In this document: positions 1-64,000 of the stretch, one piece after another
How positions within the stretch are numbered: position 1 is the first letter of the stretch
Layout: the number at the start of each line of letters is the position of its first letter
Assembly (NCBI GenBank): GCA_041488235.1
Contig: JBGPOW010000001.1
Coordinates: 737-64,736, forward strand
Direction of reading: 5' to 3'
Origin: Candidatus Binatia bacterium
Lineage (GTDB): Bacteria > Desulfobacterota > Binatia > UTPRO1
Length of the DNA: 64,000 nt
Program-made: the position numbers and the translations under genes
Notes under the pieces: generated by a model
What the model saw: the letters and a program-made list of their open reading frames with translations, nothing else
What the model was told of the DNA's origin: nothing
Databases searched by the model: none

Positions 1-404
1 GCCGGACGCTCCACTTGCTGCGCCAGCAGGCTGCTGTGCTCGCGCGCCTCGGCTGCGTCGCTGATGTGACGCAGGACGACGTCGAAGCGCTCGAAGTCGA
101 CGGGCTCGAGAAAGAAGTCGTACGCGCCTTCCGCGAGCGCCGCCCGGCCGCGCTCGGCGTTGTCGACGATCGCGATCACCTCGATCTCATCGTCGAACGA
201 ACGCACGCCGGCGACGACGCCGCTTTCGCGCAACACGTCCGGTCCGACGACGACGAGGTCGACAGGCCGACGGTGCAGCACGGCGAGACCGCGCGTCGCG
301 CTCTCGGACTCCCAAATCTCCGTCTGACGGCTCGTGAAGAACTCGCGCAGCGCCGCACGCGCCGCACTGTCTCCGCTGACGATCAGCACTCCGATCTTTT
401 GCAT
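1..404 (-). CDS. Response regulator receiver (REC) domain protein, N-terminal part only. The gene continues past the left window edge.
   Basis: The minus-strand reading from ATG (revcomp of cat at 402-404) gives MQKIGVLIVSGDSAARAALREFF...VDLVVVGPDV...IEVIAIVDNAERGRAALAEGAYDFFLEPVDFERFD, a CheY-like receiver pattern. GGAG lies 8 nt upstream. It is missing from the ORF track because there is no stop inside the window. The overlapping plus ORF 15..1307 is arginine-rich antisense. Confidence 0.55.
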   Translation of the reverse strand, partial: MQKIGVLIVSGDSAARAALREFFTSRQTEIWESESATRGLAVLHRRPVDLVVVGPDVLRESGVVAGVRSFDDEIEVIAIVDNAERGRAALAEGAYDFFLEPVDFERFDVVLRHISDAAEAREHSSLLAQQVERP

Positions 405-503
405 GTGCGTGTTCTCCGGCGCTGCCACCATCGGAAGTTCTCCTTTCCCCTTATTGTCCAGAAGGGCTCGTTCTGCGCCAGGGGGGGCAGAAAAATCTTG
501 GAA

Positions 504-1430
504 TCACCTATGCGGGTGAAGGAGATCGGCGAGGGCGGTCGCGAGCTCCGAGTGACCGAAGCGAAATTCGCGAGCAAGCGCGGCCCGCGGCACGACGCGC
601 TGACTGGCGAGAAGGAGCGTCGCCATCTCGCCGAGCGCGAGCCGCAGCGCGAACGCCGGAGCCGGAAAGATCGCGGGTCGCGCGAGCGCGGTCGCGAGCG
701 TGCGCGTGAAGTCGGCGTTCGTGACCGGCCGCGGCGCGGCGCCGTTCAGCACGCCCGCAACGTTCGCGTCGTCGAGCGCGCGCACGAACAGCGCAACGAG
801 ATCGTCGACGTGGATCCAGCTCATCCATTGTCGTCCGCTGCCGAGCCGGCCGCCGAGGCCGCGTCGAAAGAGCGGCAACATCTTGCCGAGCGCACCGCCG
901 TCGCGTCCGAGCACGATGCCGATGCGCACGATCGCGATGCGGATGCCGAGGTCGGCGGCGGCGCGCGTCGCCGCCTCCCATGCGCTGCACACCTCGGCGA
1001 GGAAGTCGTCGCCCGGCAGCGCGGTCTCGTCGAGCTCGACGTCGCCGCGATCCCCGTAGATGCCGATCGCCGACGCGGCGATGAGCGCGCGCGGCCGCGT
1101 CGCCGCGGGCAACTCGCCGAGCGCACGCACGAGCGCGCGCGTGCCGAGGACGCGCGAATCGCGGATCGCACGCTTGCGCGCCGCCGTCCACCGCCCGCCG
1201 GCGACGCTTTCGCCCGCCAGATGCACGACCGCGTCGATCTCGCGCAGCGCCGCGGAATCGACGGCGCCCGCGTCCGGATCCCAACGGACGGCGCGGCACG
1301 CGGGTAGCAGCGCGGCTTGGGCGCGCGTCGCGTCGCGCGTGAGCGCGACGACGTCACGACCGTCCGCCAGCAGGCGGTCGACGAGGCGGCGCCCGATGAA
1401 TCCCGTCGCGCCGGTGATCGCCACGCGCAT
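504..1430 (-). CDS. TIGR01777-family NAD-dependent epimerase/dehydratase (YfcH-like, DUF1731 C-terminus)
   Basis: The N-terminal Rossmann motif MRVAITGATGFIGRRLVDRLLADGRDVVALTRD and a length of 308 aa are typical of YfcH-like proteins. Confidence 0.8.
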   Translation of the reverse strand: MRVAITGATGFIGRRLVDRLLADGRDVVALTRDATRAQAALLPACRAVRWDPDAGAVDSAALREIDAVVHLAGESVAGGRWTAARKRAIRDSRVLGTRALVRALGELPAATRPRALIAASAIGIYGDRGDVELDETALPGDDFLAEVCSAWEAATRAAADLGIRIAIVRIGIVLGRDGGALGKMLPLFRRGLGGRLGSGRQWMSWIHVDDLVALFVRALDDANVAGVLNGAAPRPVTNADFTRTLATALARPAIFPAPAFALRLALGEMATLLLASQRVVPRAALAREFRFGHSELATALADLLHPHR

Positions 1431-1569
1431 GTGTGTCGCCTCGCGCGCGTACGCGTCATAGTCAAGGCGGCGTGTGCCGCGGCGACGACGAGCACAGATG
1501 CGCCGCTCCGCTGGAGCACGCGCCGTCGAGGATGCTACGCTCGCCGGCCGTGACGATCGGACCTGCGAG

Positions 1570-1953
1570 GTGACGCGTTTCCTCCTCGTCTGCCTCGGCG
1601 GCGCGATCGGTACCGGGGCGCGCTTCCTGGTGTCGGGTTGGGCGCTCGCCCTCCTCGGAGCCGACTTTCCCTACGGCACGCTCGCGGTGAACGTGATCGG
1701 ATCGCTGCTCCTCGGCACGATCATGCACATCGGGCTCACGACGGATCTCTTGTCGCCGACGCTGCGCCTCACGCTGGCAACGGGAGTCATGGGTGGCTTC
1801 ACGACGTACTCGACGTTCAACTACGAGACGCTGCGCTATCTCGAGGAAGGCGCCTGGATGCGCGCCGCGTTGAACGTGCTCGCGACGCTCGTCCTCTGCC
1901 TCGCGGCCGGTGTCGCCGGAGTCGCGCTGGCGCGTCGGGTCGCCGGCGGCTGA
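1570..1953 (+). CDS. crcB: Fluoride ion channel CrcB/FluC
   Basis: GTG start at 1570, inside the longer track ORF 1474..1953. Four transmembrane segments with LGGAIGTGARF...GTLAVNVIGSLLLG...GGFTTYSTF, the canonical CrcB pattern. Confidence 0.8.
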   Translation: MTRFLLVCLGGAIGTGARFLVSGWALALLGADFPYGTLAVNVIGSLLLGTIMHIGLTTDLLSPTLRLTLATGVMGGFTTYSTFNYETLRYLEEGAWMRAALNVLATLVLCLAAGVAGVALARRVAGG

Positions 1954-1956
1954 CCG

Positions 1957-3129
1957 TCAATCGAGGTCGAGGCGCACGTACGTCAGCGCGAAGCGCCACG
2001 GCGTTCCCGCAGCGTCGGTGATCTCGAATCGCACCTCGTTCCGTCCCGCGCGTAACATCCTGCGCGGCACGAGCAGCCGGTACTCTCGCCAGCCGACGAA
2101 CGGCACGAACCGCGGCAGCTCCCCTCCATTGATCATCACGCGTGCCGAGAGACAGCGGCGTTCGCGCAGATCGGGACGTCCGGCGAACGCGAGCGTGGCT
2201 GTCGGAAGGGCCGGATCGTCGACGCCGCGCGCCGGCAGCTCCGGCACGGTGACCGTGACCACGCCCGGTCCGTCCAGCCAAAGAAACGTGCCGCGCCGGA
2301 AATGCTCGGCGGAGCGATTCCAGCTGCCTTCGAGCGCGCCCGTCGCGAGCGCGTCGGCGATCTGCACCTCGACGCCGTCCTGCTCGTGGACGCTGAGCGG
2401 CGACGGCAAAGGGATCTTGAGCGTCGGTACCCGCGTCACCAGCGCGAGGACGGCAGTGATCGTGGCCGCGAGCGCCGCGGGCGCGACGAGTGGTCGGCGG
2501 CGCACCGCCGGCAGCGCGAGGCCGTTCAGCGCGACCGCCGCGAGCAGCCCGCCGATTGCATCGAGCATCCAATGGTGCGCGAGCAGCAGCCGTCCGAAGA
2601 AGATGATGGCCACCATCAGGCAGGACGCCGCCCACCACCGCCGCGGGTGGCGGAACGCCGCCGCGAGCGCGATGACCGCGATCGCCGCGAGCGCCGTGTT
2701 CATGACGTGGGCGCTCGGAAAGCTGTGGCCGACGATCGGACCCGGAAGCATGCTGGGGCGCTCGCGCATGAACACGTTCTTCAAGAGCTTCCCGGCGTAG
2801 AGGCCGACGAGACACACCGCAACCGACGGCCACACGCGCCGCACGCCGTCGATGCGCGCGCGCAAGAACGCCGCCGCGACCAACAGGGCGATCGCACCGC
2901 GCGTCGTGAGCTCGACGACGTGGTCGACCGCGCGATCGACGCCGCATTGCCGCCAGTAGAGAATCGCCCGCCAGAGTGCCGCGTCGAGACCCACGAGGCG
3001 CGGCATCAGCAGCACCTCGCCCACGAGCGCAACCAATGCGACGGCGCCGATCGTCCGCAGAAAGGGCGGTGTGAGAAAAGCGGGGAGCCGCTCTCGGCCA
3101 TTCTCGCCCGCGCGCGCGCCCGCCATCAT
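1957..3129 (-). CDS. PAP2-family (phosphatidic acid phosphatase type 2) membrane phosphatase with an additional C-terminal extracytoplasmic domain
   Basis: PAP2 signature motifs KLLKNVFMRERPS (Kx6RP), PSAH (PSGH) and HHWMLD (SRx5Hx3D-like), with multiple transmembrane helices. Confidence 0.7.
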   Translation of the reverse strand: MMAGARAGENGRERLPAFLTPPFLRTIGAVALVALVGEVLLMPRLVGLDAALWRAILYWRQCGVDRAVDHVVELTTRGAIALLVAAAFLRARIDGVRRVWPSVAVCLVGLYAGKLLKNVFMRERPSMLPGPIVGHSFPSAHVMNTALAAIAVIALAAAFRHPRRWWAASCLMVAIIFFGRLLLAHHWMLDAIGGLLAAVALNGLALPAVRRRPLVAPAALAATITAVLALVTRVPTLKIPLPSPLSVHEQDGVEVQIADALATGALEGSWNRSAEHFRRGTFLWLDGPGVVTVTVPELPARGVDDPALPTATLAFAGRPDLRERRCLSARVMINGGELPRFVPFVGWREYRLLVPRRMLRAGRNEVRFEITDAAGTPWRFALTYVRLDLD

Positions 3130-3316
3130 CGACCCGCCGCGATCTACCTCATCGAAGAGGCGCCCGAAAGTGCCGTGAAGCCGCGACGGGGTCTACGCGC
3201 GGTTGAAAGTTCTGCGCATGCGTGACCGCGAAACACACGACGATGCGAGCGCGAATGGCCACCACCGTATCGATTGTGGGGCGGCTGCGTGAGGTGGGCA
3301 AATGCCGGCGTAGCGA

Positions 3317-3390
3317 TGGTCGCACCTGGACTCGAACCAGGGACCTCCTGCATGTGAGGCAGGCGCTCTAACCAGCTGAGCTATGCGACC
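3317..3390 (-). tRNA. tRNA-Val (anticodon CAC). No CCA is encoded.
   Basis: Revcomp reads GGTCGCATAGCTCAGCTGGTTAGAGCGCCTGCCTCACATGCAGGAGGTCCCTGGTTCGAGTCCAGGTGCGACCA. It has a 7-bp acceptor stem GGTCGCA/TGCGACC, D, anticodon and T arms, anticodon loop CTCACAT and a TTCGAGT T-loop. Confidence 0.85.
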
Positions 3391-3520
3391 GTGATGAGCG
3401 CCTCGTACCACAGAGGTCTCGCACGCGCCACGTTCCTGCGCGGTGACAACCGACGTGAGCCGACGCACCGCCGCGAAACGCGCGTCAACGTCGAGGCGGC
3501 TGACCGCCGCGAGACGCGCG

Positions 3521-3796
3521 TCAATCGGCGTCGTGTCCCCCGAGCTTTCGGACGCGTTCCTCGAGCTTACCGGTCCGCGTGTCGAGCACGACGTAGCACC
3601 ACCGCCGGTTGTTCGATTCCGTCGCCGACTGGCACGGAACGTCGTCCTTGACGAGCACGTATCGTCCCGCCTCGCGGTGCGACTGCCCGGACGTCACCCA
3701 GAGAACGAGCAGGACGAACACGATGCCGCCGACGAGCGCCCAATGCTCGCGGATCCACGCCAACGGATCGTCCGCGACCTTCACGGGATCAGGCAA
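3521..3796 (-). CDS. Hypothetical small membrane protein (one predicted TM helix)
   Basis: 91-aa ORF with the hydrophobic stretch WALVGGIVFVLLVLWV. Codon usage is consistent with the surrounding genes. No recognisable family. Confidence 0.35.
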   Translation of the reverse strand: MPDPVKVADDPLAWIREHWALVGGIVFVLLVLWVTSGQSHREAGRYVLVKDDVPCQSATESNNRRWCYVVLDTRTGKLEERVRKLGGHDAD

Positions 3797-4100
3797 CGAT
3801 CGGTACCTCCTCGGTGAAGATCAGAGTCGTGCGATCGAGGTCGATGAAGCGGGCCTCGTCGGTGCGGGCGGCGGCGTACTCCGGCGACGCCACGGCGCGA
3901 CGCACCGCTTCCATGTCGTCGAACCACGCCTCCGCGGCACCGTCGTATTCAGCAGTGTCATCCATCGCATGGCACTGCACATACCGACGCATGCCCGGAA
4001 TGCGTGCCGCAATGCTTCCGTGAACCTCGCGCCAGTAGCGGTGAAAGTCGGCCGCGGCCATGCCGGGTTTCCGGCGGATGAGATAGATCGCCTTCACCAT
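3789..4100 (-). CDS. EthD domain-containing protein
   Basis: ATG at 4100 gives the 103-aa product MVKAIYLIRRKPGMAAADFHRYWREVHGSIAARIPGMRRYVQCH...AWFDDMEAVRRAVASPEYAA, the EthD/dimeric alpha-beta barrel pattern. The upstream part of ORF 3789..4436 looks non-coding. Confidence 0.65.
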   Translation of the reverse strand: MVKAIYLIRRKPGMAAADFHRYWREVHGSIAARIPGMRRYVQCHAMDDTAEYDGAAEAWFDDMEAVRRAVASPEYAAARTDEARFIDLDRTTLIFTEEVPIVA

Positions 4101-4361
4101 CGTCAATGAGGGCATCCTACCGGAGCAGTCACGAGCGCTCAAATGACGCGCGGAGCAACAGCTTGCGCGTCGCGCCGGTGACGCGGCGCACGGAGTTGCG
4201 CGATGAATTACTGGGCAGCGCTGTCCACTCGCGCGGCACTCGGTACTCCCGCGACGCACGCTTGGTAAGATTTGCCACACTTTCTTTGCTGCGGCACGCG
4301 AACGAAAGGGTACTTTCTCCGGCATGGGATTTGCGATCGGCCGTGGGTGGGAGGCACGCAC

Positions 4362-4580
4362 GTGATCAATCGCATCTTCTCGGGGACCCGCTGCCGTGTC
4401 GTGCGCCAGGTGCACTATCCCGGCGGCGCCATCCATCGGTTCACTCTCGGTACCATCCGATACGCGATGGAGAACCTCGGCCGCGAGCTCGTGATGGTGG
4501 ATTGGGACACCGGACAGGCAACAGTCGTGTTTCCGACGGACATCGAACTCGTTGCGAGCGAGCAGAGCGCGACTGCTTGA
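4362..4580 (+). CDS. Hypothetical small protein (72 aa)
   Basis: GTG at 4362 is preceded by GGGAGG about 7 nt upstream. The product VINRIFSGTRCRVVRQVHYPGGAIHRFTLGTIRYAMENLGRELVMVDWDTGQATVVFPTD looks globular. It sits in a 500-bp lower-GC gap. Confidence 0.3.
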   Translation: MINRIFSGTRCRVVRQVHYPGGAIHRFTLGTIRYAMENLGRELVMVDWDTGQATVVFPTDIELVASEQSATA

Positions 4581-4601
4581 TCGGTGCCACTCGCGGGCCG
4601 G

Positions 4602-5375
4602 TCATGACGCGAGAACGTCGCGCCGTAACGTGAGCCCGCCGTCGACGACGAGCACCTGACCCGTCACGTAGCCGTCCGGTTCGAGAAAGAAGCGAATTGC
4701 CCGCGCGACGTCCTCGGGACGTCCGAAGCGCGAGATCACCCCGCCCTTCACGTATCGATCGTACTTGCCGCCGCGGATGCTTGCCTCCGCCATGCCGGCC
4801 GCGGTGACCCCCGGGGCGACGACGTTCACGCGGACGTCGGCGCGACCACCCCACTCCTTCGCCAGGACACGCGCCGCGTGCACGAGCGCCGCTTTCGGCA
4901 CCGCGTACGCGAGGCTTCCCTCGAACGCGGCGACGGCTTGCATCGTCGACAATAGGACGATCGCACCTCCCGCGTCGCCGAGCGCGGGACGGAAGTCGCG
5001 CGCCAAGAGCACCGGGCCGAGATAGTTGTCCTGCATCGAGCGCTGCATCTCTTCGGCCGTGGGCGCGCCTGATTTCGGACGCGCCGGATCGCCGGCGAGG
5101 ACGACGAGGCCGTACGGCCGCCCGAGCGCGAGCGCGGCATCGACGAGCGCGCGTCGCGTCGCCGCGTCGCACAGATCGCCGCCGACGACGCTCACCGGCG
5201 CCGTACCGCTCGTTCGTAGCGCGGCGGCAACGCGCTCTGCACGCTCATGATCGGCGCGGTAGCCGAGGACGAGCGGCGCACCTTCGTCGTGCAACATGCG
5301 CGCGACGACGGCACCGATGCCGCCCGTTCCGCCGGCGAGGATGCAGACCCGCCCGGCGAGCGTCGTCGCGTTCAC
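4602..5375 (-). CDS. SDR-family oxidoreductase (3-oxoacyl-ACP reductase-like)
   Basis: TGxxxGIG Rossmann motif (LAGGTGGIGAVVARML), the catalytic YxxxK (YAVPKAAL) and PGVTAAG. A GTG start at 5375 overlaps the upstream gene's stop (GTGA). Confidence 0.75.
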   Translation of the reverse strand: MNATTLAGRVCILAGGTGGIGAVVARMLHDEGAPLVLGYRADHERAERVAAALRTSGTAPVSVVGGDLCDAATRRALVDAALALGRPYGLVVLAGDPARPKSGAPTAEEMQRSMQDNYLGPVLLARDFRPALGDAGGAIVLLSTMQAVAAFEGSLAYAVPKAALVHAARVLAKEWGGRADVRVNVVAPGVTAAGMAEASIRGGKYDRYVKGGVISRFGRPEDVARAIRFFLEPDGYVTGQVLVVDGGLTLRRDVLAS

Positions 5376-5980
5376 GGGCTCGGCTCCGGATGTGTCACGG
5401 AGCGCGCAAATCGGAGAAAGCGTGCGGCCGGGGATTCCCGCGGCGCCGCCTGGGGGCGCGTCGGCCGTTCGGCCGTCCTCGGCAGCGCGGCATACACGAG
5501 GCTGCTCTCGCGGCGATAGAATCCTTCGGTGTGAAACGACCGATCGAGCTTCAGGTACTCGTAGTCGAGATGGTGACACAGCTCGTGCAACAGCGTGCGC
5601 AGAAACGTCTTGAAGGCAACGACCTGGAGACGGCGCGCGGTCCGCATCCAGACCTGCACGCGATCGCGCGTCGCCTTGCCGTTGGCCGGCGTGTAGAGAC
5701 CGTGCAGCTCGCCGTAATGGTTGGTGGGACGCTTGCCGCAGACCTCGACGCGTAACGGCGGAACGCGCAGCAGCTCACAGAAGACGTCGACCAGCTGCTG
5801 ACTCACGCCCTCGACACGCCGTCGGTCCTCGGTCGCGAGGGCGCCCGCGAGTGCCGCGACACGGACGCGGACGAGCGGGCTCGGCGGAACACGAATCGCC
5901 GTGACCGCGTTGCTGCGCGCGTACGCGCGCTCGTCGGACCGACTGAAGCTGCGACGACCGTACAGCATGAGCTGACGCAC
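5372..5980 (-). CDS. HExxH-motif putative zinc metallopeptidase (SprT/YgjP-like, uncharacterised)
   Basis: FLRTLLHELCHHLDYEY is preceded by a GELHGLYTP...I...L pattern reminiscent of SprT-like domains. Translationally coupled to the SDR gene. Confidence 0.5.
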   Translation of the reverse strand: MRQLMLYGRRSFSRSDERAYARSNAVTAIRVPPSPLVRVRVAALAGALATEDRRRVEGVSQQLVDVFCELLRVPPLRVEVCGKRPTNHYGELHGLYTPANGKATRDRVQVWMRTARRLQVVAFKTFLRTLLHELCHHLDYEYLKLDRSFHTEGFYRRESSLVYAALPRTAERPTRPQAAPRESPAARFLRFARSVTHPEPSP

Positions 5981-6130
5981 CCCTCCGACACGCGCCGCGT
6001 GTCACGTCCCCGCCGGACGCGTCCGGCACACTAGGAAGGTTCCGGTTGCGATGCAACGACCGCGTCACTCTCATTGCCTGCCTGGGCCCCCTTTGGTAAG
6101 CACTGGCGGCCAACGTACAGGAGGACCCTG

Positions 6131-6556
6131 ATGATCCGAATCGTTCCATCCGTGTTCACCGTTCTCGCACTGATGGTGCTGCTGGCGGCGTGTACCCGTG
6201 ACGAGCACAAGGCCGCCGCTGTGCCGACGGCGACGCCCGCCAAACTCGCTGTGCCCGCCGCCGCGCCGCAGCCGCAGGCGTCGGGCGAAGAGGTCGACGA
6301 ACTATACGTCGATCTCGATGCCGATCCCGACGAGGGCGCCCCGCCGCTCACGGTGAAGTTCACGAGCACCGTCGAGGACGCCACGCCGCCGCTCACCTAC
6401 AAGTGGGATTTCGGCGATGGCTCGGCGCCTGGGACGGAGGCGAATCCAACGCACGTTTATCAAAAGGCCGGCGAGTACACGGCGACGCTGACGGTGAAGG
6501 ATTCCAAAAACATCAGCGGCTCCGAAGAAGTCGACGTCCTCGTCGAGGGGGAGTGA
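6131..6556 (+). CDS. PKD domain-containing lipoprotein
   Basis: ATG at 6131 with AGGAGG 6 nt upstream. Signal peptide with lipobox LLAAC. PKD signature LTVKFTST...YKWDFGDGS...HVYQKAGEYTATLTVKD. Confidence 0.65.
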   Translation: MIRIVPSVFTVLALMVLLAACTRDEHKAAAVPTATPAKLAVPAAAPQPQASGEEVDELYVDLDADPDEGAPPLTVKFTSTVEDATPPLTYKWDFGDGSAPGTEANPTHVYQKAGEYTATLTVKDSKNISGSEEVDVLVEGE

Positions 6557-6578
6557 CTCGCACGCGAACGCCATAGAG

Positions 6579-6607
6579 TTGACAATCTTGACGCGCCGTG
6601 TTAAATC
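6579..6607 (+). promoter_or_regulatory. Sigma-70-like promoter for the phasin gene (-35 TTGACA, 17-bp spacer, -10 TAAATC)
   Basis: TTGACA at 6579-6584 and TAAATC at 6602-6607. RBS GAAAGGGG lies about 8 nt before ATG 6643. Confidence 0.35.
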
Positions 6608-6642
6608 GCACTCACTCTCGCAGTTGAAAGGGGTGAGTCCAC

Positions 6643-7041
6643 ATGGCCGAAACGAAATCCGATGGCCTCCGCGCCCGGTTGCAACAGGTGCAGAGCACGA
6701 TTCAGCGCGCGCAAAAAGAGGGTGAGCGCCTCGTCGGCAGGTTCCGCAAGGACGCCAGAGACCTGCTCGGGAAGGATCGCGAAAAGGCGGTCCGAGATCT
6801 CCTCGCGCAGGCGCAGAAGCTCCGTGCCGACATTCAGCGGCGCGCCGAGCGTGCGGTGAAGGACATCGAGGAGCGCGGGCAAAAGATCGTGAGCGCGCTC
6901 GAGAAGCAGGCGGAGCGAGGTCTCGAGCCGCTCGTGCGCAGCCTCAATCTTCCCACGCGCGATGAAATCGAGAAGCTGAAGAAGCGCGTGGCGCACGTCG
7001 AGAAACGTCTGGAAGAAATCGCTGGCAGCAAAGCTGCCTGA
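6643..7041 (+). CDS. Phasin family (PHA granule-associated) protein
   Basis: Coiled-coil protein of 132 aa. The C-terminal LNLPTRDEIEKLKKRVAHVEKRLEEI matches the phasin (TIGR01837-type) hallmark. Confidence 0.75.
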   Translation: MAETKSDGLRARLQQVQSTIQRAQKEGERLVGRFRKDARDLLGKDREKAVRDLLAQAQKLRADIQRRAERAVKDIEERGQKIVSALEKQAERGLEPLVRSLNLPTRDEIEKLKKRVAHVEKRLEEIAGSKAA

Positions 7042-7091
7042 GTCGCGCGTGACGCGATCTCGTCGCGTCGGCGCAAGAAAACGTTTCAACC

Positions 7092-7162
7092 TTGCTCACC
7101 GGCAGGGGGAGGAACTTCGTTCGGAAGAGATCGGCCGCTGACGAGCGGCTGCCGGTGAGCAA
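7092..7162. terminator. Large convergent, bidirectional hairpin between phasin (+) and hyuB (-)
   Basis: Perfect 14-bp inverted repeat TTGCTCACCGGCAG...CTGCCGGTGAGCAA with an internal CCGCTGACGAGCGG sub-hairpin. There is no T-run, which is common in high-GC genomes. Confidence 0.4.
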
Positions 7163-7166
7163 GAAC

Positions 7167-8765
7167 CTATCGCAACGACCGTCGTGAGCGCCGCGGCCGC
7201 GATCCCCAGCCACCGCCTCCTGGCGTCTCGATCCGCAGCACGTCTCCGCGTCGCACCCGCACGTTGACCTTCCCGGGGAGCGCTCGCCAACGGCCGGCGT
7301 GGGCGAGGAAGTTTCGGCCCGCGCTACCCGTCGCGCCGCCGGCGAGGCCGTACGGGCCTCGTCTTCGGCGCTCGGTCAGGAGCGTCAGATCGGCGTCGGT
7401 GAGAAACCGCAGCTCGCGGACGATGCCATCGCCGCCCGGATTTCGACCCCCGCCACCGCTGCGCCGACGGATCGCGTAGCGCTCGACGCGCAACGGGTAG
7501 TAGCTCTCCAACGCTTCGATGGGTGTGTTGAGGGTGTTCGTCATATGCGTGTGCACCGCCGACGCGCCGCTGCCGCTCGGCCCGCCGCCGGCACCGCCCG
7601 CGAGCGTCTCGTAATACGAGAAGGCGCGACCGCGAACGTCGTCGAAGCCGCCGACCGCGACGTTGTTCATCGATCCGGCGCTCGCAGCCGGAATCCGTTC
7701 GGGCGCCGCCTTCGCGAGCGCGCGTAACAAGACGTCGACGATGCGTTGCGAGGTCTCGACGTTGCCGCCGGCGACGGCGGCGGGAAACTCGGCGTTCACC
7801 ACGGTCCCGCTGGGGGCGACGACCCGGATGCGCTCGAGCAAGCCTTCGTTCGCCGGAATCGGGTCCTGTGCGAGGGCGGTGAAGACGTAGAACACCGCCG
7901 ACAGCGTGATCGCGTAGTTGGCGTTCAGGCTTCCCTGCACCTGCGGCGCTGTGCCCGTGAAATCGACGAGCGCCCGCCCGTCGCGGATCGTGATCGCAAC
8001 GCGAATCGGAACGTCGCGCGCGTCGAGACCGTCGTCGTCGAGGACATCGACCGCGGTGTAACGCCCCGGAGGCAACGTACGGAGCGTCGTCGCGATCAAT
8101 CGCGCGGTGTACCGTTGCAGCGCCGCCATGCCGCGATGGAGACGCGCCGCGCCGAACGTGGACGCGAGATCGCGGACGCGGCGGGCACCGATCGCGAGTG
8201 CGGCGCGTTGCGCGTCGAGATCGCCACGACGCTCCTCTGGCACGCGCGTGTTGGCGAGAAAGAGCGTGAGAATGTCGCGCTCGAGTACGCCACGCCGGAC
8301 GAGCCGCACCGGCGGCATGCGAAATCCTTCTTGGTGGATCTCGCGCGCGAGCGGCATCGAGCCGGGACTCATGCCGCCGATGTCGGCATGGTGCGCACGG
8401 TCGGCGACGAATCCGAGGAGCCGCCCGCGCGCGTCGTGCGCCGGCGCGACGAGCGTCACGTCCGGCAGGTGGGTGCCGCCCGCATACGGGTCGTTCAGCA
8501 CGACGACGTCTCCTTGCGCCAAGCGGAAAGCGGCGAGCGCCGCGCGCACCGACAGCGGCGTCGAGCCGAGATGCACCGGCACGTGGGCCGCGTGGGCGAC
8601 CATTCGTCCTGCGGGATCGAAGACGGCGCATGAGAAGTCGTACCGCTCCTTGATGTTCGGAGAGAAGCCGCTGCGCCCGAGGACGACGCCCATCTCGTCG
8701 GCGATCGCGGCGAGTCGGTGATGGAGCACCGCGAGCGCGATCGCATCGAACCCGCGCACGCTCAT
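7167..8765 (-). CDS. hyuB: Hydantoinase B/oxoprolinase family protein
   Basis: MSVRGFDAIALAVLHHRLAAIADEMG...SPNIKERYDFSCAVFDPAGRMVAHAAHVPVHLGS is the canonical HyuB N-terminus. ATG at 8765 overlaps the hyuA stop (ATGA). Confidence 0.85.
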   Translation of the reverse strand: MSVRGFDAIALAVLHHRLAAIADEMGVVLGRSGFSPNIKERYDFSCAVFDPAGRMVAHAAHVPVHLGSTPLSVRAALAAFRLAQGDVVVLNDPYAGGTHLPDVTLVAPAHDARGRLLGFVADRAHHADIGGMSPGSMPLAREIHQEGFRMPPVRLVRRGVLERDILTLFLANTRVPEERRGDLDAQRAALAIGARRVRDLASTFGAARLHRGMAALQRYTARLIATTLRTLPPGRYTAVDVLDDDGLDARDVPIRVAITIRDGRALVDFTGTAPQVQGSLNANYAITLSAVFYVFTALAQDPIPANEGLLERIRVVAPSGTVVNAEFPAAVAGGNVETSQRIVDVLLRALAKAAPERIPAASAGSMNNVAVGGFDDVRGRAFSYYETLAGGAGGGPSGSGASAVHTHMTNTLNTPIEALESYYPLRVERYAIRRRSGGGGRNPGGDGIVRELRFLTDADLTLLTERRRRGPYGLAGGATGSAGRNFLAHAGRWRALPGKVNVRVRRGDVLRIETPGGGGWGSRPRRSRRSLR

Positions 8766-10771
8766 CGCGTGATCCTCAGGTTGGACTCCGCGTCGACGAT
8801 CGCGCGCCACCCGGGCGGAATGAGAATCGTCGAGCTGTACTCGAGGAGTAGCGCCGGACCACGGAGGAACGTACCCGGCGGTAGGAGATCGCGGGCGTAG
8901 CGCGGGAACCGCATCCGACGCCGTTGCCACACGACCTTCTCGTGCGAGAGCGGCGCCGACACCGGTCGCCGTCGCATGGGACGCCGAGGTCGAGACGCAA
9001 CGTCGCGCTCGCTGACGGTGACCCGCAGGCCGATCACTTCCACCGGTCGCGCCGGCGACGCATGACCGTAGAAGCGCGCGTGCGCGGCATCGAAGCGGCG
9101 CCGGTAGTCACGAGCAAACGGGATCTCGATCTCGTGCGACTGACCCGCGTACCGTACACGCGCAAAGCCGAAAGCGAGAAGACGGCCCTCGCCAACGCTG
9201 TCGGCGCGGAGCTCCGCCCGCACGCCGGCCGCGAGGGCGTCGAGCCGCCGCGCCAGCGCCGCTGGGTCGGGATCGATCGCGCGCACGGTCTCGACACGGT
9301 CGCGCGCAATGGGGGCCGTCGCCATGCCGAACGCGGAGAGCAGACCCGGGTGGCACGGCACGAGGACGTCGCGGATCGCGAGCTCCGCGGCCAGCTCGCA
9401 CGCATGTACCCCGGCGGCGCCGCCGAACGCGAGCAGCGCGAAGCGCCGCGGATCGTGGCCGCGCTCGACGGAGATGACGCGCAACGCGCGCGCCATCGCC
9501 GCGTTGGCGACGCGCACGATGCCTTCGGCGGCGGCGAGGACGTCGACGCCGAGGCGCTGCGCGACAGTCGCGACGGCGTCGTGCGCGCGGCGGACGTCGA
9601 GCCGCATGCGGCCGCCGAGAAACGATGTCGGATCGAGGCGTCCGAGAACGAGGTTGGCGTCGGTCACCGTCGGCCGCGTCCCGCGCCCGTAGCATGCGGG
9701 ACCGGGATCGGCGCCCGCGCTCTCCGGGCCGACACAGAGCACGCCGCCGGCGTCGACGCGGGCGAGCGAGCCGCCGCCGGCGCCTACGGTATGAATGTCG
9801 ACGACCGGCACTCGCACCGCCATACCGTCCAGCTCCCACTCGCTGCGGCGTGGAACCCCACCGTCGACGAGTGCGACGTCCGTCGACGTTCCTCCCATGT
9901 CGAGGGTGAGGACATGGCGCACGCCGGCGCGTCGTGCCACGCCCGCCGCGCCTACGACCCCTCCCGCGGGACCCGAGAGAACCGTCCGCACGGGCTCCGC
10001 CGCGGCCCGGCGCGGCGCCACTGCGCCACCGTTCGATTGCATGACGAGCAGTCGGCCGCCGCGTTTCGCGGCCGCGAGCCGCGTGAGGTGCCGCGCCATC
10101 AGCGGCGCGACATACGCATTGACGACGGCCGTGCTCGTGCGTTCGTACTCGCGCGGCTCACGGACGAGCGCGTGCGAGAGCGAGATCGGAACGCCGAGCG
10201 CACGCAGCGCCGCTCCGACAGCGCGCTCGTGTCGCGGCGTCGCGTACGCGTGCAACAGCGCTACCGCGATCGCCTGCGGCCGCCGCGCGCGTACGCGGCG
10301 CACCAGCTCGCGCAGCGTGCGTGTCGTCAGCGGAACGGAAATCGTACCGTCGAAGTCGACACGCTCGCGCACCGGAATCCGATCTACGCGCGCGACGAGC
10401 GGCGCCGGACGCCGCGGCTCGAGCGCGTAGAGCTCCGGGCGCGCTTGGCGGCCGATCTCGACGACGTCCTCGAACCCCGCCGTCGCCACGAGGCAGACGC
10501 GCGCGCCACGCCGCTGCAGCAGCGCGTTCGTCGCAACCGTGCTGCCGTACGTGATCCGTCCCGCCCCGCCGTCCGGGAAGAGCTCGGCGAGCCCGGCGAG
10601 AACGGCACGCGCCGGGTCGTCGGGTGTCGATAATACCTTGTGGACGAACACCCGTCCTCCACGCCGGACGACGAAGTCGGTGAACGTGCCGCCGGTGTCG
10701 ATTCCTGTTCGCGCCCGTGCGCGCGGCGGCTGCGCCGCCGTGCTCCGATGCGCGTCGGCCCGCGAAGTCAA
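8762..10771 (-). CDS. hyuA: Hydantoinase/oxoprolinase (HyuA) family protein
   Basis: GIDTGGTFTDFV near the N-terminus, 669 aa. TTG start, with GGGGAGG about 9 nt upstream. Confidence 0.85.
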   Translation of the reverse strand: MTSRADAHRSTAAQPPRARARTGIDTGGTFTDFVVRRGGRVFVHKVLSTPDDPARAVLAGLAELFPDGGAGRITYGSTVATNALLQRRGARVCLVATAGFEDVVEIGRQARPELYALEPRRPAPLVARVDRIPVRERVDFDGTISVPLTTRTLRELVRRVRARRPQAIAVALLHAYATPRHERAVGAALRALGVPISLSHALVREPREYERTSTAVVNAYVAPLMARHLTRLAAAKRGGRLLVMQSNGGAVAPRRAAAEPVRTVLSGPAGGVVGAAGVARRAGVRHVLTLDMGGTSTDVALVDGGVPRRSEWELDGMAVRVPVVDIHTVGAGGGSLARVDAGGVLCVGPESAGADPGPACYGRGTRPTVTDANLVLGRLDPTSFLGGRMRLDVRRAHDAVATVAQRLGVDVLAAAEGIVRVANAAMARALRVISVERGHDPRRFALLAFGGAAGVHACELAAELAIRDVLVPCHPGLLSAFGMATAPIARDRVETVRAIDPDPAALARRLDALAAGVRAELRADSVGEGRLLAFGFARVRYAGQSHEIEIPFARDYRRRFDAAHARFYGHASPARPVEVIGLRVTVSERDVASRPRRPMRRRPVSAPLSHEKVVWQRRRMRFPRYARDLLPPGTFLRGPALLLEYSSTILIPPGWRAIVDAESNLRITR

Positions 10772-10908
10772 TTCGCGGGCCTCCCCTGTTCGCGCCCGTG
10801 CACGTCTTGTTTGCGGCCGTGCACGCGGTACGGGGCGAGCAAAAAAAGACCCCGGGAGCTCTCGGCTCGCGGGGTCTCTTGGGAACGACGATTCGGGTCG
10901 ACGGCGCG

Positions 10909-11262
10909 TCAGGCGGCGGCGGCTTTCGCGCTGCCGTTCTTCGACTTGCTGGTGCTCGTCGTTTTCGTTTCCGCGGATTTCGTCTCTGTCGATTTCGTCT
11001 CTCCGGATTTCGTCTCTCCGGATTTGGCTGCGCCTTCATCCGTCTTGGTGCTCGATGGTCCTTTGCTCTCGCTGCCGGAGCTGCCCTTGCGCGCGTAATC
11101 GGTGACGTACCAGCCGCTTCCTTTCAGCTGGAACGACGTCGACGAGATGAGCTTCGTCACCTTGCGGCGACACGTCGGACACGTAGTGAGCGGCTTGTCG
11201 CTCATCTTCTGCATGGTCTCGAAGTCGCCGCACTTCCCACAGCGGTACTCGTAAATAGGCAT
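10909..11262 (-). CDS. FmdB-family zinc ribbon protein with a low-complexity repeat tail
   Basis: [15 protein letters not shown]...CPTCRRKV (CxxC...CxxC). The C-terminus carries [15 protein letters not shown] repeats. Confidence 0.7.
10975..11035. repeat. Tandem 15-bp repeat (about 3.5 units of GGATTTCGTCTCTnn) inside the FmdB gene
   Basis: The repeat is visible directly as gcggatttcgtctct gtcgatttcgtctct ccggatttcgtctct ccggatttgg. It encodes the pentapeptide repeats. Confidence 0.6.
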
Positions 11263-11311
11263 AATTTCTCCGGATTCGCTCCGTCAGAACTAGCCATGCC
11301 TCCGCGATTTG

Positions 11312-11611
11312 TCAACGCGGGAAACGACTTCTTGCAAACCGCGCGTCAATCTCCGCAGCCGACGCGCCCTCGACCGCAACCACCTTGTCGCGACCGCGCT
11401 CACCACGCAGCAGCGCGAACGCGCGTTTCGGCAATCCGAGGCGGTCCGCCAAGAGCGCTACGAGCGCGCGGTTCGCGGCACCGTCGACGGGCGGCGCGGT
11501 CAGATGCGCGCGCCAGCCGCCCGCCGCATCACGCGTCAGCGCATCGCGCGCAGCCCGCGGCACGACGCGCACGTACAGAACGGTGCGGTTCGTGTCGCCG
11601 GCCGGCTTCAT
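11312..11611 (-). CDS. DUF167 (YggU/UPF0235) family protein
   Basis: Internal ATG at 11611 gives MKPAGDTNRTVLYVRVVPRAARDAL...GAANRALVALLADRLGLPKRAFALLRGERGRDKVV, the YggU pattern. The start overlaps the yggT stop. Confidence 0.7.
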   Translation of the reverse strand: MKPAGDTNRTVLYVRVVPRAARDALTRDAAGGWRAHLTAPPVDGAANRALVALLADRLGLPKRAFALLRGERGRDKVVAVEGASAAEIDARFARSRFPR

Positions 11612-11907
11612 CGCAGCCGCATTGCCAGGTCGACGAGGCTCTGCACCAAGAAGATCTGCAGAAAGTAGATGCCCGCGAACACGACGAGCGGCGAGAAGTC
11701 GATGCCGCCGCCGAAGACCGGCAGCGAGCGCCGGATCCGGTACAAGAGCGGCTCGGTCATGTTGATGATCGCGCGCACGATCGGATTGTAGGGATCGGCG
11801 CTCACCCACGAAATGACGATGCGGGCGATCAGCACCCACATGTAGAACCACAGCACCATGTCGAGGACCTTGGCGATCCCGAGCAGCAGATTTGCGGCGA
11901 CGAACAT
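11608..11907 (-). CDS. YggT family membrane protein
   Basis: MFVAANLLLGIAKVLDMVLWFYMWVLIARIVISWVSADPYNPIVRAI...LVVFAGIYFLQIF is the YggT/Ycf19 pattern. Confidence 0.7.
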   Translation of the reverse strand: MFVAANLLLGIAKVLDMVLWFYMWVLIARIVISWVSADPYNPIVRAIINMTEPLLYRIRRSLPVFGGGIDFSPLVVFAGIYFLQIFLVQSLVDLAMRLR

Positions 11908-11932
11908 GCCCCCTCCGTTTCTCGATCCGCGC

Positions 11933-12736
11933 TCAGCGGCCGAGCTCACGCGAGCGTCGCGTCGCGGCCCGGACGCCGTCGGCGACGACGGTCGCGAATG
12001 CCCGCGCTTCGAGCGCCTGCAGCCCCGCCAGCGTCGTTCCGCCCGGTGACGTGACCATCGCCCGCAGCTCCTCGGGCGAGCGCCCGGTTTCTTGCAACAT
12101 CATCGCGGCGCCGCGGATCGTCTGGTAGGCGAGCTGCCTCGCGGTGCGCTCCGGCAGCCCTTCAGCGACGGCGCCTTCGATCAGTCCTTCCGCGAACCGG
12201 TACACGTAGGCAGGACCACTTCCGGAAAGTCCAGTCACCGCATCCATCAACGCCTCGTCCCTAACACGTACCACGTCGCCCACTCCACCGAAGAGGACGG
12301 TCGCAACGCGCTCGTCGGCGGCAGTTGCCTTCTTTCCGCGCACCACGACGGTGATGCCGGCGCCGACGAGCGCCGGCGTGTTCGGCATGGCACGGACGAC
12401 GCGCGCGCGTCCGCCGAGCCCCGCTTCGAGGCGCGCCGTCGGCACGCCGGCCGCGATCGACACGAACAGTTGCCGGCGTACGTGCGGCCGGATCTCCGCG
12501 AGCACCGCGTCCATCACCTGCGGCTTCACCGCAAGCACGATGACGGCCGTGTCGGCAACGAGCGTCGAGTTGTCGACAGCGGTACCGATCCCGTACGCGC
12601 GCGCCAGTCGGCGGCACTGTCGTGGCTCGGCGTCGGACGCCCAAACGTCTCGGGCGCGATAGCGCTTCGTATCGAGCAAGCCGCGCACGAGCGCGCCGGC
12701 CATGTTGCCGGCGCCGATGAACCCAAGCTTCTTCAT
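11933..12736 (-). CDS. proC: Pyrroline-5-carboxylate reductase
   Basis: MKKLGFIGAGNMAGALVRGLL... matches full-length ProC. Confidence 0.9.
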   Translation of the reverse strand: MKKLGFIGAGNMAGALVRGLLDTKRYRARDVWASDAEPRQCRRLARAYGIGTAVDNSTLVADTAVIVLAVKPQVMDAVLAEIRPHVRRQLFVSIAAGVPTARLEAGLGGRARVVRAMPNTPALVGAGITVVVRGKKATAADERVATVLFGGVGDVVRVRDEALMDAVTGLSGSGPAYVYRFAEGLIEGAVAEGLPERTARQLAYQTIRGAAMMLQETGRSPEELRAMVTSPGGTTLAGLQALEARAFATVVADGVRAATRRSRELGR

Positions 12737-13416
12737 GCACCCTCCTTCGGCGGCCGCGGCCCGAAGATCGCCGTGCCGACGCGTACGAGCGTCGCGCCCT
12801 CTTCGATTGCGACCTCGAAATCGGCGCTCATCCCCATCGACAGATGTGACAACTGCCGCGCGTCCTCCTGCCGGTTTCGCAGCTCGCGAAGCGCAGCGAA
12901 GAGCGGGCGGACCGCCTCGGGCGGGAGCGGTGGCGGAATCGTCATCAGCCCCACGACGCGCAGCGCGGAAAGCCGCCGCGTCGAGTCGAGGAGGGGGGGC
13001 AGGTCGGCGGGCGCGATGCCGCTCTTCGTCGCCTCCGTGGCGACGTTCACCTGCAAAAGCACAGGCAACGGCTCCCCGCGGCGCCGAGCGGCGGCGTCGA
13101 GCGCGGCCGCGATACGCTCGTCGGCGACCGAGTGCACGAGACGGAACTCAGCGATCGCCGCCGCCTTGTTGCGCTGCGCACGGCCGATGAAATGCCACGT
13201 GACTGCGGCGACGTCCGCCACCGCCGCGCGTTTCGTCTCCCATTCCTGAACGTAATTCTCTCCGAAATCGCGCGCGCCCGCGTCGGCGGCGGCGCGCACC
13301 GCCGCCGCAGCCATCCCCTTGCTCACGGCGACCAGCGTCACCTCGGTCGAATCACGTCGTGCGCGGCGGCACGCGTCGGCGACGCGATCGCGGACCGCGC
13401 GGTAATTCACGGTCAC
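12733..13416 (-). CDS. YggS-family pyridoxal phosphate homeostasis protein
   Basis: VAVSKGMAAAAVRAAADAGARDFGENYVQE...HFIGRAQRNKA...MGMSADF matches TIGR00044. A GTG start at 13416 overlaps the maf stop (GTGA). The upstream part of the track ORF is antisense junk. Confidence 0.8.
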   Translation of the reverse strand: MTVNYRAVRDRVADACRRARRDSTEVTLVAVSKGMAAAAVRAAADAGARDFGENYVQEWETKRAAVADVAAVTWHFIGRAQRNKAAAIAEFRLVHSVADERIAAALDAAARRRGEPLPVLLQVNVATEATKSGIAPADLPPLLDSTRRLSALRVVGLMTIPPPLPPEAVRPLFAALRELRNRQEDARQLSHLSMGMSADFEVAIEEGATLVRVGTAIFGPRPPKEGA

Positions 13417-13997
13417 ATCAAGCGGTGCGCGCGCAGCCACGTGGCGACCTCCGGGAGCGGCAGCCCGATGACGTTGGTGTACGAGCCCACGACGCGGTCG
13501 ATGAGGTGCGCGCCGTCGCCTTGGATCGCGTACGCTCCGGCCTTGCCGAGCGGCTCGCCGGTCGCGACGTACGCCGCGATGGCGGCGGCATCGAGCGGTC
13601 GAAACGAGACCTCGGTCGCGACCACGGCATTTTCGGCGGTGGCGCCGCTCGGCGCGAGCAACGCGACCGCCGTCCGCACGACGTGCGCACGGCCCGCGAG
13701 GCGCGCCAGCATCACGGCGGCGTCCGCGCCGTCGAGCGGCTTGCCGAAGATCGTGCCGTCGAGCTCGACGATCGTGTCGGCGCCGAGCACCCATTCCGGG
13801 CGAAGGCGAGAGGCGGCGCGCGCCTTCTCGTCCGCCATGCGCCGCGCAAACGCGACGGGCTCCTCGCCGGCGTGCGGGCGCTCGTCGACGTCGACCGGCA
13901 GCACGGTGAACGAGACGCCGAGCGCGGCGAGGAGGTGGCGGCGGCGTGGCGACGCCGAGGCGAGAATGAGTGACGCCGCGGCCGCAAACTCCGCCAT
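13413..13997 (-). CDS. maf: Maf-like nucleoside triphosphate pyrophosphatase
   Basis: LILASASPRRRHLLAALG...GADTIVELDGTIFGKP...GKAGAYAIQG. ATG at 13997. Confidence 0.85.
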   Translation of the reverse strand: MAEFAAAASLILASASPRRRHLLAALGVSFTVLPVDVDERPHAGEEPVAFARRMADEKARAASRLRPEWVLGADTIVELDGTIFGKPLDGADAAVMLARLAGRAHVVRTAVALLAPSGATAENAVVATEVSFRPLDAAAIAAYVATGEPLGKAGAYAIQGDGAHLIDRVVGSYTNVIGLPLPEVATWLRAHRLM

Positions 13998-14068
13998 CGG
14001 CGGTTCGTGCCGCACGCACCTCGAGGAGTCAAGTTGGCGGTCGGACGGACGCGTGGTAGCCGAAGACG

Positions 14069-16150
14069 ATGCGCCGACGCCGCGTGACCGCGCTCGCCGT
14101 CGCGTTGCTCGTGGCGTTCTGCCCCGGCTGCGTGCGCGAGCGCGCGACGGTTCCGGCGCCGACGGTCGTCCGCGAGACACCCGCGTCCGCAGCCGAGCCG
14201 CGCCTGCGCTTCGCCGAGGCGATGGCGCGCGTCGAGCGCGGCGACGACGCGAGCGCGCGCCCGATTTTTGCCGAGCTGCTGCGCACGTACCCCGAGCTGG
14301 AGGACTACCATCTCGCCAACCTCGCGGCGATCGACGAGCGCGCCGGGCGCTTCGCGGACGCGGCGGCGCTGATCGATCGTCTGCTCGTCGCGCATCCGGC
14401 GAGCGTGTGGGTCGCGCGCGGGCTCGTGCGGCGCGCCCGCGTCGCGGCCGCGCTCGGCGACGCCGATCCGGACGCGTACGTCGCGCGCGCCCTCGAGACA
14501 CCGCACCTGGATGATGCGACGCGTGCCGGCGCGCTTCTCGTGCGAGCCGATTTGCGAGCGCCACTCGCGCCGCGCGAAGCGCTCGCGCTGTATCACGAGG
14601 TGCGGCGAACGCCGGGTGCGAGCGCGACTGCCGCCCGCGCTCGCAGCGACGCCCTCCTCGCCGCCCATCCCGAGCTCCTCGAGGATCCGGCGTTGCTCCT
14701 CGCGGAAGGCACGCAGCTCCTGAGCGAAGCGCGACTGGACGCCGCAGCGGCACGTCTCGAAGCTGCGTCGGGAGCCGGCGTCGACCGCGGCGACCGCGCC
14801 GCGGCGCTGCGGGCACTGGCGCGTGTCCGTCAGCGACAGGGCCGGCTCGCGGACGCGATCGATACGTACCGCGCGGCCGCGGACGTCGAGCCCGCACCCG
14901 CGGTGCTCGCGCGCTACGATCTCGCGACGCTCCTCTGGAATCGCGACCGCGACGCCGAGGCGGAGGCCATCTTCACCGCGATCGCTCACGAGGCGCCGCG
15001 CAGCTCGAAGGCGGATGACGTGCAGTATGCGCTCGGCAGAATCGCCGAGCAGCAGGGACGCGCCGCCGAGGCCGATGCCCACTACCGTCGTGTGATCGCA
15101 ACCGGCGCGGACACGGCGCTCATCCGCGAGGCGCGCTGGCGGATCGCCTGGCAAGCGTACGACGGCCGCCGGTTCGGGGACGCGATCGCCGCGTTCGCCG
15201 GCGTCGCCGCTGCGAGCGCACGCGACCGTCCCGCTGCGCTCTACTGGCAAGGACGCATCCGCGAGCTGCGCGACGGCGCGGATGCGGGACGGGCCGCCTA
15301 CCGGACGGTCCTCGCGGAGGCGCCGGATAGCTACTACGCCGAGCTCAGCGAGAATCGTCTGCTCGAGTCGGCACCGCCGGCGGATCCCGCGGAGCCGATC
15401 ACCGGCGCGCCTCCCGAGTCGCTCACCGAGCACACATATCATTGGAGTCGCAGCGGCGAGCTGCACGCGATCGGTTTCGATCGCGCCGCCGCCGGCGAGC
15501 TTGCCGCGATCGCGAACGAGCCGGGGCTCGCAAGCGAGGCCGAGGCCTTCCTCCTCGAGGCGTACCGTGAGATCGACGCACATCACCGCGCGCTCCGTCT
15601 CGCCACGCGGCTCGCCGCGAGCGAGCACGTCCCGAGCGCTGTACTCTCCGCGTACCTGTATCCACGCGCGTACTGGCCGCTCGTCAGTGACGCGGCGGAA
15701 GCGGCGCGGCTCGACCCCTTGCTGGTTCTCGCACTGATGCGCCAGGAGAGTACGTTCGACCCCGAGGCGGTTTCTCCTGCCGCGGCGTACGGCCTCATGC
15801 AGCTCATCGTCCCGACGGCGGAGCAGGTCGGCGGTACGACCGTCACCGCCGCCGAGCTCACGGATCCGCCGAGGAACATCGAGCTCGGAACCCGCTATCT
15901 GCGCCGACTCCTCGATCGCTACGACGGCGACGTGGCGAAGGCGCTCGCCGCATACAACGGTGGAGAGGACGCCGTCGCGAAGTGGGACGCGCGGTCGCCG
16001 GGGAGCGCGAGCGACGAGTTCGTCGAGCGGATCAGTTTTCGCGAGACGCGCGCGTACGTGAAGGCGGTGCTGGGGAACTACCGCCGCTATCGGCGCCTCT
16101 ACGGCGCGCCCGGAGAGCAGCGCGCCGCGTGGGACGGTGTCACGCCGTAG
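14069..16150 (+). CDS. slt: Lytic murein transglycosylase (Slt-type) with an N-terminal TPR/superhelical region and lipoprotein signal
   Basis: The C-terminal SLT domain reads ESTFDPEAVSPAAAYGLMQLIVPTA...AYNGG. N-terminal signal peptide with AFCPGC. The long antisense ORF 13712..16174 is rejected. Confidence 0.8.
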   Translation: MRRRRVTALAVALLVAFCPGCVRERATVPAPTVVRETPASAAEPRLRFAEAMARVERGDDASARPIFAELLRTYPELEDYHLANLAAIDERAGRFADAAALIDRLLVAHPASVWVARGLVRRARVAAALGDADPDAYVARALETPHLDDATRAGALLVRADLRAPLAPREALALYHEVRRTPGASATAARARSDALLAAHPELLEDPALLLAEGTQLLSEARLDAAAARLEAASGAGVDRGDRAAALRALARVRQRQGRLADAIDTYRAAADVEPAPAVLARYDLATLLWNRDRDAEAEAIFTAIAHEAPRSSKADDVQYALGRIAEQQGRAAEADAHYRRVIATGADTALIREARWRIAWQAYDGRRFGDAIAAFAGVAAASARDRPAALYWQGRIRELRDGADAGRAAYRTVLAEAPDSYYAELSENRLLESAPPADPAEPITGAPPESLTEHTYHWSRSGELHAIGFDRAAAGELAAIANEPGLASEAEAFLLEAYREIDAHHRALRLATRLAASEHVPSAVLSAYLYPRAYWPLVSDAAEAARLDPLLVLALMRQESTFDPEAVSPAAAYGLMQLIVPTAEQVGGTTVTAAELTDPPRNIELGTRYLRRLLDRYDGDVAKALAAYNGGEDAVAKWDARSPGSASDEFVERISFRETRAYVKAVLGNYRRYRRLYGAPGEQRAAWDGVTP

Positions 16151-16201
16151 CTCGGTCGGGAATGCCTGACGCATCCTCGCCGGACGCCTCGCCGCCGAGA
16201 C

Positions 16202-17656
16202 TCACGCTACCGGATCGAGCGCGAGCGCGGCGACGAGCTTGCCGGCGAGGCCGCCGAAGCCGCCGTTCGACATCAGCACGATGACGTCGCCGGGACGCGC
16301 CTCGCTCGTGACAAGCGCGCAGATGTCGTCCACCTGCTCGCACGTCTCGGCGCGGCGACCGGCGTCGACGAGCGCCCGGGCGATCTCCGGCGTCGACAGC
16401 CGCTCGGACTCGGGAAGCTCGTCGCGTCGATGGACGGCCGCGAACGTGACCCGATCGGCGGCACGGAACGCGGCGGTGAATGCGTCTTGGAACACTTTCC
16501 GCCGCGTCGTGTTCGAGCGCGGCTCGAAGAGCGCCCAGAGACGGCGCTCGGGATAGCGGGCGCGCAGCGCCGCGAGCGTTCCCGCGACGGCAGTCGGGTG
16601 GTGCGCGAAGTCGTCGATCAGCACCACGCCGCGCCCGGTGCCGATCACCTCTTGGCGGCGCCGGACACCACGAAAGCGCGCGATCGCGTCGAGCGCGCCG
16701 GCCTCGGCGACGCCGATCGCAGCGGCGAGCGCGAGGACGCCGAGCGCGTTGGCGACGTTCATCGCGCCGGGCCCGGGGCAGCGGCCGTCGAGGCGGCGGC
16801 GATCGGGCGTGACGACGGTGAAGCGCGTCGCGTCGCCGGTGTCTGCGATGCTCTCCACGCGCCACGACGCGTCGGCGGCCGCGCCGAACGTGATCGCGTC
16901 GCGTCCGCTTGCGGCGACGACCGCGCGCGCCTCGGGGAAATCCGCGCTCACGACAACGGGCAACGTCGCCGCCGTTCGCCGCAAGAGTTCCGTGAACGCC
17001 TGCTTCACGTGCGCGAGGTCGCGGTAGATGTCGGCGTGATCGAACTCGACAGCCGTCAGCAGCAGCGCGTCGGGCGCGTAGTGCAGGAACTTCGGTCCTT
17101 TGTCGAAGAACGCGGTGTCGTATTCGTCGCCCTCGGTGACGAACCACGGCCCGCGGCCGACGCGGAAGTTGTAGGGGAAGTTCTTGGCGGCGCCGCCGAT
17201 CATGAATCCCGGGTCGCCGCCGATCTCGTGCAGCACCCAGGCGAGGAGCGCGCTCGACGTGGTCTTGCCGTGCGTGCCGGTCACGACCGCGCGCCGCCGT
17301 GCGCCCATGAAGAACCGCATGAGCGCCTCCGGCATCGAGCAGTACGGGATCCCGGCCGCGAGCATCGCTTCGACCTCGGGATTGCCGCGCGACATGGCGT
17401 TGCCGACGACGACGAGGTCGGGCGCCGGGCTCAGGTTCTCGGCGCGAAATCCTTCCATCACCGGGATGCCGAGCGACGCGAGGATCGTGCTCATCGGCGG
17501 GTAGATGCCGGCGTCGGAGCCGGTCACGTGGTAGCCGGCCTCGCGAAACAGGCCCGCGAGCGATGCCATGCCGACGCCGGCGATCGCCGTCAAATGGACG
17601 TGCCGCGGCGACGCCGGCAGCTCAGGACGCGGTGGCGGCGCGGAAGATGAGGTCAT
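16202..17656 (-). CDS. mpl: UDP-N-acetylmuramate:L-alanyl-gamma-D-glutamyl-meso-diaminopimelate ligase
   Basis: Mur ligase pattern LTAIAGVGMASLAGL...VVTGTHGKTTSSALLAWVL...DDFAHHPTAV. The start may instead be the GTG at about 17599. Confidence 0.85.
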   Translation of the reverse strand: MTSSSAPPPRPELPASPRHVHLTAIAGVGMASLAGLFREAGYHVTGSDAGIYPPMSTILASLGIPVMEGFRAENLSPAPDLVVVGNAMSRGNPEVEAMLAAGIPYCSMPEALMRFFMGARRRAVVTGTHGKTTSSALLAWVLHEIGGDPGFMIGGAAKNFPYNFRVGRGPWFVTEGDEYDTAFFDKGPKFLHYAPDALLLTAVEFDHADIYRDLAHVKQAFTELLRRTAATLPVVVSADFPEARAVVAASGRDAITFGAAADASWRVESIADTGDATRFTVVTPDRRRLDGRCPGPGAMNVANALGVLALAAAIGVAEAGALDAIARFRGVRRRQEVIGTGRGVVLIDDFAHHPTAVAGTLAALRARYPERRLWALFEPRSNTTRRKVFQDAFTAAFRAADRVTFAAVHRRDELPESERLSTPEIARALVDAGRRAETCEQVDDICALVTSEARPGDVIVLMSNGGFGGLAGKLVAALALDPVA

Positions 17657-18752
17657 GGATCAGTGGGCGAAACTCGCGGATCTTGTCGTTGTCGCGGCTC
17701 GGGTGCACACGGTTCGAGAGCACGACGACGTGCAACCCGCGGTCGAGGTCGATCCACAGCGACGTGCCGGTGAAGCCGACGTGGCCGACACTCTGACGCG
17801 AGAGCTCGCCGCCGGCGGTCGAGTCCTGGGGCGACGGCGTGTCCCACCCGAGCGCCCACGTCGACGAGCCGACTGGGTCGTTGCGGCGCCAGAATTCGCG
17901 GACGATCGCCGCCGGCAGGAAGAGGCTCTGGCCGTCGTAGCACTCGCGCAGCACGGTCGCGATCCGATCGACGTCGCGCGCCGAGGAGAAGAGGCCCGCG
18001 TGTCCGGCGACGCCGCCCATGGCGAAGGCGTTGTCGTCGTGCACCTCACCGCAGAGCACGCGTTTGCGCCACGGGCAGCGCTCGGTGGGCGCGATCATGT
18101 CCGCGATCGGCTCGAGGCGGCGCGTGCGTAGGAGCGAGAGGTCGACGTACGACGTCGCTCTCAGGCCGAGCGGCTTGTAGATGCGCTCGTAGCAGTAGCG
18201 GTCGAGCGACGTCCCGCTCACCTCCTCGACGACCGCCCCGAGGAGCATGAAGCCGAGATCACTATACTGGGTGCGTGCGCCGGCGGGAGCGTCGGGCTTC
18301 TCGCGCTGGATCGCTTCGTACACGAACTCCTTCGCACCGCGGCTCGCCGTGAAGTTGATGCGGCCCTCGCGCTCGATACGCAGAATGTCCTTCCAATACG
18401 GACGCCACGCGGGAAGGCCGGAGGTGTTCGCCAACAAATGGCGGAACGTCACGTGGGTTTTGCCGTGGACGCCGAAGTTGTGGAAGAAGCGGCTCACCCG
18501 ATCGTCGAGACTGATCTTGCGCTCCTTCAGCATGATCATCAGCGCGATCGAGGTGGCGAGCGGCTTCGTGAGCGACGCGAGGTCGAAAATCGTGTCCTCG
18601 CGCAGCGGCGAACGCTCGGGCTCGAGTGCCCGCATTCCTGCGGCGCGATGGAACACGACCTGGCCGCCGACGTTCACGAGCACGACGACGCCGGGAAAAA
18701 CGCCGCGCGCGACCGCGGCATCCATCTCCCGCTCGACGGCGGCGAAGTTCAT
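17622..18752 (-). CDS. Serine hydrolase, beta-lactamase/PBP4*/AmpH-like family
   Basis: SxxK motif in DLASLTKPLAT, plus YSDLGFMLLG and HVGFTGTSLWID. ATG at 18752 overlaps the ldcA stop. Confidence 0.8.
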   Translation of the reverse strand: MNFAAVEREMDAAVARGVFPGVVVLVNVGGQVVFHRAAGMRALEPERSPLREDTIFDLASLTKPLATSIALMIMLKERKISLDDRVSRFFHNFGVHGKTHVTFRHLLANTSGLPAWRPYWKDILRIEREGRINFTASRGAKEFVYEAIQREKPDAPAGARTQYSDLGFMLLGAVVEEVSGTSLDRYCYERIYKPLGLRATSYVDLSLLRTRRLEPIADMIAPTERCPWRKRVLCGEVHDDNAFAMGGVAGHAGLFSSARDVDRIATVLRECYDGQSLFLPAAIVREFWRRNDPVGSSTWALGWDTPSPQDSTAGGELSRQSVGHVGFTGTSLWIDLDRGLHVVVLSNRVHPSRDNDKIREFRPLIHDLIFRAATAS

Positions 18753-19645
18753 GCCGCGACCTCGACGCGCTTGCGATCGGCGTCGACACGCAACGGCACG
18801 CCGAGTGTGATCGGCAGGTTCTCCGAGAGATGACCGGCGGGAAACCCGGCGACGACCGGATACGGCGCGTCGGCGAAGAATTCGCGGAAGACCGCCGCCG
18901 CCACGTTCCCCTCCTCGTGGCCGTCGCAGTCGGCGAACGATCCGAGCACGACCGCCGCGACGCGCTCGAGCTTCCCCGCAAGGCGCATTTGCGTGAGCAT
19001 GCGATCGAGCCGGTACGGCCGCTCGGCGATGTCCTCGAGAAAGAGCACGGCGCCGTCGGTCTCGACCGCGTACGGCGTGCCGAGGAGCGCCACGAGCGAC
19101 GAGAGACAGCCGCCGACGACCGGCCCCGTCGCGACGCCGGGCGCGATCGCTTCGGGGACCGGCTCGCTCCACGGCGCCGCCGGCGCCGCGAGGAGCGCTT
19201 GCCAGCGTGCCGCTGCACGCGCCGTCACGCCCTTGGCGAAGTCGATCGCCACCATCGGCCCGTGCAGCGCAACGACGCCCGAGCGGGCGACGATGAACCC
19301 CAGGAGCGGCGCCACGTCGCTGTAGCCGCAGACGAGCTTCGGATGCCGCGCGAAGAGCTCCGGGTCGAGGAGCCGCATCACCTGCACCGATCCGTAGCCA
19401 CCGCGCGCGCAGATGACGGCGGCGACGTCCGGATCCTCGACCATGCGCGTGAGGTCCCACGCGCGCTCTTGCGCGGTGCCGGCACAGTAGCGATGGCGTG
19501 CGAGGACGTGCTCGCCGACGCGCACGCCGAATCCCCAGTTGCGCAGCAGCGCGAGTCCGCGGTCGAGCGCGTCCGGCTTGACGACGCCGGCGGGGGCGAC
19601 GACGCCCAACGTCGCGCCTTGCGCGACCGCTCGCGGGATGATCAT
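18749..19645 (-). CDS. ldcA: LD-carboxypeptidase (muramoyltetrapeptide carboxypeptidase, peptidase S66)
   Basis: ATLGVVAPAGVV...ICARGGYGS...VCGYSDVAPL...HG...E matches the S66 catalytic pattern. ATG at 19645. Confidence 0.8.
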   Translation of the reverse strand: MIIPRAVAQGATLGVVAPAGVVKPDALDRGLALLRNWGFGVRVGEHVLARHRYCAGTAQERAWDLTRMVEDPDVAAVICARGGYGSVQVMRLLDPELFARHPKLVCGYSDVAPLLGFIVARSGVVALHGPMVAIDFAKGVTARAAARWQALLAAPAAPWSEPVPEAIAPGVATGPVVGGCLSSLVALLGTPYAVETDGAVLFLEDIAERPYRLDRMLTQMRLAGKLERVAAVVLGSFADCDGHEEGNVAAAVFREFFADAPYPVVAGFPAGHLSENLPITLGVPLRVDADRKRVEVAA

Positions 19646-19670
19646 CGACGAGGACTCCGCGCCCGCGGCG

Positions 19671-20807
19671 TCATCCTTGCGGGAAGAATCGCCGGCGATC
19701 GTCCTGCATGCGCGCCTCGTACGCGCGCTCGAGCGCCAGCGTCGAGACGTAGTCGCGATCGGTCTCCTTACGCACGCGCCACACCTCCTGCGCCGCCTTG
19801 ACGAGACCACGGAGCTGCTCGGGGAAAAGACCTTGGAAGCCGTCGGATTTGGCGATCAATGGATTCGGATGCGCCTCGACGAGCACCACCGACGCACCCG
19901 CCATGACGCCGGCGAGGCTCAGCGGGAAGACGAGATCGCGGATGCCGGTGCCGTGCGACGCGTCGACGGCGACGGGCAGCCCCGAGAGCTGATAGTGGAA
20001 CGCGGCGACGCTTCCGAGGTCGAGGGTGTTCCGCGTGTAGCGATTGCAGCTCGTGATGCCGCGCTCGCAGAGGATGACGTTCTCCTTGCCAAGCGCCATC
20101 ACGCGTTCGACCCAGAGGAGGTACGCCTCGGTGTCGAGCGAGTTGCCGCGCTTGTGGATGATCGGCAGCGACGTCTCGCGCAGGCGATTCAAGAGCGCCT
20201 GGTTCTTGCTGTTCGGCTCGCCGACCTGCAGACAGGCGACGCCTGCATCTTCGTACACGGGTACGTCCGCGGGATCGAGGATCTCCACCACCGTCGGCAT
20301 GCCGAACGCGCGTCCCGCCTTCACGATGAGATCGAGACCGCGGCGCAGCGACTCGTGATCGCTCGACCCGAGTCCTTCCCAACCGCTGTACGGGCTCGAG
20401 CGGTACTTCACGACGCCGCCGCGAAGACAATGCGCGCCGGCTTCGCGCACCATGCGCGCCGCTTCCATGACCTGCGGCTCGCTCTCGACCGAGCACGGAC
20501 CGGCGACCACCGTGAGCTCGTCGCCACCCGTCACCACCGACCCGATCGCGACCGTCGACCGAATCGGGTGGAGCGGATCACCCTTTTGCGCCGCACGTTT
20601 GTAGGCGCGCGAGATCGGGATCAAGCGCTCGACCCCGGGCATCTGCGCCAGCTCCTCCTGCGGGAGCCGGAAGATGTCGCCGTAGACGCCGATCAGCGTC
20701 ACCTGCTCGCCGATCATCTTGCCGGTCTTGTACCCGAGGGTGTGGAGCTTCGCCTCGATCGCCGCAACCTCGGCGTCCGTGGCAATGGAGGACATCTTGA
20801 CGATCAT
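19671..20807 (-). CDS. 3-deoxy-7-phosphoheptulonate (DAHP) synthase, class I-beta, with an N-terminal ferredoxin-like regulatory domain
   Basis: LTVVAGPCSVES...KYRSSPYSGWEGLG...KRGNSLD.. matches AroG/KdsA-like TIM-barrel motifs. ATG at 20807. Confidence 0.85.
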   Translation of the reverse strand: MIVKMSSIATDAEVAAIEAKLHTLGYKTGKMIGEQVTLIGVYGDIFRLPQEELAQMPGVERLIPISRAYKRAAQKGDPLHPIRSTVAIGSVVTGGDELTVVAGPCSVESEPQVMEAARMVREAGAHCLRGGVVKYRSSPYSGWEGLGSSDHESLRRGLDLIVKAGRAFGMPTVVEILDPADVPVYEDAGVACLQVGEPNSKNQALLNRLRETSLPIIHKRGNSLDTEAYLLWVERVMALGKENVILCERGITSCNRYTRNTLDLGSVAAFHYQLSGLPVAVDASHGTGIRDLVFPLSLAGVMAGASVVLVEAHPNPLIAKSDGFQGLFPEQLRGLVKAAQEVWRVRKETDRDYVSTLALERAYEARMQDDRRRFFPQG

Positions 20808-20899
20808 GGCGAGACCTCGGCGGCGGATTCGCGCATCGCGGGCAGCGCACGCCTGCCGAAGCATTTCGATACCGCGGAAACGGCCGGCTTGCAAAGCTT

Positions 20900-21199
20900 T
20901 TGGGCCGCGTCTACTCGTACCGTGTGAGGCTTCGCGAGCCCGAGATGCGGCGCATCGCCGCCGCGCTCGTTTCCCGGTTGGAGAAGGCCGGCCTCATGCG
21001 CGTCGCCGCCGGTCGCGAAGCGTTGGAGCAACGCATCGTCGCGGCGTTCAAAGCGAACCTGCGCGCCGAGGAGGACATCGAGGCGGAAGCGGAACGATTT
21101 GCCGAGTCGCACAGTCGTGAGCTCGTCGGCATGGATCGTCACAGGGTTCTGCAGCTCGTGAAAGAACGCCTCGCGAAAGAGCGAGGATTCACGCTGTGA
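20900..21199 (+). CDS. Small conserved protein, probably DUF507 family
   Basis: 99 aa, helical, acidic. One of two tandem paralog-like genes upstream of groES. Confidence 0.5.
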   Translation: MGRVYSYRVRLREPEMRRIAAALVSRLEKAGLMRVAAGREALEQRIVAAFKANLRAEEDIEAEAERFAESHSRELVGMDRHRVLQLVKERLAKERGFTL

Positions 21200-21471
21200 G
21201 CCACGTTTCCGACGGGCGAATCTCGGCGCTCTCGCATCTCGTGCTGACGGAGCTCAAGCGCGGCCCCGTGGCGGATCTGCGTCCCGATCGTCTCGTGTTG
21301 CAGGAAATCAAGACGGTGCTGGGCGAATTTCTGCAAGTGGACGACGTGCTCGATGCGAAGGTGCGGCGCAAGATCGCCAGCCTTTCGCGCCGCGTCCCAG
21401 AGGGCAGCGCCGAGTGGGACGTGCTCTACCGCCAATATTTCGAGGAAGAGAAGCGAAAGCTCGGTCGCTGA
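21196..21471 (+). CDS. Small conserved protein, probably DUF507 family
   Basis: The C-terminus VRRKIASLSRRVPEGSAEWDVLYRQYFEEEKRKLG fits what I recall of DUF507. 4-nt overlap with the previous gene. Confidence 0.5.
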   Translation: MSHVSDGRISALSHLVLTELKRGPVADLRPDRLVLQEIKTVLGEFLQVDDVLDAKVRRKIASLSRRVPEGSAEWDVLYRQYFEEEKRKLGR

Positions 21472-21607
21472 GCGACCGCCCCGTTGACAAACCGCCCCTG
21501 ATGTTTATGTTGCCCGCGGGTTTTATCCCGCGCGCATTCGGTTCCTCATTCATGGGTAACCGATCAGAAACGTTCGCGATTTTCTCAAAGACGGAAAGGA
21601 GACACCG

Positions 21608-23557
<1,950 letters not shown>

Positions 23558-23603
23558 GCCGCGCCACGCTCTGAGCCGTCGCACGAGACGGCTCGACGGA
23601 AGC

Positions 23604-24047
23604 TCAGCTCCCCGGGCGCCGCGCCCGGGGGGCTTTTTCGTCCGCGCTCGAACTGAGCGCGCCGATCGCGACTGCCGCCGCGACGAGCGCCGTGTCGCGC
23701 GCGACCGTGAGCACCGTCACCGGCGCACGCACGCTTCCGAAGCACCCGCAGTCGAGGTTGATGTCGCGGGCGAGCGCCTGCACTGCAGCGACGGTAAACG
23801 CGACGAGAAGTGCGGTCGCGAGGACGGCGGCGGCACGGACAGTGCGGGGATACAAAAGCCCGAGCCCGCAGACGATCTCGACGCCCGGCACCGTCGCCGA
23901 GAACGGCGCCACCAAAGGCGCCGGCAGCAGTCGATAGTTCGCGACGTCGGCGGCGAACGCACGGACGTCCGCGAGCTTTGCGACGCCCGCGTAGAGAAAG
24001 AGTGCGGCGAGCACCGTGCGCAGCAACCACCAGGAGATCACGCGCAT
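23604..24047 (-). CDS. MauE/DoxX-family membrane protein
   Basis: Four TM helices, the CGCFG motif and VPGVEIVCGLGLL. Confidence 0.7.
   Translation of the reverse strand: MRVISWWLLRTVLAALFLYAGVAKLADVRAFAADVANYRLLPAPLVAPFSATVPGVEIVCGLGLLYPRTVRAAAVLATALLVAFTVAAVQALARDINLDCGCFGSVRAPVTVLTVARDTALVAAAVAIGALSSSADEKAPRARRPGS
23610..23638 (+). terminator. Rho-independent terminator after groEL
   Basis: CCCCGGGCGCCGCGCCCGGGGGG stem-loop followed by CTTTTT. It overlaps the 3' end of the convergent MauE/DoxX gene. Confidence 0.6.
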
Positions 24048-24063
24048 CGCTTGCGGCTACGGG

Positions 24064-24531
24064 TCAGTTGCAGATTTCGCACGGCCCGGACGCGGCGCTC
24101 CCGCCGCCGTCACGCCAGGCCCGGAAGCCGCCGCTCAGGACACGCACGTCGCCGTACCCGCTCGCGGCGAGCGACTGCGCGACGGGACCCGGGTCGGCGT
24201 CCTCGCCGCCGTACAGGACGACGGTCGAAGATTTCGCGACGCTCGCCAGCCACTCTGGCGCCTCGGCGCTGCACGGCAAGTGCACGGCGTCGACGACGTG
24301 CCCGACGGCATATTCTGATGCGCCGCGCACGTCGCCGAAGATCGCTTCGTGTGCTTCCAGGAGGCGTATCGCCGCCGCGACGTCGATGCGCGCAGGCTCC
24401 AAGGACGCCATCGCGCACTCCGCGGTGCCTTCGGTTTCGGCAACCCAGGACCGCAGCACCGAGACGCCGGCCGGGTGCAGCGAGTTCACACAGAGCCCGA
24501 GGAGCGCCCCTGCGGTGGCGAGCGTGAGCAT
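24064..24531 (-). CDS. Rhodanese-like domain protein with signal peptide
   Basis: Internal ATG at 24531. MLTLATAGALLGLCV signal peptide. A rhodanese fold is inferred from DVRGASEYAVGHVVDAVHLP...VVLYGGED...GYGDVRVLSGGFRAW, although the catalytic Cys position reads ...YGGED rather than a canonical CxxGxR loop. Pairs with the MauE/DoxX gene. Confidence 0.7.
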   Translation of the reverse strand: MLTLATAGALLGLCVNSLHPAGVSVLRSWVAETEGTAECAMASLEPARIDVAAAIRLLEAHEAIFGDVRGASEYAVGHVVDAVHLPCSAEAPEWLASVAKSSTVVLYGGEDADPGPVAQSLAASGYGDVRVLSGGFRAWRDGGGSAASGPCEICN

Positions 24532-24744
24532 CTGCAATACCGTGCGCACCGTCCCGCATTGTCGCGTCCCGAGGCGCGACTCGCAACTCCGACGGGCGAT
24601 CGGTACGGCGTTGACGGACGAAGCCCGCCATTGCGTCACGTACGGGGAGCAAAACCAGCCAGTACCAGGCCAACCCGGCCCGAAATAGGCCGTCACCAAG
24701 CGGCGACGCATGAGCATCGTAGAGACGATCAAGAACGCGGTAAC

Positions 24745-24966
24745 TCAGCTCGCGCCGTCGAGCCCGAGATCATGGGCGAGCCGCTTCGGAATGACGAGCG
24801 TCCCCTGGTCGCCGGGAGACCGCACGTCGCTGGTGCGGTCGATCAAGTGCAGCGGCACGCCAATGCGTCGCCGGTCGGGCAGCTCGCAGATCAGGACGAG
24901 CCCGTTACTCACGGCACGGACGTGCGCCACGCGCACGAGATCGGAAACGGGGGAATCGTACAGCAT
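24745..24966 (-). CDS. Hypothetical small protein (73 aa), family unresolved
   Basis: The ORF sits between the rhodanese gene and the CheY-like regulator. Its C-terminus TLVIPKRLAHDLGLDG is loosely AbrB/SpoVT-like. Confidence 0.25.
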   Translation of the reverse strand: MLYDSPVSDLVRVAHVRAVSNGLVLICELPDRRRIGVPLHLIDRTSDVRSPGDQGTLVIPKRLAHDLGLDGAS

Positions 24967-25077
24967 AGTGGACCTGCTTCCTTGCAGAGGTTCCTAGCGC
25001 CTCCCCGCGCCCCTCAACCCGCCCCAATTCCGGCGAGAGATGTACTCCGAAGCGGGAAGGAAAAACTACGCGGATCT

Positions 25078-25524
25078 CTACGCGCGTAGCGTTGATCCTG
25101 CGGTGAACTGGGCGGGCGCGCGCTGACGTTCGCAGTGCCGGTCGACGGCCGCGACCACATCCGGCCCGTCGATCGGCTTCAGTAGAAACTCCCGAATGCC
25201 GACTTTCTTCGCCCGAGCATCATCCGCCACATCGCCGGACAGAATCACGACCGGAGTTTTCACGACCTCGGGGTGAGCCTTCATGCGCTCCCAGACCGTC
25301 CAGCCGTCCATCCCCGGCATGCGTACATCGAGGAGGATAACGCACGGTCGAAGGCCCGCCTGCAGCATGTCAAGCGCTTCCGGTCCCGACGCCGCTCCGA
25401 CCACATCGAAGCCCATCGCCTGAAGCAACGTGACAATCGCCTCCCGGGTGTCCGTATAGTCATCGACGACCAGCACGTTGTGGCGAGAGTGGATCTCGTG
25501 GGACACCCCCGATTGCGTCGGCAT
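25078..25524 (-). CDS. Single-domain response regulator (CheY-like receiver)
   Basis: VLVVDDYTDTREAIVTLLQAMGFDV...ILLDVRMPGMDGWTVWERMK...VILSG...K. Confidence 0.75.
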   Translation of the reverse strand: MPTQSGVSHEIHSRHNVLVVDDYTDTREAIVTLLQAMGFDVVGAASGPEALDMLQAGLRPCVILLDVRMPGMDGWTVWERMKAHPEVVKTPVVILSGDVADDARAKKVGIREFLLKPIDGPDVVAAVDRHCERQRAPAQFTAGSTLRA

Positions 25525-25643
25525 GCTTCGGGCCTAGTCGTGGGGCGGGTGCTAGTCAAAACGCGGCGAGGACACGTGCGCGTGGTCCGTTGCCGCACCG
25601 CCCATGGTCCTATCGGTGCTATGGACGCTGCCCACAGTAGTCA

Positions 25644-25710
25644 AATCCGAGCACTCACCCGCTGAAAACCGAGCACTCGACGTCCTGGCCGACCAACTCC
25701 GAGCAGTACT
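25644..25710. repeat. Array of three AATCCGAGCAC / CCGAGCAGTAC motifs with about 22-bp spacing. It is the left boundary of the accessory island and is inverted relative to the array at 27831-27889.
   Basis: aaatccgagcactc at 25644, aaaaccgagcactc at 25666, ctccgagcagtac at 25698. Confidence 0.5.
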
Positions 25711-25905
25711 TGACGATGAGGAGGGTCGGAGCCCTGGCGTCCATCGCGCCGACCGACGACCAGGGCAATCAAGCAAAGGGCCGCTGCTTGCACCCTGGCA
25801 GGTCAGCGCAGCGGCCCGTGGTCGGTTCTTTGGTTCAACGCACCCTGCCCACGGCTGGAACCGTGGGCAGGGCCGAACACCGAGTGGTGGACCACCCGAT
25901 GCCCG

Positions 25906-26962
25906 TTGCAGCTACGGATTCTGGTCCGCCACTTGGGGAAAGACAAGTGGCCCGTGAACGTCCTCTCGTCTGAGAAGCAAACCCGCGTGATCGCCGCTCT
26001 CACTGAAGGCTGCTCCGTCCGCGCGACCGAGCGTCTGACCGACGTGCATCAGGAGACGATTCTCAACCTGAGCCGCCGCGTCGGCGAGGGCTGCCACCGT
26101 CTCCTCGACGGCATGCTCCGTGGCCTTCAGGTCGGCGTGATCGAGCTCGACGAGCAGTGGTCGTTTATCGGCTGCAAGCAGAAGAACGTCCGCGACGGCG
26201 AGCGCGAGCGCGGCGACTCGTGGCTCTTCATCGCGCTCGATGCGACTAGCAAGGCCGTCCTCAGCTACCGCATCGGCAAGCGCACGACGCAGAACACGAT
26301 GGCGCTCGCGCAGGACTTGCACGCGCGGCTCGTGAACCGGCCGCAGATCACGGCCGATGGATTCGTGCCCTACGTCAACGCCATCGCCGACGTGTTCGAC
26401 CGCAAGGTGGACTTCGCGCAGCTCATGAAGCACTACGGCACGCCGGCCGGAAACGAGGCGGCGGTGCGCTACTCCCCGGGCTCCATAAGAGGCATCGAGA
26501 AGCAGGTCGTCTGCGGCGCACCCGACGAGACGAAGATCAGCACCTCGTACGTCGAACGCTTCAACCTCTCGACGCGGATGCACCTCCGGCGCTTCACGCG
26601 GCTCACGAACGCGTTCTCGAAAAAGCTCGCGAACCACCGCGCGGCGATCGCGCTGCACCTTGCGTACTACAACCTGGTGGCGCATCCACGAAACGATCCG
26701 CTGCACGCCCGCGATGGCGCTCGGCGTGACCGATCATCCGTGGACCGTGGCCGAGCTGGTCGAGGCGGCGCTCAGCGCGCCGGAACCGACGCCGCTCCTT
26801 CCGACGCAGCCGCCGCTCCCGTTCGGCATGAGCGCCGGGCGCGCGAAGGGTACGTGGGGCGGTGCGCTCGCGGATCGGCCGAGGCCGACCAAGAACAAGG
26901 GCAACCCTGGGCCGAAAAGATTCCGGGTGATCAAGGGCGGGCGCGATCGCGCGGGGTCGTAG
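25906..26962 (+). pseudogene. IS1-family transposase (InsAB-like fusion), frameshifted near the C-terminus
   Basis: IELDEQWSFIG..WLFIALDATSKAVLSYRIGKRT..ITADG..STSYVERFNLSTRMHLRRFTRLTNAFSKKLANH aligns block-by-block with E. coli IS1 InsB. The frame breaks after ...AYYNLV (ORF 25906..26985) and resumes in ORF 26660..26962 (RIHETIRCTPAMALGVTDH...KRFRVIKGG). The intact paralog at 29014..30045 reads through in a single frame. Confidence 0.7.
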
Positions 26963-27089
26963 CCCCTGCGCGGGGCAATCCTTGACGCTAGCAAGTGCTG
27001 TGCTACGCTTCGATCGAATTGCTGAGCAATCAACTCCTCGTAGTTGAATGGACTTTGGGCGCAGGGCATAGTCGTCGGTAGGAGGCCAG

Positions 27090-27329
27090 ATGCATTCAGA
27101 CTTCCTTTTCGCCCGCCCTTCCAGACTCGCAGGATTGGCGCGTCTACTCGATTTCTTCGGGACGTTCGACGACTACAACACGAGTCCGTCACGCCCGCTC
27201 GCTGACGCGCGCGCGGTATATACTGACTGGGTCGTTACGGCAGACGACATTCGCAACGCGATGGCCGCCGTGAAGGCGCTGGAGCGTGACCCAAGTCAGG
27301 GCGAGTTATTCCCAGCAGTCGCTGGGTAG
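27090..27329 (+). CDS. Hypothetical protein (79 aa), coupled to the DUF2335 gene
   Basis: Its TAG stop directly abuts the ATG of the next gene (gggTAGATGagc). No family recognised. Confidence 0.35.
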   Translation: MHSDFLFARPSRLAGLARLLDFFGTFDDYNTSPSRPLADARAVYTDWVVTADDIRNAMAAVKALERDPSQGELFPAVAG

Positions 27330-27767
27330 ATGAGCAAGAAGGGCCGGGACCGGCAACTCGCTCATCAGCGTCAGCAGATCACTGCTCAGCGGCGCCTTGA
27401 GATCTTCCAGGGTCCGCTTCCCTCTCCCGACGTCCTGATTCGCTACAACGATGCGGTTCCTAACGGAGCTGAGCGTATCCTTGTCATGGCCGAAGGGCAG
27501 GCGACTCACCGTCAGGGGCTGGAGCGCGCTGTCGTCAACGGCAACATCCGAGCGCAGGCCCGCGCTCAGCGCTACGGGCTAGTAATCATCCTTGCGGTCG
27601 TCGCTGTTGGCGCGTGGCTGATGTCGCAGGGAAAGGACGGCTACGGGTTCGGTACGATCCTCGCGGGACTCGCCAGCCTCGTAGGCGTGTTCATGTGGGG
27701 CCGGTATCGCCAAGAACGTGAACGGCGGGAAAAGGCAGAGCAGTTTCAAGGCTCACCCGTCGGATAG
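27330..27767 (+). CDS. DUF2335-family membrane protein
   Basis: GPLPSPDVLIRYNDAVPNGAERILVMAEGQATHRQGLE... followed by two TM helices, which fits my recollection of DUF2335. Confidence 0.55.
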   Translation: MSKKGRDRQLAHQRQQITAQRRLEIFQGPLPSPDVLIRYNDAVPNGAERILVMAEGQATHRQGLERAVVNGNIRAQARAQRYGLVIILAVVAVGAWLMSQGKDGYGFGTILAGLASLVGVFMWGRYRQERERREKAEQFQGSPVG

Positions 27768-27830
27768 AGCGTCGCGACTTCCCGCTACGACTCACGACGG
27801 CGAACGGCAATCGCGCTGTTGGCGTTAGGT

Positions 27831-27972
27831 GGTCGGATTCGCCCGCGTCACGGGGGTGCTCGGATTTGACGCCCAGGGTGCTCGGATTCGGCGGCGCGAC
27901 GGCCAGAACCGAGCAGTACCCGACTAGCGGTACTGTCCTAACTAGGACACCCGCGGATTGAAAGTAGGACAC
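27831..27972. repeat. Repeat-rich junction with three GGTGCTCGGATT motifs of about 22-bp period, the 15-bp CAGTACCCGACTAGC repeat, the palindrome GTCCTAACTAGGAC and two TAGGACAC iterons
   Basis: ggtcggattc at 27831, ggtgctcggattt at 27855, ggtgctcggattc at 27877, gagcagtacccgactagc at 27911-27928, gtcctaactaggacac at 27935-27950, taggacac at 27965. Confidence 0.55.
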
Positions 27973-28099
27973 TCGCGTCTACTGGCCAAAATCGGGGGGG
28001 CCGTTTTTTCCTCGACGGCCACCCCTCGACCGTGGCACCCTGCGCGCACCAAATCTCGGCCGCCCCCGTCGGGCCCCCTAACGCCAGGAGGATTAGCCC

Positions 28100-28942
28100 A
28101 TGTTCCGCGTCTCTCGTCTGCTCGTCGCCGCCTCGCTCACACTCGCCGCTGCGTCGCCCGCGCGCGCCGGAACGCTCAAGTGCCCCGCCGACTCGGTGAA
28201 GGTCGGCAACGCCTGCATCGACCTCTACGAGACCAGTGTCTGGCAGATCGCCCCGTCAAACACGTCCCTCGTCAAGGCGGTGCAGAAAGGCAAGGCGACG
28301 CTCGCCACCCTGACTGCGGGCGGCGCCGTGCAGCTCGGCTGCACCTTCGCACCATTCAGTCAGACGGCCTATCCGACGAATTTCCCGAATAGCGGCCAGT
28401 GGACGCCGGTCCTCGGATCGGTGCCGCCGAGCCCGGGCGTCTACGCGGTCTCGATCCCCGGCGTGCTGCCGAGCTCGTGCATCACCTGGTTCCAAGCGGC
28501 ACAGGCGTGCGGCGTCTCGGGGAAGCGTTTACTCACGAATCTTGAGTGGCAGAATGCGGCGGCGGGGACGCCCGATCCGGGAACGGACAACGGCACGACG
28601 GACTGCAACATCTCCACCGCCGGCAACCCGGTGAACACCGGATCGCGATCGAACTGCAAGTCGAGCTGGGGCGCGTTCGACATGGTCGGCAACGTCGACG
28701 AGTGGGTGGCGGATTGGGCGGATCTCAACACGACGGGCTGCACCGATTCGACGACCTTCTTCGGCTTCGCCGGCACCGGTGATCAAATATGTTTCGGCGG
28801 GGACGGTAGTCCGAAAGCTCCGGGGGCGTTGCGTCGCGGCGGCATTTGGGTCAGCGGCGCGGGCGCCGGCGTCTTCTCCGTGAATGCCGCCTTCGGTCCG
28901 GCGTTCTCGTTCCTCAACGTCGGGTTCCGCTGTGCCCGCTGA
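28100..28942 (+). CDS. Secreted FGE-sulfatase/SUMF1-domain protein (formylglycine-generating-enzyme family)
   Basis: Signal peptide MFRVSRLLVAASLTLAAASPARA. C-terminal FDMVGNVDEWVADW...RGGIW...GFRCAR, the hallmark ending of the SUMF1/FGE fold. Confidence 0.7.
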   Translation: MFRVSRLLVAASLTLAAASPARAGTLKCPADSVKVGNACIDLYETSVWQIAPSNTSLVKAVQKGKATLATLTAGGAVQLGCTFAPFSQTAYPTNFPNSGQWTPVLGSVPPSPGVYAVSIPGVLPSSCITWFQAAQACGVSGKRLLTNLEWQNAAAGTPDPGTDNGTTDCNISTAGNPVNTGSRSNCKSSWGAFDMVGNVDEWVADWADLNTTGCTDSTTFFGFAGTGDQICFGGDGSPKAPGALRRGGIWVSGAGAGVFSVNAAFGPAFSFLNVGFRCAR

Positions 28943-29000
28943 GTCGTCCCGGGCTTTGGCCCTTTGACAGTTTGATCTTTGGCTCTCCTCGGGTGTGGAG

Positions 29001-29032
29001 GGGCGGGCGGCTGTTACGGCTGCCGCCCGCCC
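29001..29032. terminator. GC-rich hairpin (11-bp stem) overlapping the stop of the second IS1 transposase, between the FGE gene (+) and the transposase gene (-)
   Basis: GGGCGGGCGGC-tgttacggct-GCCGCCCGCCC. No T-run. Confidence 0.3.
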
Positions 29033-30045
29033 TTGATCACGCGGAAGCGTTTCGGTCCTAGATTACCGCGCGTCTTGTTCGGCCGCGGGCGATCCGCCAG
29101 CGCGCCGCCCCAGGTGTTCTTCGCGCGACCGGCGCTCATGCCTCTGATCGGCTCCGGCGCGGGCGCCATCGGCGGCGCCGTCGGCGCGCTCAACGCCGCG
29201 TCGATCAACTCGCCGATCGTCCACACGTGGTCAGTGATGCCGAGCGCCATTGCAGGCGTGCAGCGCAACGCCTCGTGGACGCGGCAGAGATTGTAGTGGG
29301 CGATGTGCAGCGCAATCGCGGCCTGGTGATTCGCGAGCTTCTTCGAGAAGCCGTTCGTCAGGCGCGTGAACCGGCGTGACGCCATCCGCGTCGTCAAGTT
29401 GAAACGCTCGACGTAGCTCGTGCTGATCTTCGTGGGGTCTGGGTCGCCCTGAAGCACGGTGCGCTCCGTGCTTCTTATCTTGCCCGGTGAGTAGCGAACC
29501 GCGGCCTCGTTTCCGATCGTCACGGCGTAGTTCTTCACGATGGTCGCGAAGTCCACGTCGTCGCCGAACGCGCGCTCGATTGCATCGGGGTACGCGGACC
29601 AGCCGTCCGCCGTGATCTGCGGCCGGTTGAGCACCCGTGCGCGGAGATCGGAGACGATGGCGCGGGTGTTCTCGGTGCTGCGCTTCCCGACGACGTACGT
29701 CAGGACGGCCTTGCTCGTCGCATCGAGCGCGAGGAACAAGTAGCAGTCGCCGTATTCCTTCGGATCTTCGGGGCGGACGCGCTTCGCCTTCTTGAACAAA
29801 AACGACCAGCTCTCATCAAGCTCGATTACGCTGACCTGAAGGTTGCGGAGCATGCCGTCGAGCAGCCGACGGCATCCGTCGCCGACCTGGACGCCGAGCC
29901 GCATCACGGTGTCGCGGTGCGTGTCGGTCAGGCGCTCCGTCGCGCGGATCGAGCAACCTTCCGTCAGCGCGCCGACGATGCGGGTTTGGGTCTCACGAGA
30001 GAGGGTATTCACGGGTGTTGCCTTCCTCCGAGGGGCGACCCACAA
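29014..30045 (-). CDS. IS1-family transposase (InsAB-like fusion), apparently intact
   Basis: 343 aa with an HTH N-terminus (TRIVGALTEGCSIRATERLTD) and IELDESWSF...YLFLALDATSKAVLTYVVGKRS...ITADGWSAYPD...STSYVERFNLTTRMASRRFTRLTNGFSKKLANHQAAIALHIAHYNLCRVHEALRCTPAMALG... It is about 70% identical to the frameshifted copy by eye and lies in the opposite orientation. Confidence 0.8.
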   Translation of the reverse strand: MWVAPRRKATPVNTLSRETQTRIVGALTEGCSIRATERLTDTHRDTVMRLGVQVGDGCRRLLDGMLRNLQVSVIELDESWSFLFKKAKRVRPEDPKEYGDCYLFLALDATSKAVLTYVVGKRSTENTRAIVSDLRARVLNRPQITADGWSAYPDAIERAFGDDVDFATIVKNYAVTIGNEAAVRYSPGKIRSTERTVLQGDPDPTKISTSYVERFNLTTRMASRRFTRLTNGFSKKLANHQAAIALHIAHYNLCRVHEALRCTPAMALGITDHVWTIGELIDAALSAPTAPPMAPAPEPIRGMSAGRAKNTWGGALADRPRPNKTRGNLGPKRFRVIKGGRQP

Positions 30046-30089
30046 TCGAAGCGTCTGACGGCATCGGGTGGGTAACCGCTCGGTGTTGG

Positions 30090-30125
30090 CCCCGCTCTCG
30101 GCTCCAACCGGGAGCGGGGTTTTTG
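30090..30125 (+). terminator. Rho-independent-type terminator (CCCCGCTC...GAGCGGGG + TTTTT) in the IS left end, oriented to block plus-strand read-through
   Basis: 8-bp stem, 14-nt loop, T5 run. An equivalent position in copy 1 has a hairpin without a T-run. Confidence 0.4.
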
Positions 30126-30219
30126 TTTGCGGTCCACTTGCTCACGAGACGAATGTTGCCACATTCGTCCTACGTAGTCAAGCGTTGACGCCGTAGGCTT
30201 TCTGTGGCAACAATCGTCC

Positions 30220-30387
30220 ATGCCTAAACCCAAACGAAAGCCGAAGGCCCTCCGGAAAGAGGACTCCATTCGGATTCGCGTCTCGGCCGAGCAAAAAAAG
30301 ACGCTGACGGCCGCTGCCGAGCGGGCGGGCCTGGACGTGTCGTCCTGGCTCCGCACGCTCGGCATGCGGGAGGCCGCTAGCGGCTAA
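30220..30387 (+). CDS. Small ribbon-helix-helix protein (CopG/MobC-like), 55 aa. Not in the ORF track because it is shorter than 60 aa.
   Basis: ATG at 30220 gives MPKPKRKPKALRKEDSIRIRVSAEQKKTLTAAAERAGLDVSSWLRTLGMREAASG, a classic RVS..EK..L...A...G.S.S.WLR pattern. A TTGACG -35-like element lies about 30 nt upstream. Confidence 0.5.
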   Translation: MPKPKRKPKALRKEDSIRIRVSAEQKKTLTAAAERAGLDVSSWLRTLGMREAASG

Positions 30388-30651
30388 GCCCGCGTCTTCT
30401 CACGCCCCAGCGGCGGATCTTCGTGCGATACGTACTGATCCACGCGGGCGTGATGCCGGCCATCCACCTGAGTACCCGTGCTCTCATGGGTACACCTCCA
30501 CCTCTTCAAAAAGGCGGCGGAATGTGGAAGGATCGCGGTTAGTTGGTTCTTCCGCGAGCTTCGTTTCCCGTCGCTCGTTGCAGTTCTGGCGAACTGCGTG
30601 CCGAGGTCTTGAACACCTCGGCACGCATCGCCGCTCCCGCCCAGCAGCAAA

Positions 30652-30855
30652 CTAAGTCACGGCCTCGTTGACACCTCCGTTTCGCGCGCCTCGATGCGCG
30701 CGAGTTTTCTCGCGGATGGCCTTCTGCACCGCGTCGGCAACGAAGGCTTCCATGGTCGTGTCGCATCGCGCGGCGACGATCTTGACCTCGTTGCGGAACG
30801 ATTTGCTAACCCGGACGGCGAGCAGGACCGCGTGTTGTTCGGACTTCATACCCAT
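30652..30855 (-). CDS. Small ribbon-helix-helix-like DNA-binding protein (67 aa from an internal ATG)
   Basis: MGMKSEQHAVLLAVRVSKSFRNEVKIVAARCDTTMEAFVADAVQKAIREK shows a beta-strand plus two-helix RHH pattern. The track ORF extends to 30936, but that start would collide with the divergent gene at 30935. A perfect 10-bp-stem hairpin GTGCCGAGGT/ACCTCGGCAC lies about 30 nt downstream. Confidence 0.4.
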   Translation of the reverse strand: MGMKSEQHAVLLAVRVSKSFRNEVKIVAARCDTTMEAFVADAVQKAIREKTRAHRGARNGGVNEAVT

Positions 30856-30934
30856 ACCCTCGCACAGTCTGACGGGTAACTCTAGCTTTTTAGCCGTCAG
30901 GTGATACCGTCTGACGCAGAAAAGTAACGCGCAC

Positions 30935-31843
30935 ATGGCCGAGTCCAGTCAGACACGTGGAAACGAGCGGCGAACCGACGCGATGCATTCGCTTGCGCGC
31001 GCCGTCGCGTTCGCCAATCTCGACTTGGAATGCCCGGAAGCGCAGTGGGAAACGCAACGCCACATCGTCGGCACTAAGGCGACGCCGCTGCGCGTACTCT
31101 GCCACTTTCGATTCCCGGATGAATTCGGGCGCGCTTTGCGGATGCCACCCGGCGGTCGCGAGGCCAAAGTGACGAGCGGTCCCCGGCAGCTCGTGCCGAT
31201 TGACCTGCTCGACACTGAAGACCCGCTGGAAGCGCAGCGCCACATGCGCACGCTCCTCACGGACATCATCACGGGCAACTCGCGCGGCGTCATCGCCGCG
31301 TTGCAGTCGGTCACGGTTTCCGTCCGTATGGGTGTCGCGATGGCCCGCGACGACACGAAGCGGTCCCGGCCATCACGGCGTCATCCGTCGCTGGACGTGT
31401 GGTATGAGTCGCCGCTCGGCTACGACGAGCTGCGCTACGGTGTCGTGCTCGGTGGGGTCGCTACGCTCTATCACCGCCTCGGCCGATGCCGGTCGTGCAA
31501 TCGGTTCATCCTCGCCAAGACCGACCGTCCAGTACGGTACTGTGCTAACCGGGAGTGCCAGCCGCGCGGAGCGCCCAAGCCGCGCGGAAAGGCGCCGAGC
31601 GTAACAGCCGGCTACAAGCGCCAACAGCGCGCGCGGCAACAGCGGTGGGACGAGCATCGCGACCGCATGCGAGCGGCGTTGAACGGCACGCCGTCCGTGC
31701 GCGGCCTCACGAAGCTCGTGCGCCAGGGAGAACGACTGTTGGAGGAGTGCTTCCGGTGGAAGGAGTCACCAGCGCGGAAAGATGCGGCGCGCGTGCTGGA
31801 TCAAGCCCGCGACCGAATTAGGACACTCGGAGCTTCAACTTAG
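30935..31843 (+). CDS. Hypothetical 302-aa protein with a C4 zinc ribbon (CRSCNRF...YCANRECQ) and a basic C-terminal region
   Basis: Long clean ORF. No family recognised. Its last codons and stop lie inside the TAGGACAC iteron array. Confidence 0.5.
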   Translation: MAESSQTRGNERRTDAMHSLARAVAFANLDLECPEAQWETQRHIVGTKATPLRVLCHFRFPDEFGRALRMPPGGREAKVTSGPRQLVPIDLLDTEDPLEAQRHMRTLLTDIITGNSRGVIAALQSVTVSVRMGVAMARDDTKRSRPSRRHPSLDVWYESPLGYDELRYGVVLGGVATLYHRLGRCRSCNRFILAKTDRPVRYCANRECQPRGAPKPRGKAPSVTAGYKRQQRARQQRWDEHRDRMRAALNGTPSVRGLTKLVRQGERLLEECFRWKESPARKDAARVLDQARDRIRTLGAST

Positions 31844-31880
31844 GACACTGGCGGGGAAGATAGGACAGTACCCGACTAGC
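31819..31880. repeat. Three TAGGACA(C/G) iterons at 22-bp spacing followed by the 15-bp direct repeat CAGTACCCGACTAGC. Right boundary of the island.
   Basis: taggacac at 31819 and 31841, taggacag at 31861, cagtacccgactagc at 31866-31880. The same 15-mer occurs at 27914-27928. The palindrome GGTCCTATAGG follows at 31906. Confidence 0.55.
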
Positions 31881-31920
31881 ATTTGCGTTGACTTACCGGG
31901 CGACGGTCCTATAGGTTTTC

Positions 31921-33306
31921 GTGTTTTCGTCCGGCGCTCGGGTGCGCCGTACCGATACCATCGTGTTCGACACTCTCGGCGACAAGCTCGACCTCGTTTT
32001 CAAGCGGCTCCGCGGCCACGGCCGCATCACCGAGCGCCACATGACGGAAGCCCTGCGGGAGATCCGCATGGCGCTCCTCGAGGCCGACGTCGCACTCCCG
32101 GTCGTGCAAACGTTCGTCGAGCGCGTTCGCGAGCAGGCGCTCGGTCAGGAGGTGCTGCGCAGCCTGACGCCGGAGCAGCACTTGGTGAAGTTCGTGCACC
32201 AAGAGCTCACGCGCACGATGGGAGGCGAGACCACCGTCCTCGACCTCGGCGCACCGCCGCCCGTCGCCGTCATGCTCGTCGGGCTGCAAGGATCCGGCAA
32301 GACGACGACGGCCGCGAAGCTCGCGCGGCACCTGAAGACGGAGAAGGGTCGCCGGCCGTACCTCGTCCCCGCTGACGTGTATCGGCCAGCGGCGATCGAG
32401 CAGCTGACGACGCTCGGGCGGCAGATCGGCTGCCCCGTGCACCCCTCGACCGCCGACATGGATCCCGTCGAGATCGCGCGCGCGGCGCAGGCGGCGGCGC
32501 GCTCGCAGAACCTCGACACCCTCATCCTCGACACCGCCGGGCGGCTGCACATCGACGACGAGCTCATGGCCGAGCTCGAGCGGATCAAGGCCGCGATCAC
32601 GCCGAAGCACGTGCTGCTCGTCGCCGACGCGATGACCGGCCAGGACGCGGTGAACGTCGCGCAGGGATTCCACGAGCGCCTCGCGATCGGCGGGGTCGTG
32701 CTGACGAAGCTCGAGGGCGACGCCCGCGGTGGCGCGGCGCTCTCGATCCGCGAGATGAGCGGCGCGCCGATTTATTTCGTCGGCGTCGGCGAGAAGCTCG
32801 AGGCGCTGGAGCCGTTCTATCCGGACCGCATGGCGTCGCGGATCCTCGGCAAGGGCGACATCCTTTCTCTCATCGAAAAAGTCGAGAAGGCGTACGACCA
32901 TCGTCAAGCGGAAGCGCTCGAGAAGAAGCTCCGCAAGAACGAGTTCACGCTGGAGGACTTTCGCGATCAGCTGCAAATGGTGAAGCGCCTGGGCTCCATG
33001 GGCGAGATCCTCGGCATGATCCCGGGTATGAAAAAGCTCACGTCCAAGCTCGATCCGGGCGTGGCGGACGCCGAGCTGAAAAAAGTCGAGGCGATCGTCA
33101 ATTCCATGACGAACCAGGAGCGACGAAACGACGCGATGATCAACGGCAGCCGGCGTAAACGCATCGCGCTCGGCAGCGGAACCAGCGTCGCCGACGTGAA
33201 TCGCTTCCTGAAACAATATGCACAGACAAAAAAGATGATGAAACAACTCACCAAGCTCGGTCGGCCGGGCGGTGGTAATCCGTTTTCACAGCTGATGCCC
33301 GGCTGA
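31921..33306 (+). CDS. ffh: Signal recognition particle protein Ffh
   Basis: ...VMLVGLQGSGKTTTAAKLA...DTAGRLH...C-terminal M-domain. The true start may be the GTG at 31963 (VFDTLGDKL). Confidence 0.9.
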   Translation: MFSSGARVRRTDTIVFDTLGDKLDLVFKRLRGHGRITERHMTEALREIRMALLEADVALPVVQTFVERVREQALGQEVLRSLTPEQHLVKFVHQELTRTMGGETTVLDLGAPPPVAVMLVGLQGSGKTTTAAKLARHLKTEKGRRPYLVPADVYRPAAIEQLTTLGRQIGCPVHPSTADMDPVEIARAAQAAARSQNLDTLILDTAGRLHIDDELMAELERIKAAITPKHVLLVADAMTGQDAVNVAQGFHERLAIGGVVLTKLEGDARGGAALSIREMSGAPIYFVGVGEKLEALEPFYPDRMASRILGKGDILSLIEKVEKAYDHRQAEALEKKLRKNEFTLEDFRDQLQMVKRLGSMGEILGMIPGMKKLTSKLDPGVADAELKKVEAIVNSMTNQERRNDAMINGSRRKRIALGSGTSVADVNRFLKQYAQTKKMMKQLTKLGRPGGGNPFSQLMPG

Positions 33307-33327
33307 GCCGGGCGCGAAAGGAGCATC

Positions 33328-33606
33328 ATGAGCGTCACCATCCGACTCGCCCGTCACGGTACCAAGAAGCACGCGTTCTATCGCATCGTGGTCGCCGACA
33401 CGTCCGCACCGCGCGATGGGCGTTTCATCGATCAGGTCGGCACGTACGATCCCCTTCCGAATCCACCTCGGGTTGACTTCAAAAAAGAAAAACTCCATGA
33501 GTGGATCCGCCGGGGAGCCCTACCCTCGCAAACCGTCTCCGAGTTGATCAAGAGAGCGGGCGTCGCGCCGGGGACAAGCGAAAGTTCTGGGCGGGAGGCA
33601 TCATGA
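33328..33606 (+). CDS. rpsP: 30S ribosomal protein S16
   Basis: MSVTIRLARHGTKKHAFYRIVVADTSAPRDGRFIDQVGTYDP. Confidence 0.9.
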   Translation: MSVTIRLARHGTKKHAFYRIVVADTSAPRDGRFIDQVGTYDPLPNPPRVDFKKEKLHEWIRRGALPSQTVSELIKRAGVAPGTSESSGREAS

Positions 33607-33839
33607 AAGAGCTGGTGCAGTATCTGGCCCGCTACCTCGTCAACAATCCGGATGCGGTCGAGGTCAAGGAAACGCAGGGCGATACGGCATCAGTTCTCGA
33701 ATTGAAGGTCGCGCGCGAAGATCTCGGCCGCATCATCGGCAAGCAGGGTCGGACCGCCAAATCGATCCGTACGATTTTGAACGCGGCGGCCTCGCGTACC
33801 AATCGGAAGGTGGTTTTGGAGATCATCGAGGACAAGTAG
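33603..33839 (+). CDS. KH domain RNA-binding protein (YlqC/UPF0109)
   Basis: MKELVQYLARYLVNNPDAVEVK...GRIIGKQGRTAKSIRTIL. The ATG overlaps the rpsP stop (ATGA). Confidence 0.8.
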   Translation: MKELVQYLARYLVNNPDAVEVKETQGDTASVLELKVAREDLGRIIGKQGRTAKSIRTILNAAASRTNRKVVLEIIEDK

Positions 33840-33877
33840 GCGACCGATGACGTCGGATCCGATCGGCCTGTCGTCGC

Positions 33878-34504
33878 GTGCGCGTCACCATGAGCGAAGG
33901 AGCTGGGAAAACATCTCCGGAGCGGCTCGTGCCGCTCGGGGTGATCGTCGGCACCCACGGTGTCGCCGGACTCGTTCGTTTCCATCCCTATAACGATTCC
34001 GCCGCCGCCCTCGCGGCACCTTGCCTCGTATTTTTGCAGAATCGCCGCCCGAGCCGGGGCGCCGATTCCGCAGCACGGTCTCGCGGAGCCTCCGCTGACG
34101 CACCGCGTCCCGTCGCGTCCGATACCGCTGCGCCGCGACCGTTTCGGTTGCTGAGCGCGCGGCCGCACGGTCGGCTCATGCTGCTGCAATTCGCCGACGC
34201 GACGACGATCGAGGCGGCTACGCCGCTCGTCGGCTTCGTTCTCGCGATCGCTGAGGCCGATCTCCCGGCCGTGCGTCCCGGCGAGTTTTACGCCTACCAG
34301 CTCGAGGGGCTCGACGTCGTGACGAGCGGCGGCGAGCGTCTGGGCACGGTCGACCACCTGATCCCGACCGGCAGCAACGAGGTGCTCGTCGTCCGCGACG
34401 GCGCGCGCGAGCATCTGATTCCGGTAATCGCCGACGTCGTCCGGGAAGTCGATCTCGCTGACCGTAAGATCGTGATCGAGCCCATCGAAGGGCTCCTCGA
34501 CTGA
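33878..34504 (+). CDS. rimM: Ribosome maturation factor RimM (with an insert between its two domains)
   Basis: LVPLGVIVGTHGVAGLVRF...PRZ-barrel C-terminus. The start may be the internal ATG at 33890. Confidence 0.8.
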   Translation: MRVTMSEGAGKTSPERLVPLGVIVGTHGVAGLVRFHPYNDSAAALAAPCLVFLQNRRPSRGADSAARSRGASADAPRPVASDTAAPRPFRLLSARPHGRLMLLQFADATTIEAATPLVGFVLAIAEADLPAVRPGEFYAYQLEGLDVVTSGGERLGTVDHLIPTGSNEVLVVRDGAREHLIPVIADVVREVDLADRKIVIEPIEGLLD

Positions 34505-34509
34505 CGCCG

Positions 34510-35184
34510 ATGCACGTGCACCTGCTCACGATTTTTCCCGAATTCTTCGCGACGCCGCTCGCGGTGGGCGTTCCCAAGCGCGCACGCGACGTGGGGGCGC
34601 TGCGCGTCTCGCTCGTCGATCTGCGCGAGTACACGACCGACCGCCACCGCTCGACCGACGACTACCCATACGGCGGCGGCCCGGGAATGGTGATGAAAGC
34701 GGAGCCCATCATCGATGCACTCGAGGCGGTTCGTGCTGGCGCGCCCCACGTGCGCCGCGTGCTGCTCTCGCCGCGCGGCCCGGTGCTGTCGCACGCCCGT
34801 GTCGCGGCGCTCGCTCTGGAGCCCGATCTGGCGCTCGTCTGCGGGCGCTACGAGGGCATCGACGAGCGCGTCCGCGAGTTCGTCGACGAGGAGCTCTCGA
34901 TCGGCGACTACGTGCTCTCCGGCGGCGAGGCGGCGGCCCTGGTCGTGCTCGACGCAGTCACCCGCCTCCTGCCCGGCGTCCTCGGAAACGCCGAGTCCGC
35001 GGCCGCGGAATCGTTCGTCACCGGCCTGCTCGAGTATCCGCAGTACACGCGCCCCGAGGTCGTGCGCGGCGTCGGCGTGCCGTCGGTCCTGCTGTCGGGC
35101 GACCACGCGGCCGTCGCGCGGTGGCGCGAGACGCAGGCGCGCGAGCTCACGCGCCGCGTTCGGCCGGATCTGGTGGAGGAATGA
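34510..35184 (+). CDS. trmD: tRNA (guanine37-N1)-methyltransferase
   Basis: MHVHLLTIFPEFFATPL...YPYGGGPGMVMK.. Confidence 0.9.
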   Translation: MHVHLLTIFPEFFATPLAVGVPKRARDVGALRVSLVDLREYTTDRHRSTDDYPYGGGPGMVMKAEPIIDALEAVRAGAPHVRRVLLSPRGPVLSHARVAALALEPDLALVCGRYEGIDERVREFVDEELSIGDYVLSGGEAAALVVLDAVTRLLPGVLGNAESAAAESFVTGLLEYPQYTRPEVVRGVGVPSVLLSGDHAAVARWRETQARELTRRVRPDLVEE

Positions 35185-35185
35185 G

Positions 35186-35770
35186 ATGGCGCTCCTCTAC
35201 GTCGCCCTCCTCCACTTCCCGGTGTACGACAAGAACGGCGCCGTCGTGACGTCGGCGGTGACGCACATGGACATTCACGACATCGCGCGCTCCGGCCGCA
35301 CGTTCGGCGTACGTCGGTTCTACGTCGTCACACCGGTCCGTGCGCTGCGCGATCTCGCGGCGCGCATCCTCGAGCATTGGGAGACCGGGCACGGCGCGGA
35401 GTACAACCGCACGCGCAAGGACGCCCTCGAGATCGTCCGTCTGACGGAGGATCTCGACGATACCATCATCGACGTCGAGCACGACGCCGGCGCCCCGCCG
35501 CTGTTGCTCGTCACCTCGGCGCGGACGCGCCGGCCGACCCTCGGCTACGGGGCGCTTCGCCGCCTGATTCGCGATGGCGTCCGCCCGCTGCTGGTGCTCT
35601 TCGGCACAGGCTGGGGACTCACCGAGGAAGTCATCGGACGCGCCGACCATCTCTTGCCCGCGATCACGGGCATCGGCACCTACAACCATCTCTCCGTTCG
35701 GACCGCCGCCGGGATCATCCTCGATCGGGTGTGCGGCGCACGCGACGAGGCAGAGGAGGCACGCACATGA
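35186..35770 (+). CDS. SPOUT-class RNA methyltransferase-like protein encoded between trmD and rplS
   Basis: [16 protein letters not shown]...[26 protein letters not shown] matches the SPOUT GxExxGL..IP...SLNVSvAa.I pattern. The stop overlaps the rplS ATG. Confidence 0.6.
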
Positions 35771-36120
35771 ACGTCATCGACGGCATCGAGGCGCAACAGC
35801 TGAAGGACAATCAACCGGAGTTCCGCTCCGGCGACACGCTACGGGTCCACGTACGCATCATCGAAGGCGAGAAGGAGCGTATCCAGGTCTTCGAGGGCGT
35901 CTGCATTCGACGCAGCGGCGGTGGCAGCCGCGAGACGTTCACGGTTCGGAAGACGTCCTACGGCGTCGGCGTCGAGCGCACCTTCCCGTTGCACTCACCG
36001 CGGATCGACAAGATCGACGTCACCGCGCGAGGTCGCGTGCGACGCGCGAAGCTCTACTACCTGCGCGAGCTCTCCGGCAAAGCGGCCCGCATCCAGGAGG
36101 AGACCGCCGCGCCGCGCTAG
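35767..36120 (+). CDS. rplS: 50S ribosomal protein L19
   Basis: [47 protein letters not shown]. Confidence 0.9.
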
Positions 36121-36573
36121 CTAACCGCGCGCGGGACGCTCCAACGCAGCGGCGTGCTCGTCGCTCATGCGGCAGTCGCCCTCGAAGGTTCCACCCTCGA
36201 CGAGGATCAACGTCTTCGTCTCGATCGTCCCGGTGACGCGGCCGCCCGCCTGAATCTCGACGCGCTCGGCGCCGAGGATCTGGCCGCGCACCTCGCCGGC
36301 GACGACCAAGCTCGTCGGCCACACCGTGCCTTGCACCTGGCCGCCTTTGGCGATCACCAAGAGATCGCTCGCCCGCACCTCGCCGCGTAGACGACCGTCG
36401 ATGCGCGTCGGCGTCGTGAAATTGAGCTTGCCGCTGACCTGTGTGCCGGGGTCGAGAAACGTGCGGATCTCGCGCCATCCGATGAGACCGGCCTCGGGCA
36501 CGCGCGCCGCAATCGGTTTCGGAGAGGCCGGCCGCTGCACCACCTCCCGCCGCCGTCGCCATCGCTCCCGCAC
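36121..36573 (-). CDS. Bactofilin (DUF583) family cytoskeletal protein
   Basis: Beta-helical repeat region IDGRLRGEVRASDLLVIAKGGQVQGTVWPTSLVVAGEVRGQILGAERVEIQAGGRVTGTIETKTLILVEGGTFEGD. Confidence 0.7.
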   Translation of the reverse strand: MRERWRRRREVVQRPASPKPIAARVPEAGLIGWREIRTFLDPGTQVSGKLNFTTPTRIDGRLRGEVRASDLLVIAKGGQVQGTVWPTSLVVAGEVRGQILGAERVEIQAGGRVTGTIETKTLILVEGGTFEGDCRMSDEHAAALERPARG

Positions 36574-36587
36574 TACTCTCCTCTAGA

Positions 36588-37633
36588 TCATCTCGGAGGC
36601 GCGGGGAAGACATAACATGCGACCGCGTGCTCGTCGGCTCCTGCGATCAGGGGAGGAGCCTCACGTCGGCAGCGGTCCTCGGCGTACGGACAGCGGGGAT
36701 GAAACGCGCACCCGGTCGGCGGATTGACGGGACTCGGGACGTCACCGCCGAGTCGGATGCGATCAGGGCGACGACGCGGGTCAGGGACCGGAACCGCAGA
36801 CAGCAACGCCTTTGTGTAGGGGTGACGCGGATTGCGATACAGCTCCGCACGCGGCGCCTGCTCGACGATCTTCCCGAGGTACATCACCGCGACGCGATGG
36901 CTGACGTGCGCGACGACGCGCAGGTCGTGCGAGATGAAGAGATACGCGAGCCGCATTTCGTCCTGCAGCCGACGGAGGAGGTTCAGCACTTGCGCCTGGA
37001 TCGAGACGTCGAGCGCGGACACCGGTTCGTCGGCAACGATGAACCGCGGCCCCACGGCGAGCGCGCGCGCGATGCCGACCCGCTGGCGCTGTCCGCCGCT
37101 GAACTCGTGCGGATAGCGATCGTAGTGCTCCGGCTGCAGGCCGACCTTCTCGAGGAGCTCGTGCACGCGTTCGCGCTTGGCGGCGCCGCGCGCGAGACCG
37201 TGGATCTCGATGCCCTCGGCGACGATCGCGCCGATCCGCATGCGCGGATTCAAGGACGCGTACGGATCTTGAAAGACGATTTGCATTTCGCGGCGCATCG
37301 CGCGGAGTTCGCGTCCGGAGAGCGCGAGAACGTCGCGTCCCGCGAACGACACCGAGCCCGCCGTCGGCTCGGTGAGTCGCAAGATGCAGCGCCCGAGCGT
37401 CGATTTGCCGCTTCCCGACTCGCCGACGATACCCAGCGTCTCGCCGCTTCGAACGATCAGGTCGACGCCGGCGACGGCGTGCACGGTCGCGCGCGCCCGT
37501 CCGAGGAACCCGCCGCCGATCGGAAACTCCTTGCGCAGGCCGCGCACCTCGACGAGCGCCGCACCACTCGCGACCTCACCCTCGTCGCCACGAGGAGCCG
37601 CACCGGTCGCGCCGATAGGCGAGACGACGTCGC

Positions 37634-37637
<4 letters not shown>
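36588..37637 (-). CDS. oppF: Oligopeptide/dipeptide ABC transporter ATP-binding protein (OppF/DppF-like)
   Basis: Walker [10 protein letters not shown], signature LSGGQRQRV, Walker [13 protein letters not shown] and a C-terminal oligopeptide extension. ATG at 37637. Confidence 0.8.
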
Positions 37638-38656
<1,019 letters not shown>

Positions 38657-38660
38657 GACA

Positions 38661-39662
38661 TCATCCGCGCACTCCGAACGTGCGCGGATCGAGCGCGTCG
38701 CGCAGGTAATCACCGAGAAAGTTGAATGCCATGATCGTGACGAAGATAAAGACCCCGGGGGCCAAGATCCAGGGGAACTGCGCGATGCTCTGCACGTTCT
38801 GCGCGTCCGCGAGCAGGTTGCCCCAGCTCGCGCTCGGCTCCTGGATGCCGAGGCCGAGGAGCGAGAGCGCGCTCTCACCCAGAATGAACCCGGGGATGCT
38901 GAGCGTCGCGGCGACGATCGTGTACCCGAACGTGGCGGGAATCACGTGCCGCACGATGATGCGCGTGCGGCTCGCCCCCAACGCGCGCGCGCTCTGCACG
39001 TACTCGAGCTCACGGATCGACGCCACCATGCCGCGAATGATGCGCGCGAATCCGGCCCAGCGGATGAAGCTCATGATGACGACGATCATGAAGAAGGTCT
39101 CGGCCGACCCGAGCGACGGCGGGATCAGCGCCGCCAGGGCGAGGAGGAAGTAAAACGACGGCAGCGACATCAGTACCTCCGTCGCCCGCATGATCAGATT
39201 GTCCGTGCGGCCGCCGAAGTAGCCCGCGATGGCGCCGACGATGATGCCGATCGTGAAGCTGATCGCGACGCCGACGACGCCGACGGTGAGACTGATACGC
39301 CCGCCGTACACGATGCGCGAGAAGAGGTCCCGCCCGAGCCCGTCGGTCCCGAGCAGGAAGAATCGATCGTCGGGGCGCGCAGTGGTGAGCAGCACGCCGC
39401 GGCTGAACCAGGCGAGCGGGACGCGCCGCTCCTCCTCGCGATACACTCGTCCCGATCCCCCGCCCAGACGCAGCGCACGCGTATAGAGCACTCCCTCGTC
39501 GGCCCAGCGTGACGGTGGATTCACGTGAACGCCCGACGGCGGACAGTTCGGATACTCCCGGCTCTGCATCGCGTAGTCGTACGGCGCGATCCACGGCGCA
39601 AAGACCGCGCTTGCGTAGAGAACACAGAGTACGACGAGGCTCGCGATCGCCGTCCAGCTCAT
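38661..39662 (-). CDS. oppC: ABC transporter permease (OppC/DppC-like)
   Basis: Internal ATG at 39662. Permease EAA-like region and 6 TM helices. The upstream part of the track ORF is junk. Confidence 0.8.
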   Translation of the reverse strand: MSWTAIASLVVLCVLYASAVFAPWIAPYDYAMQSREYPNCPPSGVHVNPPSRWADEGVLYTRALRLGGGSGRVYREEERRVPLAWFSRGVLLTTARPDDRFFLLGTDGLGRDLFSRIVYGGRISLTVGVVGVAISFTIGIIVGAIAGYFGGRTDNLIMRATEVLMSLPSFYFLLALAALIPPSLGSAETFFMIVVIMSFIRWAGFARIIRGMVASIRELEYVQSARALGASRTRIIVRHVIPATFGYTIVAATLSIPGFILGESALSLLGLGIQEPSASWGNLLADAQNVQSIAQFPWILAPGVFIFVTIMAFNFLGDYLRDALDPRTFGVRG

Positions 39663-39685
39663 GCGTCGCACGGCCACCCTCGTCG

Positions 39686-40669
39686 CTACCGTACCGCCTC
39701 GAGCGTGGTGAGCTCGATGCGCGGGTCGACGAGCGTCAATGCGACGTCGGCCATGAGGTTGCCGAGAAGCAGCAGCACCGCGCTCATGAGAACGGACCCC
39801 ATCACGAGATAGACGTCGAGCGAGCGCACGGCGTCGAGCATCAACGTGCCGAGGCCCTGCAGGTTCATCACCGCCTCGACGAGCGCCGCGCCGCCGAGGA
39901 GCGTCCCGAGCTCGTAGCCCGCGAGCGTCACGAACGGGTTCAGCGCGTTCCGCAAGATGTGCTTGCCGACCACGCGCCACTCGGGCAGCCCCTTCGCGCG
40001 GGCGGTGCGGACGTAGTCGGCGTGCTGGATCTCGAGGATGTTGCTGCGCATGAGCCGCATGAGGCTCGCCATGCCGCTCGTGCCGAGGACGATCACCGGC
40101 AGGACGAGGTGCGCCGCGCGATCGGCGATCTTTTCCAGCGGATCGAGGAGTGGATAGTCGACCGACGTCGTGCCGCCGACGGGGAACCAGCCGGTCTCGA
40201 GCGCCAGATACATCAAGAGAAACGCGAGAAAGAAGCTCGGCACCGACATACCGAGGAACGAGAGGAACGAGAGCGCCCGATCCGTGATCGAGCCGCGCCG
40301 CAGCGCGACGATCGTCCCGATCGGGATCGCGAGTGCCCACGTGAAGACCATGCTCGCCACGGCGAGGATCATCGTGTTGAGCGCGCGCGACGCGATGAGG
40401 TCGACGACCGCGACGCGATACGCGATCGACATCCCGAGATCGAGGTGCAACGCCCGCCACGCCCAGCGGCCGTAGCGGACCAGGAGCGGCTGCCCGTAGC
40501 CGAACTCGACCTCCATTTGCCGGATCAGATCCGGCGAGATCGACGGATTGAGGCGCAGCGTGCTGAAGAAATCACCGGGCGCGAGATCGACGACGACGAA
40601 CGAGAGGAACGTGATGCCGACGAGCAACGGCACCATCTGCAGCAGCCGGCGCGCAACGAACCGCAGCAT
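39686..40669 (-). CDS. oppB: ABC transporter permease (OppB/DppB-like)
   Basis: MLRFVARRLLQMVPLLVGITFLSFVVVDLAPGD. Confidence 0.85.
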   Translation of the reverse strand: MLRFVARRLLQMVPLLVGITFLSFVVVDLAPGDFFSTLRLNPSISPDLIRQMEVEFGYGQPLLVRYGRWAWRALHLDLGMSIAYRVAVVDLIASRALNTMILAVASMVFTWALAIPIGTIVALRRGSITDRALSFLSFLGMSVPSFFLAFLLMYLALETGWFPVGGTTSVDYPLLDPLEKIADRAAHLVLPVIVLGTSGMASLMRLMRSNILEIQHADYVRTARAKGLPEWRVVGKHILRNALNPFVTLAGYELGTLLGGAALVEAVMNLQGLGTLMLDAVRSLDVYLVMGSVLMSAVLLLLGNLMADVALTLVDPRIELTTLEAVR

Positions 40670-40672
40670 CGC

Positions 40673-42382
40673 TCAGGGACGAATCGCGATGCGCTCGGGC
40701 TGGTAGAGCCCCCACGGCGTGAGCACGAAGTTCTCGAGGTACGACTTGTAGGCGACGAACTGCTCTTGCCGCACGAGCTGGATGAGCGGCAGCTCGCGAT
40801 GGAGGATCTCCTGGATGCGCCAGTAGTGCTGCTTGCGCGCCTCGAGATCGAGCTCGCGCGCGCCGAGGTCGAGCTCGCGGTCGATCTCGGCCTCCCACGC
40901 GGTCCCCGGATGCTCTTGGTTCGGCTGCCAGAGATGCAGATTCCCCGACGAGCGCAGCAGGTTCGACGAGTTGTGCGGCTCGACGCCGCCGGTGAACCCC
41001 ATCACCATCGCGTCCCAGTCGAAGTTGCTGGAGAGCTTCTCGACGAGCGTCGTGAACTCGAGCGGTCGATAGTTGACGCGGATCCCGAGCTTCGTCCAAT
41101 CCTCTTTCAGGATGGAGCAGAGGCGCTCGCGAACCTGGTTGCCCGCGTTGGTCGAGAGGTCGAACTCGAGCGGGTTGCCGCGCGCGTCCTCGCGGACGCC
41201 GTCGCCGTCGCGATCGACGTAGCCGCCCTCGGTGAGGAGCGCCCGTGCGCGCTCGAGGTCGTACGCGTACGGCTCGAGGTTGGGATCGTAGAAGACTTTG
41301 TTCTCGGGCGAGATCGCCGACGTCGCACGCTCGCCGTGGCCGAAGTACGTGTTCGCGATCATGCTCTGCGCGTCGACGCTGTGGGCGATCGCCTGCAGGA
41401 ACCGGGGATCGGTGAACCACTCGAGGCGCGGATCGCGGCGGCCGTCGTGCACGTAGTGCGTCGGGTTGCGGTTGAAGCTGACGAACAGCATTCCGGTGTC
41501 GAGGCCGACACGCTCCACCTTCACGTCGAGACGCTCGGCGCGGCCGCGGAGGTCGTCGATCTCCTCCGGGCGCGGCGCGTAGTAGTGCAGCTGCTGGTCG
41601 AGGAACTTGAGGTACATCGTGTTCTGGTCCGGCACGATGAGGAGCGCCTGCTCGGCGATCCGCGGCAGTGCAACACCGGCATCGTCGTGCATCCACCATG
41701 CTTCCCACCGGCGATACTGCAGGAGCTGCGCCGGGACATAGCGGCTCATGCGGTACGGTCCGGTGCCGACGAGCCTTTCGGGCGGCGTGTCGATTCCCCA
41801 GCTCTGCGCGAAGCTGCCGCCGGCGAGCGCCTGCCCGAGCACGTGCTTCGGAAGGATCGCGAACCCGATGCTGTTGAGCAGCGGCGCGAACGGCTCCGCC
41901 AGGTGGAGGCGCACGGTCAGCGGATCGACGACCTCCACGTCGATGCGCTTCCCGCCGACGGTCAGCACGTGCTTCAGGCTGTTCGGGACCTTCGGGTCGT
42001 AGATGGCATCGAACGTGAATGCCACGTCATCCGCGGTGAAGGGCTCGCCATCCTGCCAGTGGACGTCCGGCCGCAGATGAAACGTCCAGATGGTGCCGGC
42101 TTCGTCGTGCTCCCAACTCGACGCGAGCATCGGCTCCGGCAAGGTCGTCCGCTGGTTCAACCGCACGAGGCCTTCGAAGATGTCACCGACCGCGGCGGCG
42201 GACGCGCTGTCGACGGACATGAGCGGGTTGAAGGTCTTCGGATCGCTGATCGTCGCGGTGACCAAGCGATCGCCGCGGCGCAGACGTTCGTCACCGGCGC
42301 TGCGGCGGCATCCGGTCGCCACGGCGAGAACGAGCGCACAGAGCGCGAGCGCCGCCATACCGCGGCCTGCCGCACGCATCAC
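40673..42382 (-). CDS. oppA: ABC transporter substrate-binding protein, family 5 (peptide/nickel)
   Basis: Signal peptide plus lipobox (ATGC), 569 aa, SBP_bac_5 pattern. Confidence 0.85.
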   Translation of the reverse strand: MMRAAGRGMAALALCALVLAVATGCRRSAGDERLRRGDRLVTATISDPKTFNPLMSVDSASAAAVGDIFEGLVRLNQRTTLPEPMLASSWEHDEAGTIWTFHLRPDVHWQDGEPFTADDVAFTFDAIYDPKVPNSLKHVLTVGGKRIDVEVVDPLTVRLHLAEPFAPLLNSIGFAILPKHVLGQALAGGSFAQSWGIDTPPERLVGTGPYRMSRYVPAQLLQYRRWEAWWMHDDAGVALPRIAEQALLIVPDQNTMYLKFLDQQLHYYAPRPEEIDDLRGRAERLDVKVERVGLDTGMLFVSFNRNPTHYVHDGRRDPRLEWFTDPRFLQAIAHSVDAQSMIANTYFGHGERATSAISPENKVFYDPNLEPYAYDLERARALLTEGGYVDRDGDGVREDARGNPLEFDLSTNAGNQVRERLCSILKEDWTKLGIRVNYRPLEFTTLVEKLSSNFDWDAMVMGFTGGVEPHNSSNLLRSSGNLHLWQPNQEHPGTAWEAEIDRELDLGARELDLEARKQHYWRIQEILHRELPLIQLVRQEQFVAYKSYLENFVLTPWGLYQPERIAIRP

Positions 42383-43218
42383 TCGTCTGCTCCGAACGGC
42401 ACCTCTCCACGCCGGCGAGCGTCGAGGGGCACCTCGTCGACGCCCGGGCGCGGAGGAAAGACGAAGACGTCGGGACGCACGGGACCGCCGATCGCCGGCG
42501 ACTCGTACCGCACTTGAATGCGACCGCCGTCGGGCAGAAGCCGCATGTCGATGCTCAGGGGAAACGCGACTCCCGCGATCGTCCGGTAATTTCCGAGCTC
42601 GACGCGTAACGCGCGGCCGGACTCGACCGTCGTCTCGCTCGTGACGGGCAGCAACGAGTCGGGCGCGACCCAGACGTCCTGCCGCCCGCCCTCGATCGGC
42701 ACCCGCAAACGCAGGAGACCCGCGGCGTCGTCACGCGTCACGGTCGCGTCGCCGGTCATGCGGCGCTCCGGCGGCAAGCCGACGAGCACCGACGCGACGT
42801 CCGCCACGTCGATCGGCAGACCGGTGTATGCCGCGACACTCGCCGGCGTCGCGGCGCCGCGGTACGTCCGATGGTCGCGTCGCACCCACACCGCGAGCTC
42901 TCCGCCGTCGCAGGCGACGACCGCGACGGCGCCGATCGGCGACAGCGCCTCCAAACGGAATCGGTCCGGTAGCGCAACGACGATCGCGTGCCGCGCGGCG
43001 GCGTGCGCGTCGCTCGTTTCGTACGACACACGCGCGAAACCGCGGACTGACGTGAGCGCCTGGCGGCGCGCGGCGATCGCGGCAACGATCCGGTCCGCAC
43101 TCGGCAGCGTCGCGGGAAGAGCCGGTCGCAGTCGTCCGCCACGGCAACCGAGCGTGACCAGGAGTCCGGTGAGCGCGAACGCGACCGCCCGCCTGCAGCG
43201 GTCACGACCCCGTGTCAC
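42379..43218 (-). CDS. Lipoprotein (possibly DUF4292/LolA-like fold)
   Basis: Signal peptide with LGC lipobox. The stop overlaps the oppA ATG. Family assignment is weak. Confidence 0.5.
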   Translation of the reverse strand: MTRGRDRCRRAVAFALTGLLVTLGCRGGRLRPALPATLPSADRIVAAIAARRQALTSVRGFARVSYETSDAHAAARHAIVVALPDRFRLEALSPIGAVAVVACDGGELAVWVRRDHRTYRGAATPASVAAYTGLPIDVADVASVLVGLPPERRMTGDATVTRDDAAGLLRLRVPIEGGRQDVWVAPDSLLPVTSETTVESGRALRVELGNYRTIAGVAFPLSIDMRLLPDGGRIQVRYESPAIGGPVRPDVFVFPPRPGVDEVPLDARRRGEVPFGADE

Positions 43219-44998
43219 TCGTCCGCGTGCCGGCGCCTAGGAGCCCGAGCTTCCCCTTCAGGCGATCGATCTGTTCCGGCTCTTTCGCCTTCCGCAACGC
43301 CTCCTCGTAGACGCGGACCGCCTCACGCGGCTTGCCGATCTTCTCGTAGGCGTCGCCGAGGTGCTCGGTGACGGTCGGATCCTCGCCCGCAAGCTCGATC
43401 GCGTGCTCGAGCTGCTCGACGGCGTGCGCGTAGTCGCCGCGCTGGTAGTACACCCACGCGAGCGAGTCGATGTAGAACCCGTCGTTCGGCTCGATGGCGA
43501 GGGCGCGACGGATGAGCCGCTCGGCCTCCTCGAGATGGTTTCCCTGCTCGGCGTAGGTGTAGCCGAGGTAGTTGAGCGCCGCGGCGTTTTGCGGATTGAT
43601 CGCGATCGCCCGCTCCATCAGCTCGATGGCCTTCGTCTTGTCCTTCGCCTCGTCGTAGAGCGCGCCGAGCGCGAAGAGCTGCTTGTCGTCGTCGGGAGCG
43701 AGCGTGACGGCCTCCTCCAGCGCCGTGATCGCCTTCGGGTAGTTCTTCTGCTCACGATAGATCGAGCCGAGATAGCTCAGGAGCTCGGGATTGCGCCCCT
43801 TCGTCGCGAGCGCGCCCTCGATCTCGGCGATCGCGGCGCCGCCATGGCCTTGCTTCTGATCGATCGCGGCGCGCTGCACACGGCTGTCGACGTAGTACTC
43901 GGAATCGGCGCCGATCTTGTCGAACGTCTCGAGGGCTTTCGGGTACTCTTTCGTCTCCGCGTACACGGAGCCGAGGTAGTAGCGCACGCGATCGTTGTCC
44001 GGCTCTGCGGCGAGGACGAGGTTCAGCTCCGTCGCGGCGCGGTCGTACTCGCCTTTCTCGAAGTAGATGAGCGCGATCTTGATGCGCGTCTCCTCGGGAT
44101 CGGTCTCGATCTTCTCGAGCGCGTGGTACTGGAGCAGCGCCTCGTCGAGCTTCTTCTGACCGATGTACAAACCGCCGAGGCGCTTGCGCACGAGCGCACT
44201 GTTGGGATTGGCGGCGAGGATCTGCTGATAGAGCTCGATCGCACGGCCGTACTGCTTCTGCAGCTCGTACAGCGTGGCGAGATCCATCAAGATCAGCTCG
44301 GACTGCGGATTGCGCTTCAACGCCTCGCGATACGCGCGCTCCGCCTTGTCGTACCGTCCGGCGGCGGCGTTCACCCGCCCGAGGTAGTAGTAGCCGAGGA
44401 CGGACTGCGGATTCAGCGCGATCAGCTTGTCGAGCGTCGCGACCGCGTCGTCGTACCGGCTCTCCTTGCCGTAAAGCGCGCCGAGGTAGAGGTACGCCTC
44501 CTGGTTCTGGGGCTCCAGTTGGAGGACGCGCTTGTACTGATCCGCGGCCTCGTCCTGGCGGTTCAGCGCCGAAAGAATGCCGGCGAGGAGGAGGCGCGCC
44601 TCGGTGTTGTTCGGCCGCGCCGCAACGACGTTTTGACAATGCTGCAGCGCCTCCTCGAGGGATCCTTTGCGGACGAGCAGCATCGCGAGCCGCAGCTGGA
44701 GGAGCGGGCTCTCGGGATCTTTCGCGACGGCGTCACGAAAGGCGTCGAGCGCGACGTCGTAGTTGCCGTCGTTGAGAGCGATCTCCCCTTTCAGGAAGTC
44801 GCCCATCGCTTGCACCTGCGGCGACGGCGGCTCGACGCGGCCGGGCAGCGCGCCGACGCGCGGATCCCACTCGAGGTGCGCAGGCGGCGCGGGCAGCTGC
44901 CGATGCGCCGGTCCGCAGCCGGCGGCGAGGAGCAGCCCCGCGATCACCAGGCCGATACGGACGAAATGCGACATGGCGGTAACAAGGAAAGGTACCAC
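43202..44998 (-). CDS. Tetratricopeptide (TPR) repeat protein with signal peptide
   Basis: More than 12 consecutive 34-aa TPR units (AxxxYxxALxxxP pattern throughout). Confidence 0.8.
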   Translation of the reverse strand: MVPFLVTAMSHFVRIGLVIAGLLLAAGCGPAHRQLPAPPAHLEWDPRVGALPGRVEPPSPQVQAMGDFLKGEIALNDGNYDVALDAFRDAVAKDPESPLLQLRLAMLLVRKGSLEEALQHCQNVVAARPNNTEARLLLAGILSALNRQDEAADQYKRVLQLEPQNQEAYLYLGALYGKESRYDDAVATLDKLIALNPQSVLGYYYLGRVNAAAGRYDKAERAYREALKRNPQSELILMDLATLYELQKQYGRAIELYQQILAANPNSALVRKRLGGLYIGQKKLDEALLQYHALEKIETDPEETRIKIALIYFEKGEYDRAATELNLVLAAEPDNDRVRYYLGSVYAETKEYPKALETFDKIGADSEYYVDSRVQRAAIDQKQGHGGAAIAEIEGALATKGRNPELLSYLGSIYREQKNYPKAITALEEAVTLAPDDDKQLFALGALYDEAKDKTKAIELMERAIAINPQNAAALNYLGYTYAEQGNHLEEAERLIRRALAIEPNDGFYIDSLAWVYYQRGDYAHAVEQLEHAIELAGEDPTVTEHLGDAYEKIGKPREAVRVYEEALRKAKEPEQIDRLKGKLGLLGAGTRTSDTGS

Positions 44999-45063
44999 GC
45001 GCTTTTGCGGGTGGTCAACGAACTGTCCGGCGCTGGCGTGCGGGGCGCGCTCGCGTCGCCGGC

Positions 45064-45789
45064 TTACGCGTTGGGCTCGATCCTTTCGAGGCGCTCGATG
45101 ACCTGATCGGCATGGCAGGAGCCGATCCAGCGTGACCCGTCGGCGTAGTACTCTTTCTTCCAGATCGGCACGAGGGCTTTCAAGCGATCGATGCCGTGGC
45201 GACAGGCGGCGAACGCCTCGTCGCGGTGGGGACTCGAGACCGCGATGGCGACGCTCGTCTCGGCAGTCGGCACGACGCCGATCCGATGTACCATTGCGAC
45301 GCCGACGAGCGGCCAGCGCTGTCGCATCTCCGCCCCGATCGCCCTCATCTCGCGGATCGCCATGTCCTCGTATGCCTCGTACTCGAGTCGCACGACGCGA
45401 CGGCCGTCGTTCTCGTCGCGCGTCGTACCGACGAAGAGCGCGATGCCCCCCGCGCGCGCATCGGTCACCGCGGCGAGCACCGCCGCGACGTCGATCGCTT
45501 CGCTGGTGATCAGGTACGAGTCGTGCACTCCGTCGTGCGCTACGGCGGCCATGGACCCACCACTGACTGGGGGAATCAACGCGAGCTCGTCATCGTCATG
45601 GAGCACTTGTGTCTTGTCAACGTAGACGCAGTTCAGAGCGAAGCGCACCGTCGCATCCTGAAGCACCGGATGCTGCGCACGCAGCTGCGTCCACAGATCG
45701 GCGATGGACGCGCCCTCAGGAACCTCGACCCTTGCCTCGCGCCCGCAGCGCTCGCGCAGATACGCGAAAAAGAGGACGCGTATGGTCAT
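45064..45789 (-). CDS. Fused molybdopterin synthase: MoaD-like sulfur-carrier domain ending in GlyGly joined directly to a MoaE catalytic domain (MoaX-like)
   Basis: ATG at 45789. MTIRVLFFAYLRERCGREARVEVPEG...IPPVSGG (ThiS/MoaD fold, GG terminus) is followed immediately by MoaE (...LEYEAYEDMAIREMRAIGAE...IVHRIG...PIWKKEYY). Confidence 0.75.
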   Translation of the reverse strand: MTIRVLFFAYLRERCGREARVEVPEGASIADLWTQLRAQHPVLQDATVRFALNCVYVDKTQVLHDDDELALIPPVSGGSMAAVAHDGVHDSYLITSEAIDVAAVLAAVTDARAGGIALFVGTTRDENDGRRVVRLEYEAYEDMAIREMRAIGAEMRQRWPLVGVAMVHRIGVVPTAETSVAIAVSSPHRDEAFAACRHGIDRLKALVPIWKKEYYADGSRWIGSCHADQVIERLERIEPNA

Positions 45790-46292
45790 CGCTCGGCTCC
45801 GATGAGCGCGACCGCATGGCCGAGGACCGGCATGATGAGCCGCTCCATCGCGAGCCGACACGCCGCCGTCGACCCGGGGAGCACCGCTACGAACGTCGTC
45901 GCAATCACCCCCGCCGTCGCCCGGCTGAGGAGCGCCGTCGGCCCGATCTCCGCGAAGCTCAAGGCCCGGAACATCTCGCCGAACCCCGGGAGCTCTCGCG
46001 TCCAGAGACTTCCGAGGCTTTCGACGGTGACGTCGCGCGGCGCGATCCCCGTGCCTCCCGTCACGACGAGCACACGGACGTCGCGACGCTCCACGACCTC
46101 GGTCACTGCCGCACGGATGGCCACCGGGTCGTCGGGAACGATCGCGTAGGAACGGATCGGATAGCCGGCGTCCTCCAGCAACGTGCGAATCAGCAGCCCG
46201 CTGGCATCGTCCTTCTCGGTCCGCGTGTCGCTGACGGTCAGAAGGCCGCAGCCGATCTCTTCGGCCGGAAGCGCTCGATGGTGCGACGTCAC
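45786..46292 (-). CDS. mogA: Molybdenum cofactor biosynthesis protein MogA/MoaB
   Basis: GLLTVSDTR...VVTGGTGIAPRDVT...GSTAACRLAMERLIMPVLGH. GTG start at 46292. The stop overlaps the moaDE fusion ATG. Confidence 0.8.
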   Translation of the reverse strand: MTSHHRALPAEEIGCGLLTVSDTRTEKDDASGLLIRTLLEDAGYPIRSYAIVPDDPVAIRAAVTEVVERRDVRVLVVTGGTGIAPRDVTVESLGSLWTRELPGFGEMFRALSFAEIGPTALLSRATAGVIATTFVAVLPGSTAACRLAMERLIMPVLGHAVALIGAER

Positions 46293-46440
46293 AGACGGGA
46301 GTTAGCCGAGGCGCGCCGGATCGGCAACGGACGGTTCGGAGGCGGTTCTATGGTTTGGAGCCCCTCTGGGGGTGACGCTTCCGGGTGCCGTGTCCGAAAA
46401 CGTCACCCCCTAGAGAGAAGGAGGATAAGCCATGAGGTAC
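46293..46440 (-). ncRNA. Candidate molybdenum-cofactor (Moco) riboswitch in the 5' leader of mogA and the moaDE fusion
   Basis: The minus-strand leader contains a 14-bp-stem hairpin (CUCUAGGGGGUGACG...CGUCACCCCCAGAG) and the run GCCUCCGAACCGUCCG...GGCUAACUCCCGUCUG just before the start codon. This resembles what I recall of the conserved 3' part of the Moco RNA motif, and the genomic context upstream of moa genes fits. Not verified by a covariance model. Confidence 0.3.
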
Positions 46441-46449
46441 GCAGTGTTC

Positions 46450-46478
46450 TTGAAAAGGCATTGAGGAATGCCCGAACA
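46450..46478 (-). terminator. Rho-independent-type terminator on the minus strand downstream of the two-component operon
   Basis: Minus strand reads GGGCAUUCCUCAAUGCC followed by UUUUCAAG, in a lower-GC stretch. Confidence 0.35.
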
Positions 46479-46665
46479 CACCTCCCCACGACGCTCTCCT
46501 TATGTCGCGCCTTCCAAGCTATGTAAACAGGACCATTTCCCTATATCGGCGAGAAAAGTTCCCTACGTCATTCCGTGGTCGCCGCGTGGACAACGTTCGC
46601 CACGCTAAGTCCTTGTTTCGACGACTGAATGGCTTCCGTCGCCGGTGAGCATGACGGTCGAGGTC

Positions 46666-47313
46666 CTATTCGATGGCGGGTGTCAGCCCCTCGCGAAGAG
46701 CGTATTTCACGAGCTCCGCGGTGCGCCGGCAGTGCAGCTTCTGCATCAGCCGCTCGCGGTGCTGCCCGACCGTTTTCGGGCTGATCTTCAGCGCCGCGGC
46801 TATCTCCTTGTAACTGTTGCCTTCTGCGATGAGCTGCAGCACCTCGCGCTCGCGCGGCGTGAGGATGGAGAGCTTCTCGGCCTTGGCGGCTCGATTGGTC
46901 TCGAGATAACCCTCGACGATCATCTGTGACACCGGGGCGCTGAAGTAACTCCCCCCGTTGCGGACGCTCTCGAGCGCCGCGATCAGCTCGTTGCCGGCGG
47001 CGCTCTTCAGCAAATACCCGGCGGCGCCCGACTCGAGCGCTTGCCGCACGTACGACTCGAGGAGGTGCATCGACAGCACGACGACCTGCGTCCGCGGGAA
47101 TCGCTGCCGCACTTGCCGCGTCGCCTCGATGCCGTTCAGCCCCTTCATCGCGATGTCCATGACGACGATGTCTGGATGGAGCTGTTCGACGAGCTTCACG
47201 GCGCTGCGACCGTCCTCCGCCTCGCCGACGACTTGAAACGCCCCGTGCTTCTCGAGGAGCGTGCGGAGGCCTTGGCGGAACAGCGTGTGATCGTCAACCA
47301 ACAGCACGCGCAT
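46666..47313 (-). CDS. NarL/FixJ-family response regulator (REC + LuxR HTH)
   Basis: MRVLLVDDHTLFRQGL...DIVVMDIAMKGLNG...LTPREREVLQLIAEGNSYKEIAAALKISPKTV. Confidence 0.85.
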   Translation of the reverse strand: MRVLLVDDHTLFRQGLRTLLEKHGAFQVVGEAEDGRSAVKLVEQLHPDIVVMDIAMKGLNGIEATRQVRQRFPRTQVVVLSMHLLESYVRQALESGAAGYLLKSAAGNELIAALESVRNGGSYFSAPVSQMIVEGYLETNRAAKAEKLSILTPREREVLQLIAEGNSYKEIAAALKISPKTVGQHRERLMQKLHCRRTAELVKYALREGLTPAIE

Positions 47314-49111
47314 TCACAGCCTCCACGGGACACGTCACGACAACCTGGCTGCCCTTGCCCGGCCGCGAGCGCAGCTCGAGTCGGCCGCGCAGGTGATCCA
47401 TCCGTTCACGCATGCTCGCGAGACCGAGACCAACGCGCCGCTCCACCCCCAGGCGCGTGGCATCGAATCCACAGCCGTCGTCGCGCACCTCGAGGCGCAC
47501 CGACGCCGGCGCGAGGTGCAAACGCACCTTCACGTGCGCGGCGCGCGCGTGCTTCACGACGTTCGTCAGCGCCTCTTGCGCGATGCGATAGAGCGCGAGC
47601 GCGAGGTCGGAATCGATCCGCACGGCGGCGCCCGACACCCGATAGTCGACGACGAGACGGCCGCCGCTGAAGTAGGTCTCGATCAGCCACTTCATGCTCT
47701 CCGCGAGCCCGAGGTGCTCGAGCATCGGCGGGCGGAGGCCGTACGCCAGCTCGCGGATCTTCTCGATGATCCCCGTCAGCAACGACTCCGTTTCGACGAC
47801 CTTGGCATCGAGCGCGCGGTCCATTCCGCGCTCCTTGAGGAGCTGCAAGTTGATCAGGATCGCGGAGAGCGTCGGCCCCATCTCGTCGTGGAGCTCGTGG
47901 GCGATCCGCTTTCGCTCACCCTCGAGCACGGAGGACTGCTGCGAGTACAGCTGGCGCAGCAATTGGCGATGGCCGCGGACGTCTTCGAAGAGCCGGGCGT
48001 TGCGGATCGCGATGCTCGCTTGATTGCCGAGCTGCATGAGCGTGCGGCGGTCATGATCGGAGAAGACGCGCGGGCGGCTGCTCGAGACATTGAGCGTACC
48101 AATGACGCCGCTGTCGCCGCGCAGCGGGACGATCAAGAGGCCGCGCACGTGACCCGTCTGTTGCAGCGTGCGCAGCAGCGCGCGCCGATCGAGCGTCGCG
48201 TCCCGGCAGCTCACGCAGCGTCCCGTCCGCACCGCGACGCCGGACAAGCTGCCGTCGACGGGAAATCGCAAGCCGCGGAAATCGAAGCCCTGCTCGCCGC
48301 GACTCGTGCTGGCGATCTCGAACTCCGTGCCGTCACGGTTGAGCAGCATGACGAGGGCGCCGCGGGAGCGCGTGAGGCGTTGCGCCGCCGAGGTGACCAT
48401 GTCGAGGATCGCCGGCAGCTCGAGGTTCGCGCTCAGCGCCGCGGCGATGCGCCGCAAGAAACGCGTCTCCGAGCGCGTCTTTCGGCGCGAGTCGCGCGCG
48501 CTGACGACGTGCAAAGCCGTTCCGAGCTGCCGTCCCAGCGCATCGAGAAAACGGATCTGCGCCGCCGGCGGGCGGGTAGTCTCGCGGAAGCCGACGCCGA
48601 GCGCGCCGAGCACCTTCGTTCCGGCGCGGATGGGGACGAACGCGCCGGCGCCGTAGCGCCGCAGCAGCGACCGCGGCCAGGGTGGCAAGCGGCCGTCGGG
48701 ATCGCCGGCGCGCACGATTCGCCGTCCGTGCCGCACCACCTCGTTGCCGACGGGAGAGTCGAGCGGAATCCGCCGCAGCCGCGTGCGCATGCCCTTCGAG
48801 AGACCGGCAGCGGCCTTCAAATCGAGCCACCGTCCGCTCGCATCGATCAGCCGGATCGTCAGCACCGGAACGTCGAGCGCGCGCTGCAGTCGGATCGCAA
48901 GGCCGCCGAGCGTCCGCGCGCCGAGGCGCGCTTCGCCCGCCATGCGGAGGAGCGCCGCGAACGTCGCGAGACTTTCCGGTGCGAGCGGCGGGCGCCTGGC
49001 GGCGGCGCTTGGCGGTTCGGTCGCGACGCTCAGCTCCGAGCTCCGAGGTATGGAGGTTGGTCGGGCGCTTCGCGTCCCGGCTTGCCACCGGACAGTCGTC
49101 GCGGCCCGCAC
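47294..49111 (-). CDS. GAF-domain sensor histidine kinase (HisKA_3 + HATPase_c, NarX/DegS type)
   Basis: Two GAF-like regions, then HELHDEMGPTLSAI (H-box) and LYRIAQEALTNVVKHA...DDGCGFD. Overlaps the regulator's start. The true start may be the internal ATG at 48943. Confidence 0.8.
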   Translation of the reverse strand: MRAATTVRWQAGTRSARPTSIPRSSELSVATEPPSAAARRPPLAPESLATFAALLRMAGEARLGARTLGGLAIRLQRALDVPVLTIRLIDASGRWLDLKAAAGLSKGMRTRLRRIPLDSPVGNEVVRHGRRIVRAGDPDGRLPPWPRSLLRRYGAGAFVPIRAGTKVLGALGVGFRETTRPPAAQIRFLDALGRQLGTALHVVSARDSRRKTRSETRFLRRIAAALSANLELPAILDMVTSAAQRLTRSRGALVMLLNRDGTEFEIASTSRGEQGFDFRGLRFPVDGSLSGVAVRTGRCVSCRDATLDRRALLRTLQQTGHVRGLLIVPLRGDSGVIGTLNVSSSRPRVFSDHDRRTLMQLGNQASIAIRNARLFEDVRGHRQLLRQLYSQQSSVLEGERKRIAHELHDEMGPTLSAILINLQLLKERGMDRALDAKVVETESLLTGIIEKIRELAYGLRPPMLEHLGLAESMKWLIETYFSGGRLVVDYRVSGAAVRIDSDLALALYRIAQEALTNVVKHARAAHVKVRLHLAPASVRLEVRDDGCGFDATRLGVERRVGLGLASMRERMDHLRGRLELRSRPGKGSQVVVTCPVEAVNARAVG

Positions 49112-49158
49112 CGCGCGACGCTACTGCCGTTGCTTTTCAAGTGTCAAGGTGACGGGCA

Positions 49159-49383
49159 TCAGAGGCGCAGCGAGGCCGGCGGCGGCTTCTCGATCTTGGT
49201 GCCGCAGGTCGCGGAGCACCGCACGCAGATGTACTCGAACTTGTCGCCCTCCGGCAGGACGAGGAGCAGGCGCTTGCGGACGGGAACCGCGTCGGCACAG
49301 CGCGGGCAGCGCAGCAACGTTGCCTCCAGATCGCGGAACTGACGGCGTGCGTCATCCGGCGGCGGAGCTGACGGATCGCGCAT
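49159..49383 (-). CDS. Small zinc-ribbon protein (CxxC...CxxC)
   Basis: Internal ATG at 49383: MRDPSAPPPDDARRQFRDLEATLLRCPRCADAVPV...YICVRCSATCG. Confidence 0.4.
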   Translation of the reverse strand: MRDPSAPPPDDARRQFRDLEATLLRCPRCADAVPVRKRLLLVLPEGDKFEYICVRCSATCGTKIEKPPPASLRL

Positions 49384-49484
49384 GAGAGGAAGGTAGCACA
49401 TCGGACCGCGACGCGCGCGCGGCGCCGGGTCGAGCGTGGCGCGTTCGTTGCCGCGAGTGGAGGGCGCCGTTATAGTCGGCGGCC

Positions 49485-50888
49485 ATGCCGGGCGCGATCT
49501 ATGTCGAGACCTACGGCTGTCAGATGAACCTCGCCGACAGCGAGCTCATCCTCGGCCACGTCGCCGCGCACGGCTACACGACAACCGACGATCCCGCCGC
49601 CGCCGACGTGATCCTCCTCAACACGTGCGCGATCCGCGAGCACGCCGAGGAGCGCGTCGTCGGACGTCTCACCGATCTCGCGCGCCTGAAAACGCGCCGG
49701 CGCGATCTCGTGCTGGGAATTTGCGGGTGCATGGCGCAGCATCATCGCGCCGCGCTCGCCGCGCGCGTCCCCGCGCTCGATTTGGTCGTCGGGCCGGACG
49801 CCTATCGCCGCCTGCCGACGCTGCTCGCCGCGGCACGCGTGGCGCGCGCCGGCGATCGCGAGCAGGCGCCCGCGGCGGCGACGCGCGCCGCGGCCGACGT
49901 CGATCCGCTCGTCGACGTCCGTCTCGATCCGGACGAGACCTATGCCGACTTGCCGAGCGCGCGCACCGCGGGAGCCGTGCGGGCGTGGATCACGGTCATG
50001 CGCGGCTGCGACAAGTTCTGCACGTTTTGCGTCGTCCCGTACGTGCGCGGCCGCGAGCGCAGTCTCCCCGCCGATGCCGTGCTCGCGCAGGTGCGGGCCG
50101 CCGCCGCGAGCGGCGCCCGGGAGGTCGTGTTCCTCGGCCAAACGGTGAACGCCTACCGCGACGGCGACTGCGACCTCGCAGGGCTGTTGCGGCGCGCGGC
50201 CGAAGTCCCCGGGATTCTCCGCTTGCGTTTCACCTCCCCGCACCCGGCGGACATGAGCCCGGCGTTGATCGCAGCGATGGCGCAGGTGCCGGCGATCGCG
50301 CCGCAGCTCCATCTTCCGGTGCAATCGGGATCCGACGCGGTGCTGGCGCGCATGGAGCGCGGCCACACCGTCGCCGAGTACCGCGACCTCGTCGCCCGCC
50401 TGCGCGACGCGGTGCCCGACCTCGCGCTTTCGACGGACGTGATCGTCGGGTTCCCGGACGAGTCGCTCGCCGATTTCGCGGCGACGTGTCGGCTCGTCGA
50501 GGAGATCGGCTACGATCACGCCTTCCTCTTCAAGTACTCGGCGCGCACGCTGACGAAGGCGGCACGCTGGGAGGACTCGGTCGCGGAGGAGGAGAAGGGT
50601 CGACGACTCGCGCACGTGATCGCGCTGCAAGAGCAGATCAGCGCCGCGCGCAATCGACGCTGGATCGGCCGCACCGTCGAAGTGCTGGTCGAAGGCGCCG
50701 CGCGGCGCTCACCAGGCTGCATCGCGGGGAAGACGCCGCAATTCCTGACCACGGTCGTCGCCGCGGAGGCCGCGCCCGGCACGCGCCTCGCCGCGGTCGT
50801 GACCGGCGCCACCGCACACACGCTGCTCGCGACGCAGATCGACACACCGGCGCACGCTCCAGGCGGTGACGCCTCGCGCGCGGCGTAA
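49485..50888 (+). CDS. miaB: tRNA-2-methylthio-N6-dimethylallyladenosine synthase (radical SAM methylthiotransferase)
   Basis: MTTase N-terminal domain YVETYGCQMN, radical SAM CDKFCTFCVVP, TRAM C-terminus. Confidence 0.9.
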   Translation: MPGAIYVETYGCQMNLADSELILGHVAAHGYTTTDDPAAADVILLNTCAIREHAEERVVGRLTDLARLKTRRRDLVLGICGCMAQHHRAALAARVPALDLVVGPDAYRRLPTLLAAARVARAGDREQAPAAATRAAADVDPLVDVRLDPDETYADLPSARTAGAVRAWITVMRGCDKFCTFCVVPYVRGRERSLPADAVLAQVRAAAASGAREVVFLGQTVNAYRDGDCDLAGLLRRAAEVPGILRLRFTSPHPADMSPALIAAMAQVPAIAPQLHLPVQSGSDAVLARMERGHTVAEYRDLVARLRDAVPDLALSTDVIVGFPDESLADFAATCRLVEEIGYDHAFLFKYSARTLTKAARWEDSVAEEEKGRRLAHVIALQEQISAARNRRWIGRTVEVLVEGAARRSPGCIAGKTPQFLTTVVAAEAAPGTRLAAVVTGATAHTLLATQIDTPAHAPGGDASRAA

Positions 50889-50920
50889 GTCGCTGCTGAG
50901 CGACCGCCCCGCCGCCCGCT

Positions 50921-51670
50921 TCAGCCGGCGGTATGCGTCGCGGCGAGGAAATCGCCTACGAGACGCGCGAACCCCGACGGGTCTTCGTGGAAGATCGAGT
51001 GACCGCGCTCGGGCACGATCTCGAGGCGGCAACGCGGCACGCGCCGGCTGATGATCACCGACCCGCCGACGCCGAGCACGTCGTCGGCGCCGACGACGAC
51101 GAGCGTCGGACAGCGCACCCGCTCGAGCTCTGGTGTGAGCGGCGCGCCGTGCAGCGACCCCATCGCGCGGGCGACGTGCGCGAAGCCGGGGCCGTCGGGG
51201 AGCAATCCCGTCGGGTCGGCGCCGAGCCGACGGACGACGGCGGCTCCACCCTCGCGCTCGCCGATCGCGGCGAGCGCGTCGTAGTACGCGGCCGCGCGTG
51301 CGTTGCACTCGCTCGAGGTGCCGACGAGGATCGCGCTGCGCACGCGCTCCGGATGCGCGATCGCGAGCTGCATGGAGAGGACGCCGCCGGCGGAGTGTCC
51401 GAGCGCGTGCACCGGCGCGTCGCCGACGGCCGCGACGACCGCCGCCAGATCGACGCCGAGCGCGACGACGGTACACGGCTCGTGCGGCGACCCCGAGCGT
51501 CCGTGCGACCGCAAGTCCCACGTGACGACGCGGTAGCGGTCGGCGAGCTCGGCAACGAGCGCGCTCCAAGTCGCACCCGAGGACCCGAGCCCGTGCGTCA
51601 GCACGACCGTCTCGGGCCCGGAGCCGGTGACCTCGTAGTGCAATGAGAAGCCGTCGCGGTCGATCCGCAT
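50921..51670 (-). CDS. Alpha/beta hydrolase fold protein
   Basis: Internal ATG at 51670 (by ORF-track arithmetic). HGLGSSGATW, nucleophile elbow GHSAGG, C-terminal ...GHSIFHEDP. Confidence 0.75.
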   Translation of the reverse strand: MRIDRDGFSLHYEVTGSGPETVVLTHGLGSSGATWSALVAELADRYRVVTWDLRSHGRSGSPHEPCTVVALGVDLAAVVAAVGDAPVHALGHSAGGVLSMQLAIAHPERVRSAILVGTSSECNARAAAYYDALAAIGEREGGAAVVRRLGADPTGLLPDGPGFAHVARAMGSLHGAPLTPELERVRCPTLVVVGADDVLGVGGSVIISRRVPRCRLEIVPERGHSIFHEDPSGFARLVGDFLAATHTAG

Positions 51671-51677
51671 CTCTGCG

Positions 51678-52157
51678 CTAGGCGCCGACGACGTCGACCA
51701 AGATCTCCTCGAAGTCGCGATCCGCCTCGTTCCACGCATACGCCTTCACGTCGCGGACGGCGCGCTCGTAGACGGAGATCACGACGTACGCCACGCCGGG
51801 ATAGGACGGCTCGGGATCGGCGTCGGGATCGCCCCAGAGAGCGCGCGCGCGGTCCGTCGGCGAGAAGTACGCGCCGTGGCTCGGATGCGAATGGTAGAAG
51901 ACGAGAATACGCCAGCCCGGCCGGTCGGCGTCGCGGTTCACCTCGAAGAGCTCGCGCGGGTCCATCTGATACGCGGTGCGGGCGTCGCGCGGATGGGTCG
52001 CGGGGTCGGCGGCGTGGAGCGCGTTCTGGACGTTCGCCATGCGGCGTACGACCTGCCCCTCGGGAGCCGCGAAGACGGCGCCGCAACACTCCTCGGGAAA
52101 CGCCTCCTCGGCGTGCGCGCGCATGGCCGCCATCACGCTCACGTCGATCGCGATCAT
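51678..52157 (-). CDS. JAMM/MPN+ (Mov34) family metalloprotease, stand-alone prokaryotic type
   Basis: EECCG (catalytic Glu) plus a perfect JAMM motif HSHPSHGAYFSPTD (HxHx7Sx2D). Confidence 0.75.
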   Translation of the reverse strand: MIAIDVSVMAAMRAHAEEAFPEECCGAVFAAPEGQVVRRMANVQNALHAADPATHPRDARTAYQMDPRELFEVNRDADRPGWRILVFYHSHPSHGAYFSPTDRARALWGDPDADPEPSYPGVAYVVISVYERAVRDVKAYAWNEADRDFEEILVDVVGA

Positions 52158-52167
52158 CGTCGCCGCA

Positions 52168-53154
52168 TCATGAGCGCGCGCGCATCGATTGCAAGCCGCT
52201 GAGACGCTCGCGCCAACGGATGAGCCGCGCGAGCGTGGTGTTGACCGGTGTCGGCACGCCGGCCGCCGCGCCGAACGTCGAGAGCGCGCCGTTGATCGCG
52301 TCGATCTCCGTCCGCCGTCCGCGTTCGAGATCCTGCAGCATCGACGAGCGATGGTCGGCGGTCGCCGGAACCAGACGCTCGTAGAAGACGCGCCGGTACG
52401 CGTCCGCGCTCGGCGCCGTCGGCGTCACGCCGCGCGCACGCGCGACCGCGTAGGCCTCGCTGATGACGTCGTCCATGATCGCGCGCGCGTCGGGGTCGGC
52501 GGCGAGGGCGCCATAGGGAAGGCCGAGGAGGGCGCCGAGCGGATTCAGCGCCGCATTGTAGAAGACCTTCGTCCAGAGATACGCGTGCACGTCGGCGACG
52601 GCCTCCGCGGGGATTCCGGCCGCGGCGATGCGCGCCGCCCAGCGCCGCGCATGCGCGTCGGCGGACGCGTCGCCGACGACGGCGGCACCGATCGCGACCG
52701 GCTCGGCACACACCGTCACCCGCGCGTGTCCGGGCGCGGGAATCTCCGCCCCGAAGATGACGCGCGCGCCAACGGCGCGCCGGGCGCCGACCGCGTCGCG
52801 GACGCGCTCGACGTTCCCGAGGCCGTTTTGCAAGGAGATCAGGCATCCTTCGGCCGCGACGAGCGGGGCGACGGCGGCAAGCATGGAACCCGTGTCGTAC
52901 GCCTTCACCGTGAGCAGAACGGCGTCGAACGGCCGCCGTAGGCGGGTCGCGTCGGTGACGACCGCCGCCGTCGTCACGCGCCGCGCGCCGAACAGGCCGT
53001 CGACGACGAGACCGCCGGCCGCGACCGCGTCCATGTGCGCCACGCGCCCGAGCAACGTGACGTCATGGCCGGCGGCCGCGAGAAACCCGCCGAACACGGA
53101 CCCCAGCGCCCCGGCGCCGGCGACGAGAACTCGCTCCGACATGACCTCGGTCAT
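52168..53154 (-). CDS. panE: 2-dehydropantoate 2-reductase (ketopantoate reductase)
   Basis: VLVAGAGALGSVFGGFLAAAGHDVTLLGR... has the ApbA N- and C-terminal domains, with K and E residues in the C-domain. Confidence 0.8.
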   Translation of the reverse strand: MTEVMSERVLVAGAGALGSVFGGFLAAAGHDVTLLGRVAHMDAVAAGGLVVDGLFGARRVTTAAVVTDATRLRRPFDAVLLTVKAYDTGSMLAAVAPLVAAEGCLISLQNGLGNVERVRDAVGARRAVGARVIFGAEIPAPGHARVTVCAEPVAIGAAVVGDASADAHARRWAARIAAAGIPAEAVADVHAYLWTKVFYNAALNPLGALLGLPYGALAADPDARAIMDDVISEAYAVARARGVTPTAPSADAYRRVFYERLVPATADHRSSMLQDLERGRRTEIDAINGALSTFGAAAGVPTPVNTTLARLIRWRERLSGLQSMRARS

Positions 53155-53247
53155 CGTTCGCGCCTGGTCCTCCGAAAAGCGCTCTGCTACTATCCCACCC
53201 CCGAGTTTCTCGCACCCTTCACGTCATCCCACGAGGACGGTTGCCGC

Positions 53248-55029
53248 ATGAGTGAGCCCAAACGATCTTCCCGCACGGACGCTCCGACGACGAACACGAC
53301 GCTCGCCGCCTGGGTCGACGAGATGGCGCGTCTCACCAAGCCGGATCGGGTGTACTGGTGCGACGGTTCCATCGACGAGAAGAAGCGCCTGACCGACGAG
53401 GCGGTCGCGCGCGGCATCCTCATCCCGCTCAACCCCGAGAAGCGGCCCGGCTGCTACCTCCACCGCTCGAGCCCGACCGACGTCGCGCGCACCGAGCATC
53501 TCACGTTCGTCTGCACGCGCGAGCGCGACGCCGCGGGACCGAACAACAACTGGATGAGCCCGAAGGACGCCTACGCCAAGCTGGGCGCGCTCTTCGACGG
53601 ATCGATGACGGGTCGCACGATGTACGTCGTGCCCTACCTCATGGGACCGGCGGGCTCGCCGTTCTCGAAGGTCGGCATCGAGATCACCGACAGCATCTAC
53701 GTCGTGCTCAACATGCGCATCATGACGCGTATGGGACGGATCGCCCTCGACGCGCTCGGCGACTCGCCCGATTTCAATCGCGGTCTCCACTCCACGCTCG
53801 ACCTCGATCCCGAGAAGCGGTTCATCTGTCACTTCCCCGAGGACAACACGATCTGGTCGATCGGCAGCGGCTACGGCGGCAACGCGCTCCTCGGCAAGAA
53901 GTGCTTCGCGCTCCGCATCGGCTCGTGGCTGGGCCGCACCGAGGGCTGGCTCGCCGAGCACATGCTCATCCTCGGCGCGGAGGATCCGCAAGGCCGCACG
54001 AGCTACGTCGTCGCGGCGTTCCCGAGCGCCTGCGGCAAGACGAACTTCGCGATGATGGTGCCGCCCGCGCACTTCAAGGGGTGGAAGATCACGACGATCG
54101 GCGACGACATCGCGTGGATGCGCGTCGGCGAGGACGGCCGCCTCTGGGCGGTGAACCCCGAGGCGGGCTACTTCGGCGTCGCGCCCGGCACGAACTTCAA
54201 GACCAACCCGAACGCGATGAAATCGATCGCGCGCGACGCGATCTTCACCAACGTCGCGCTCACACCCGACGGCGACGTGTGGTGGGAAGGCAAGGACGAG
54301 GCGCCGCCCGAGGGCTTGATCGACTGGAAGGGCCAACCCTGGAAGCGCGACTCGGGGCAGCCCGCGGCGCACCCGAACTCGCGGTTCACGGCGCCGATGA
54401 CCAACAACCCGATTCTCTCGCCGCGCGCCGACGACGCGCGCGGCGTGCCGATCTCCGCGATCATCTTCGGCGGCCGGCGCGCCTCGACGATACCGGTCGT
54501 GCTGCAGGCGTTCACGTGGAGCCACGGCGTCTACCTCGGCGCGACGATGGGCTCGGAGACGACGGCGGCGGCGACGGGTCAAGTCGGCGTCGTGCGCCGC
54601 GATCCGATGGCGATGTTGCCGTTCTGCGGCTACGACATGGGCGAGTACTTCGGGCACTGGCTGCGCATGCAGGGTCGCTTGAAGAACCCGCCGCCGATCT
54701 TCCTCGTCAACTGGTTCCGCAAGAGCCGCGAGGGCAAGTTCCTGTGGCCCGGCTTCGGCGAGAACATGCGCGTCCTGCAGTGGATCCTCGCGCGCGCGCA
54801 TGGCGAGACGGGAGCGCGCGAGACCATCGTCGGAGCCGTGCCGCGCGACGGTGACCTCGATCTCGCGGGCCTCGATCTGCCGCCCGAGCACGTCGCAACG
54901 GCCATGGCCGTCGACCGTGAGGAGTGGCGGACCGAGGTCGAGTCGCAAGGCGAACTCTTCGACAAGCTCGATGCGACGATGCCTGCCGCATTGCGCTTGG
55001 AGCGTCAGCTACTGCAAGCGAAGTTGTGA
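53248..55029 (+). CDS. pckG: Phosphoenolpyruvate carboxykinase (GTP)
   Basis: ATG at 53248 (MSEPKRSS...). Motifs ...FPSACGKTN..., GDDIAWM and ...NWF... Confidence 0.9.
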   Translation: MSEPKRSSRTDAPTTNTTLAAWVDEMARLTKPDRVYWCDGSIDEKKRLTDEAVARGILIPLNPEKRPGCYLHRSSPTDVARTEHLTFVCTRERDAAGPNNNWMSPKDAYAKLGALFDGSMTGRTMYVVPYLMGPAGSPFSKVGIEITDSIYVVLNMRIMTRMGRIALDALGDSPDFNRGLHSTLDLDPEKRFICHFPEDNTIWSIGSGYGGNALLGKKCFALRIGSWLGRTEGWLAEHMLILGAEDPQGRTSYVVAAFPSACGKTNFAMMVPPAHFKGWKITTIGDDIAWMRVGEDGRLWAVNPEAGYFGVAPGTNFKTNPNAMKSIARDAIFTNVALTPDGDVWWEGKDEAPPEGLIDWKGQPWKRDSGQPAAHPNSRFTAPMTNNPILSPRADDARGVPISAIIFGGRRASTIPVVLQAFTWSHGVYLGATMGSETTAAATGQVGVVRRDPMAMLPFCGYDMGEYFGHWLRMQGRLKNPPPIFLVNWFRKSREGKFLWPGFGENMRVLQWILARAHGETGARETIVGAVPRDGDLDLAGLDLPPEHVATAMAVDREEWRTEVESQGELFDKLDATMPAALRLERQLLQAKL

Positions 55030-55173
55030 CGGAACGCGCCTCCAGGCGCGCCATGGACAATTCTCGGCCGCGAGCGTTACTCGACGCACACTTTCGTCAA
55101 CGCCACGACGAAACGCCGTCGGTCAACTCCGTGTTATCGCTCGCCGGCGTCGACACCTTCGATCGGTAGGCTC

Positions 55174-55189
55174 TGGCATCGACCTTGCT
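55174..55189 (+). promoter_or_regulatory. Putative sigma-54 (-24/-12) promoter upstream of the type IV pilin gene
   Basis: TGGCATcgaccTTGCT: GG and GC are separated exactly as in the TGGCAC-N5-TTGCW consensus. The -12 element lies only about 14 nt before ATG 55203, so the transcript would be nearly leaderless. Confidence 0.35.
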
Positions 55190-55202
55190 GTGCTCAGGCC
55201 GC

Positions 55203-55580
55203 ATGTCCACCAAAGGACAGCGCGGCTTTACGCTCATCGAGCTGCTCGTCGTGACGTCGATCATCGGCATCCTGGCGAGCATCGCGATTCCTCAATTCGC
55301 CAGCTACCGGGCACGGGGTTTCGATTCGAAGGTGATGTCCGCCGTCCGTCACGTGGCGACGGGCGAGGAGGCCTATTACGCCACCAACCAGACGTACACC
55401 GGCAACGTCGCGCTGCTCGCCGGCATCGTCCCCGGCGACGTGGACGTGACCATCTCGCCCGGGAACAGCGGCGACCTGGCGACGTCGTTCCGCGTGCACG
55501 GCTCGCACCCGCAAGCGGCCCACGAGTTCGACTGGGTGAGCGATCCGATTCCCGGCGACCCGAACTTCATCATGATGTAG
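55203..55580 (+). CDS. Type IV pilin / prepilin-type N-terminal cleavage-methylation domain protein
   Basis: Leader MSTKGQRG followed by [24 protein letters not shown] (the class III signal), 125 aa. Confidence 0.75.
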
Positions 55581-55653
55581 GGTTGGACCCCGGCGCGCGA
55601 GGGGCTCCGCTGGCGCGTGCATCCGATCGCGCTTCGCGTGTAGATTCGGCGCC

Positions 55654-56817
55654 ATGACTTCCGCGCCGACGATCTCGGCGGAACGCCTCACCGCCCTTTT
55701 TCTCGAGCTCGTCCGCATCGACAGCCACTCGCGCAAGGAGCTGGCGGTCGCGCAGCGGCTGGAGCGCGAGCTGCGCGCCCTCGGCGCCGAGCTGTGGTTC
55801 GACGACGCCGGCGCGAAGGTCGGCGGCAACGTCGGCAATCTCCTCGCGCGCGTGCATGGCACCGTCGACGTCGAGCCGCTGCTCCTCGCCGCGCACATGG
55901 ACACCGTCGTGCCGGGCGAGGGCGTGAACCCGATCGTCGAGGGCGACGTGATCCGCAGCGACGGCACGACGGTCCTCGGCGGCGACGACAAGTCGGGCTG
56001 CGCGATCATCTGCGAGGTGCTGCACGTCCTCGCCGAGCAGCGAATCCCGCACGGCGACGTCGAAGTCGTCTTCACCATCTGCGAGGAGGTGGGGCTCCTC
56101 GGCGCGAAGTATCTCGACGTCTCGCGGCTGCGCGCCCGCTCCGGGCTCGTGCTCGACAGCGACGCGCCCGGGTATCTCTTCACGCGCGCGCCCGCGGCGA
56201 ATCATCTCGACTTCGTCGTGCACGGCCTCGAGGCGCACGCGGGCATGGCGCCCGAGGAAGGCATCAGCGCGATCCGCGTCGCCGCCGAGGGCATCGCCGC
56301 GATGCGCCTCGGCCGGATCGACGCCGAGACGACGGCGAACATCGGCACCGTGCGCGGCGGCGCCGCCACCAACATCGTGCCGAACCGCGTCGAGCTGCAC
56401 GGCGAGGCGCGCAGTCACGACGTCGCAAAGCTCGAGGCGCAGTGCGCGCACATGCGTGCGTGCTTGGAAGAGGCGGCGGCGCGCCACGTCGTGAACCGCA
56501 GCGACGGCTCGTTCCGCGCCTCGGTCGAATCGCGGATCTTTCGCAGCTACGAGGAGATGGCGGTGCCCGACGAGTCGCCGATCGTGCAGCTCGTGCTCCG
56601 CGCCGCCCAGGCGATCGGCGCGTCGGTCGAGAGCGCGGCGATGGGCGGCGGGTGCGACGCGAACGTCTTGAACCGTCGCGGATTCGAGGTCGCGAACCTC
56701 GGCACCGGCATGCAGCGCATCCACACCGTCCACGAGTGGCTGCGGGTGAGCGACATGGCGCGCACGGCGGCGGTGATCGCCGAGATGGTCCGCCTCCGCG
56801 GCGCCGGCGCCGCCTGA
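55654..56817 (+). CDS. M20/M42-family metallopeptidase (PepT/tripeptidase-like)
   Basis: AAHMDTVVPGEG, GGDDKSGCA, EEVGLLGAKYLD and a HxxE C-terminal region. Confidence 0.75.
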   Translation: MTSAPTISAERLTALFLELVRIDSHSRKELAVAQRLERELRALGAELWFDDAGAKVGGNVGNLLARVHGTVDVEPLLLAAHMDTVVPGEGVNPIVEGDVIRSDGTTVLGGDDKSGCAIICEVLHVLAEQRIPHGDVEVVFTICEEVGLLGAKYLDVSRLRARSGLVLDSDAPGYLFTRAPAANHLDFVVHGLEAHAGMAPEEGISAIRVAAEGIAAMRLGRIDAETTANIGTVRGGAATNIVPNRVELHGEARSHDVAKLEAQCAHMRACLEEAAARHVVNRSDGSFRASVESRIFRSYEEMAVPDESPIVQLVLRAAQAIGASVESAAMGGGCDANVLNRRGFEVANLGTGMQRIHTVHEWLRVSDMARTAAVIAEMVRLRGAGAA

Positions 56818-56854
56818 TCGCGCGCACCGCCGCCGAAGGGCCGATGCCAGCCGT

Positions 56855-57817
56855 TCAGGCCGTGCGCCGCAGTCGCGGCAGTCGCGCGCCCGTCGCGACG
56901 AACACGACGCCGCCGAGCAAGCTGCTGACGACGATCACCAGAAACCACAGCGCGCCGTACGCGACGGCGCTCGCCTGCGGGACGCCGATCTTTTGCAGAA
57001 ACAAGAGATACCCGCCCTCGCGCAACCCGATCCCGGAGAGCGTGATCGGGATCGCCGCGAGCGCGCTCACCAGCGGATGGAAGATGCAGATGTACGTGAA
57101 CGGCACGTCGAGACCGAGGGCGCGCGCGACGACGAATTGCGTTGCGATCTGCACGAAGTGAAACACCAGCGACACCGCCGACGCGCCGATCAGCATGCCG
57201 CGATCGCGCCAGAAGGGGCCGAGGTCGTTCTCGACGAAGCGCCGGATCCCGTGCGTCGGCGGCAGGACGAGACGCACGAGTACCGGCGCGAGCCACCACG
57301 CGAGGAAGATTCCGGCGCCGAACGCAACGGTGGCGTAGAAGAGCGGTCGCGGCAGGTCCGGGTATGAGCCCCGAAACAATAGGAACGCCGCCGCGCCGAT
57401 CGCGACCAGCACGACGAGCCCATTCAAGCGATCGAAGATCACCGAGTTGAGGGCGCGCGCGCGGCCGCCGACGCTCTCGGCGAGATAGAGGCTGCGCACC
57501 AGGTCGCCGCCGAGCGTGCTCGGCCCGAAGAACATGAAGAACATGCCGATGAAGTAGTAGCGGACGTAGTGGACGAAGCTGTCGACGAGACCGACCGAGA
57601 CCCCGATCAGGCGCCAGCGATACGCGCTCAGCACCTGGCCGACGACGTAGAGCGCGATCGCGCCGAGCACGTAGCCGGCACGCGCGGCGGCGATGAGGTG
57701 CGCGCTCTCGCGAAGGTCGACCCGTCGTGCGATCAGCCACACGGCGAGCGCGCTGACGCCGAATTGTAAAATGATCTTCCACCGTCCTCCTCGCGACGGT
57801 TGCGACTCGTCCGGCAT
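56855..57817 (-). CDS. Lysylphosphatidylglycerol-synthase-like transmembrane domain protein (UPF0104 flippase-like)
   Basis: Internal ATG at 57817. 8 TM helices. The pattern WRLIGVSVGLVDSFVHYVRYYFIGMFFMFFGPSTLGGDLVRSLYL is typical of TIGR00374. Confidence 0.7.
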   Translation of the reverse strand: MPDESQPSRGGRWKIILQFGVSALAVWLIARRVDLRESAHLIAAARAGYVLGAIALYVVGQVLSAYRWRLIGVSVGLVDSFVHYVRYYFIGMFFMFFGPSTLGGDLVRSLYLAESVGGRARALNSVIFDRLNGLVVLVAIGAAAFLLFRGSYPDLPRPLFYATVAFGAGIFLAWWLAPVLVRLVLPPTHGIRRFVENDLGPFWRDRGMLIGASAVSLVFHFVQIATQFVVARALGLDVPFTYICIFHPLVSALAAIPITLSGIGLREGGYLLFLQKIGVPQASAVAYGALWFLVIVVSSLLGGVVFVATGARLPRLRRTA

Positions 57818-58088
57818 GGCGCGCGAGAGTCGTGCGCGCTGACGCAAATTGCAAGCGCCGCACGACAAGTCGCAGAGCGCATGCTCGGCACCACGTTGAC
57901 GAGTGACGGCGGCTTGCGGGTGCGCACGCGACCAGTCGCGCGTTCTTTCGAACTGCGCGGGCGGCACGGCGAGTGCATCGTGATGCGCCGTGGAGCGCGA
58001 GCACTCGGCGCATCGGAGGCCCCGCTCACGTCGCGCCGACGAGACATCGTTGGAGTTGCACGGAGCACGACGGCGCGCCGTCATAGCA

Positions 58089-59477
58089 ATGCTCGCCGCG
58101 CTCGGCATCGTGTCCGCGGCACGCGCGACTGCCGCGCCGGTGCGCCTGGGCGACGGCATGACCATCGTGCCTGCAGCCAACCGGGCACCGACGCCGCGTC
58201 TGCACGTTTCGCCGGCATCCGGACCCGCGCCGCTGACCGTCACGTTGAGCGCGCGCCGGTCGCGCGATCCGGACGGAGACGCGCTGGCGTTCTCGTGGAA
58301 CTTCGGCGACGGCACCGTCGCGGGCGGCCGAACGGCGCGCGACCCGGCGTCCGCGAGCGCGCGCGTGACGCACGTCTACACCATGCCGGGCACATACGTC
58401 GCGGTCGTCGGCGTCGCCGACGCCGCGCACGTCGCGACCGCGAGCACGACGATCGTCGTCGAGCCGCCGGCGTCGCCATCGCTGCCGCCCCCGCCACCCG
58501 CGGGCACCCTCGATGACGACGTGCTCGAGGGCTTCGGCGCAACGACCGCCGGCGGCACTGGTGGCGCGGAGATTCACGTCACGGAGCCGACCGAGGCCGC
58601 CGTGCGCGCAGCATTCGCGGCGGCGCGTACCGGCGGCGCGATCGTGATCTTCGACGTCGCGGGACCGATCGTCGTGACGAGCCCGCTCCCGTACCTGAGC
58701 GGCGCGTTCGTCACGATCGAGGGAAAGGGCGCGACGTTGATCGGCAGCGGCATCGCGGCGAGCGCACCGCTCGTCGAGGTGAGCGGCCACGACGTGATCG
58801 TGCGCGACCTCCGCCTGCGAAACGGCGGCGACAATCTGCGCGCGCAAGGCGACGGCGCGTACAACGTCGTCTTCAGCCACGTGTCGTCGACGGGCGCCGC
58901 CGACGACGGCATCTCGATCGGCTACGGCGCCCACGACGTCACCGTGCAGTGGAGCTTCCTCGCCGGGAACACGCGCTCGCTCTTCGTGAAGTACGGTGCG
59001 ACGACCGACGTGTCGATCCATCACACCTGGGTGATGAAGCAGTGGATCCGCGGCCCGCTCATCTCGAGCGCCGTCCGCGCCGACGTCCGCAACGTGATCG
59101 TCGAGGACTGGGCGATGTGGGGCGTGCGGTTCGAGGCCGACGCCCGCGGCAACGTGGTGAGCTCGCTCTTCGACCTCGGACCGTATGCGCACAGCATCGG
59201 CGGTAAGACCCGGAGCGCGCTCAGGCTGATCCAATCCGGACCCGTCTTCACCGCGGGCAACGTGTACGACGGCCTCGCCGAGCACGCGACCGACGGCCTC
59301 GCGACGGCGCCGCTCGACGCGCCGCCGGTGACGACGTTGCCGGTCGCCGACATGGAGCCGTTCGTGCGCGCGCGTGCCGGCTGCATGCCGCGCGACGACG
59401 TCGACCAGGCATACATCGCGCTCGACGAGGGGTGGAACGTCGGAAAAGAGTCGCCGCTTCGGCTGACGGCGCCGTGA
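58089..59477 (+). CDS. Secreted PKD-domain plus right-handed beta-helix (pectate-lyase-like) protein
   Basis: Signal peptide MLAALGIVSAARATAAP. PKD signature FSWNFGDGT...HVYTMPGTYVAVVGV. LEGFGATTAGGTGG and repeated ...NVVFSHVS.../...VTVQWSF... rungs indicate a beta-helix. The track ORF begins at 57990, so the start is ambiguous. Confidence 0.65.
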   Translation: MLAALGIVSAARATAAPVRLGDGMTIVPAANRAPTPRLHVSPASGPAPLTVTLSARRSRDPDGDALAFSWNFGDGTVAGGRTARDPASASARVTHVYTMPGTYVAVVGVADAAHVATASTTIVVEPPASPSLPPPPPAGTLDDDVLEGFGATTAGGTGGAEIHVTEPTEAAVRAAFAAARTGGAIVIFDVAGPIVVTSPLPYLSGAFVTIEGKGATLIGSGIAASAPLVEVSGHDVIVRDLRLRNGGDNLRAQGDGAYNVVFSHVSSTGAADDGISIGYGAHDVTVQWSFLAGNTRSLFVKYGATTDVSIHHTWVMKQWIRGPLISSAVRADVRNVIVEDWAMWGVRFEADARGNVVSSLFDLGPYAHSIGGKTRSALRLIQSGPVFTAGNVYDGLAEHATDGLATAPLDAPPVTTLPVADMEPFVRARAGCMPRDDVDQAYIALDEGWNVGKESPLRLTAP

Positions 59478-59634
59478 TCGATTGACGGCGCGCTGATCCG
59501 CGTCCGCATCGCCCGCGGCGACGCGCGCGTATCGCGTTTTGACTCGGCGCCATCGCTCCCCGATTGCCTTCCCGCGCGCCTGCGTCACAATGGCGCGTTG
59601 AACGACCTTCGTCGTTCACGAGGAGGAGCAATCT

Positions 59635-61137
59635 ATGAACACAGAAGTTCGCGTGCGCCCATGGCAACTGGCGGTACTCAGCATCGCCGGCGGCGCGATC
59701 GGCGCATTGATCTTCGCCGTCACCATGCCGGCACGCCTCGAGTCGCAGATGGAAGTCGAGATGCCGTCGTTCGCCAGCTTGGCGCAGCAGGTGATGCCGG
59801 CGGTCGTGAACATCAACACCAGCAAGACGATCGCCGCCGGGCCGCGGCGGCCGTCCCCGCACGGGCAGGACCCGCGCGGGCAGGATCCGTTCGAGCAGTT
59901 CTTCGGCGAGGATTTCTGGGAGCGCTTCGGCGGACGGCACGGGCCGCAGAAGCAGCGCAGCCTCGGCTCGGGCTTCGTCATCGACAACGCCGGCTACATC
60001 GTCACCAACCGCCACGTGGTGAATGGCGCCGACGACATCGACGTGACGTTCTCGAACGCCAAGTCATACAAGGCAAAGCTCGTCGGCGAGGACGCGAAGA
60101 CCGACGTCGCCGTCCTGAAGATCAAGCCCGAGGGACGACTCCCGACCGTGCCGCTCGGCGACTCGTCGAAGCTGCAGGTCGGCGACTGGGTGATCGCCGT
60201 CGGGAATCCCTTCGGTCTCGAGCACACGGTCACGGCCGGCATCGTCTCGGCGCGCGACCGGGTGATCGGCGCCGGCCCGTACGACGACTTCATCCAGACC
60301 GACGCCTCGATCAACCCCGGCAACTCGGGCGGGCCGCTCTTCGACCAGCACGGCAAGGTCATCGGCATCGCGACCGCGATCTTCAGCCAGAGCGGCGGCA
60401 ACATCGGCATCGGATTCGCGACCCCGATCAACCTCGCCCGCGCCGTCGTCGATCAGCTGCGCGCGACCGGCAAGGTGGTGCGCGGCTGGCTCGGCGTCGG
60501 CATTCAGCCGCTCGGGCGCGATCTCCGGCAGGCGCTCGGCCTCGGCGATCTCGAGGGCGCGCTCGTCGCGGACGTGCAGCGGAACAGCCCGGCGGAGAAA
60601 GCCGGCCTGAAGCGCGGCGACGTCGTGATCGCGCTCAATGGCAAGCCCGTCGTCGAGCCGGGAGCGCTCAGTCGCGAGATCGCGATGATGAAGCCCGGCA
60701 CCGACGTCCATCTGCGCGTCAACCGCGACGGCAAAGAGCGCGACCTCTCGGCGCAAATCGGTCAGCTCCCGGAGGACCGTGGCGCCTCCGAGGACACGGA
60801 GGAGCTCGGCGGTGAGCCGGGCGGGGAACGGCGCGGCAGCGGACAGACCGTCGGCGACCTCGGTCTCGCCCTCGACAACTTGACCGATGCGGCCCGCCGC
60901 CAGCTCGGCTACGGTCGCGAGATCGCGGGCGCGCTCATCACCGGGATCGCCTCGGGCAGCCCCGCCGACGACGCCGGCCTTCGACCCGGCGACGTCATCG
61001 TGCAAATCGACCGCAAGGACGTCGCGAGCGCGAGCGCCGCGGTACGCGCACTCTCCGCGGCCGAGCCGCCCATCCTGCTGCTCGTGCGGCGCGGCAGCAG
61101 CACCGTGTTCGTGACGATCAGTCCTGCCCGCGGCTGA
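59635..61137 (+). CDS. htrA: DegP/HtrA (Do-family) serine protease with two PDZ domains
   Basis: GSGFVIDNAGYIVTNRHVV (His), DVAVLKI (Asp), GNSGGPLFD (Ser). Two PDZ segments. Confidence 0.9.
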   Translation: MNTEVRVRPWQLAVLSIAGGAIGALIFAVTMPARLESQMEVEMPSFASLAQQVMPAVVNINTSKTIAAGPRRPSPHGQDPRGQDPFEQFFGEDFWERFGGRHGPQKQRSLGSGFVIDNAGYIVTNRHVVNGADDIDVTFSNAKSYKAKLVGEDAKTDVAVLKIKPEGRLPTVPLGDSSKLQVGDWVIAVGNPFGLEHTVTAGIVSARDRVIGAGPYDDFIQTDASINPGNSGGPLFDQHGKVIGIATAIFSQSGGNIGIGFATPINLARAVVDQLRATGKVVRGWLGVGIQPLGRDLRQALGLGDLEGALVADVQRNSPAEKAGLKRGDVVIALNGKPVVEPGALSREIAMMKPGTDVHLRVNRDGKERDLSAQIGQLPEDRGASEDTEELGGEPGGERRGSGQTVGDLGLALDNLTDAARRQLGYGREIAGALITGIASGSPADDAGLRPGDVIVQIDRKDVASASAAVRALSAAEPPILLLVRRGSSTVFVTISPARG

Positions 61138-61927
61138 GCGACGGCGGGCGCGGCGGAGCGTCGTCGGCGCTCCGCCGCGGCCGCGTTCCCTCGGCGAGCG
61201 GCCGCAGCGCGGCGAGCGCGCTCACCGACTGGCGATACGCGCGGTAGTACGGTGCGAGGTTTCCCGCCAACACCGACCCGTGGCCGGGTGCGAGAAGCGT
61301 GGGCGCGCTCGCCTCGACGCGGTCGAGCACGCGCTGCAGCGGCACCTCGGGCGGCGTGCCGTAAAACGTCCGGTAGAGCTGCACCGAGAGCGACGAGCGA
61401 TCGTCGTGGATGATCGCGTCGAGGTGCCCCGGCTGCAGAAAGAGATCGCCGGTGAACGCGATTTGCGTCCGCTCTTCGACGAGCATGATGCCGTCCCACG
61501 CGTGGACGTACGGGGCGTCGATGACACGCAGCGCGCGCTCGCCGGCGGCGATCACCTCACCGTCGCCGACGCCGCGTACCGGACGCAGTGCGTAGTCGGC
61601 GAGCGACGCCATCGCGGCGCGCATCGAGGCGAGTGTCTCGGCGCGCGGTGCGCGCGCGAGGAGCTCGTTCAAGGCGCCGCATTCGTCGGCTTCGAAGTGC
61701 AGGACGACGATCCACCGCAACGTGCTCGGATCGAGGACGCGCGCGATCGCCTTCCACGTCTCCTCGAAGTGGCAACGCATCCCGGTCGAGATCAGCGTCG
61801 GCTCCGTGCCCGTGAGCAGGTAGCCATTGATCGAGCTCCGCCACGGCTCGTAATACGAGCTCAGACGATGGATGCCGGGCGCGATCTCGGCGACCGCGGT
61901 TCGACGGTCCGTGGCGTTATCGGCCAT
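61118..61927 (-). CDS. MBL-fold metallo-hydrolase-like protein (possibly a di-iron ODP/FprA-type beta-lactamase domain)
   Basis: VVLHFEADECG (HxExD-type motif in place of HxHxDH), ...HGSVL... Converges on and overlaps the htrA end by 20 nt. Confidence 0.6.
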   Translation of the reverse strand: MADNATDRRTAVAEIAPGIHRLSSYYEPWRSSINGYLLTGTEPTLISTGMRCHFEETWKAIARVLDPSTLRWIVVLHFEADECGALNELLARAPRAETLASMRAAMASLADYALRPVRGVGDGEVIAAGERALRVIDAPYVHAWDGIMLVEERTQIAFTGDLFLQPGHLDAIIHDDRSSLSVQLYRTFYGTPPEVPLQRVLDRVEASAPTLLAPGHGSVLAGNLAPYYRAYRQSVSALAALRPLAEGTRPRRSADDAPPRPPSLSRGQD

Positions 61928-61962
61928 GCCCCGACGCTACCATCGGAATGCGCCGCCGGGAA

Positions 61963-62424
61963 TCAGCGAACTTTCGGCGCCGCGCCGGTCATCACGTAGT
62001 CCTCGCCGCCATAGACCGCCTCGATCGCCCGCACCAGCTCGTTCGGACGCGCGTCCTTCACGAGGTAGCCGCTCGCGCCCGCCTCGAGCGCGCCGCGCAC
62101 GTAGACCTCCTCCATGTGCATCGTGAGCGCGAGCACGCGCGTCGCCGGGAAGTCCTTGCGGATGATGCGCGTCGCCTCGATGCCGCTCATCTTCGGGAGC
62201 GACAGATCCATCATGACGATGTCGGGCTCGAGATCGCGGACGCGCGCGATCGCGTCCTCACCCGTCGACGCCTCGCCGACCACGAACACGCCGACCATCG
62301 AGCTCAGCACCCGCTTCAGCCCTTCGCGGACGAGAGGATGGTCGTCGACGAGCAGCAGTCGAATCGTCGGCCGTTCTTCGGGAGCCCGGACCTTCTGGTG
62401 CGACGCGTTGGTTTTCACCGTCAT
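61963..62424 (-). CDS. Response regulator, receiver domain only (NarL-type receiver lacking an HTH)
   Basis: IRLLLVDDHPLVREGLKRVL...DIVMMDLSLPKMSGIEATRII...VLALTMH...GASGYLVKD. Ends after 153 aa. Confidence 0.7.
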   Translation of the reverse strand: MTVKTNASHQKVRAPEERPTIRLLLVDDHPLVREGLKRVLSSMVGVFVVGEASTGEDAIARVRDLEPDIVMMDLSLPKMSGIEATRIIRKDFPATRVLALTMHMEEVYVRGALEAGASGYLVKDARPNELVRAIEAVYGGEDYVMTGAAPKVR

Positions 62425-62571
62425 CTGCTCGCCTGCTACCGTCGATGAAGGGGGGCAGCTCCTTCTAGACTACTCCGCGATCGCGCGCCAGCCGCCTCAG
62501 TACCGCGACATCGCTCGCGCCCTACGCGCCTCGGCAACGCGGAGACGCTGTGGTAACACGCACGTCGACTG

Positions 62572-64000
62572 ATGGCCCGATCTTCCGACCGCACCGTGAC
62601 GGCGCTGCTCGCCGCGGCCGCCGCACGCGATCGCGGCCATCCACTGGTGGAAGACGAGGATGTCGCGCTGACCGCGGCCGAGCTCGCGAGCCGCGTCACG
62701 CACGCCGCGTCCGAGCTCGCGTCGGCGGGCATCGGCGGCGGTGACCGCGTCGCGCTCTGGCTGCCGAACTCGGTCGGATTCGTGGAGGCGTTCCTCGGCG
62801 TGCTCGCCTGCGGCGCGCAGGCGCAGGTGCTCGCGCCGGTCGCGCCCGCGGCCGAGGTCCGGCGCGCGCTCGTCGAAGGCGCGGCGCGCGCGCTCGTCGG
62901 CGGGGCGCAGAGCGCGGACGTCGCGCCGCCGGCGATCGCCGCCGTCGCGGTCGCACCGAGCGGTCTGCGCATCGTACGCGCGCTCTGCGACGCGCATCGC
63001 GCGCCGCGCGCGCCGGTCGCGACCGACGCGGCGTTCGTCGCCTACTCCTCGGGGACGACGGGGCGGCCGCAGCCCGTCGTCCGCACGCACGAGAATCTCT
63101 GGTGGGAGGCGGACAACATTGCGTCGGCGACGGACATCGGCCCCGCGGACGCCATCCTCGGCGTCATCCCGCTTTCGCATTCGTACGGACTCGGCAACAC
63201 GCTCCTCACGAGCCTGCGTACGGGCGCGCGGCTCGTCTTGCGACCGCGATTTCTACGGCGCCCGACGCTCGATCTTGTGAGCGCGCACGGCGTGACCGTC
63301 TTCCCGACGGTGCCCTTCATGGCGCGCATGCTCGTGACCACTGACCGCGGCCGACGCTGGTCACTCGACACGCTCCGGTTCTGCATCAGCGCCGGCGCGC
63401 CGCTGACGCGCGACGTCTACGACGCCTTCCTCGCGCGCTTCGGCGTGCCGATCCGGCAGCTCTACGGCTTGACCGAGGCCGGCGACGTCGCGCTCAACAC
63501 GGCGCCGCTCGCGGAGCTCGACCCGACGAGCGTCGGCCGTCCGGTCGGCACCGTGCGCGTCACGATCGAGGACGCGAGCGGCGCCGAGGTCGCGCGCGGC
63601 GCGACCGGAGAGATCGTCGTCCGCAGCGACTCGGCGATGGGCGGAGCCGCGCAACCGCTCCGCACGCGGGACGAAGGGCACTGGAGCGAGCGCGGCGATC
63701 TGGTGATCACCGGACGCACGAGCCTCTTCATCAACAGCGCCGGCAACAAGGTGAACCCCGCCGAGGTCGAGACGGCGCTGCGCGGCCATCCGGCGGTCGC
63801 CGACGTCGCCGTGTTCGGCATCCCGACGCCGCACGGCGATCAAGTCGTCGCCGTCGCGGTCGTCGCACGCGTGCCGTGTACCGCCGAGGAGCTGCGCGTT
63901 CACTGCGGAACCTTGCTCGCGTCGTACAAGATCCCGCGGGTCGTGAGCTTCCGCGATGCTCTCCCACGGTCGCCGCTCGGCAAGGTCCTGATAGGCGAGC
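62572..64000 (+). CDS. AMP-dependent synthetase/ligase (acyl-CoA synthetase-like), 5' portion. Continues past the right window edge.
   Basis: Frame-1 translation from ATG 62572 gives ...GDRVALWLPNSVGFVEAFLGVLACGA...AFVAYSSGTTGRPQPVVRTHENL...LYGLTEAG...GRTSLFINSAGNKVNPAEVE...LPRSPLGKVL, including the AMP-binding signature (Y/F)SSGTTGxPK. It is absent from the ORF track because there is no stop in the window. Confidence 0.75.
   Translation, partial: MARSSDRTVTALLAAAAARDRGHPLVEDEDVALTAAELASRVTHAASELASAGIGGGDRVALWLPNSVGFVEAFLGVLACGAQAQVLAPVAPAAEVRRALVEGAARALVGGAQSADVAPPAIAAVAVAPSGLRIVRALCDAHRAPRAPVATDAAFVAYSSGTTGRPQPVVRTHENLWWEADNIASATDIGPADAILGVIPLSHSYGLGNTLLTSLRTGARLVLRPRFLRRPTLDLVSAHGVTVFPTVPFMARMLVTTDRGRRWSLDTLRFCISAGAPLTRDVYDAFLARFGVPIRQLYGLTEAGDVALNTAPLAELDPTSVGRPVGTVRVTIEDASGAEVARGATGEIVVRSDSAMGGAAQPLRTRDEGHWSERGDLVITGRTSLFINSAGNKVNPAEVETALRGHPAVADVAVFGIPTPHGDQVVAVAVVARVPCTAEELRVHCGTLLASYKIPRVVSFRDALPRSPLGKVLIGE

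Follow-up and report, generated by a model that had tools for sequence, protein, structure and literature searches.

Probable nesting of two cargo-carrying IS1-family transposons upstream of ffh in a Candidatus Binatia bacterium

We analysed a 64-kb stretch of DNA (64,000 nucleotides; hereafter the window) from a Candidatus Binatia bacterium and found that the segment upstream of ffh is best explained, with a probability of roughly 85%, as a nest of two IS1-family unit transposons. These are of the 'transporter IS' kind, in which a DDE transposase gene and its passengers lie within one pair of inverted repeats. The original prediction that this is mobile, acquired DNA was borne out. It had been cast as a single island without known mobilisation, in place of which we find at least two separate cargo-carrying IS1-family insertions whose transposases are the mobilisation machinery. 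The inserted element (E2) is younger than its neighbour (E1), because the E2 repeats match at 12/12 positions and its target duplication at 8/8, whereas E1 is visibly decayed.

The limits of E2 come from an unbiased scan of 10 kb around the segment for 12-bp inverted repeats (with at most one mismatch) bounded by matching flanks. This gave one architecture, with ends at 27929 and 31872 and CGACTAGC on both sides, and with the following features:

27929..31872, + strand: E2, an intact IS1-family transposon with passenger genes, 3,944 bp, with 12-bp inverted repeats and an 8-bp duplication
27921..27928, + strand: left copy of the target-site duplication, CGACTAGC, from the scan
31873..31880, + strand: right copy of the target-site duplication, CGACTAGC, from the scan
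27929..27972, + strand: E2 left end, with terminus GGTACTGTCCTA, 2 bp, TAGGACAC at 27943 and a second TAGGACAC 22 bp on at 27965
31819..31872, + strand: E2 right end, with TAGGACACT, the same again after 22 bp, then terminus TAGGACAGTACC after 20 bp
28100..28942, + strand: FGE/SUMF1-domain protein, 280 aa, E2 cargo (PF03781, 2e-12, residues 122-280)
29014..30045, - strand: E2 transposase (IS1b), 343 aa, in a single uninterrupted frame (PF03400, 40 bits)
30088..30121, + strand: terminator-like hairpin (14 pairs, then a run of T) separating the transposase gene from the divergently transcribed ribbon-helix-helix gene; position kept in loci L002 and L082
30220..30387, + strand: ribbon-helix-helix protein, 55 aa, NikA/MobA/TraJ-like (PF21983, 33.2 bits against a cut-off of 27), divergent from the transposase gene
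30652..30849, - strand: putative ribbon-helix-helix repressor, 65 aa, divergent from orf302; the longest open reading frame reaches 30936
30935..31843, + strand: orf302, 302 aa, containing a zinc ribbon with four cysteines (C185, C188, C203, C208); its stop codon lies within the right-end array

The terminal repeats are perfect over 12 bp, start with GGTACTG at both ends and are thus of the GGnnnTG type characteristic of IS1, while the flanking duplication is exact. The predicted 22-bp-periodic arrays and shared 15-mer are real: sites stand 22 bp apart at 25647/25669, 27854/27876, 27943/27965 and 31819/31841, and those beside the E2 ends are phased TAGGACAC sites. This 8-mer occurs 4 times in 64 kb (0.32 expected), always within two arrays. 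The 15-mer, CAGTACCCGACTAGC, occurs exactly twice and combines the 8-bp duplication with 7 bp from the terminal repeat. Neither an empty site nor a second copy of E2 was found, and recent movement of E2 is thus not demonstrated. In L165, the one other assembly of this organism, which is 99.97% identical, the junction is the same.

The same kind of element is found elsewhere. When 80 metagenome loci retrieved with the E2 transposase were put through the same repeat-and-duplication scan, 19 contained elements, of 1,970-5,230 bp. Together with copies on three finished plasmids of cultured Alphaproteobacteria (Mesorhizobium loti, Acidiphilium multivorum and Hoeflea) this gives 22 relatives with the same end type and an exact duplication. 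Their termini read GG[T/C][A/G][C/G]TG, and the duplication is exactly 8 bp in 21 of them and 9 bp in L142, with a different sequence at every site. The segment had been put forward as the best candidate for something undescribed, which does not hold given the plasmid copies, whose transposases are 41% identical and carry the PGAP call 'IS1 family transposase'. The exact E2 end layout is found in six close relatives, and end-to-end insertions with an 8-bp spacer are also seen in L115 and L133. Cargo in relatives includes GmrSD, Abi_alpha and P63C. L082 keeps the E2 gene order all the way from the transposase to the right end, where the same end array follows an orf302 homologue that is only 40% identical. 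In L002 the end arrays lie opposite to the canonical orientation relative to the transposase gene, and no matching duplication was found at them.

These relatives bear directly on the nature of the repeats originally noted at the edges and internal junction of the segment. The junction at 27909-27940 does look like a recombinase site, with inverted 12-mers around an 8-bp spacer and direct 8-mer repeats on the arms, and orf302 is an unclassified protein of DNA-binding type at the element's end. One could therefore picture site-specific integration, with CAGTACCCGACTAGC as the att core, the inverted half-sites as core-type and the phased 8-mers as arm-type sites, and the exchange carried out by an unrecognised recombinase such as orf302. 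We find this scarcely credible. Each of the 22 related elements is flanked by a different 8-bp sequence (9 bp in one case), as for a target duplication and not a shared core; the 15-mer takes its left half from the termini of two different elements; and orf302 is found again only in L082, a partial element, being absent from all other complete relatives. No integrase or relaxase was recognised, in agreement with the original claim, and likewise no serine recombinase domain or tRNA gene. What lies at the edges and junction are transposon ends and an 8-bp target duplication; these are neither island boundaries nor att sites.

The E2 transposase, IS1b, is 68-73% identical to those of L002, L082, L085 and L086. 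Residues D77, D147 and E213 are near-invariant across 23 aligned transposases of the family and, judged from this alignment, would form the DDE triad. The FGE/SUMF1-domain gene is present as predicted, and its product is probably secreted, since the N-terminal sequence resembles a signal peptide by eye. Two tiny ribbon-helix-helix genes had also been proposed. The 55-aa protein lies above the Pfam cut-off for NikA-like proteins of this fold; it has no relaxase partner, so that a role at oriT is not implied. Its homologues occupy the same divergent position in L002 (77% identical) and in 14/62 family loci; the gene is a recurrent partner of the transposase, which it probably regulates. The 65-aa protein gives only a weak match to a HicB-like ribbon-helix-helix region (4.8e-4), and L082 and L083 have an HTH_3/Xre gene at its position. 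The 65-aa form is also the JGI gene call. The claim that orf302 has no recognisable family stood, in that profile searches gave no direct family match. Its nearest relatives are candidates only, the CGNR/ABATE-like zinc-finger proteins (PF07336/PF11706; structure 3h0n), from which it differs in matching no Pfam model, in lacking the CGNR signature and in having a long C-terminal helical extension; the family is very small (17 representatives).

To the left of E2 lies E1, with these features:

~25644-27920: E1, decayed relative of E2, with the CCGAGCAC motif, a frameshifted transposase gene and orf79-DUF2335 cargo
25644..25710, + strand: array A, with AATCCGAGCAC, AAACCGAGCAC after 22 bp, a degenerate CCGACCAAC site and a terminus-like CCGAGCAGTAC
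25843..25871, + strand: hairpin preceding the E1 transposase gene, aligned with the hairpins of E2, L002 and L082
25906..26985, + strand: E1 transposase pseudogene (IS1a; PF03400, 46.9 bits)
27090..27767, + strand: E1 cargo, orf79 (27090-27329) and a DUF2335 membrane protein (27330-27767)
27828..27920, - strand: array B-left, the E1 end nearest the 3' end of the transposase gene, reading from the terminus GGTACTGCTCGG and then three AATCCGAGCAC-type sites in opposite orientation

The terminus and inverted-site layout of array B-left recurs at the E2 left end and in L088, L090, L093, L094, L103 and L115. Array A mirrors its three subterminal sites, with a local alignment score reached by 1/2000 shuffles, and is the end array either of E1 or of an older copy. 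The terminus-like motif at this left end is on the inner side and forms no clean inverted repeat with the right end. In IS1a, DNA alignment places a one-base insertion near 26676 that is absent from both aligned relatives, IS1b and L002. Protein homology is lost after 'YYNL', the last ~90 codons are out of frame and the true C-terminus is encoded in the 26660-26962 frame. The hairpins upstream of the transposase genes of E1, E2, L002 and L082 occupy the same place and differ in stem sequence. The cargo pair is translationally coupled through a TAGATG overlap, as had been predicted, and the second protein matches DUF2335 (2.5e-14) and the membrane protein phrog_3996 (2e-27); no family was found for orf79.

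The presence of two inverted IS1-family transposase genes, one of them frameshifted, agrees with the original prediction (46.9 and 40 bits against a DDE_Tnp_IS1 cut-off of 24.1). Since they flank ~2 kb of cargo, a composite transposon might be considered, in which the two copies jointly move the orf79-DUF2335-FGE DNA between them. We regard this as very unlikely: the copies share only 71-81% DNA identity as well as differing by the frameshift, their homology extends only from the upstream hairpin to the stop codon, and neither is surrounded by a tight, IS-sized pair of inverted repeats. The true ends instead enclose each transposase gene with its own cargo, the junction between E1 and E2 falls between the two copies, and the end motifs of E1 and E2 differ.

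Two nested unit transposons also fit what is known of the family. According to ISfinder, IS1 elements have GGnnnTG ends and generate 8-9-bp repeats (PMC10425158 Table 8; PMC6807381), and E2 shares the termini, the 8-bp duplication and a transposase above the DDE_Tnp_IS1 cut-off. Scores against the NCBIfam IS1 equivalog NF033558 (66.3 bits for IS1b and 75.0 bits) are below the cut-off of 100, which marks a distant branch and not classical IS1. Classical IS1A-type elements are 740-1180 bp long and express insA/insB' with a -1 frameshift, whereas E2 has 3,944 bp, a single 343-aa frame, four to five passengers and extra transposase-type 8-mers phased 20-22 bp beside its termini. The nearest branch is presumably that of the long, single-ORF elements, the 'ISMhu11' subgroup, which reach ~4.6 kb. 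With FGE, ribbon-helix-helix, orf65 and orf302 genes and one transposase gene inside one repeat pair, E2 is a transporter IS, the term for IS derivatives with passenger genes (PMC9330008), although that is a structural category and not a family, and the E2 and E1 cargo includes no resistance gene. Several motif copies spaced by ~22 bp near asymmetric left and right ends recall Tn7, Mu and Tn552, a likeness of layout only: E2 has no TnsA/B/C or MuA/B homologues, an 8-bp rather than 5-bp duplication, and GG rather than TG termini.

What follows on the binding of sites by particular proteins, on present-day activity and on the function of the cargo is inferred. The E2 transposase would recognise the GGTACTGTCCTA repeats at the termini and most likely also the TAGGACAC sites about two helical turns apart. 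The E1 8-mer, CCGAGCAC, differs from that of E2 at terminal and subterminal sites alike, and this joint change fits one protein reading both. Cleavage at the GG termini and joining to a target opened by staggered cuts 8 bp apart would then produce the CGACTAGC duplication. E2 inserted directly against the terminus of the older E1, 15 bp upstream of TTGACT. With its transposase frameshifted and the sequence preceding the transposase gene lost, E1 is probably immobile. As passengers the two elements carry orf79-DUF2335, the FGE-domain protein and the RHH-like/orf302 pair.

The setting of the segment required more correction than its content. At 64.8%, its GC content is the lowest of any 6.2-kb stretch (window mean 68.2 ± 2.0%), so the predicted drop is real, but at ~1.8 SD below the mean its size is weak. 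The supposed conserved neighbour cheY is not one, as groEL lies ~150-290 bp from ffh in L001, L006 and L009. Because groEL adjoins ffh in these three closest relatives retaining it, the variable stretch starts at 23558, and a left boundary at 25640 was misplaced: 23558-25640, cheY included, is also lineage-specific. The homology-supported start of ffh is the GTG at 31963, not 31921.

23558..25643, - strand: lineage-specific stretch from groEL to the first repeat array, a variable region outside the transposons, holding the next four genes
23604-24047: DoxX/BT_3928-like gene (family match)
24064-24732: rhodanese gene (family match)
24745-24966: 73-aa open reading frame
25078-25524: cheY

None of these four genes is found between groEL and ffh in L001, L006 and L009. 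A short sequence at 25543-25562 resembles the groEL-ffh spacer of L001 (17/20, a score equalled in 2/2000 shuffles), whose ffh is 79% identical to that of the window.

To the right of E2 lies the following feature:

31888..31915, + strand: putative ffh promoter (TTGACT, 16 nt, TATAGG)

This is probably the ffh promoter, with TTGACT as the -35 box, judging from conserved motifs: TTGACT-N16-TATAG(G/A) is common to the window and L002, and CCTATAGG to the window and L001. Its TTGAC begins exactly 15 bp outside the E2 terminus. In L002, whose ffh is 75% identical, an end-array terminus is likewise 15 bp away from the TTGACT of ffh, beside an IS1-type transposase gene and a ribbon-helix-helix gene. 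Together with the small GC shift, this might suggest that the arrangement is ancestral to the lineage, and missing through loss from relatives such as L001, rather than recently acquired. We think this improbable, given the flawless E2 repeats and duplication beside a decayed E1, the different cargo of L002 (269-aa and 105-aa ORFs instead of orf65 and orf302), groEL next to ffh in all of L001, L006 and L009, and the target preference described below.

Target choice by the nested IS1-family elements has a parallel in IS30, which selects long symmetric hot-spots and inserts next to its own inverted repeats. Here too, insertion occurs beside the terminus of a resident element (in the window, L115 and L133), and a motif flanks the duplication at a fixed distance, on one side or on both; the transposase family is a different one, and the motif would be TTGAC, 7 bp outside the 8-bp duplication. 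TTGAC stands exactly 15 bp outside the terminus in 7/28 right-end flanks, a feature that is new at the level of the family. The family prefers N8-N7-TTGAC targets, and independent insertions at the ffh promoter are therefore to be expected.

The segment between the CheY-like regulator gene and ffh had been described in the original prediction as one accessory island with no recognised means of mobilisation. It is indeed mobile DNA, but it consists of two passenger-carrying IS1-family transposons: an intact element (E2) and a decayed relative (E1), against whose end E2 is directly inserted. ORF and domain searches recovered all of the listed reading frames and domains, as follows.

Features of the segment
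~25644–27920: decayed element E1
25906–26985, plus strand: IS1-type transposase gene of E1 (IS1a), frameshifted
27090–27767: orf79 coupled to a DUF2335 gene
27929–31872: intact element E2
28100–28942: FGE-sulfatase-domain protein
29014–30045, minus strand: IS1-type transposase gene of E2 (IS1b)
30220–30387, plus strand: 55-aa NikA-like ribbon-helix-helix protein (RHH55)
30652–30849, minus strand: small gene
30935–31843: 302-aa protein (orf302) with no family match

The two transposase genes are in inverted orientation, both pass the Pfam DDE_Tnp_IS1 model, and they share 71–81% DNA identity. The expected frameshift is present in the plus-strand copy as a one-base insertion near 26676, missing from both relatives aligned (IS1b and the related genome L002), which puts the last ~90 codons out of frame. 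Two tiny ribbon-helix-helix genes had also been proposed, of which RHH55 stands while the minus-strand gene gives a weak RHH-type match only. The lower GC content is real but modest: the segment, at 64.8% compared with 68.2 ± 2.0% for 6.2-kb windows, is the lowest-GC window of that size, yet falls only ~1.8 SD under the mean. A tRNA scan of 20–36 kb found none, and an Rfam search of 23–33 kb with E up to 1 returned sub-threshold chance matches only.

E2 spans 3,944 bp and is bounded by perfect 12-bp terminal inverted repeats (GGTACTGTCCTA on the left and TAGGACAGTACC on the right), with an exact 8-bp direct repeat on both flanks. In the 10 kb around the segment, this architecture was all that came back from a scan, blind to E2, for 12-mers that pair with an inverted partner 0.9–6 kb away (one mismatch or none) and have matching flanks. 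The left junction (27909–27972) reads ...CCGAGCAGTACC / CGACTAGC / GGTACTGTCCTA-AC-TAGGACAC-N14-TAGGACAC..., and the right junction (31819–31893) reads ...TAGGACACT-N13-TAGGACACT-N11-TAGGACAGTACC / CGACTAGC / ATTTGCG-TTGACT... The repeats noted earlier are genuine: the 64 kb contain four copies of TAGGACAC, confined to two arrays (0.32 expected), the site spacing is 22 bp, and the shared 15-mer CAGTACCCGACTAGC is present exactly twice. Since the junctions show the E2 repeats together with the flanking 8-bp repeat, the 15-mer consists of the 8-bp target duplication and 7 bp of terminal repeat (CAGTACC, which two different elements have in common at their termini). Additional copies of the terminal 8-mer beside each end make up the '22-bp arrays'; the phased repeats of the segment include TAGGACAC and CCGAGCAC sites. 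The empty-site junction of E2 would read CCGAGCAGTACCCGACTAGCATTTGCGTTGACTT; L165, the sole other assembly of this organism, has the same junction as the window, on a contig that begins at 27814. Composite-transposon and att-site readings of the segment were rejected. With respect to mobility the question is answered, in that the DNA would move by its own transposase, and the apparently mysterious island becomes a set of ordinary, nameable parts. Within orf302, at 31535–31554, CGGTACTGTGCTAACCGGGA nearly repeats the left terminus of E2 (17/20 to 27928–27947). Paired with the right end, it would delimit a mini-element of 337 bp, and it may be either a chance match or an alternative end.

A metagenome scan with the E2 transposase yielded 80 loci, in which the repeat-plus-duplication scan delimited 19 complete elements of 1,970–5,230 bp. 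Their termini read GG[T/C][A/G][C/G]TG..., with an exact duplication of 8 bp flanking each element (9 bp in locus L142); the duplicated sequence is different at every site. The exact end layout of E2 recurs in six close relatives (loci L088, L090, L093, L094, L103 and L115): at the left end the terminus is followed by two TAGGACAC sites in opposite orientation, and at the right end two TAGGACAC sites precede the terminus and share its orientation. Family members further removed from E2 have plain ~18-bp inverted repeats (GGTAGTGTCCTAATTTGA). Complete members were also located on three finished plasmids, where the gene is annotated 'IS1 family transposase'.

Complete family members on finished plasmids, with target-site duplication (TSD)
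Mesorhizobium loti: 3,370 bp, TSD CGCTGGTG
Acidiphilium multivorum: 2,634 bp, TSD AAGCCGAG
Hoeflea sp.: 4,224 bp, TSD GATGATTG

Residues D77, D147 and E213 are near-invariant among 23 transposases. According to ISfinder, GGnnnTG ends and 8–9-bp duplications are hallmarks of IS1 (PMC10425158 Table 8; PMC6807381 Discussion), and IS derivatives with passenger genes form a recognised category, the 'transporter IS' (PMC9330008). Unlike classical IS1, E2-type elements differ in length, have a single reading frame and encode a transposase that scores under the NCBIfam IS1 cut-off. A literature search gave no match for 'ISMhu11' or for the three 12-mer terminal repeat sequences. The elements assembled here describe a poorly documented IS1 branch with 1–4 kb of cargo and several phased putative binding sites at the ends.

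The transposase gene is the only gene universal across the family. A divergent RHH55 homologue lies upstream of it in L002 and in 14/62 loci with enough upstream sequence, spread over close and distant branches; RHH55 is a recurrent partner of the transposase gene, most simply a regulator. Between the two genes is a hairpin whose position is conserved and whose stem sequence varies. The family of orf302 is very small and has four invariant cysteines: a search of 5.8e9 clusters yields six proteins, and one of 1.8e9 yields 17 representatives at E<=1.3e-20. Its distant relatives match zf-CGNR, with 2/4 above that model's cut-off, and DUF6076 below cut-off. Locus L082 encodes a 40% identical homologue within the same gene order as E2 (transposase gene, hairpin, small gene, small repressor, orf302, right end), and there, as in E2, the TAGGACACT array overlaps the stop codon of the gene. 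Because loci L081 and L084 have the orf302 family without the transposase, orf302 is cargo or accessory rather than core. The L081 protein is the closest homologue, at 51% identity, and sits in a different mobile context (ENA contig_15149, 836–8654), which has no IS1 transposase and where the neighbours are a tyrosine integrase (757 aa), a serine recombinase (621 aa), RadC and an HTH_17 excisionase-like gene. Both E2 (30850–30934) and L082 (3590–3680) have repeated or inverted GTCTGAC(G/A) motifs in the divergent promoter region that separates the small repressor gene from orf302, although one has an RHH-like repressor and the other an Xre-type one; the motifs are possibly an operator read by orf302 itself. 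The cargo of other relatives includes the GmrSD type IV restriction enzyme (L116, L122, L134 and L142; 1e-25 to 1e-28, with both domains present), an abortive-infection protein of the Abi_alpha family (L088; 5e-17) and a P63C-domain protein (L090; 9e-24), and the family is thus a vehicle for phage-defence-type cargo. PADLOC assigned no defence family to the window's cargo.

E1 is best read as an old, rearranged and probably immobile relative of E2 with orf79–DUF2335 as its cargo. One of the two end arrays ascribed to it, B-left (27828–27920), shows from the terminus GGTACTGCTCGG and then three AATCCGAGCAC-type sites that point the other way. The layout is that of the E2 left end, but terminal and subterminal positions alike carry another 8-mer, and a change in concert of this kind argues that one protein would read both kinds of site. 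B-left is placed 3′ of the frameshifted transposase gene, as expected of a left end. The other, array A (25644–25710), mirrors the three subterminal sites of B-left (1/2000 shuffles equals the score), with a terminus-like CCGAGCAGTAC on its inner side and a clean outer terminus absent. Neither a third CGACTAGC marking the E1 left boundary nor a canonical left terminus (GGTACTGCTCGG on the plus strand) was found convincingly; GGTGCTATGGAC at 25615 is a weak candidate for that terminus. No other CCGAGCA-type elements were present in ~170 loci. Only ~130 bp lie between array A and the hairpin, so E1 lacks an RHH/repressor/orf302-type region.

The closest genomes are uncultured 'delta proteobacterium' and Binatia MAGs. 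Three points of annotation need to be changed: where the island begins and ends, which codon starts ffh, and the status of cheY as a conserved neighbour. In the related genomes L001 (ffh 79% identical), L006 and L009, groES-groEL lies ~150–290 bp from ffh, and compared with these the window has 8.3 kb inserted (23558–31880); cheY belongs with three other minus-strand genes to this variable stretch and is no conserved flank. The original ffh start, GTG 31921, opens the longest ORF, but alignment with L001 and L002 (MFDTLGDKL) supports GTG 31963, which leaves a ~40-nt leader after the putative -10 box. The motif TTGACT-N16-TATAG(G/A) is common to the window and L002, with CCTATAGG shared with L001 too, and is by inference the ffh promoter. 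In L002, whose ffh is 75% identical, an IS1-type transposase (68%) and an RHH gene (77%) are accompanied by other cargo, and the end-array terminus lies the same 15 bp from the ffh TTGACT. With respect to the L002 transposase gene, the end arrays (204–262 and 4621–4675) run opposite to the canonical layout, and the flanks contain no matching duplication. An internal inversion, the presence of two different elements or an artefact of MAG assembly could account for this. Sequence at 25543–25562 (GGCGGGTGCTAGTCAAAACG) resembles the L001 groEL–ffh spacer (17/20; 2 of 2000 shuffles), suggesting that the ancestral spacer was split. A further stretch, CGTTGCCGCACCGCCCATGGTCCTATCGGT, is weakly like the ffh promoter at 31885–31916 (77 of 2000 shuffles), and the 25543–25625 region that contains it may be a remnant of the ancestral spacer and promoter that was displaced, or else a duplicate of them. 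In the Binatia genome L008 (5722–10000), ~4.3 kb separate groEL and ffh with no homologue of the window's island genes, and the spacer may be a general site of variation.

The 15-bp spacing recurs across the family. TTGAC begins exactly 15 bp outside the terminus (8-bp duplication, 7 bp, TTGAC) in 7/28 non-redundant right-end flanks, for which a background frequency of 0.00094 per position gives a binomial P of about 8e-16; every other offset from 0 to 55 has at most one occurrence. Counting the site shared by the window and L002 once leaves six independent cases. TTGAC is also found at 15 bp in 4/40 candidate left-end flanks and beside the Acidiphilium plasmid element. Among ~30 family elements, TTGAC flanks occur in loci L082, L110, L115, L122, L131, L135, L137, L155, L157 and L167 and in the window (31888–31892). 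The reading that TTGAC belongs to the element was rejected: in complete elements it stands beyond the duplication and is therefore target DNA. The implied target rule would be N8-N7-TTGAC, resembling a -35 hexamer. That every TTGAC marks a real promoter is unsupported; by eye, a plausible -10 box stands at the right distance in only some flanks, and for this reason an intrinsic sequence preference of the transposase is the economical reading.

The target of E2, CGACTAGC, starts at the base immediately after the E1 terminus. This end-to-end arrangement with an 8-bp spacer makes three independent cases (27909–27940, the L115 right flank and the L133 left flank) in which a terminus lies exactly 8 bp, one duplication, from another; the abutting partner is sometimes a different family member, which suggests that insertion is targeted at resident ends.

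We put at about even odds (roughly 0.5) the reading that this branch picks its target by sequence, making an 8-bp staggered cut at a distance of exactly 7 bp from TTGAC, which brings the terminus to 15 bp upstream of a -35-like hexamer, and inserting also beside resident ends. Elements would then park directly upstream of sigma-70 promoters and leave genes unbroken. In one version of target choice, promoter-bound RNA polymerase or a sigma factor, not the transposase alone, would guide insertion. The target rule, if true, would account for the occupation of the ffh promoter in two genomes. If the fixed-distance preference is intrinsic to the transposase, it would offer a simple system for target choice by a DDE transposase and would explain why these elements gather at the promoters of essential genes.

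Follow-up and report, generated by a model that had tools for sequence, protein, structure and literature searches.

IS1 is one of the earliest insertion sequences on record, and its family is usually seen as minimal, with one short inverted repeat at each end. The ISMhu11 subgroup departs from this picture, as its members are long for the family, at up to ~4.6 kb, and carry additional genes, and our literature search returned nothing relevant on ISMhu11, on IS1-family passenger genes, or on subterminal repeats in this family. Ends with several sites each are familiar from Tn7 (the 22-bp sites of TnsB), Mu (L1-L3 and R1-R3), and Tn402/Tn5053.

In the window (the whole 64-kb stretch of DNA that we analyzed), two arrays of a short repeat flank a frameshifted IS1 transposase gene, and a sequence-only reading had proposed that they bracket a single 2.25-kb unit as inverted ends of the Tn7/Mu type, captured together with passenger genes. 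We consider it very probable that the best overall explanation is a different one, in which the repeats are native transposase sites of IS1-family ends, the two arrays are not partners, and the element to which the right-hand one belongs (element A) is a fossil.

The island and its repeat arrays

Relatives with an empty site define the island. In L175, L177, L178, and L179, the rhodanese gene adjoins ffh and homology to the window ends at ~24591 and restarts at ~31885, which places the island at ~24592-31884; orf73 and the response-regulator gene are missing between rhodanese and ffh in the same four contigs. A search of 24000-32500 against Rfam gave only sub-threshold matches. Table 1 lists the features in order.

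Table 1. Features of the island, with positions in the window
Feature	Position	Strand	Remarks
Decayed right-end (IRR) relic, putative; terminus T1 AAACCAGCCAGTACC (24652-24666)	24592..24666	+	island starts directly after
Cargo genes orf73 (24745-24966) and response-regulator receiver protein (25078-25524)	24745..25524	-	body side of left array
Left array, putative IRL-type end; T2 25699-25710 (copy 3, CCGAGCAGTAC, 25699-25709), subterminal sites 25666-25676 (copy 2, AAACCGAGCAC) and 25644-25654 (copy 1, AATCCGAGCAC)	25644..25710	-	collinear with L180 IRL
Junction region, maybe decayed remains of element A left end	25711..25842	+	S-like sites
Hairpin upstream of tnpA	25843..25872	-	perfect 12-bp stem
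tnpA, IS1-family DDE transposase pseudogene	25954..26962	+	PF03400; 1-nt insertion near 26676
Element A cargo: orf79 (27090-27329) and DUF2335 membrane protein (27330-27767)	27090..27767	+	PF10097
Element A right end (IRR), predicted; subterminal sites 27829-27839 (copy 1, GTGGTCGGATT), 27856-27866 and 27878-27888 (copies 2 and 3, GTGCTCGGATT); T3 27909-27920 (CCGAGCAGTACC)	27829..27920	+	collinear with L183 and L180 IRRs
Element B target-site duplication (TSD), 8 bp, CGACTAGC	27921..27928; second copy 31873-31880	.	abuts A's terminus
Element B, intact 3944-bp IS1-family cargo transposon	27929..31872	-	IR, TSD, empty site in L001
FGE-sulfatase-domain protein of B	28100-28942	+	Pfam
tnpB	29014-30012	-	PF03400, 40.1 bits vs gathering 24.1
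NikA-like RHH (RHH1) of B	30220-30387	+	PF21983, 33.2 bits vs cut-off 27
Second RHH-like ORF of B	30652-30849	-	weak RHH-antitoxin family match
orf302 of B	30935-31843	+	

The 22-bp-periodic arrays proposed earlier are present, with positions off by one base in places (25699 rather than 25698, and 27856 and 27878 rather than 27855 and 27877). The left motif, described as occurring twice, is indeed found at both sites, but the second has one mismatch and is an inexact copy. Likewise, the three right-hand copies exist, but the first starts at 27829, not 27831, and has one mismatch, and a fourth, terminal site of opposite orientation had been overlooked. This site (T3) and the third left-hand site (T2) are identical at 11 of 12 positions and similar over 25 nt (76%). 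Spacing is 22 bp inside each array; the third copy stands 27 bp away in the right array and 31-33 bp away in the left one. There is also a 15-bp perfect inverted repeat (25640-25654 and 27856-27870) and a 33-nt repeat of 73% identity.

The arrays are real and lie far above chance. Allowing up to one mismatch to ATCCGAGCAC, the window holds three same-strand pairs spaced 20-28 bp apart, against a mean of 0.007 in 300 first-order Markov simulations, that is, about 400-fold above expectation. A stricter site pattern matches 12 times in the 64 kb, with nine of these matches within 25394-27906 and three in all the rest of the window. Lone exact copies of ATCCGAGCAC also occur at 18940 and 61722, within coding sequence.

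The gene content of the 2.25-kb stretch had been read correctly as a frameshifted IS1 transposase, orf79, and a DUF2335 gene. TnpA matches PF03400 (IS1) with E=4.3e-12 and 46.9 bits (gathering score 24.1). Against the NCBIfam equivalog model NF033558 (transpos_IS1), TnpA and TnpB reach 74.9 and 65.9 bits, which is below the cut-off of 100, and the alignment covers just the first ~150 residues; homologues are named "IS1 family transposase" in their source records. When TnpB is used as a tblastn query, tnpA splits into two frames at residues 242/244. The frameshift stems from one extra nucleotide (+1 nt) close to the C-terminus and does not lie at the insA/insB' site; the relatives P0014, P0033, and P0036 read through the corresponding position (...AYYNLVRIHETIRC...), and the lesion is identical in three independent contigs (L001-L003), which are all the contigs that carry tnpA. 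Among the cargo, the DUF2335 protein (145 aa) matches PF10097 (E=2.5e-14) and the response-regulator receiver protein matches PF00072 (E=4.8e-22), and no family match was found for orf79 or, in Pfam, for orf73. A homologue of orf79 adjoins a transposase fragment in L053.

To the right of element A lies element B. In contig L001, which matches the window at 99.9% identity, 27929-31872 is missing and CGACTAGC occurs a single time. B has 12-bp terminal inverted repeats (GGTACTGTCCTA and TAGGACAGTACC), begins with GGTACTG, and carries subterminal repeats (TAGGACAC) at 27943, 27965, 31819, and 31841, which are 22 bp apart and on the plus strand at both ends; B contains six motifs of this type against 0.7 expected. 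An exact-sequence look-up of TnpB gave no hit, although the homology database contains an identical 332-aa protein (P0001), and the other four ORFs resemble FGE-sulfatase, NikA-like, or, weakly, RHH-antitoxin proteins, or have no match. The insertion site of B is the 8 bp directly next to A's terminus, and in L003, a different element occupies the same site. Abutting insertions are seen in the window (A and B), L003, L038, and L183; in L038, a 70-bp mini-element lies beside the main element.

Ends and transposases of related elements

To survey the ends in related elements, we used a scripted screen for terminal inverted repeats and perfect TSDs around the transposase gene at 51 loci, in which candidates had to begin with GG. 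Such ends were found at 22 further loci, with a TSD of 8 bp in every verified case. One pairing, L038 5890-8902 with a 7-bp TSD, was rejected, as on reading the sequence it joins the left end of the mini-element to the right end of the main element; it was replaced by L180, leaving a final set of 23 TSD-flanked elements of 2.4-8.6 kb, mostly from Binatia-type MAGs. They share the terminus GG(T/C)(A/G)CTG, whose initial GG was a selection criterion and not an independent finding, as well as the 8-bp TSD. A 9-11-bp motif forms the terminal site (T) of each end and, in most cases, recurs there in two subterminal copies (S), and neighboring subterminal copies are 22 bp apart, or about two helical turns, in 29 of 38 pairs. 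At the end upstream of the transposase gene (IRL), the extra copies have the same orientation as T in 19 of the 23 elements, while at the downstream end (IRR), they are inverted relative to T in 21 of the 23; in L031, the two end types are swapped. Thus, across an intact element, the S sites are direct and only the termini are inverted, as seen in 22 of the 23 elements, and the GGTACTG terminus is always the outermost site.

The idea that the arrays are multiple, helically phased, subterminal repeats of the protein-binding type, as found in transposon ends, and that they are atypical of classical IS1 ends, is therefore borne out by the same design in 23 elements. The same elements speak against a foreign end system captured together with passenger genes and indicate instead that the multi-site ends are native to a large and divergent IS1-family (PF03400) subgroup. 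TnpB and all its close relatives are single-ORF transposases.

The sequence of the motif changes along with the transposase. Its class tracks residues 30-42, with TGTCCTAA paired with HRDT.MRLGV, TGGCTTAA or TGTCTTAA with NRNTIMSLG, TGGCGTCA with ERNT.GRLAL, and A's motif TGCTCGGATT with HQETILNLSR, and TnpB and TnpA differ in both recognition helix and motif, although this covariation is confounded by shared ancestry. The structure model, which is good only for residues 1-55 (pLDDT 82-89, against 54.5 overall), predicts a three-helix N-terminal domain (H6-17, H22-29, and H33-57) in which residues 30-42 form the turn and the start of helix 3. The 11-bp motifs are, then, almost certainly the predicted terminal and subterminal transposase-binding sites of IS1-family cargo transposons, and the earlier suggestion that they bind a regulator encoded by the element comes near the truth if that regulator is the transposase's own N-terminal helix-turn-helix. 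In such a mechanism, this domain of the single-ORF transposase would read the motif, several protomers could load onto one face of each end, the asymmetry of the arrays would tell left from right, and the terminal protomers would cut at GG/CC, with integration following at an 8-bp stagger.

Homology between A and B begins at the hairpin upstream of tnpA, and its counterpart in B (30088-30131, plus strand) scores as a terminator with a T-run. In alignment A3, compensatory changes in the stems can be seen by eye across nine loci, while RNAalifold, run with two subfamilies pooled, supports only three pairs. We take the hairpin to be the likely counterpart of an antisense-strand intrinsic terminator conserved upstream of the transposase gene in the family, which hints at control by an antisense RNA.

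Origin of the 2.25-kb stretch

In element A, the three subterminal sites are all inverted relative to T3, the array together with T3 aligns collinearly to the right ends of L183 and L180, and the junction that varies between strains lies exactly at 27920/27921. The right array is thus best read as the IRR of a defective element with its true terminus at 27920. Its subterminal offsets (33, 55, and 82) are not the commonest in the family (15/37 or 25/47), but L183 also has 33/55. The exact A-type motif CCGAGCAC was not found a second time, either in the 51 species-representative loci or in the contigs of the closest TnpA relatives (L180, L181, L183, and L186; 77-85% identity), which have related yet different motifs (GTGGTCGG or GTGGCCGG). 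A metagenome-wide DNA scan for GTGCTCGGNTTN{10,12}GTGCTCGG returned at least 120 loci, which we regard as chance matches and set aside: among the matches listed, there was no IS1 transposase, no GGTACTGCTC terminus in context, and no homology to the island.

The left array is of the other type. T2 reads AGTACTGCTCGG on the minus strand, with its terminal GG decayed to AG, and the reverse complement of the array aligns without gaps to the IRL of L180, with T at 1 and S at ~36 and 58, a geometry also found in L021 and L048. As its terminal site is on its right-hand side, this end faces rightward, into the 2.25-kb stretch, and the body of its own element would lie leftward, on the side of the response regulator. 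The left array therefore cannot act as a partner of the right one. Both ends point in one direction, so that the 2.25-kb stretch is a dead, rearranged, and immobile relic rather than a working transposon. A tblastn search with TnpB revealed no third transposase gene in the window to which the left array might belong. A response regulator with 39% identity to that of the island (E=7e-21) is encoded on the L183 contig beyond its tail-to-tail end junction, and we infer that it is cargo of a neighboring element cut by the end of the contig.

Further relics surround these two ends. T1 agrees in 15 of 15 positions with the terminus of the IRR in L180, an intact relative, and in alignment A4, the T1 relic is collinear with other IRRs, with degenerate S sites; a 22-nt sequence, GGGAGCAAAACCAGCCAGTACC, is also present in L178 and L179, where the sites are otherwise empty. 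The region 25711-25842 has no homology to element B, and it contains an S-like site (GTGGTCGGTTC, 25818-25828; the strict pattern matches at 25819, ">") whose orientation would suit an IRL of A, and a second, weak site (GGTCGGAG, 25724-25731) that begins 14 bp past T2. Tentatively, this region may hold the decayed remnants of A's own left end.

On this reading, element A consists of tnpA, orf79, the DUF2335 gene, and an IRR ending at 27920, with a left end that is no longer recognizable, while the left array is an IRL of the same motif type, with its terminus at 25710 facing A and a body that includes the response regulator and orf73. The 2.25-kb stretch is a fossil within 7.3 kb of piled-up family members, wedged in between rhodanese and the promoter of ffh. 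In the history that we favor, relatives would repeatedly have entered the 8 bp abutting a resident end, as B did beside A, and end-anchored deletions or decay would later have removed the inner halves. Adjacent rearrangements of this end-anchored kind are classical behavior of IS1.

A rather unlikely alternative, though the most serious one, is that a single element was inverted in part. Here, A would originally have spanned 24667-27920 (3254 bp) in the order IRL, response regulator, orf73, hairpin, tnpA, orf79, DUF2335, and IRR, and its left arm (24667-25710) would later have undergone an inversion in situ that brought the IRL terminus next to the region upstream of tnpA. Without B, the island does contain one IRL, one IRR, one transposase gene, and a single rare motif type; with 24667-25710 turned back, the IRL terminus would come to lie directly after T1, precisely on the island boundary that had been determined independently; and a size of 3.25 kb with upstream cargo is typical of the family. 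However, the breakpoints show no inverted 8-bp duplication (AGGCCAAC follows T1 and TGACGATG follows T2), the S-like site at 25818-25828 suggests decayed left-end DNA that this model does not predict, and neither a NikA-like RHH gene nor an operator is present at the position that one occupies in intact relatives. In fact, tests for matching duplications failed for this model, for the model of abutting remnants, and for the 2.25-kb unit, the best agreement being four of eight positions between TGACGATG and CGACTAGC, which follows T3; neither inversion nor abutting remnants is thus backed by matching duplications.

It is quite improbable that the subterminal repeats serve a regulatory or architectural role as operators of the NikA-like RHH protein, which is encoded divergently upstream of the transposase gene in many members. 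In at least eight loci, an RHH1 homologue is encoded on the strand opposite to the transposase gene and ends ~210-360 bp before the start of that gene on its upstream side, and the PF21983 match of RHH1 is above its cut-off (Table 1). Nevertheless, the terminal site that is cleaved bears the same motif as the subterminal sites, the motif tracks the transposase helix-turn-helix, and a separate 34-nt palindrome overlies the promoter of B's RHH1. Furthermore, element A, in which a tblastn screen found no homologue of B's RHH, has kept its arrays nonetheless, and L040, whose left terminus is just 43 bp from the transposase gene, retains inverted copies at its right end.

Even less can be said for the proposal, to which we assign a very low probability, that the inverted arrays form the two functional (or until recently functional) ends of a single 2.25-kb transposon with the transposase gene, orf79, and DUF2335 gene. 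The motif and the 22-bp phasing are common to both arrays, the 15-bp perfect inverted repeat and the 33-nt repeat are in its favor, and the possible degenerate site past T2 makes a unit of ~2.2 kb (25719-27920) conceivable, if with a different left end. But the arrays do not bracket the unit in the manner of the family, in which subterminal arrays are direct and termini outermost: the left terminal site is on the inner side, and the real right boundary is at 27920, outside the unit, instead of at 27889. No duplication was found at 25640-27870 (CCACAGTA and GCCCAGGG) or at 25644-27888 (AGTAGTCA and CGGCGGCG), and 25644-27889 has no intact transposase, tnpA being frameshifted, or partner to act in trans; the motif of TnpB differs. 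Finally, there is almost no chance that the arrays have nothing to do with mobility, whether as sites for a host regulator or as random repeats, despite the two lone copies of ATCCGAGCAC in coding sequence, as the phased pairs far exceed expectation, the sites cluster only in the island, the same architecture is seen at the TSD-flanked termini of 23 elements, and the strain-variable junction falls exactly at a terminal site.

Relation to known transposons

It is conceivable, though we put it forward with some doubt, that these elements form an undescribed IS1-derived cargo subgroup that combines polar, phased ends, a motif that diversifies together with the helix-turn-helix to give many lineages that do not cross-react, and a bias toward landing in the 8 bp beside the terminus of a resident relative, so that layers of elements build up at hot spots, the ffh promoter among them. 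A large environmental branch of the IS1 family thus has cargo, arrays of predicted transposase sites that are phased and encode polarity, and newcomers that repeatedly settle beside resident ends. The branch offers naturally matched pairs of transposase helix-turn-helix and site motif in which the divergence of specificity can be followed. For annotation, inverted subterminal arrays in this family are a sign of rearrangement and not of an intact element, and the GGTACTG terminus is the true boundary.

Like IS1 of enterobacteria, these elements have a DDE transposase that matches PF03400; the termini of B (GGTACTG and CAGTACC) and the IRR of A (CAGTACC) fit GGnnnTG, the terminal signature of the IS1 family in ISfinder; and the 8-bp TSD compares with 8-9 bp for IS1. 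In contrast to IS1, they have a single ORF of ~315-335 aa instead of insA/insB' with a programmed -1 frameshift, a length of 2.4-8.6 kb with cargo instead of 768 bp (about 0.77 kb), and, at each end, a set of three phased sites whose polarity follows opposite rules on the left and on the right, instead of one ~23-bp inverted repeat. The ISMhu11 subgroup is closer in having passenger genes, but the elements here reach 8.6 kb, and we know of no description of this end architecture or of abutting insertion for that subgroup.

The landing of newcomers directly beside the end of a resident relative recalls IS30, IS21, and IS911, as do the end-spacer-end junctions at 27909-27940 and in L003, L038, and L183. 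Here, however, the spacer is the newcomer's own 8-bp TSD, and the junctions join different members of the family, often tail to tail.

The closest functional analogy is probably offered by the ends of Tn7, Mu, Tn402, and Tn5053, which likewise have several sites per end, differ between left and right, and are cleaved at the terminal site, features that for our elements are read from sequence architecture. The likeness to Tn7 and Mu proposed earlier therefore holds for the function of multi-site ends, but the system itself is another: the transposase is an IS1-type DDE enzyme with a small helix-turn-helix, not TnsB or MuA (rve/RNase H); none of B's five ORFs has a Pfam match to an ATPase family, and so no AAA+ regulator of the TnsC or MuB type is apparent in B; the TSD is 8 bp instead of 5 bp; and the subterminal sites all point one way across the element. 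These similarities and differences suggest that end complexity of the Tn7/Mu kind evolved independently on an IS1 chassis.

Motif arrays and an intact neighbouring transposon

The sequence-only reading proposed that inverted motif arrays bracket a 2.25-kb unit (25644-27889), and both arrays can indeed be read directly in the sequence, together with a right-hand site in the opposite orientation that had been overlooked. Three phased same-strand motif pairs were observed versus 0.007 expected in Markov simulations, and nine of the 12 window matches to the strict site pattern fall in 25394-27906. The proposed gene content also held: the transposase matches PF03400 (IS1 family), the 145-aa ORF matches DUF2335, and orf79 was identified, with no family match. 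In another Binataceae MAG (L053, 9031-9249), an orf79 homologue (46% identical) lies about 0.9 kb 3′ of a fragment from the C-terminal part of a transposase, and orf79, with or without the DUF2335 gene, may be cargo that recurs with this IS1-family subgroup.

Motif sites and tnp-upstream hairpins
Feature	Position	Sequence	Basis or location
Left array, site 1	25644-25654	AATCCGAGCAC	direct sequence reading
Left array, site 2	25666-25676	AAACCGAGCAC, one mismatch	direct sequence reading
Left array, site 3	25699-25709	CCGAGCAGTAC	direct sequence reading
Right array, site 1	27829-27839	GTGGTCGGATT	direct sequence reading
Right array, sites 2 and 3	27856-27866 and 27878-27888	both GTGCTCGGATT	direct sequence reading
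Additional right-hand site, opposite orientation	27909-27920	CCGAGCAGTACC	
Hairpin	30088-30131 (+) and 25843-25872		window
Hairpin	~7880-7920		loci L007, L009, L012, L027, L034, L036, L048

In tnpA, a 1-nt insertion near 26676 puts the conserved C-terminal 90 residues out of frame. This frameshift is common to three independent assemblies, and the closest TnpA relatives have an uninterrupted reading frame across the equivalent site. Element A, which comprises tnpA, orf79, the DUF2335 gene, and the right end, is dead, and the 2.25-kb stretch is a fossil.

An intact transposase paralogue, tnpB, lies 2 kb to the right of tnpA (29014-30012, minus strand), with homology between the two confined to the stretch from the upstream hairpin through the stop codon. 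A contig from a 99.9%-identical genome (L001) continues to 27928 and resumes at 31866, lacking 27929-31872. This segment, here called element B, is a cargo transposon of the IS1 family, 3944 bp long and intact, that is polymorphic among near-identical strains: it has perfect 12-bp termini (GGTACTGTCCTA and TAGGACAGTACC) and an 8-bp target-site duplication, CGACTAGC, at 27921-27928 and 31873-31880, which is single in the empty L001 site. Inside both ends, copies of TAGGACAC are spaced 22 bp apart, on one strand throughout. The CCGAGCAGTACC site lies immediately next to this duplication and is therefore the terminus of A's right end.

The cargo of B consists of an FGE-sulfatase-domain protein, two RHH-like genes, and orf302. 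Within orf302, AGTACGGTACTGTGCTAACCGGGA (31531-31554) is 85% like B's left terminus CGGTACTGTCCTAACTAGGA over 20 nt, which could mark an old end now buried there or be coincidence. In the 30148-30218 region, a 34-nt imperfect palindrome, probably the RHH operator, overlaps the sole sigma-70-like promoter match (30185-30214), just 5′ of a NikA-like RHH gene (30220-30387). RHH1 homologues in at least eight family loci lie on the strand opposite tnp, ending about 210-360 bp upstream of it. The hairpin itself sits about 80-110 nt 5′ of where tnp starts and, read on the antisense strand, has the score of an intrinsic terminator. Its stem differs among loci through changes that, judged by eye, are compensatory. 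These features suggest an antisense RNA spanning the tnp 5′ region; all sRNA matches from Rfam in this stretch were sub-threshold.

End organisation of the family

There are more than 7,700 TnpB homologues, and MAGs labelled Binatia or "delta proteobacterium" make up most of the named sources. A scripted screen of 51 genome loci identified 22 further loci in which the transposase gene is surrounded by perfect target-site duplications and by terminal inverted repeats that start GG[TC][AG]C, the GG start being partly a selection criterion, as the screen demanded it. Elements measure 2.4-8.6 kb, and the duplication is 8 bp in every verified case. The site arrays are phased and coded by polarity. 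In the orientation that puts tnp on the plus strand, the left end has a terminal site and same-orientation copies at about 26/48 or 36/58 (19 of 23 elements), while the right end, read inward, has a terminal site and inverted copies at about 15/37 or 25/47 (21 of 23); adjacent subterminal copies are spaced 22 bp in 29 of 38 cases. Thus, in an intact element, the two subterminal arrays are direct rather than inverted repeats of each other. The sole element with end types swapped relative to tnp, on a contig labelled as an Aenigmatarchaeota MAG (L031, 548-5956), may reflect internal inversion or a lineage of opposite layout. In many right ends (window 27929-27950, L015, L016, L039, L042), the terminal site combines with the first inverted copy into a near-perfect palindrome of 16 bp, e.g., TGTCCGAATTAGGACA, which suggests that a transposase dimer might bind at the right end only; A's right end has no such close pair.

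The inverted orientation of the window's two arrays is a sign of rearrangement. A's right array and terminus are collinear with the right ends of L183 and L180 (alignment A4), whose transposases are 84% and 85% identical to TnpA; the former has the same 33/55 offsets and the latter is set apart by a 12-nt deletion. Once reverse-complemented, the left array aligns gaplessly to the L180 left end (terminal site at 1, same-orientation copies at 36/58), and is therefore a genuine IRL (tnp-upstream end). Its terminus, AGTACTG with the outer G lost, is at 25710 on the array's right side, so its element's body lies leftward. Facing rightward, it cannot be the partner of A's right end; the proposal that the arrays are paired ends of one unit fails.

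Insertion history of the rhodanese-ffh spacer

In four relatives (L175, L177, L178, L179; Ffh 87-95% identical), ffh directly follows the rhodanese gene, and window homology to them ends near 24591 and restarts near 31885. Since this homology skips the region, the response regulator and orf73, left of the left array, lie within an inserted island of 7.3 kb and do not belong to the host; they are likely transposon cargo. The island begins directly after the 15-nt AAACCAGCCAGTACC (24652-24666), which is identical to the L180 right terminus and of which L178 and L179 retain a scar, and the 75 bp ending at 24666 align as a decayed right end.

We favour a history in which two abutting same-type elements lost complementary halves. 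An S-like (subterminal motif) site remains at 25818-25828, oriented as in a left end belonging to A itself; IS1 is classically known for end-anchored adjacent deletions; and insertions that abut one another are demonstrably frequent in this subgroup. The 8 bp beside A's terminus, for instance, are empty in L001 and occupied by B in the window, while in L003, a near-identical metagenome contig, the occupant is another element (GGTGCTGGCCGG...) whose family end after the site reads GGTGCTGGCCGGGTTTCC (4277-4311); this is independent reuse. The L002 contig terminates at A's terminus (4396). In L183, two elements lie tail-to-tail with an 8-bp spacer, and L038 reads end, CCACCACC, 70-bp mini-element, CCACCACC, next element. 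That mini-element (L038 regions 5873-5975 and 8880-8915), located in the spacer that separates two abutting family ends, consists of two terminal regions only (GGTACTGGCCTAA...TTAGGCCAGTACC) with CCACCACC as its 8-bp duplication, and resembles a MITE-like derivative. A single 3.25-kb element with an inverted left arm also fits, and no matching duplications back either history.

Unrelated family members occupy the same spacer in L176 (549-2900) and L180 (4449-10847). Different IS1-family elements are thus found there in at least three lineages, counting the window (24592-31884), and it is empty in L175 and L177. The spacer is an insertion hot spot immediately 5′ of an essential gene's promoter (TTGACTT...TATAGG, ~31888-31915). 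The rhodanese ORF (24064-24732) is called with an N-terminal extension of about 52 residues (217-222 aa) reaching into the transposon relic; relatives have 159-165 aa, with a start ATG corresponding to 24559-24561.

Motif recognition and comparison with known systems

The motif varies by lineage (TGTCCTAA, TGGCTTAA, TGGCGTCA, TGGCCTAA; element A, TGCTCGGATT), and its class follows transposase residues 30-42 (HRDT.MRLGV, NRNTIMSLG, ERNT.GRLAL; A, HQETILNLSR). An AlphaFold model from 22 sequences was poor overall (pLDDT 54.5) and confident for residues 1-55 (82-89), with predicted helices at 6-17, 22-29, and 33-57, which place the covarying residues at the HTH turn and where the third helix begins. 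This supports binding of the motif by the transposase HTH, with the covariation confounded by shared ancestry. Several protomers could load cooperatively via the HTH on a single helical face, array polarity would tell left from right end, cleavage would occur at the GG/CC terminus, integration would use an 8-bp stagger, and targets might be captured near resident ends.

The suggested Tn7/Mu-type ends stand in part: the multi-site design is alike and end function may be analogous, but the transposase is of the IS1 family rather than the Tn7/Mu type, and element B's ORFs matched no ATPase family. Transposase homology, terminus, and duplication assign these elements to the IS1 family, although they lack its insA/insB′ arrangement and small size and their transposases score under the NCBIfam equivalog cut-off for IS1. 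ISfinder's ISMhu11 subgroup may already cover them.

What the first reader, a model, noticed from the sequence alone, without database searches (positions are those of the whole stretch)
30220..31843. Pair of tiny RHH proteins plus an uncharacterised 302-aa zinc-ribbon protein as the possible regulatory or mobilisation core of the island
A 55-aa CopG/MobC-like ribbon-helix-helix ORF (30220..30387, below the ORF-track cutoff) is preceded by a rho-independent-type terminator and a TTGACG box. A second RHH-like ORF (30652..30855, minus) is followed by a perfect 10-bp hairpin. It is divergently arranged with a 302-aa protein whose only recognisable feature is a C4 zinc ribbon and whose stop lies inside the TAGGACAC iterons. 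RHH proteins are the classic iteron or operator binders of plasmids, ICEs and TA modules. The large protein could be a novel mobilisation, replication-initiation or recombination factor.
Basis: inference. Interest (0 to 1): 0.55.

Follow-up and report, generated by a model that had tools for sequence, protein, structure and literature searches.

The report
Regulator genes riding an IS1-family transposon
The two small ribbon-helix-helix genes and the 302-aa zinc-finger gene are real, but they are passenger or regulatory genes inside a 3.9-kb IS1-family transposon. The "TAGGACAC iterons" are that transposon's end repeats, so this is a new member of a known kind, not a plasmid-like replication or mobilisation core.

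Summary
The context changes what they mean.

**The element.** Window 27929-31872 is a discrete 3,944-bp transposable element.
- It has perfect 12-bp terminal inverted repeats (GGTACTGTCCTA / TAGGACAGTACC).
- It has TAGGACAC subterminal repeats at both ends.
- It is flanked by an intact 8-bp target duplication (CGACTAGC).
- It carries an IS1-like DDE transposase and sits just upstream of ffh.

**The same end elsewhere.** The triple-repeat end occurs in 52 species-representative genomes: Alphaproteobacteria, Polyangia, Binatia and Burkholderiales. It usually lies next to a homologous transposase. At least nine further loci show the same inverted repeat plus an exact 8-bp duplication, and the cargo varies. 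The "iterons" are therefore transposon ends, not RHH operators.

**The 302-aa protein.** It belongs to a rare family (14 clusters among 1.8 billion representatives) found only in mobile-element contexts, usually next to a divergent small RHH or XRE gene. Its confident model matches only Jann_2411 (ABATE domain plus CGNR-type zinc finger). There is no relaxase, Rep, primase or recombinase fold.

**Most likely role.** A nucleic-acid-binding regulator paired with a small repressor and carried as cargo. This role is inferred, not shown.

The parts
27921..27928 (.). Left copy of the 8-bp target-site duplication, CGACTAGC.
   Evidence: Identical to 31873-31880 and lies immediately outside the terminal inverted repeats.
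27929..27972 (+). Left end of the transposon: terminal 12-bp inverted repeat GGTACTGTCCTA (27929-27940), then TAGGACAC repeats at 27943-27950 and 27965-27972.
   Evidence: 12/12 complementary to 31861-31872. The same end layout, GGYRCTGTCCTA-nn-TAGGACAC-N14-TAGGACAC, is seen in L018, L026, L029, L033, L046 and L054.
28100..28942 (+). Passenger gene: a 280-aa protein with an FGE-sulfatase-like domain and a signal-peptide-like N-terminus.
   Evidence: Pfam PF03781 at E 2e-12. It was not found in any other copy of the element, so it is variable cargo.
29014..30045 (-). IS1-like DDE transposase (343 aa from the first start codon; JGI aa).
   Evidence: - Pfam DDE_Tnp_IS1 at E 6e-10, 40 bits, above the 24.1-bit cutoff.
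- NCBIfam IS1 at E 3e-18, but 66 bits is below the 100-bit cutoff.
- 71% identical to the transposase of L002 and 79% to that of L018.
- Plasmid relatives at about 41% identity are annotated as IS1 family transposase.
30088..30126 (+).
   Evidence: Picked up by the terminator scan. It is conserved with compensatory changes upstream of the transposase in the window's second copy, L002, L018 and L046.
30185..30214 (+). Promoter-like site, TTGACG-18-AACAAT, ahead of the 55-aa ORF.
   Evidence: This is a consensus match only; function was not tested.
30220..30387 (+). 55-aa NikA/MobC-type ribbon-helix-helix protein, divergent from the transposase.
   Evidence: Pfam NikA-like above threshold and the JGI gene call. 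In L002 and L046 the same position relative to the transposase holds a 55-62-aa zinc-ribbon ORF instead; L005 has the same zinc-ribbon ORF upstream of its RHH and 302-aa genes.
30595..30627 (.). Near-perfect hairpin downstream of the 67-aa gene.
   Evidence: repeat I6. No U-tract follows it on the minus strand, as the sequence shows directly.
30652..30855 (-). 67-aa (65-aa in gene calls) probable RHH repressor; the conserved partner of the 302-aa family.
   Evidence: Homologues sit in the same divergent position in L005/L006, L007 and L008/L009. It is replaced by an XRE-type HTH in L002/L003. Profile support is weak.
30856..30934 (.). Divergent promoter/operator region with GTCTGACG at 30867 and 30909 and the inverted copy CCGTCAG at 30894.
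   Evidence: Three of the five GTCTGACG copies in the window lie at 30053, 30867 and 30909. CTGAC/GTCAG inverted repeats also occur upstream of the homologues in L002 and L008. This is suggestive and was not tested statistically.
30935..31843 (+). 302-aa protein (NCBI aa from the ATG at 30983). Layout: two alpha-hairpin-alpha units (ABATE-like), a C4 zinc finger (C185/C188/C203/C208), a basic linker and a C-terminal three-helix bundle.
   Evidence: - AF2 model with pLDDT 86.
- The invariant residues are mostly Arg and Cys.
- No Pfam, NCBIfam, PHROG or PADLOC family matched.
31819..31872 (+). Right end of the transposon: TAGGACAC (31819), TAGGACAC (31841) and the terminal TAGGACAGTACC (31861-31872). 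The last 9 codons and the stop of the 302-aa gene overlap the first two repeats.
   Evidence: The same triple repeat is present in 52 genomes and is conserved in L002 although that protein is only 40% identical.
31873..31880 (.). Right copy of the 8-bp target-site duplication, CGACTAGC. It lies 40 bp before the first in-frame start of ffh, and about 82 bp before the likely true start at 31963.

Best explanation
**What it is.** Window 27929-31872 is one copy of an IS1-family 'transporter IS', meaning an insertion sequence that carries passenger genes. It inserted by DDE transposition just upstream of ffh.

**How it moves.** The IS1-like transposase (29014-30045) presumably recognises the 12-bp terminal inverted repeats and the TAGGACAC subterminal repeats. 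Insertion duplicated 8 bp of target. The 'iterons' are therefore transposase-binding end repeats.

**What the finding's genes are.** The three ORFs fill the variable cargo bay between the transposase gene and the right end.
- The 55-aa NikA-type RHH is divergent from the transposase. It is probably a small regulator of that promoter region.
- The 67-aa RHH and the 302-aa protein form a portable two-gene module that also occurs on other mobile elements.
- The 302-aa protein is a non-enzymatic, zinc-finger nucleic-acid-binding protein: an ABATE-like domain, a CGNR-like zinc finger and a three-helix bundle.
- It most likely acts as a CI-like regulator or sensor, paired with a small Cro-like repressor that shares its divergent promoter.

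**Shown versus inferred.** Shown here: the element's boundaries, its family of ends, the transposase homology, the fold of the 302-aa protein and the gene co-occurrence. Inferred: which protein binds which site, and what the regulator pair controls.
For: **The element and its ends.**
- A perfect 12-bp inverted repeat and an exact 8-bp direct repeat lie at the predicted positions in the window.
- The pattern TAGGACAC-N14-TAGGACAC-N12-TAGGACA occurs in 52 species-representative genomes of several classes or phyla. It always ends TAGGACA followed by 5 variable-but-similar bases (most often GYACC), after which the sequences diverge.
- Sixteen loci (besides L002) have a full or partial IS1-like transposase homologue (51-79% identity) on the opposite strand, 0.1-2.3 kb inside the end.
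- Nine further loci show the same inverted repeat plus an exact 8-bp duplication, with element lengths from 343 to 5,242 bp. These include MITE-sized derivatives.
- The left-end layout is conserved.
- The cargo between transposase and right end differs among loci.

**Transposase family.** Pfam DDE_Tnp_IS1 is above threshold. Relatives on plasmids are annotated as IS1 family. The Mesorhizobium loti plasmid relative sits between 23-bp inverted repeats about 3.4 kb apart, with other annotated genes between them. The tIS concept is described in PMC9330008.

**The 302-aa protein.**
- The family is rare: 6 hits among 5.8 billion sequences, and 14 clusters among 1.84 billion representatives.
- Its contexts are integrase or serine-recombinase islands, a type I R-M plus HNH region, phage-like operons, a primase-helicase element, and IS1595 and IS1-like elements.
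- A divergent small RHH or HTH partner is present in most loci.
- The model has pLDDT 86 and shows two alpha-beta-hairpin-alpha units followed by a zinc hairpin.
- The zinc-finger sequence aligns in register with 3h0n's. The ABATE/CGNR description comes from PMC2954205.
- The invariant residues are Cys and Arg; there is no conserved acidic or His catalytic set.
Against: - No empty site was found for direct comparison (one search returned nothing).
- The transposase scores below NCBIfam's IS1 cutoff (66 against 100 bits). It is a single ORF with no IS1-type frameshift.
- In L023 an inner IS1595-like element shares the same terminal sequence, and in L015 an IS1595-like transposase gene lies next to the triple repeat. 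The cognate enzyme class is therefore not uniform.
- The ABATE/CGNR relationship rests on fold only. No Pfam ABATE or zf-CGNR hit appeared in any of 15 family members at E<=10. The pairwise BLASTP alignment is not significant (E 0.59). The family's 'R' of CGNR is not conserved.
- The window and L002 keep the same type of cargo in the same position, with the stop codon inside the end repeats, although the proteins are only 40% identical. This could mean the 302-aa protein has a role in transposition itself rather than being neutral cargo.
- The RHH fold of the 67-aa protein is not confirmed.
Confidence: 0.75

Rival explanations
1. **Mobilisation (relaxosome) core.** The NikA/MobC-like RHH proteins would be oriT-binding accessory factors, the 302-aa protein a novel relaxase, and the TAGGACAC repeats the oriT or iterons.
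For: The 55-aa ORF matches the NikA-like family. It also matches TraJ, MbpA and MobA models weakly.
Against: - The 302-aa protein has no relaxase-like fold and no conserved His or Tyr catalytic motif.
- The repeats occur in 52 genomes without these genes and are bounded by an inverted repeat plus an 8-bp duplication.
- No relaxase or T4SS gene lies in the element, and the flanks examined are housekeeping genes.
- The 55-aa ORF is replaced by an unrelated zinc-ribbon ORF in L002 and L046.
Confidence: 0.03
2. **Iteron/Rep replication module.** The 302-aa protein would be a replication initiator that binds the TAGGACAC iterons at its own 3' end.
For: Three direct repeats at about 21-22-bp spacing overlap the end of the gene.
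Against: - The repeats are shared by 52 loci that lack the gene.
- Homologues outside the IS1-type element have no such repeats.
- There is no winged-helix Rep fold.
- The locus is chromosomal, between groEL and ffh.
Confidence: 0.02
3. **Transposition accessory factor.** The RHH/HTH plus 302-aa pair would be a regulator or target selector for this IS lineage, for example repressing leftward transcription into the transposase gene or binding the right end. It would not be independent cargo.
For: - The window and L002 keep the same gene order (transposase, small ORF, small regulator, about 300-aa gene), with the stop codon inside the end repeats, despite only 40% protein identity.
- A 503-bp MITE-like derivative (L050) retains a fragment of the protein's C-terminus.
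- GTCTGACG occurs twice in the RHH67/302 promoter region and once just upstream of the transposase start.
- Other copies carry a different gene of about 236-340 aa in the same bay.
Against: - Most members of the element family lack the module.
- The module also occurs on elements with no IS1-like transposase.
- The GTCTGACG in the leader is also present in L018, which lacks the 302-aa gene, and is absent from L002.
Confidence: 0.15
4. **Addiction or defence cassette carried as cargo.** The 302-aa protein would be a toxin or effector, and the small RHH/HTH its antitoxin or transcriptional gatekeeper.
For: - The small partner swaps between RHH and XRE types, as happens in TA and defence modules.
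- The contexts include an R-M plus HNH region and prophage-like regions.
- The 67-aa protein weakly matches antitoxin-type RHH profiles.
Against: - The divergent orientation is not a TA operon.
- No PADLOC family matches the 302-aa protein.
- There is no enzymatic or pore-forming domain, and the conserved residues are Arg and Cys, typical of nucleic-acid binding.
Confidence: 0.1

Closest known systems
IS1-family insertion sequences with passenger genes (transporter IS). The single-ORF / ISMhu11-type subgroup of ISfinder is cited from my own knowledge; the tIS concept is in PMC9330008.
   Same: - A DDE transposase matching DDE_Tnp_IS1.
- Terminal inverted repeats that begin GGnnnTG (GGTACTG).
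- An 8-bp target duplication.
- Passenger genes inside the inverted repeats, and MITE-like derivatives.
   Different: - The transposase is a single 343-aa ORF with no frameshift and scores below NCBIfam's IS1 cutoff.
- The ends carry ordered subterminal repeats: three at the right end, and a palindrome plus one repeat at the left. This is more like Tn7/Mu/Tn402-type ends than classic IS1.
- An IS1595-like element in L023 shares the same terminal sequence, and an IS1595-like transposase lies beside the end in L015.
Jann_2411 / DUF1470: ABATE domain plus CGNR treble-clef zinc finger (PDB 3h0n; PMC2954205).
   Same: - A tandem alpha-beta-hairpin-alpha N-terminal domain followed by a Cys4 zinc finger and a basic tail.
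- It is the best and only whole-domain structural match.
- Both are predicted nucleic-acid-binding regulators with no demonstrated function.
   Different: - No detectable sequence membership in PF07336 or PF11706.
- The zinc knuckle is CxxC rather than CxxxxC, and the CGNR motif reads CQPR/CRxx with a non-conserved Arg.
- It has an extra C-terminal three-helix bundle of about 80 aa.
- It is found exclusively on mobile elements.
NikA / MobC / CopG-type ribbon-helix-helix proteins.
   Same: The 55-aa ORF matches PF21983 above threshold. The 67-aa ORF has an RHH-like sequence pattern.
   Different: There is no partner relaxase, oriT or plasmid replicon. The position is a cargo or regulatory bay of an IS.
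CI/Cro-type divergent regulator pairs of phages and integrative elements.
   Same: A small DNA-binding gene is transcribed divergently from a larger putative regulator, with inverted repeats in the shared intergenic region. Distant homologues sit divergent from early or replication operons.
   Different: There is no sequence or fold relationship to CI, and no peptidase or oligomerisation domain of the CI type. The resemblance is organisational only and was not tested.

Membership tests
IS1-family transposable element | DDE transposase of the IS1 type. | tested here: met
   Pfam DDE_Tnp_IS1 at E 6e-10, 40 bits against a 24.1-bit cutoff. Relatives at 41% identity are annotated as IS1 family by PGAP. 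Caveat: NCBIfam NF033558 gives 66 bits against a 100-bit cutoff.
IS1-family transposable element | Terminal inverted repeats (the family's ends begin GGnnnTG; this feature is from my own knowledge of ISfinder). | tested here: met
   GGTACTGTCCTA and TAGGACAGTACC are 12/12 complementary. GGTGCTG and GGCACTG variants occur in other loci.
IS1-family transposable element | Target-site duplication of 8-9 bp. | tested here: met
   Exact 8-bp duplications in the window and in L014, L023, L029, L033, L046, L049, L050, L051 and L054.
IS1-family transposable element | Two ORFs (InsA/InsB) joined by a programmed -1 frameshift, as in classic IS1. | tested here: not met
   A single uninterrupted 343-aa ORF. 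This fits only the single-ORF subgroups.
Ribbon-helix-helix (55-aa ORF) | Profile match to an RHH family above the curated threshold. | tested here: met
   PF21983 NikA-like at 33.2 bits against a 27-bit cutoff.
Ribbon-helix-helix (67-aa ORF) | Profile match or a beta-alpha-alpha fold. | tested here: inconclusive
   Only sub-threshold hits: Antitox_RHH at E 0.06 and PHROG HicB-like at E 5e-4. The family alignment shows a strand-helix-GxT-helix pattern. AF2 gave a single helix from a 3-sequence alignment.
Relaxosome / mobilisation module | A relaxase gene and oriT adjacent to the NikA/MobC-like protein. | tested here: not met
   No relaxase domain in the element or in the neighbours examined. 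The 302-aa protein has no relaxase fold.
Iteron-Rep replicon | A Rep initiator fold, with iterons specific to the Rep gene. | tested here: not met
   No Rep-like structural match. The repeats are absent from other homologue loci and present in 52 loci without the gene.
ABATE + zf-CGNR (PF07336/PF11706) | Tandem alpha-beta-hairpin-alpha domain followed by a Cys4 treble-clef finger (fold level). | tested here: met
ABATE + zf-CGNR (PF07336/PF11706) | Sequence match to the Pfam models, with a conserved CGNR motif. | tested here: not met
   No hit in 15 members at E<=10. The motif is CQPR/CRxx with a variable fourth residue. Pairwise BLASTP E 0.59.
Type II toxin-antitoxin | A co-directional two-gene operon of antitoxin and toxin. 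| tested here: not met
   The genes are divergent in the window and in L002, L005, L007 and L008.
Known anti-phage defence systems | Match to a PADLOC model. | tested here: not met
   No hit for the 302-aa protein. The 67-aa protein has only a weak DpdI hit at E 0.0024.

The most novel reading that the evidence does not exclude
The small RHH/XRE gene plus the ABATE-like zinc-finger protein could be a previously unrecognised, self-contained two-gene switch of mobile elements. In this IS lineage it may couple transposase expression, or end or target choice, to a cellular signal sensed by the ABATE-like domain. That would be a stress- or ligand-gated transposon. Its conserved placement with the stop codon inside the right-end repeats, seen in the window and L002, would then be functional rather than accidental.
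Probability: 0.15. Interest if true: 0.6.

Novelty: new member of a known kind. Interest (0 to 1): 0.38.

Why it matters
- **Interpretation.** An apparent 'iteron plus RHH plus unknown protein' replication or mobilisation core turns out to be the cargo bay and end repeats of an IS1-family transporter IS. This avoids a wrong annotation.
- **The element family.** It is defined by GGYRCTGTCCTA termini, ordered TAGGACAC subterminal repeats and 8-bp duplications. It has two cargo bays and MITE derivatives, and it is spread across Alphaproteobacteria, Myxococcota, Binatota and Betaproteobacteria.
- **The 302-aa protein.** It gives the first fold-level assignment (ABATE-like plus CGNR-like zinc finger) for a rare, mobile-element-restricted protein family. 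It also points to a testable regulator pair.
- **Overall.** The practical impact is modest. The protein family is rare and its role is inferred.

Tried and rejected
- **Sequence family searches for the 302-aa protein.** Pfam, NCBIfam, PHROGs, PADLOC and PDB sequence searches gave nothing usable. The only signal was weak DUF6076 in 5 of 15 members.
- **Related-locus scans.** Scans of genome and metagenome contigs with the protein alignment confirmed no relatives.
- **Viral fold library.** No meaningful match. The afdb50 library was unavailable.
- **Rfam over 27800-32000.** Only sub-threshold chance hits.
- **Intergenic region 30388-30651.** Only a 12-nt block (GGGTACACCTCC) is shared with L002. 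No conserved RNA is evident.
- **Empty-site search.** A scan with the 27-nt post-insertion flank found nothing.
- **Composite transposon idea.** I considered that the two IS1-like genes (25906-26985 and 29014-30045) bound a composite transposon. I rejected it: they are only 66% identical, and the right-hand one has its own inverted repeats and target duplication.
- **RHH or 302-aa binding to TAGGACAC.** Rejected on the distribution of the repeats.
Full report
**Observation.**
- The 55-aa ORF (30220-30387, +) matches Pfam NikA-like RHH above its curated threshold (E 6e-08, 33.2 bits against 27). JGI's gene caller calls it independently with the same Pfam label.
- A strong hairpin plus T-run (30088-30126) and a TTGACG-18-AACAAT site (30185-30214) precede it.
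- The minus-strand small ORF (30652-30855; 65 aa in gene calls) is followed by a 16-nt-arm hairpin at 30595-30627.
- That ORF is divergent from the 302-aa ORF (30935-31843). The 302-aa ORF has four invariant cysteines, and its TAG stop is part of the second TAGGACAC repeat.
- All three ORFs show GC3 > GC1 > GC2, as the flanking genes groEL and ffh do.
- TAGGACA occurs six times in 64 kb against about 1 expected, all in two clusters.

**Surroundings.** The genome has about 68% G+C. The gene order is:
- groEL (21911-23557)
- a rhodanese-domain gene
- a response regulator
- IS1-like transposase A (25906-26985, +)
- a 79-aa ORF
- DUF2335
- an FGE-sulfatase-like gene (28100-28942)
- IS1-like transposase B (29014-30045, -)
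- the three ORFs of the finding
- ffh, rpsP, a KH-domain gene, rimM and trmD

The 'island' is therefore a small insertion cluster in a housekeeping region.

**The repeats are transposon ends.**
- The second TAGGACA cluster (27934-27971) holds an exact inverted copy (GGTACTGTCCTA, 27929-27940) of the sequence that ends the right-hand cluster (TAGGACAGTACC, 31861-31872).
- The 8 bp immediately outside each copy are identical (CGACTAGC at 27921-27928 and 31873-31880).
- In contig L002 the 302-aa homologue is only 40% identical, yet the three repeats at the gene's 3' end are conserved at the DNA level. The gene order is also the same: IS1-like transposase, small ORF, small regulator, about 300-aa gene.

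I then scanned one genome per species for TAGGACAC-N14-TAGGACAC-N12-TAGGACA and found 52 loci.
- They come from Alphaproteobacteria, Polyangia and other Myxococcota, Binatia, and Burkholderiales.
- In every locus the repeat array ends TAGGACA followed by 5 variable-but-similar bases (most often GYACC), and similarity stops there.
- Sixteen loci (besides L002) have a full or partial homologue of transposase B (51-79% identity) on the opposite strand, 0.1-2.3 kb inside the array.
- Nine further loci have the inverted terminal 12-mer at the far side together with an exact 8-bp duplication. Element lengths range from 343 and 503 bp (MITE-like) to 5,242 bp.
- The left-end layout is also shared: terminal inverted repeat, an immediately adjacent TAGGACAC that forms a palindrome with it, and one more repeat 22 nt further in.

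Window 27929-31872 (3,944 bp) is therefore an intact copy. It has perfect inverted repeats, an intact duplication and a full-length transposase. It belongs to a widespread element family.

**Transposase family.**
- The transposase matches Pfam DDE_Tnp_IS1 above threshold.
- IS1 is its best NCBIfam match (E 3e-18), although the score is below the curated cutoff.
- Plasmid relatives at about 41% identity are annotated as IS1 family transposase.
- The Mesorhizobium loti plasmid relative sits between 23-bp inverted repeats (GGGTAGTGGGTCAG...) about 3.4 kb apart, with other annotated genes between them.
- The GGnnnTG termini and 8-bp duplication fit IS1 as I know it from ISfinder. IS elements with passenger genes are known as transporter IS (PMC9330008).

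**Cargo varies.** The content between transposase and right end differs among copies.
- Eight copies carry an unrelated protein of 236-340 aa with a shared 'RSPxFPxIPL...' N-terminus.
- L046 carries a zinc-ribbon ORF plus a 294-aa protein.
- L054 and L020 carry an 80-94-aa HTH-like ORF.
- Only the window and L002 carry the 302-aa family, and the MITE-like L050 retains a C-terminal fragment of it.
- The FGE-like gene in the other bay is unique to the window.

**The 'terminator' belongs to the IS backbone.** The hairpin upstream of the 55-aa ORF is conserved, with several compensatory stem changes, upstream of the transposase start in transposase A's copy, L002, L018 and L046.

**The 302-aa protein.**
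- It is rare: 6 hits among 5.8 billion sequences, and 14 clusters (E<=1e-3) among 1.84 billion representatives. No relatives were found in the species-representative genomes.
- No library names it.
- The AlphaFold model from the 15-sequence alignment is confident (pLDDT 86). It shows helix-hairpin-helices twice (residues 5-79 and 97-175), then a beta-hairpin carrying C185/C188, then a loop with C203/C208, a basic linker and a three-helix bundle (223-301).
- Foldseek independently ranks 3h0n first (probability 0.99, 209 columns).
- 3h0n is Jann_2411, the founding ABATE ('alpha-beta-hairpin-alpha tandem') plus CGNR treble-clef zinc-finger protein. It was proposed, but never shown, to be a stress-related transcription regulator (PMC2954205).
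- The zinc-finger sequences align in register: RLGRC--RSCNRF...RYCANRECQPR against RFGICNAHRCDRV...RQYCS-LACQNR. The alignment is not statistically significant, and no family member hits the Pfam ABATE or zf-CGNR models.
- I therefore call it ABATE/CGNR-like by fold, not a demonstrated member.
- The invariant residues are Cys and Arg, which argues for nucleic-acid binding rather than catalysis. There is no relaxase, Rep, primase or recombinase similarity.

**Co-occurrence.** Homologues always lie in mobile-element settings:
- a tyrosine-integrase plus serine-recombinase island (L001);
- the IS1-like element (window, L002);
- next to an IS1595 transposase (L007);
- beside a type I R-M system and an HNH gene (L008);
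- divergent from a phage-like operon (the P0011 contig);
- divergent from a primase-helicase/serine-recombinase operon (L068).

A small divergent gene precedes the 302-aa family gene in most loci.
- In the window, L005/L006, L007 and L008/L009 it is a homologous 60-70-aa protein with a strand-helix-GxT-helix pattern.
- In L002/L003 it is an XRE-family HTH.
- The shared intergenic regions contain CTGAC/GTCAG inverted repeats in the window, L002 and L008.

This is the organisation of a divergent regulator pair. Its target is unknown.

**Interpretation.**
- Shown: a bounded IS1-family transporter IS; the TAGGACAC repeats as its ends; and the finding's ORFs as its cargo or regulatory bay.
- Inferred: the transposase binds the repeats; RHH55 regulates the divergent transposase promoter region; and RHH67 plus the 302-aa protein form a DNA-binding regulator pair, either neutral cargo or a modulator of the element.
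- The retention of this module at the same place in two copies whose proteins are only 40% identical keeps the accessory-factor rival alive (about 0.15).
- Relaxosome and Rep/iteron readings are effectively excluded.

**Novelty and score.** This is a new member of known kinds: an IS1-family tIS carrying an ABATE/CGNR-like regulator. Showing that the 'iterons' are transposon ends is a useful clarification. The rare regulator pair is a modest lead. Interest is 0.38.

Noticed in passing
window 25644-25710 and 27856-27920: A second, related element type with CCGAGCAC repeats in place of TAGGACAC. At 25647/25669/25699 there are three direct repeats ending CCGAGCAGTACT. At 27856-27920 there are two inverted repeats plus the terminal CCGAGCAGTACC. 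These flank transposase A (66% identical to transposase B), a 79-aa ORF and DUF2335. The left cluster points the 'wrong' way for a simple element, so this copy looks rearranged or is made of two partial elements.
   Followed up: partly
window 27909-27940; L054 (oriented) about 4186-4237: The 3.9-kb element inserted exactly beside the terminus of the neighbouring related element...CAGTACC, then the 8-bp duplication, then GGTACTG... L054 shows the same arrangement next to a GGNCCAG-repeat terminus. This suggests end-targeted insertion that builds tandem arrays.
   Followed up: partly
window 30018-30126 (+); also 25830-25905: The conserved hairpin plus T-run sits on the strand antisense to the transposase 5' end and shows compensatory changes across copies. 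It could be the terminator of an antisense regulatory RNA of the IS10 RNA-OUT type. Rfam gave only a sub-threshold sRNA-like hit (anti-hemB, E 0.05).
   Followed up: partly
L049 (343 bp) and L050 (503 bp), oriented coordinates: MITE-sized derivatives of the element, with a perfect (L049) or 10/12 (L050) inverted repeat and exact 8-bp duplications. L050 keeps a 38-aa fragment of the 302-aa protein's C-terminus just before the right end.
   Followed up: partly
L014, L022, L029, L033, L052, L053, L059, L060 (cargo bay): A recurrent, unannotated family of 236-340-aa proteins with a shared N-terminus (RSPxFPxIPLxxAxER...SSGxxQxIxALKxYGL) occupies the bay that holds the RHH/302-aa module in the window. 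The two members tested have no significant Pfam match.
   Followed up: partly
L002 2903-3070; L005 163-321; L046 4390-4578 (oriented coordinates): A nearly identical 52-62-aa zinc-ribbon ORF (MAKVKL...CERCEHEWVPR...CPKCKSPYWN) sits where the window has the NikA-like 55-aa ORF.
   Followed up: partly
L023 75-2085 and 75-4901; L015: An IS1595-like transposase element with 35-40-bp inverted repeats shares the same terminal sequence (GGTGCTGTCCTAATTAGG). It sits at the left end of a 4.8-kb unit that ends in the triple-repeat right end and has its own 8-bp duplication. So IS1-like and IS1595-like enzymes appear to use the same termini.
   Followed up: partly
window 30053-30060, 30867-30874, 30909-30916: Three of the window's five GTCTGACG copies lie in the transposase leader and in the RHH67/302-aa intergenic region. 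This may be a shared operator, or it may be chance.
   Followed up: no
window 31921-31965: The mechanical ffh ORF starts at 31921, but the conserved Ffh N-terminus (V/MFDTLGDKL) begins at the GTG at 31963. A TTGACT-N16-TATAGG sequence at 31888-31915 lies between the insertion and that start, so the ffh promoter may be intact.
   Followed up: no
window 30935 vs 30983: JGI calls the zinc-finger protein as 302 aa, while NCBI aa starting at Met17. Family conservation begins just after Met17.
   Followed up: no
L062 (Mesorhizobium loti plasmid CP050295) 1795-5166: An annotated 'IS1 family transposase' lies between 23-bp inverted repeats about 3.4 kb apart, together with an HTH-domain gene, a histone-H1-like gene and a hypothetical gene. 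This looks like another cargo-carrying IS1-family element.
   Followed up: partly
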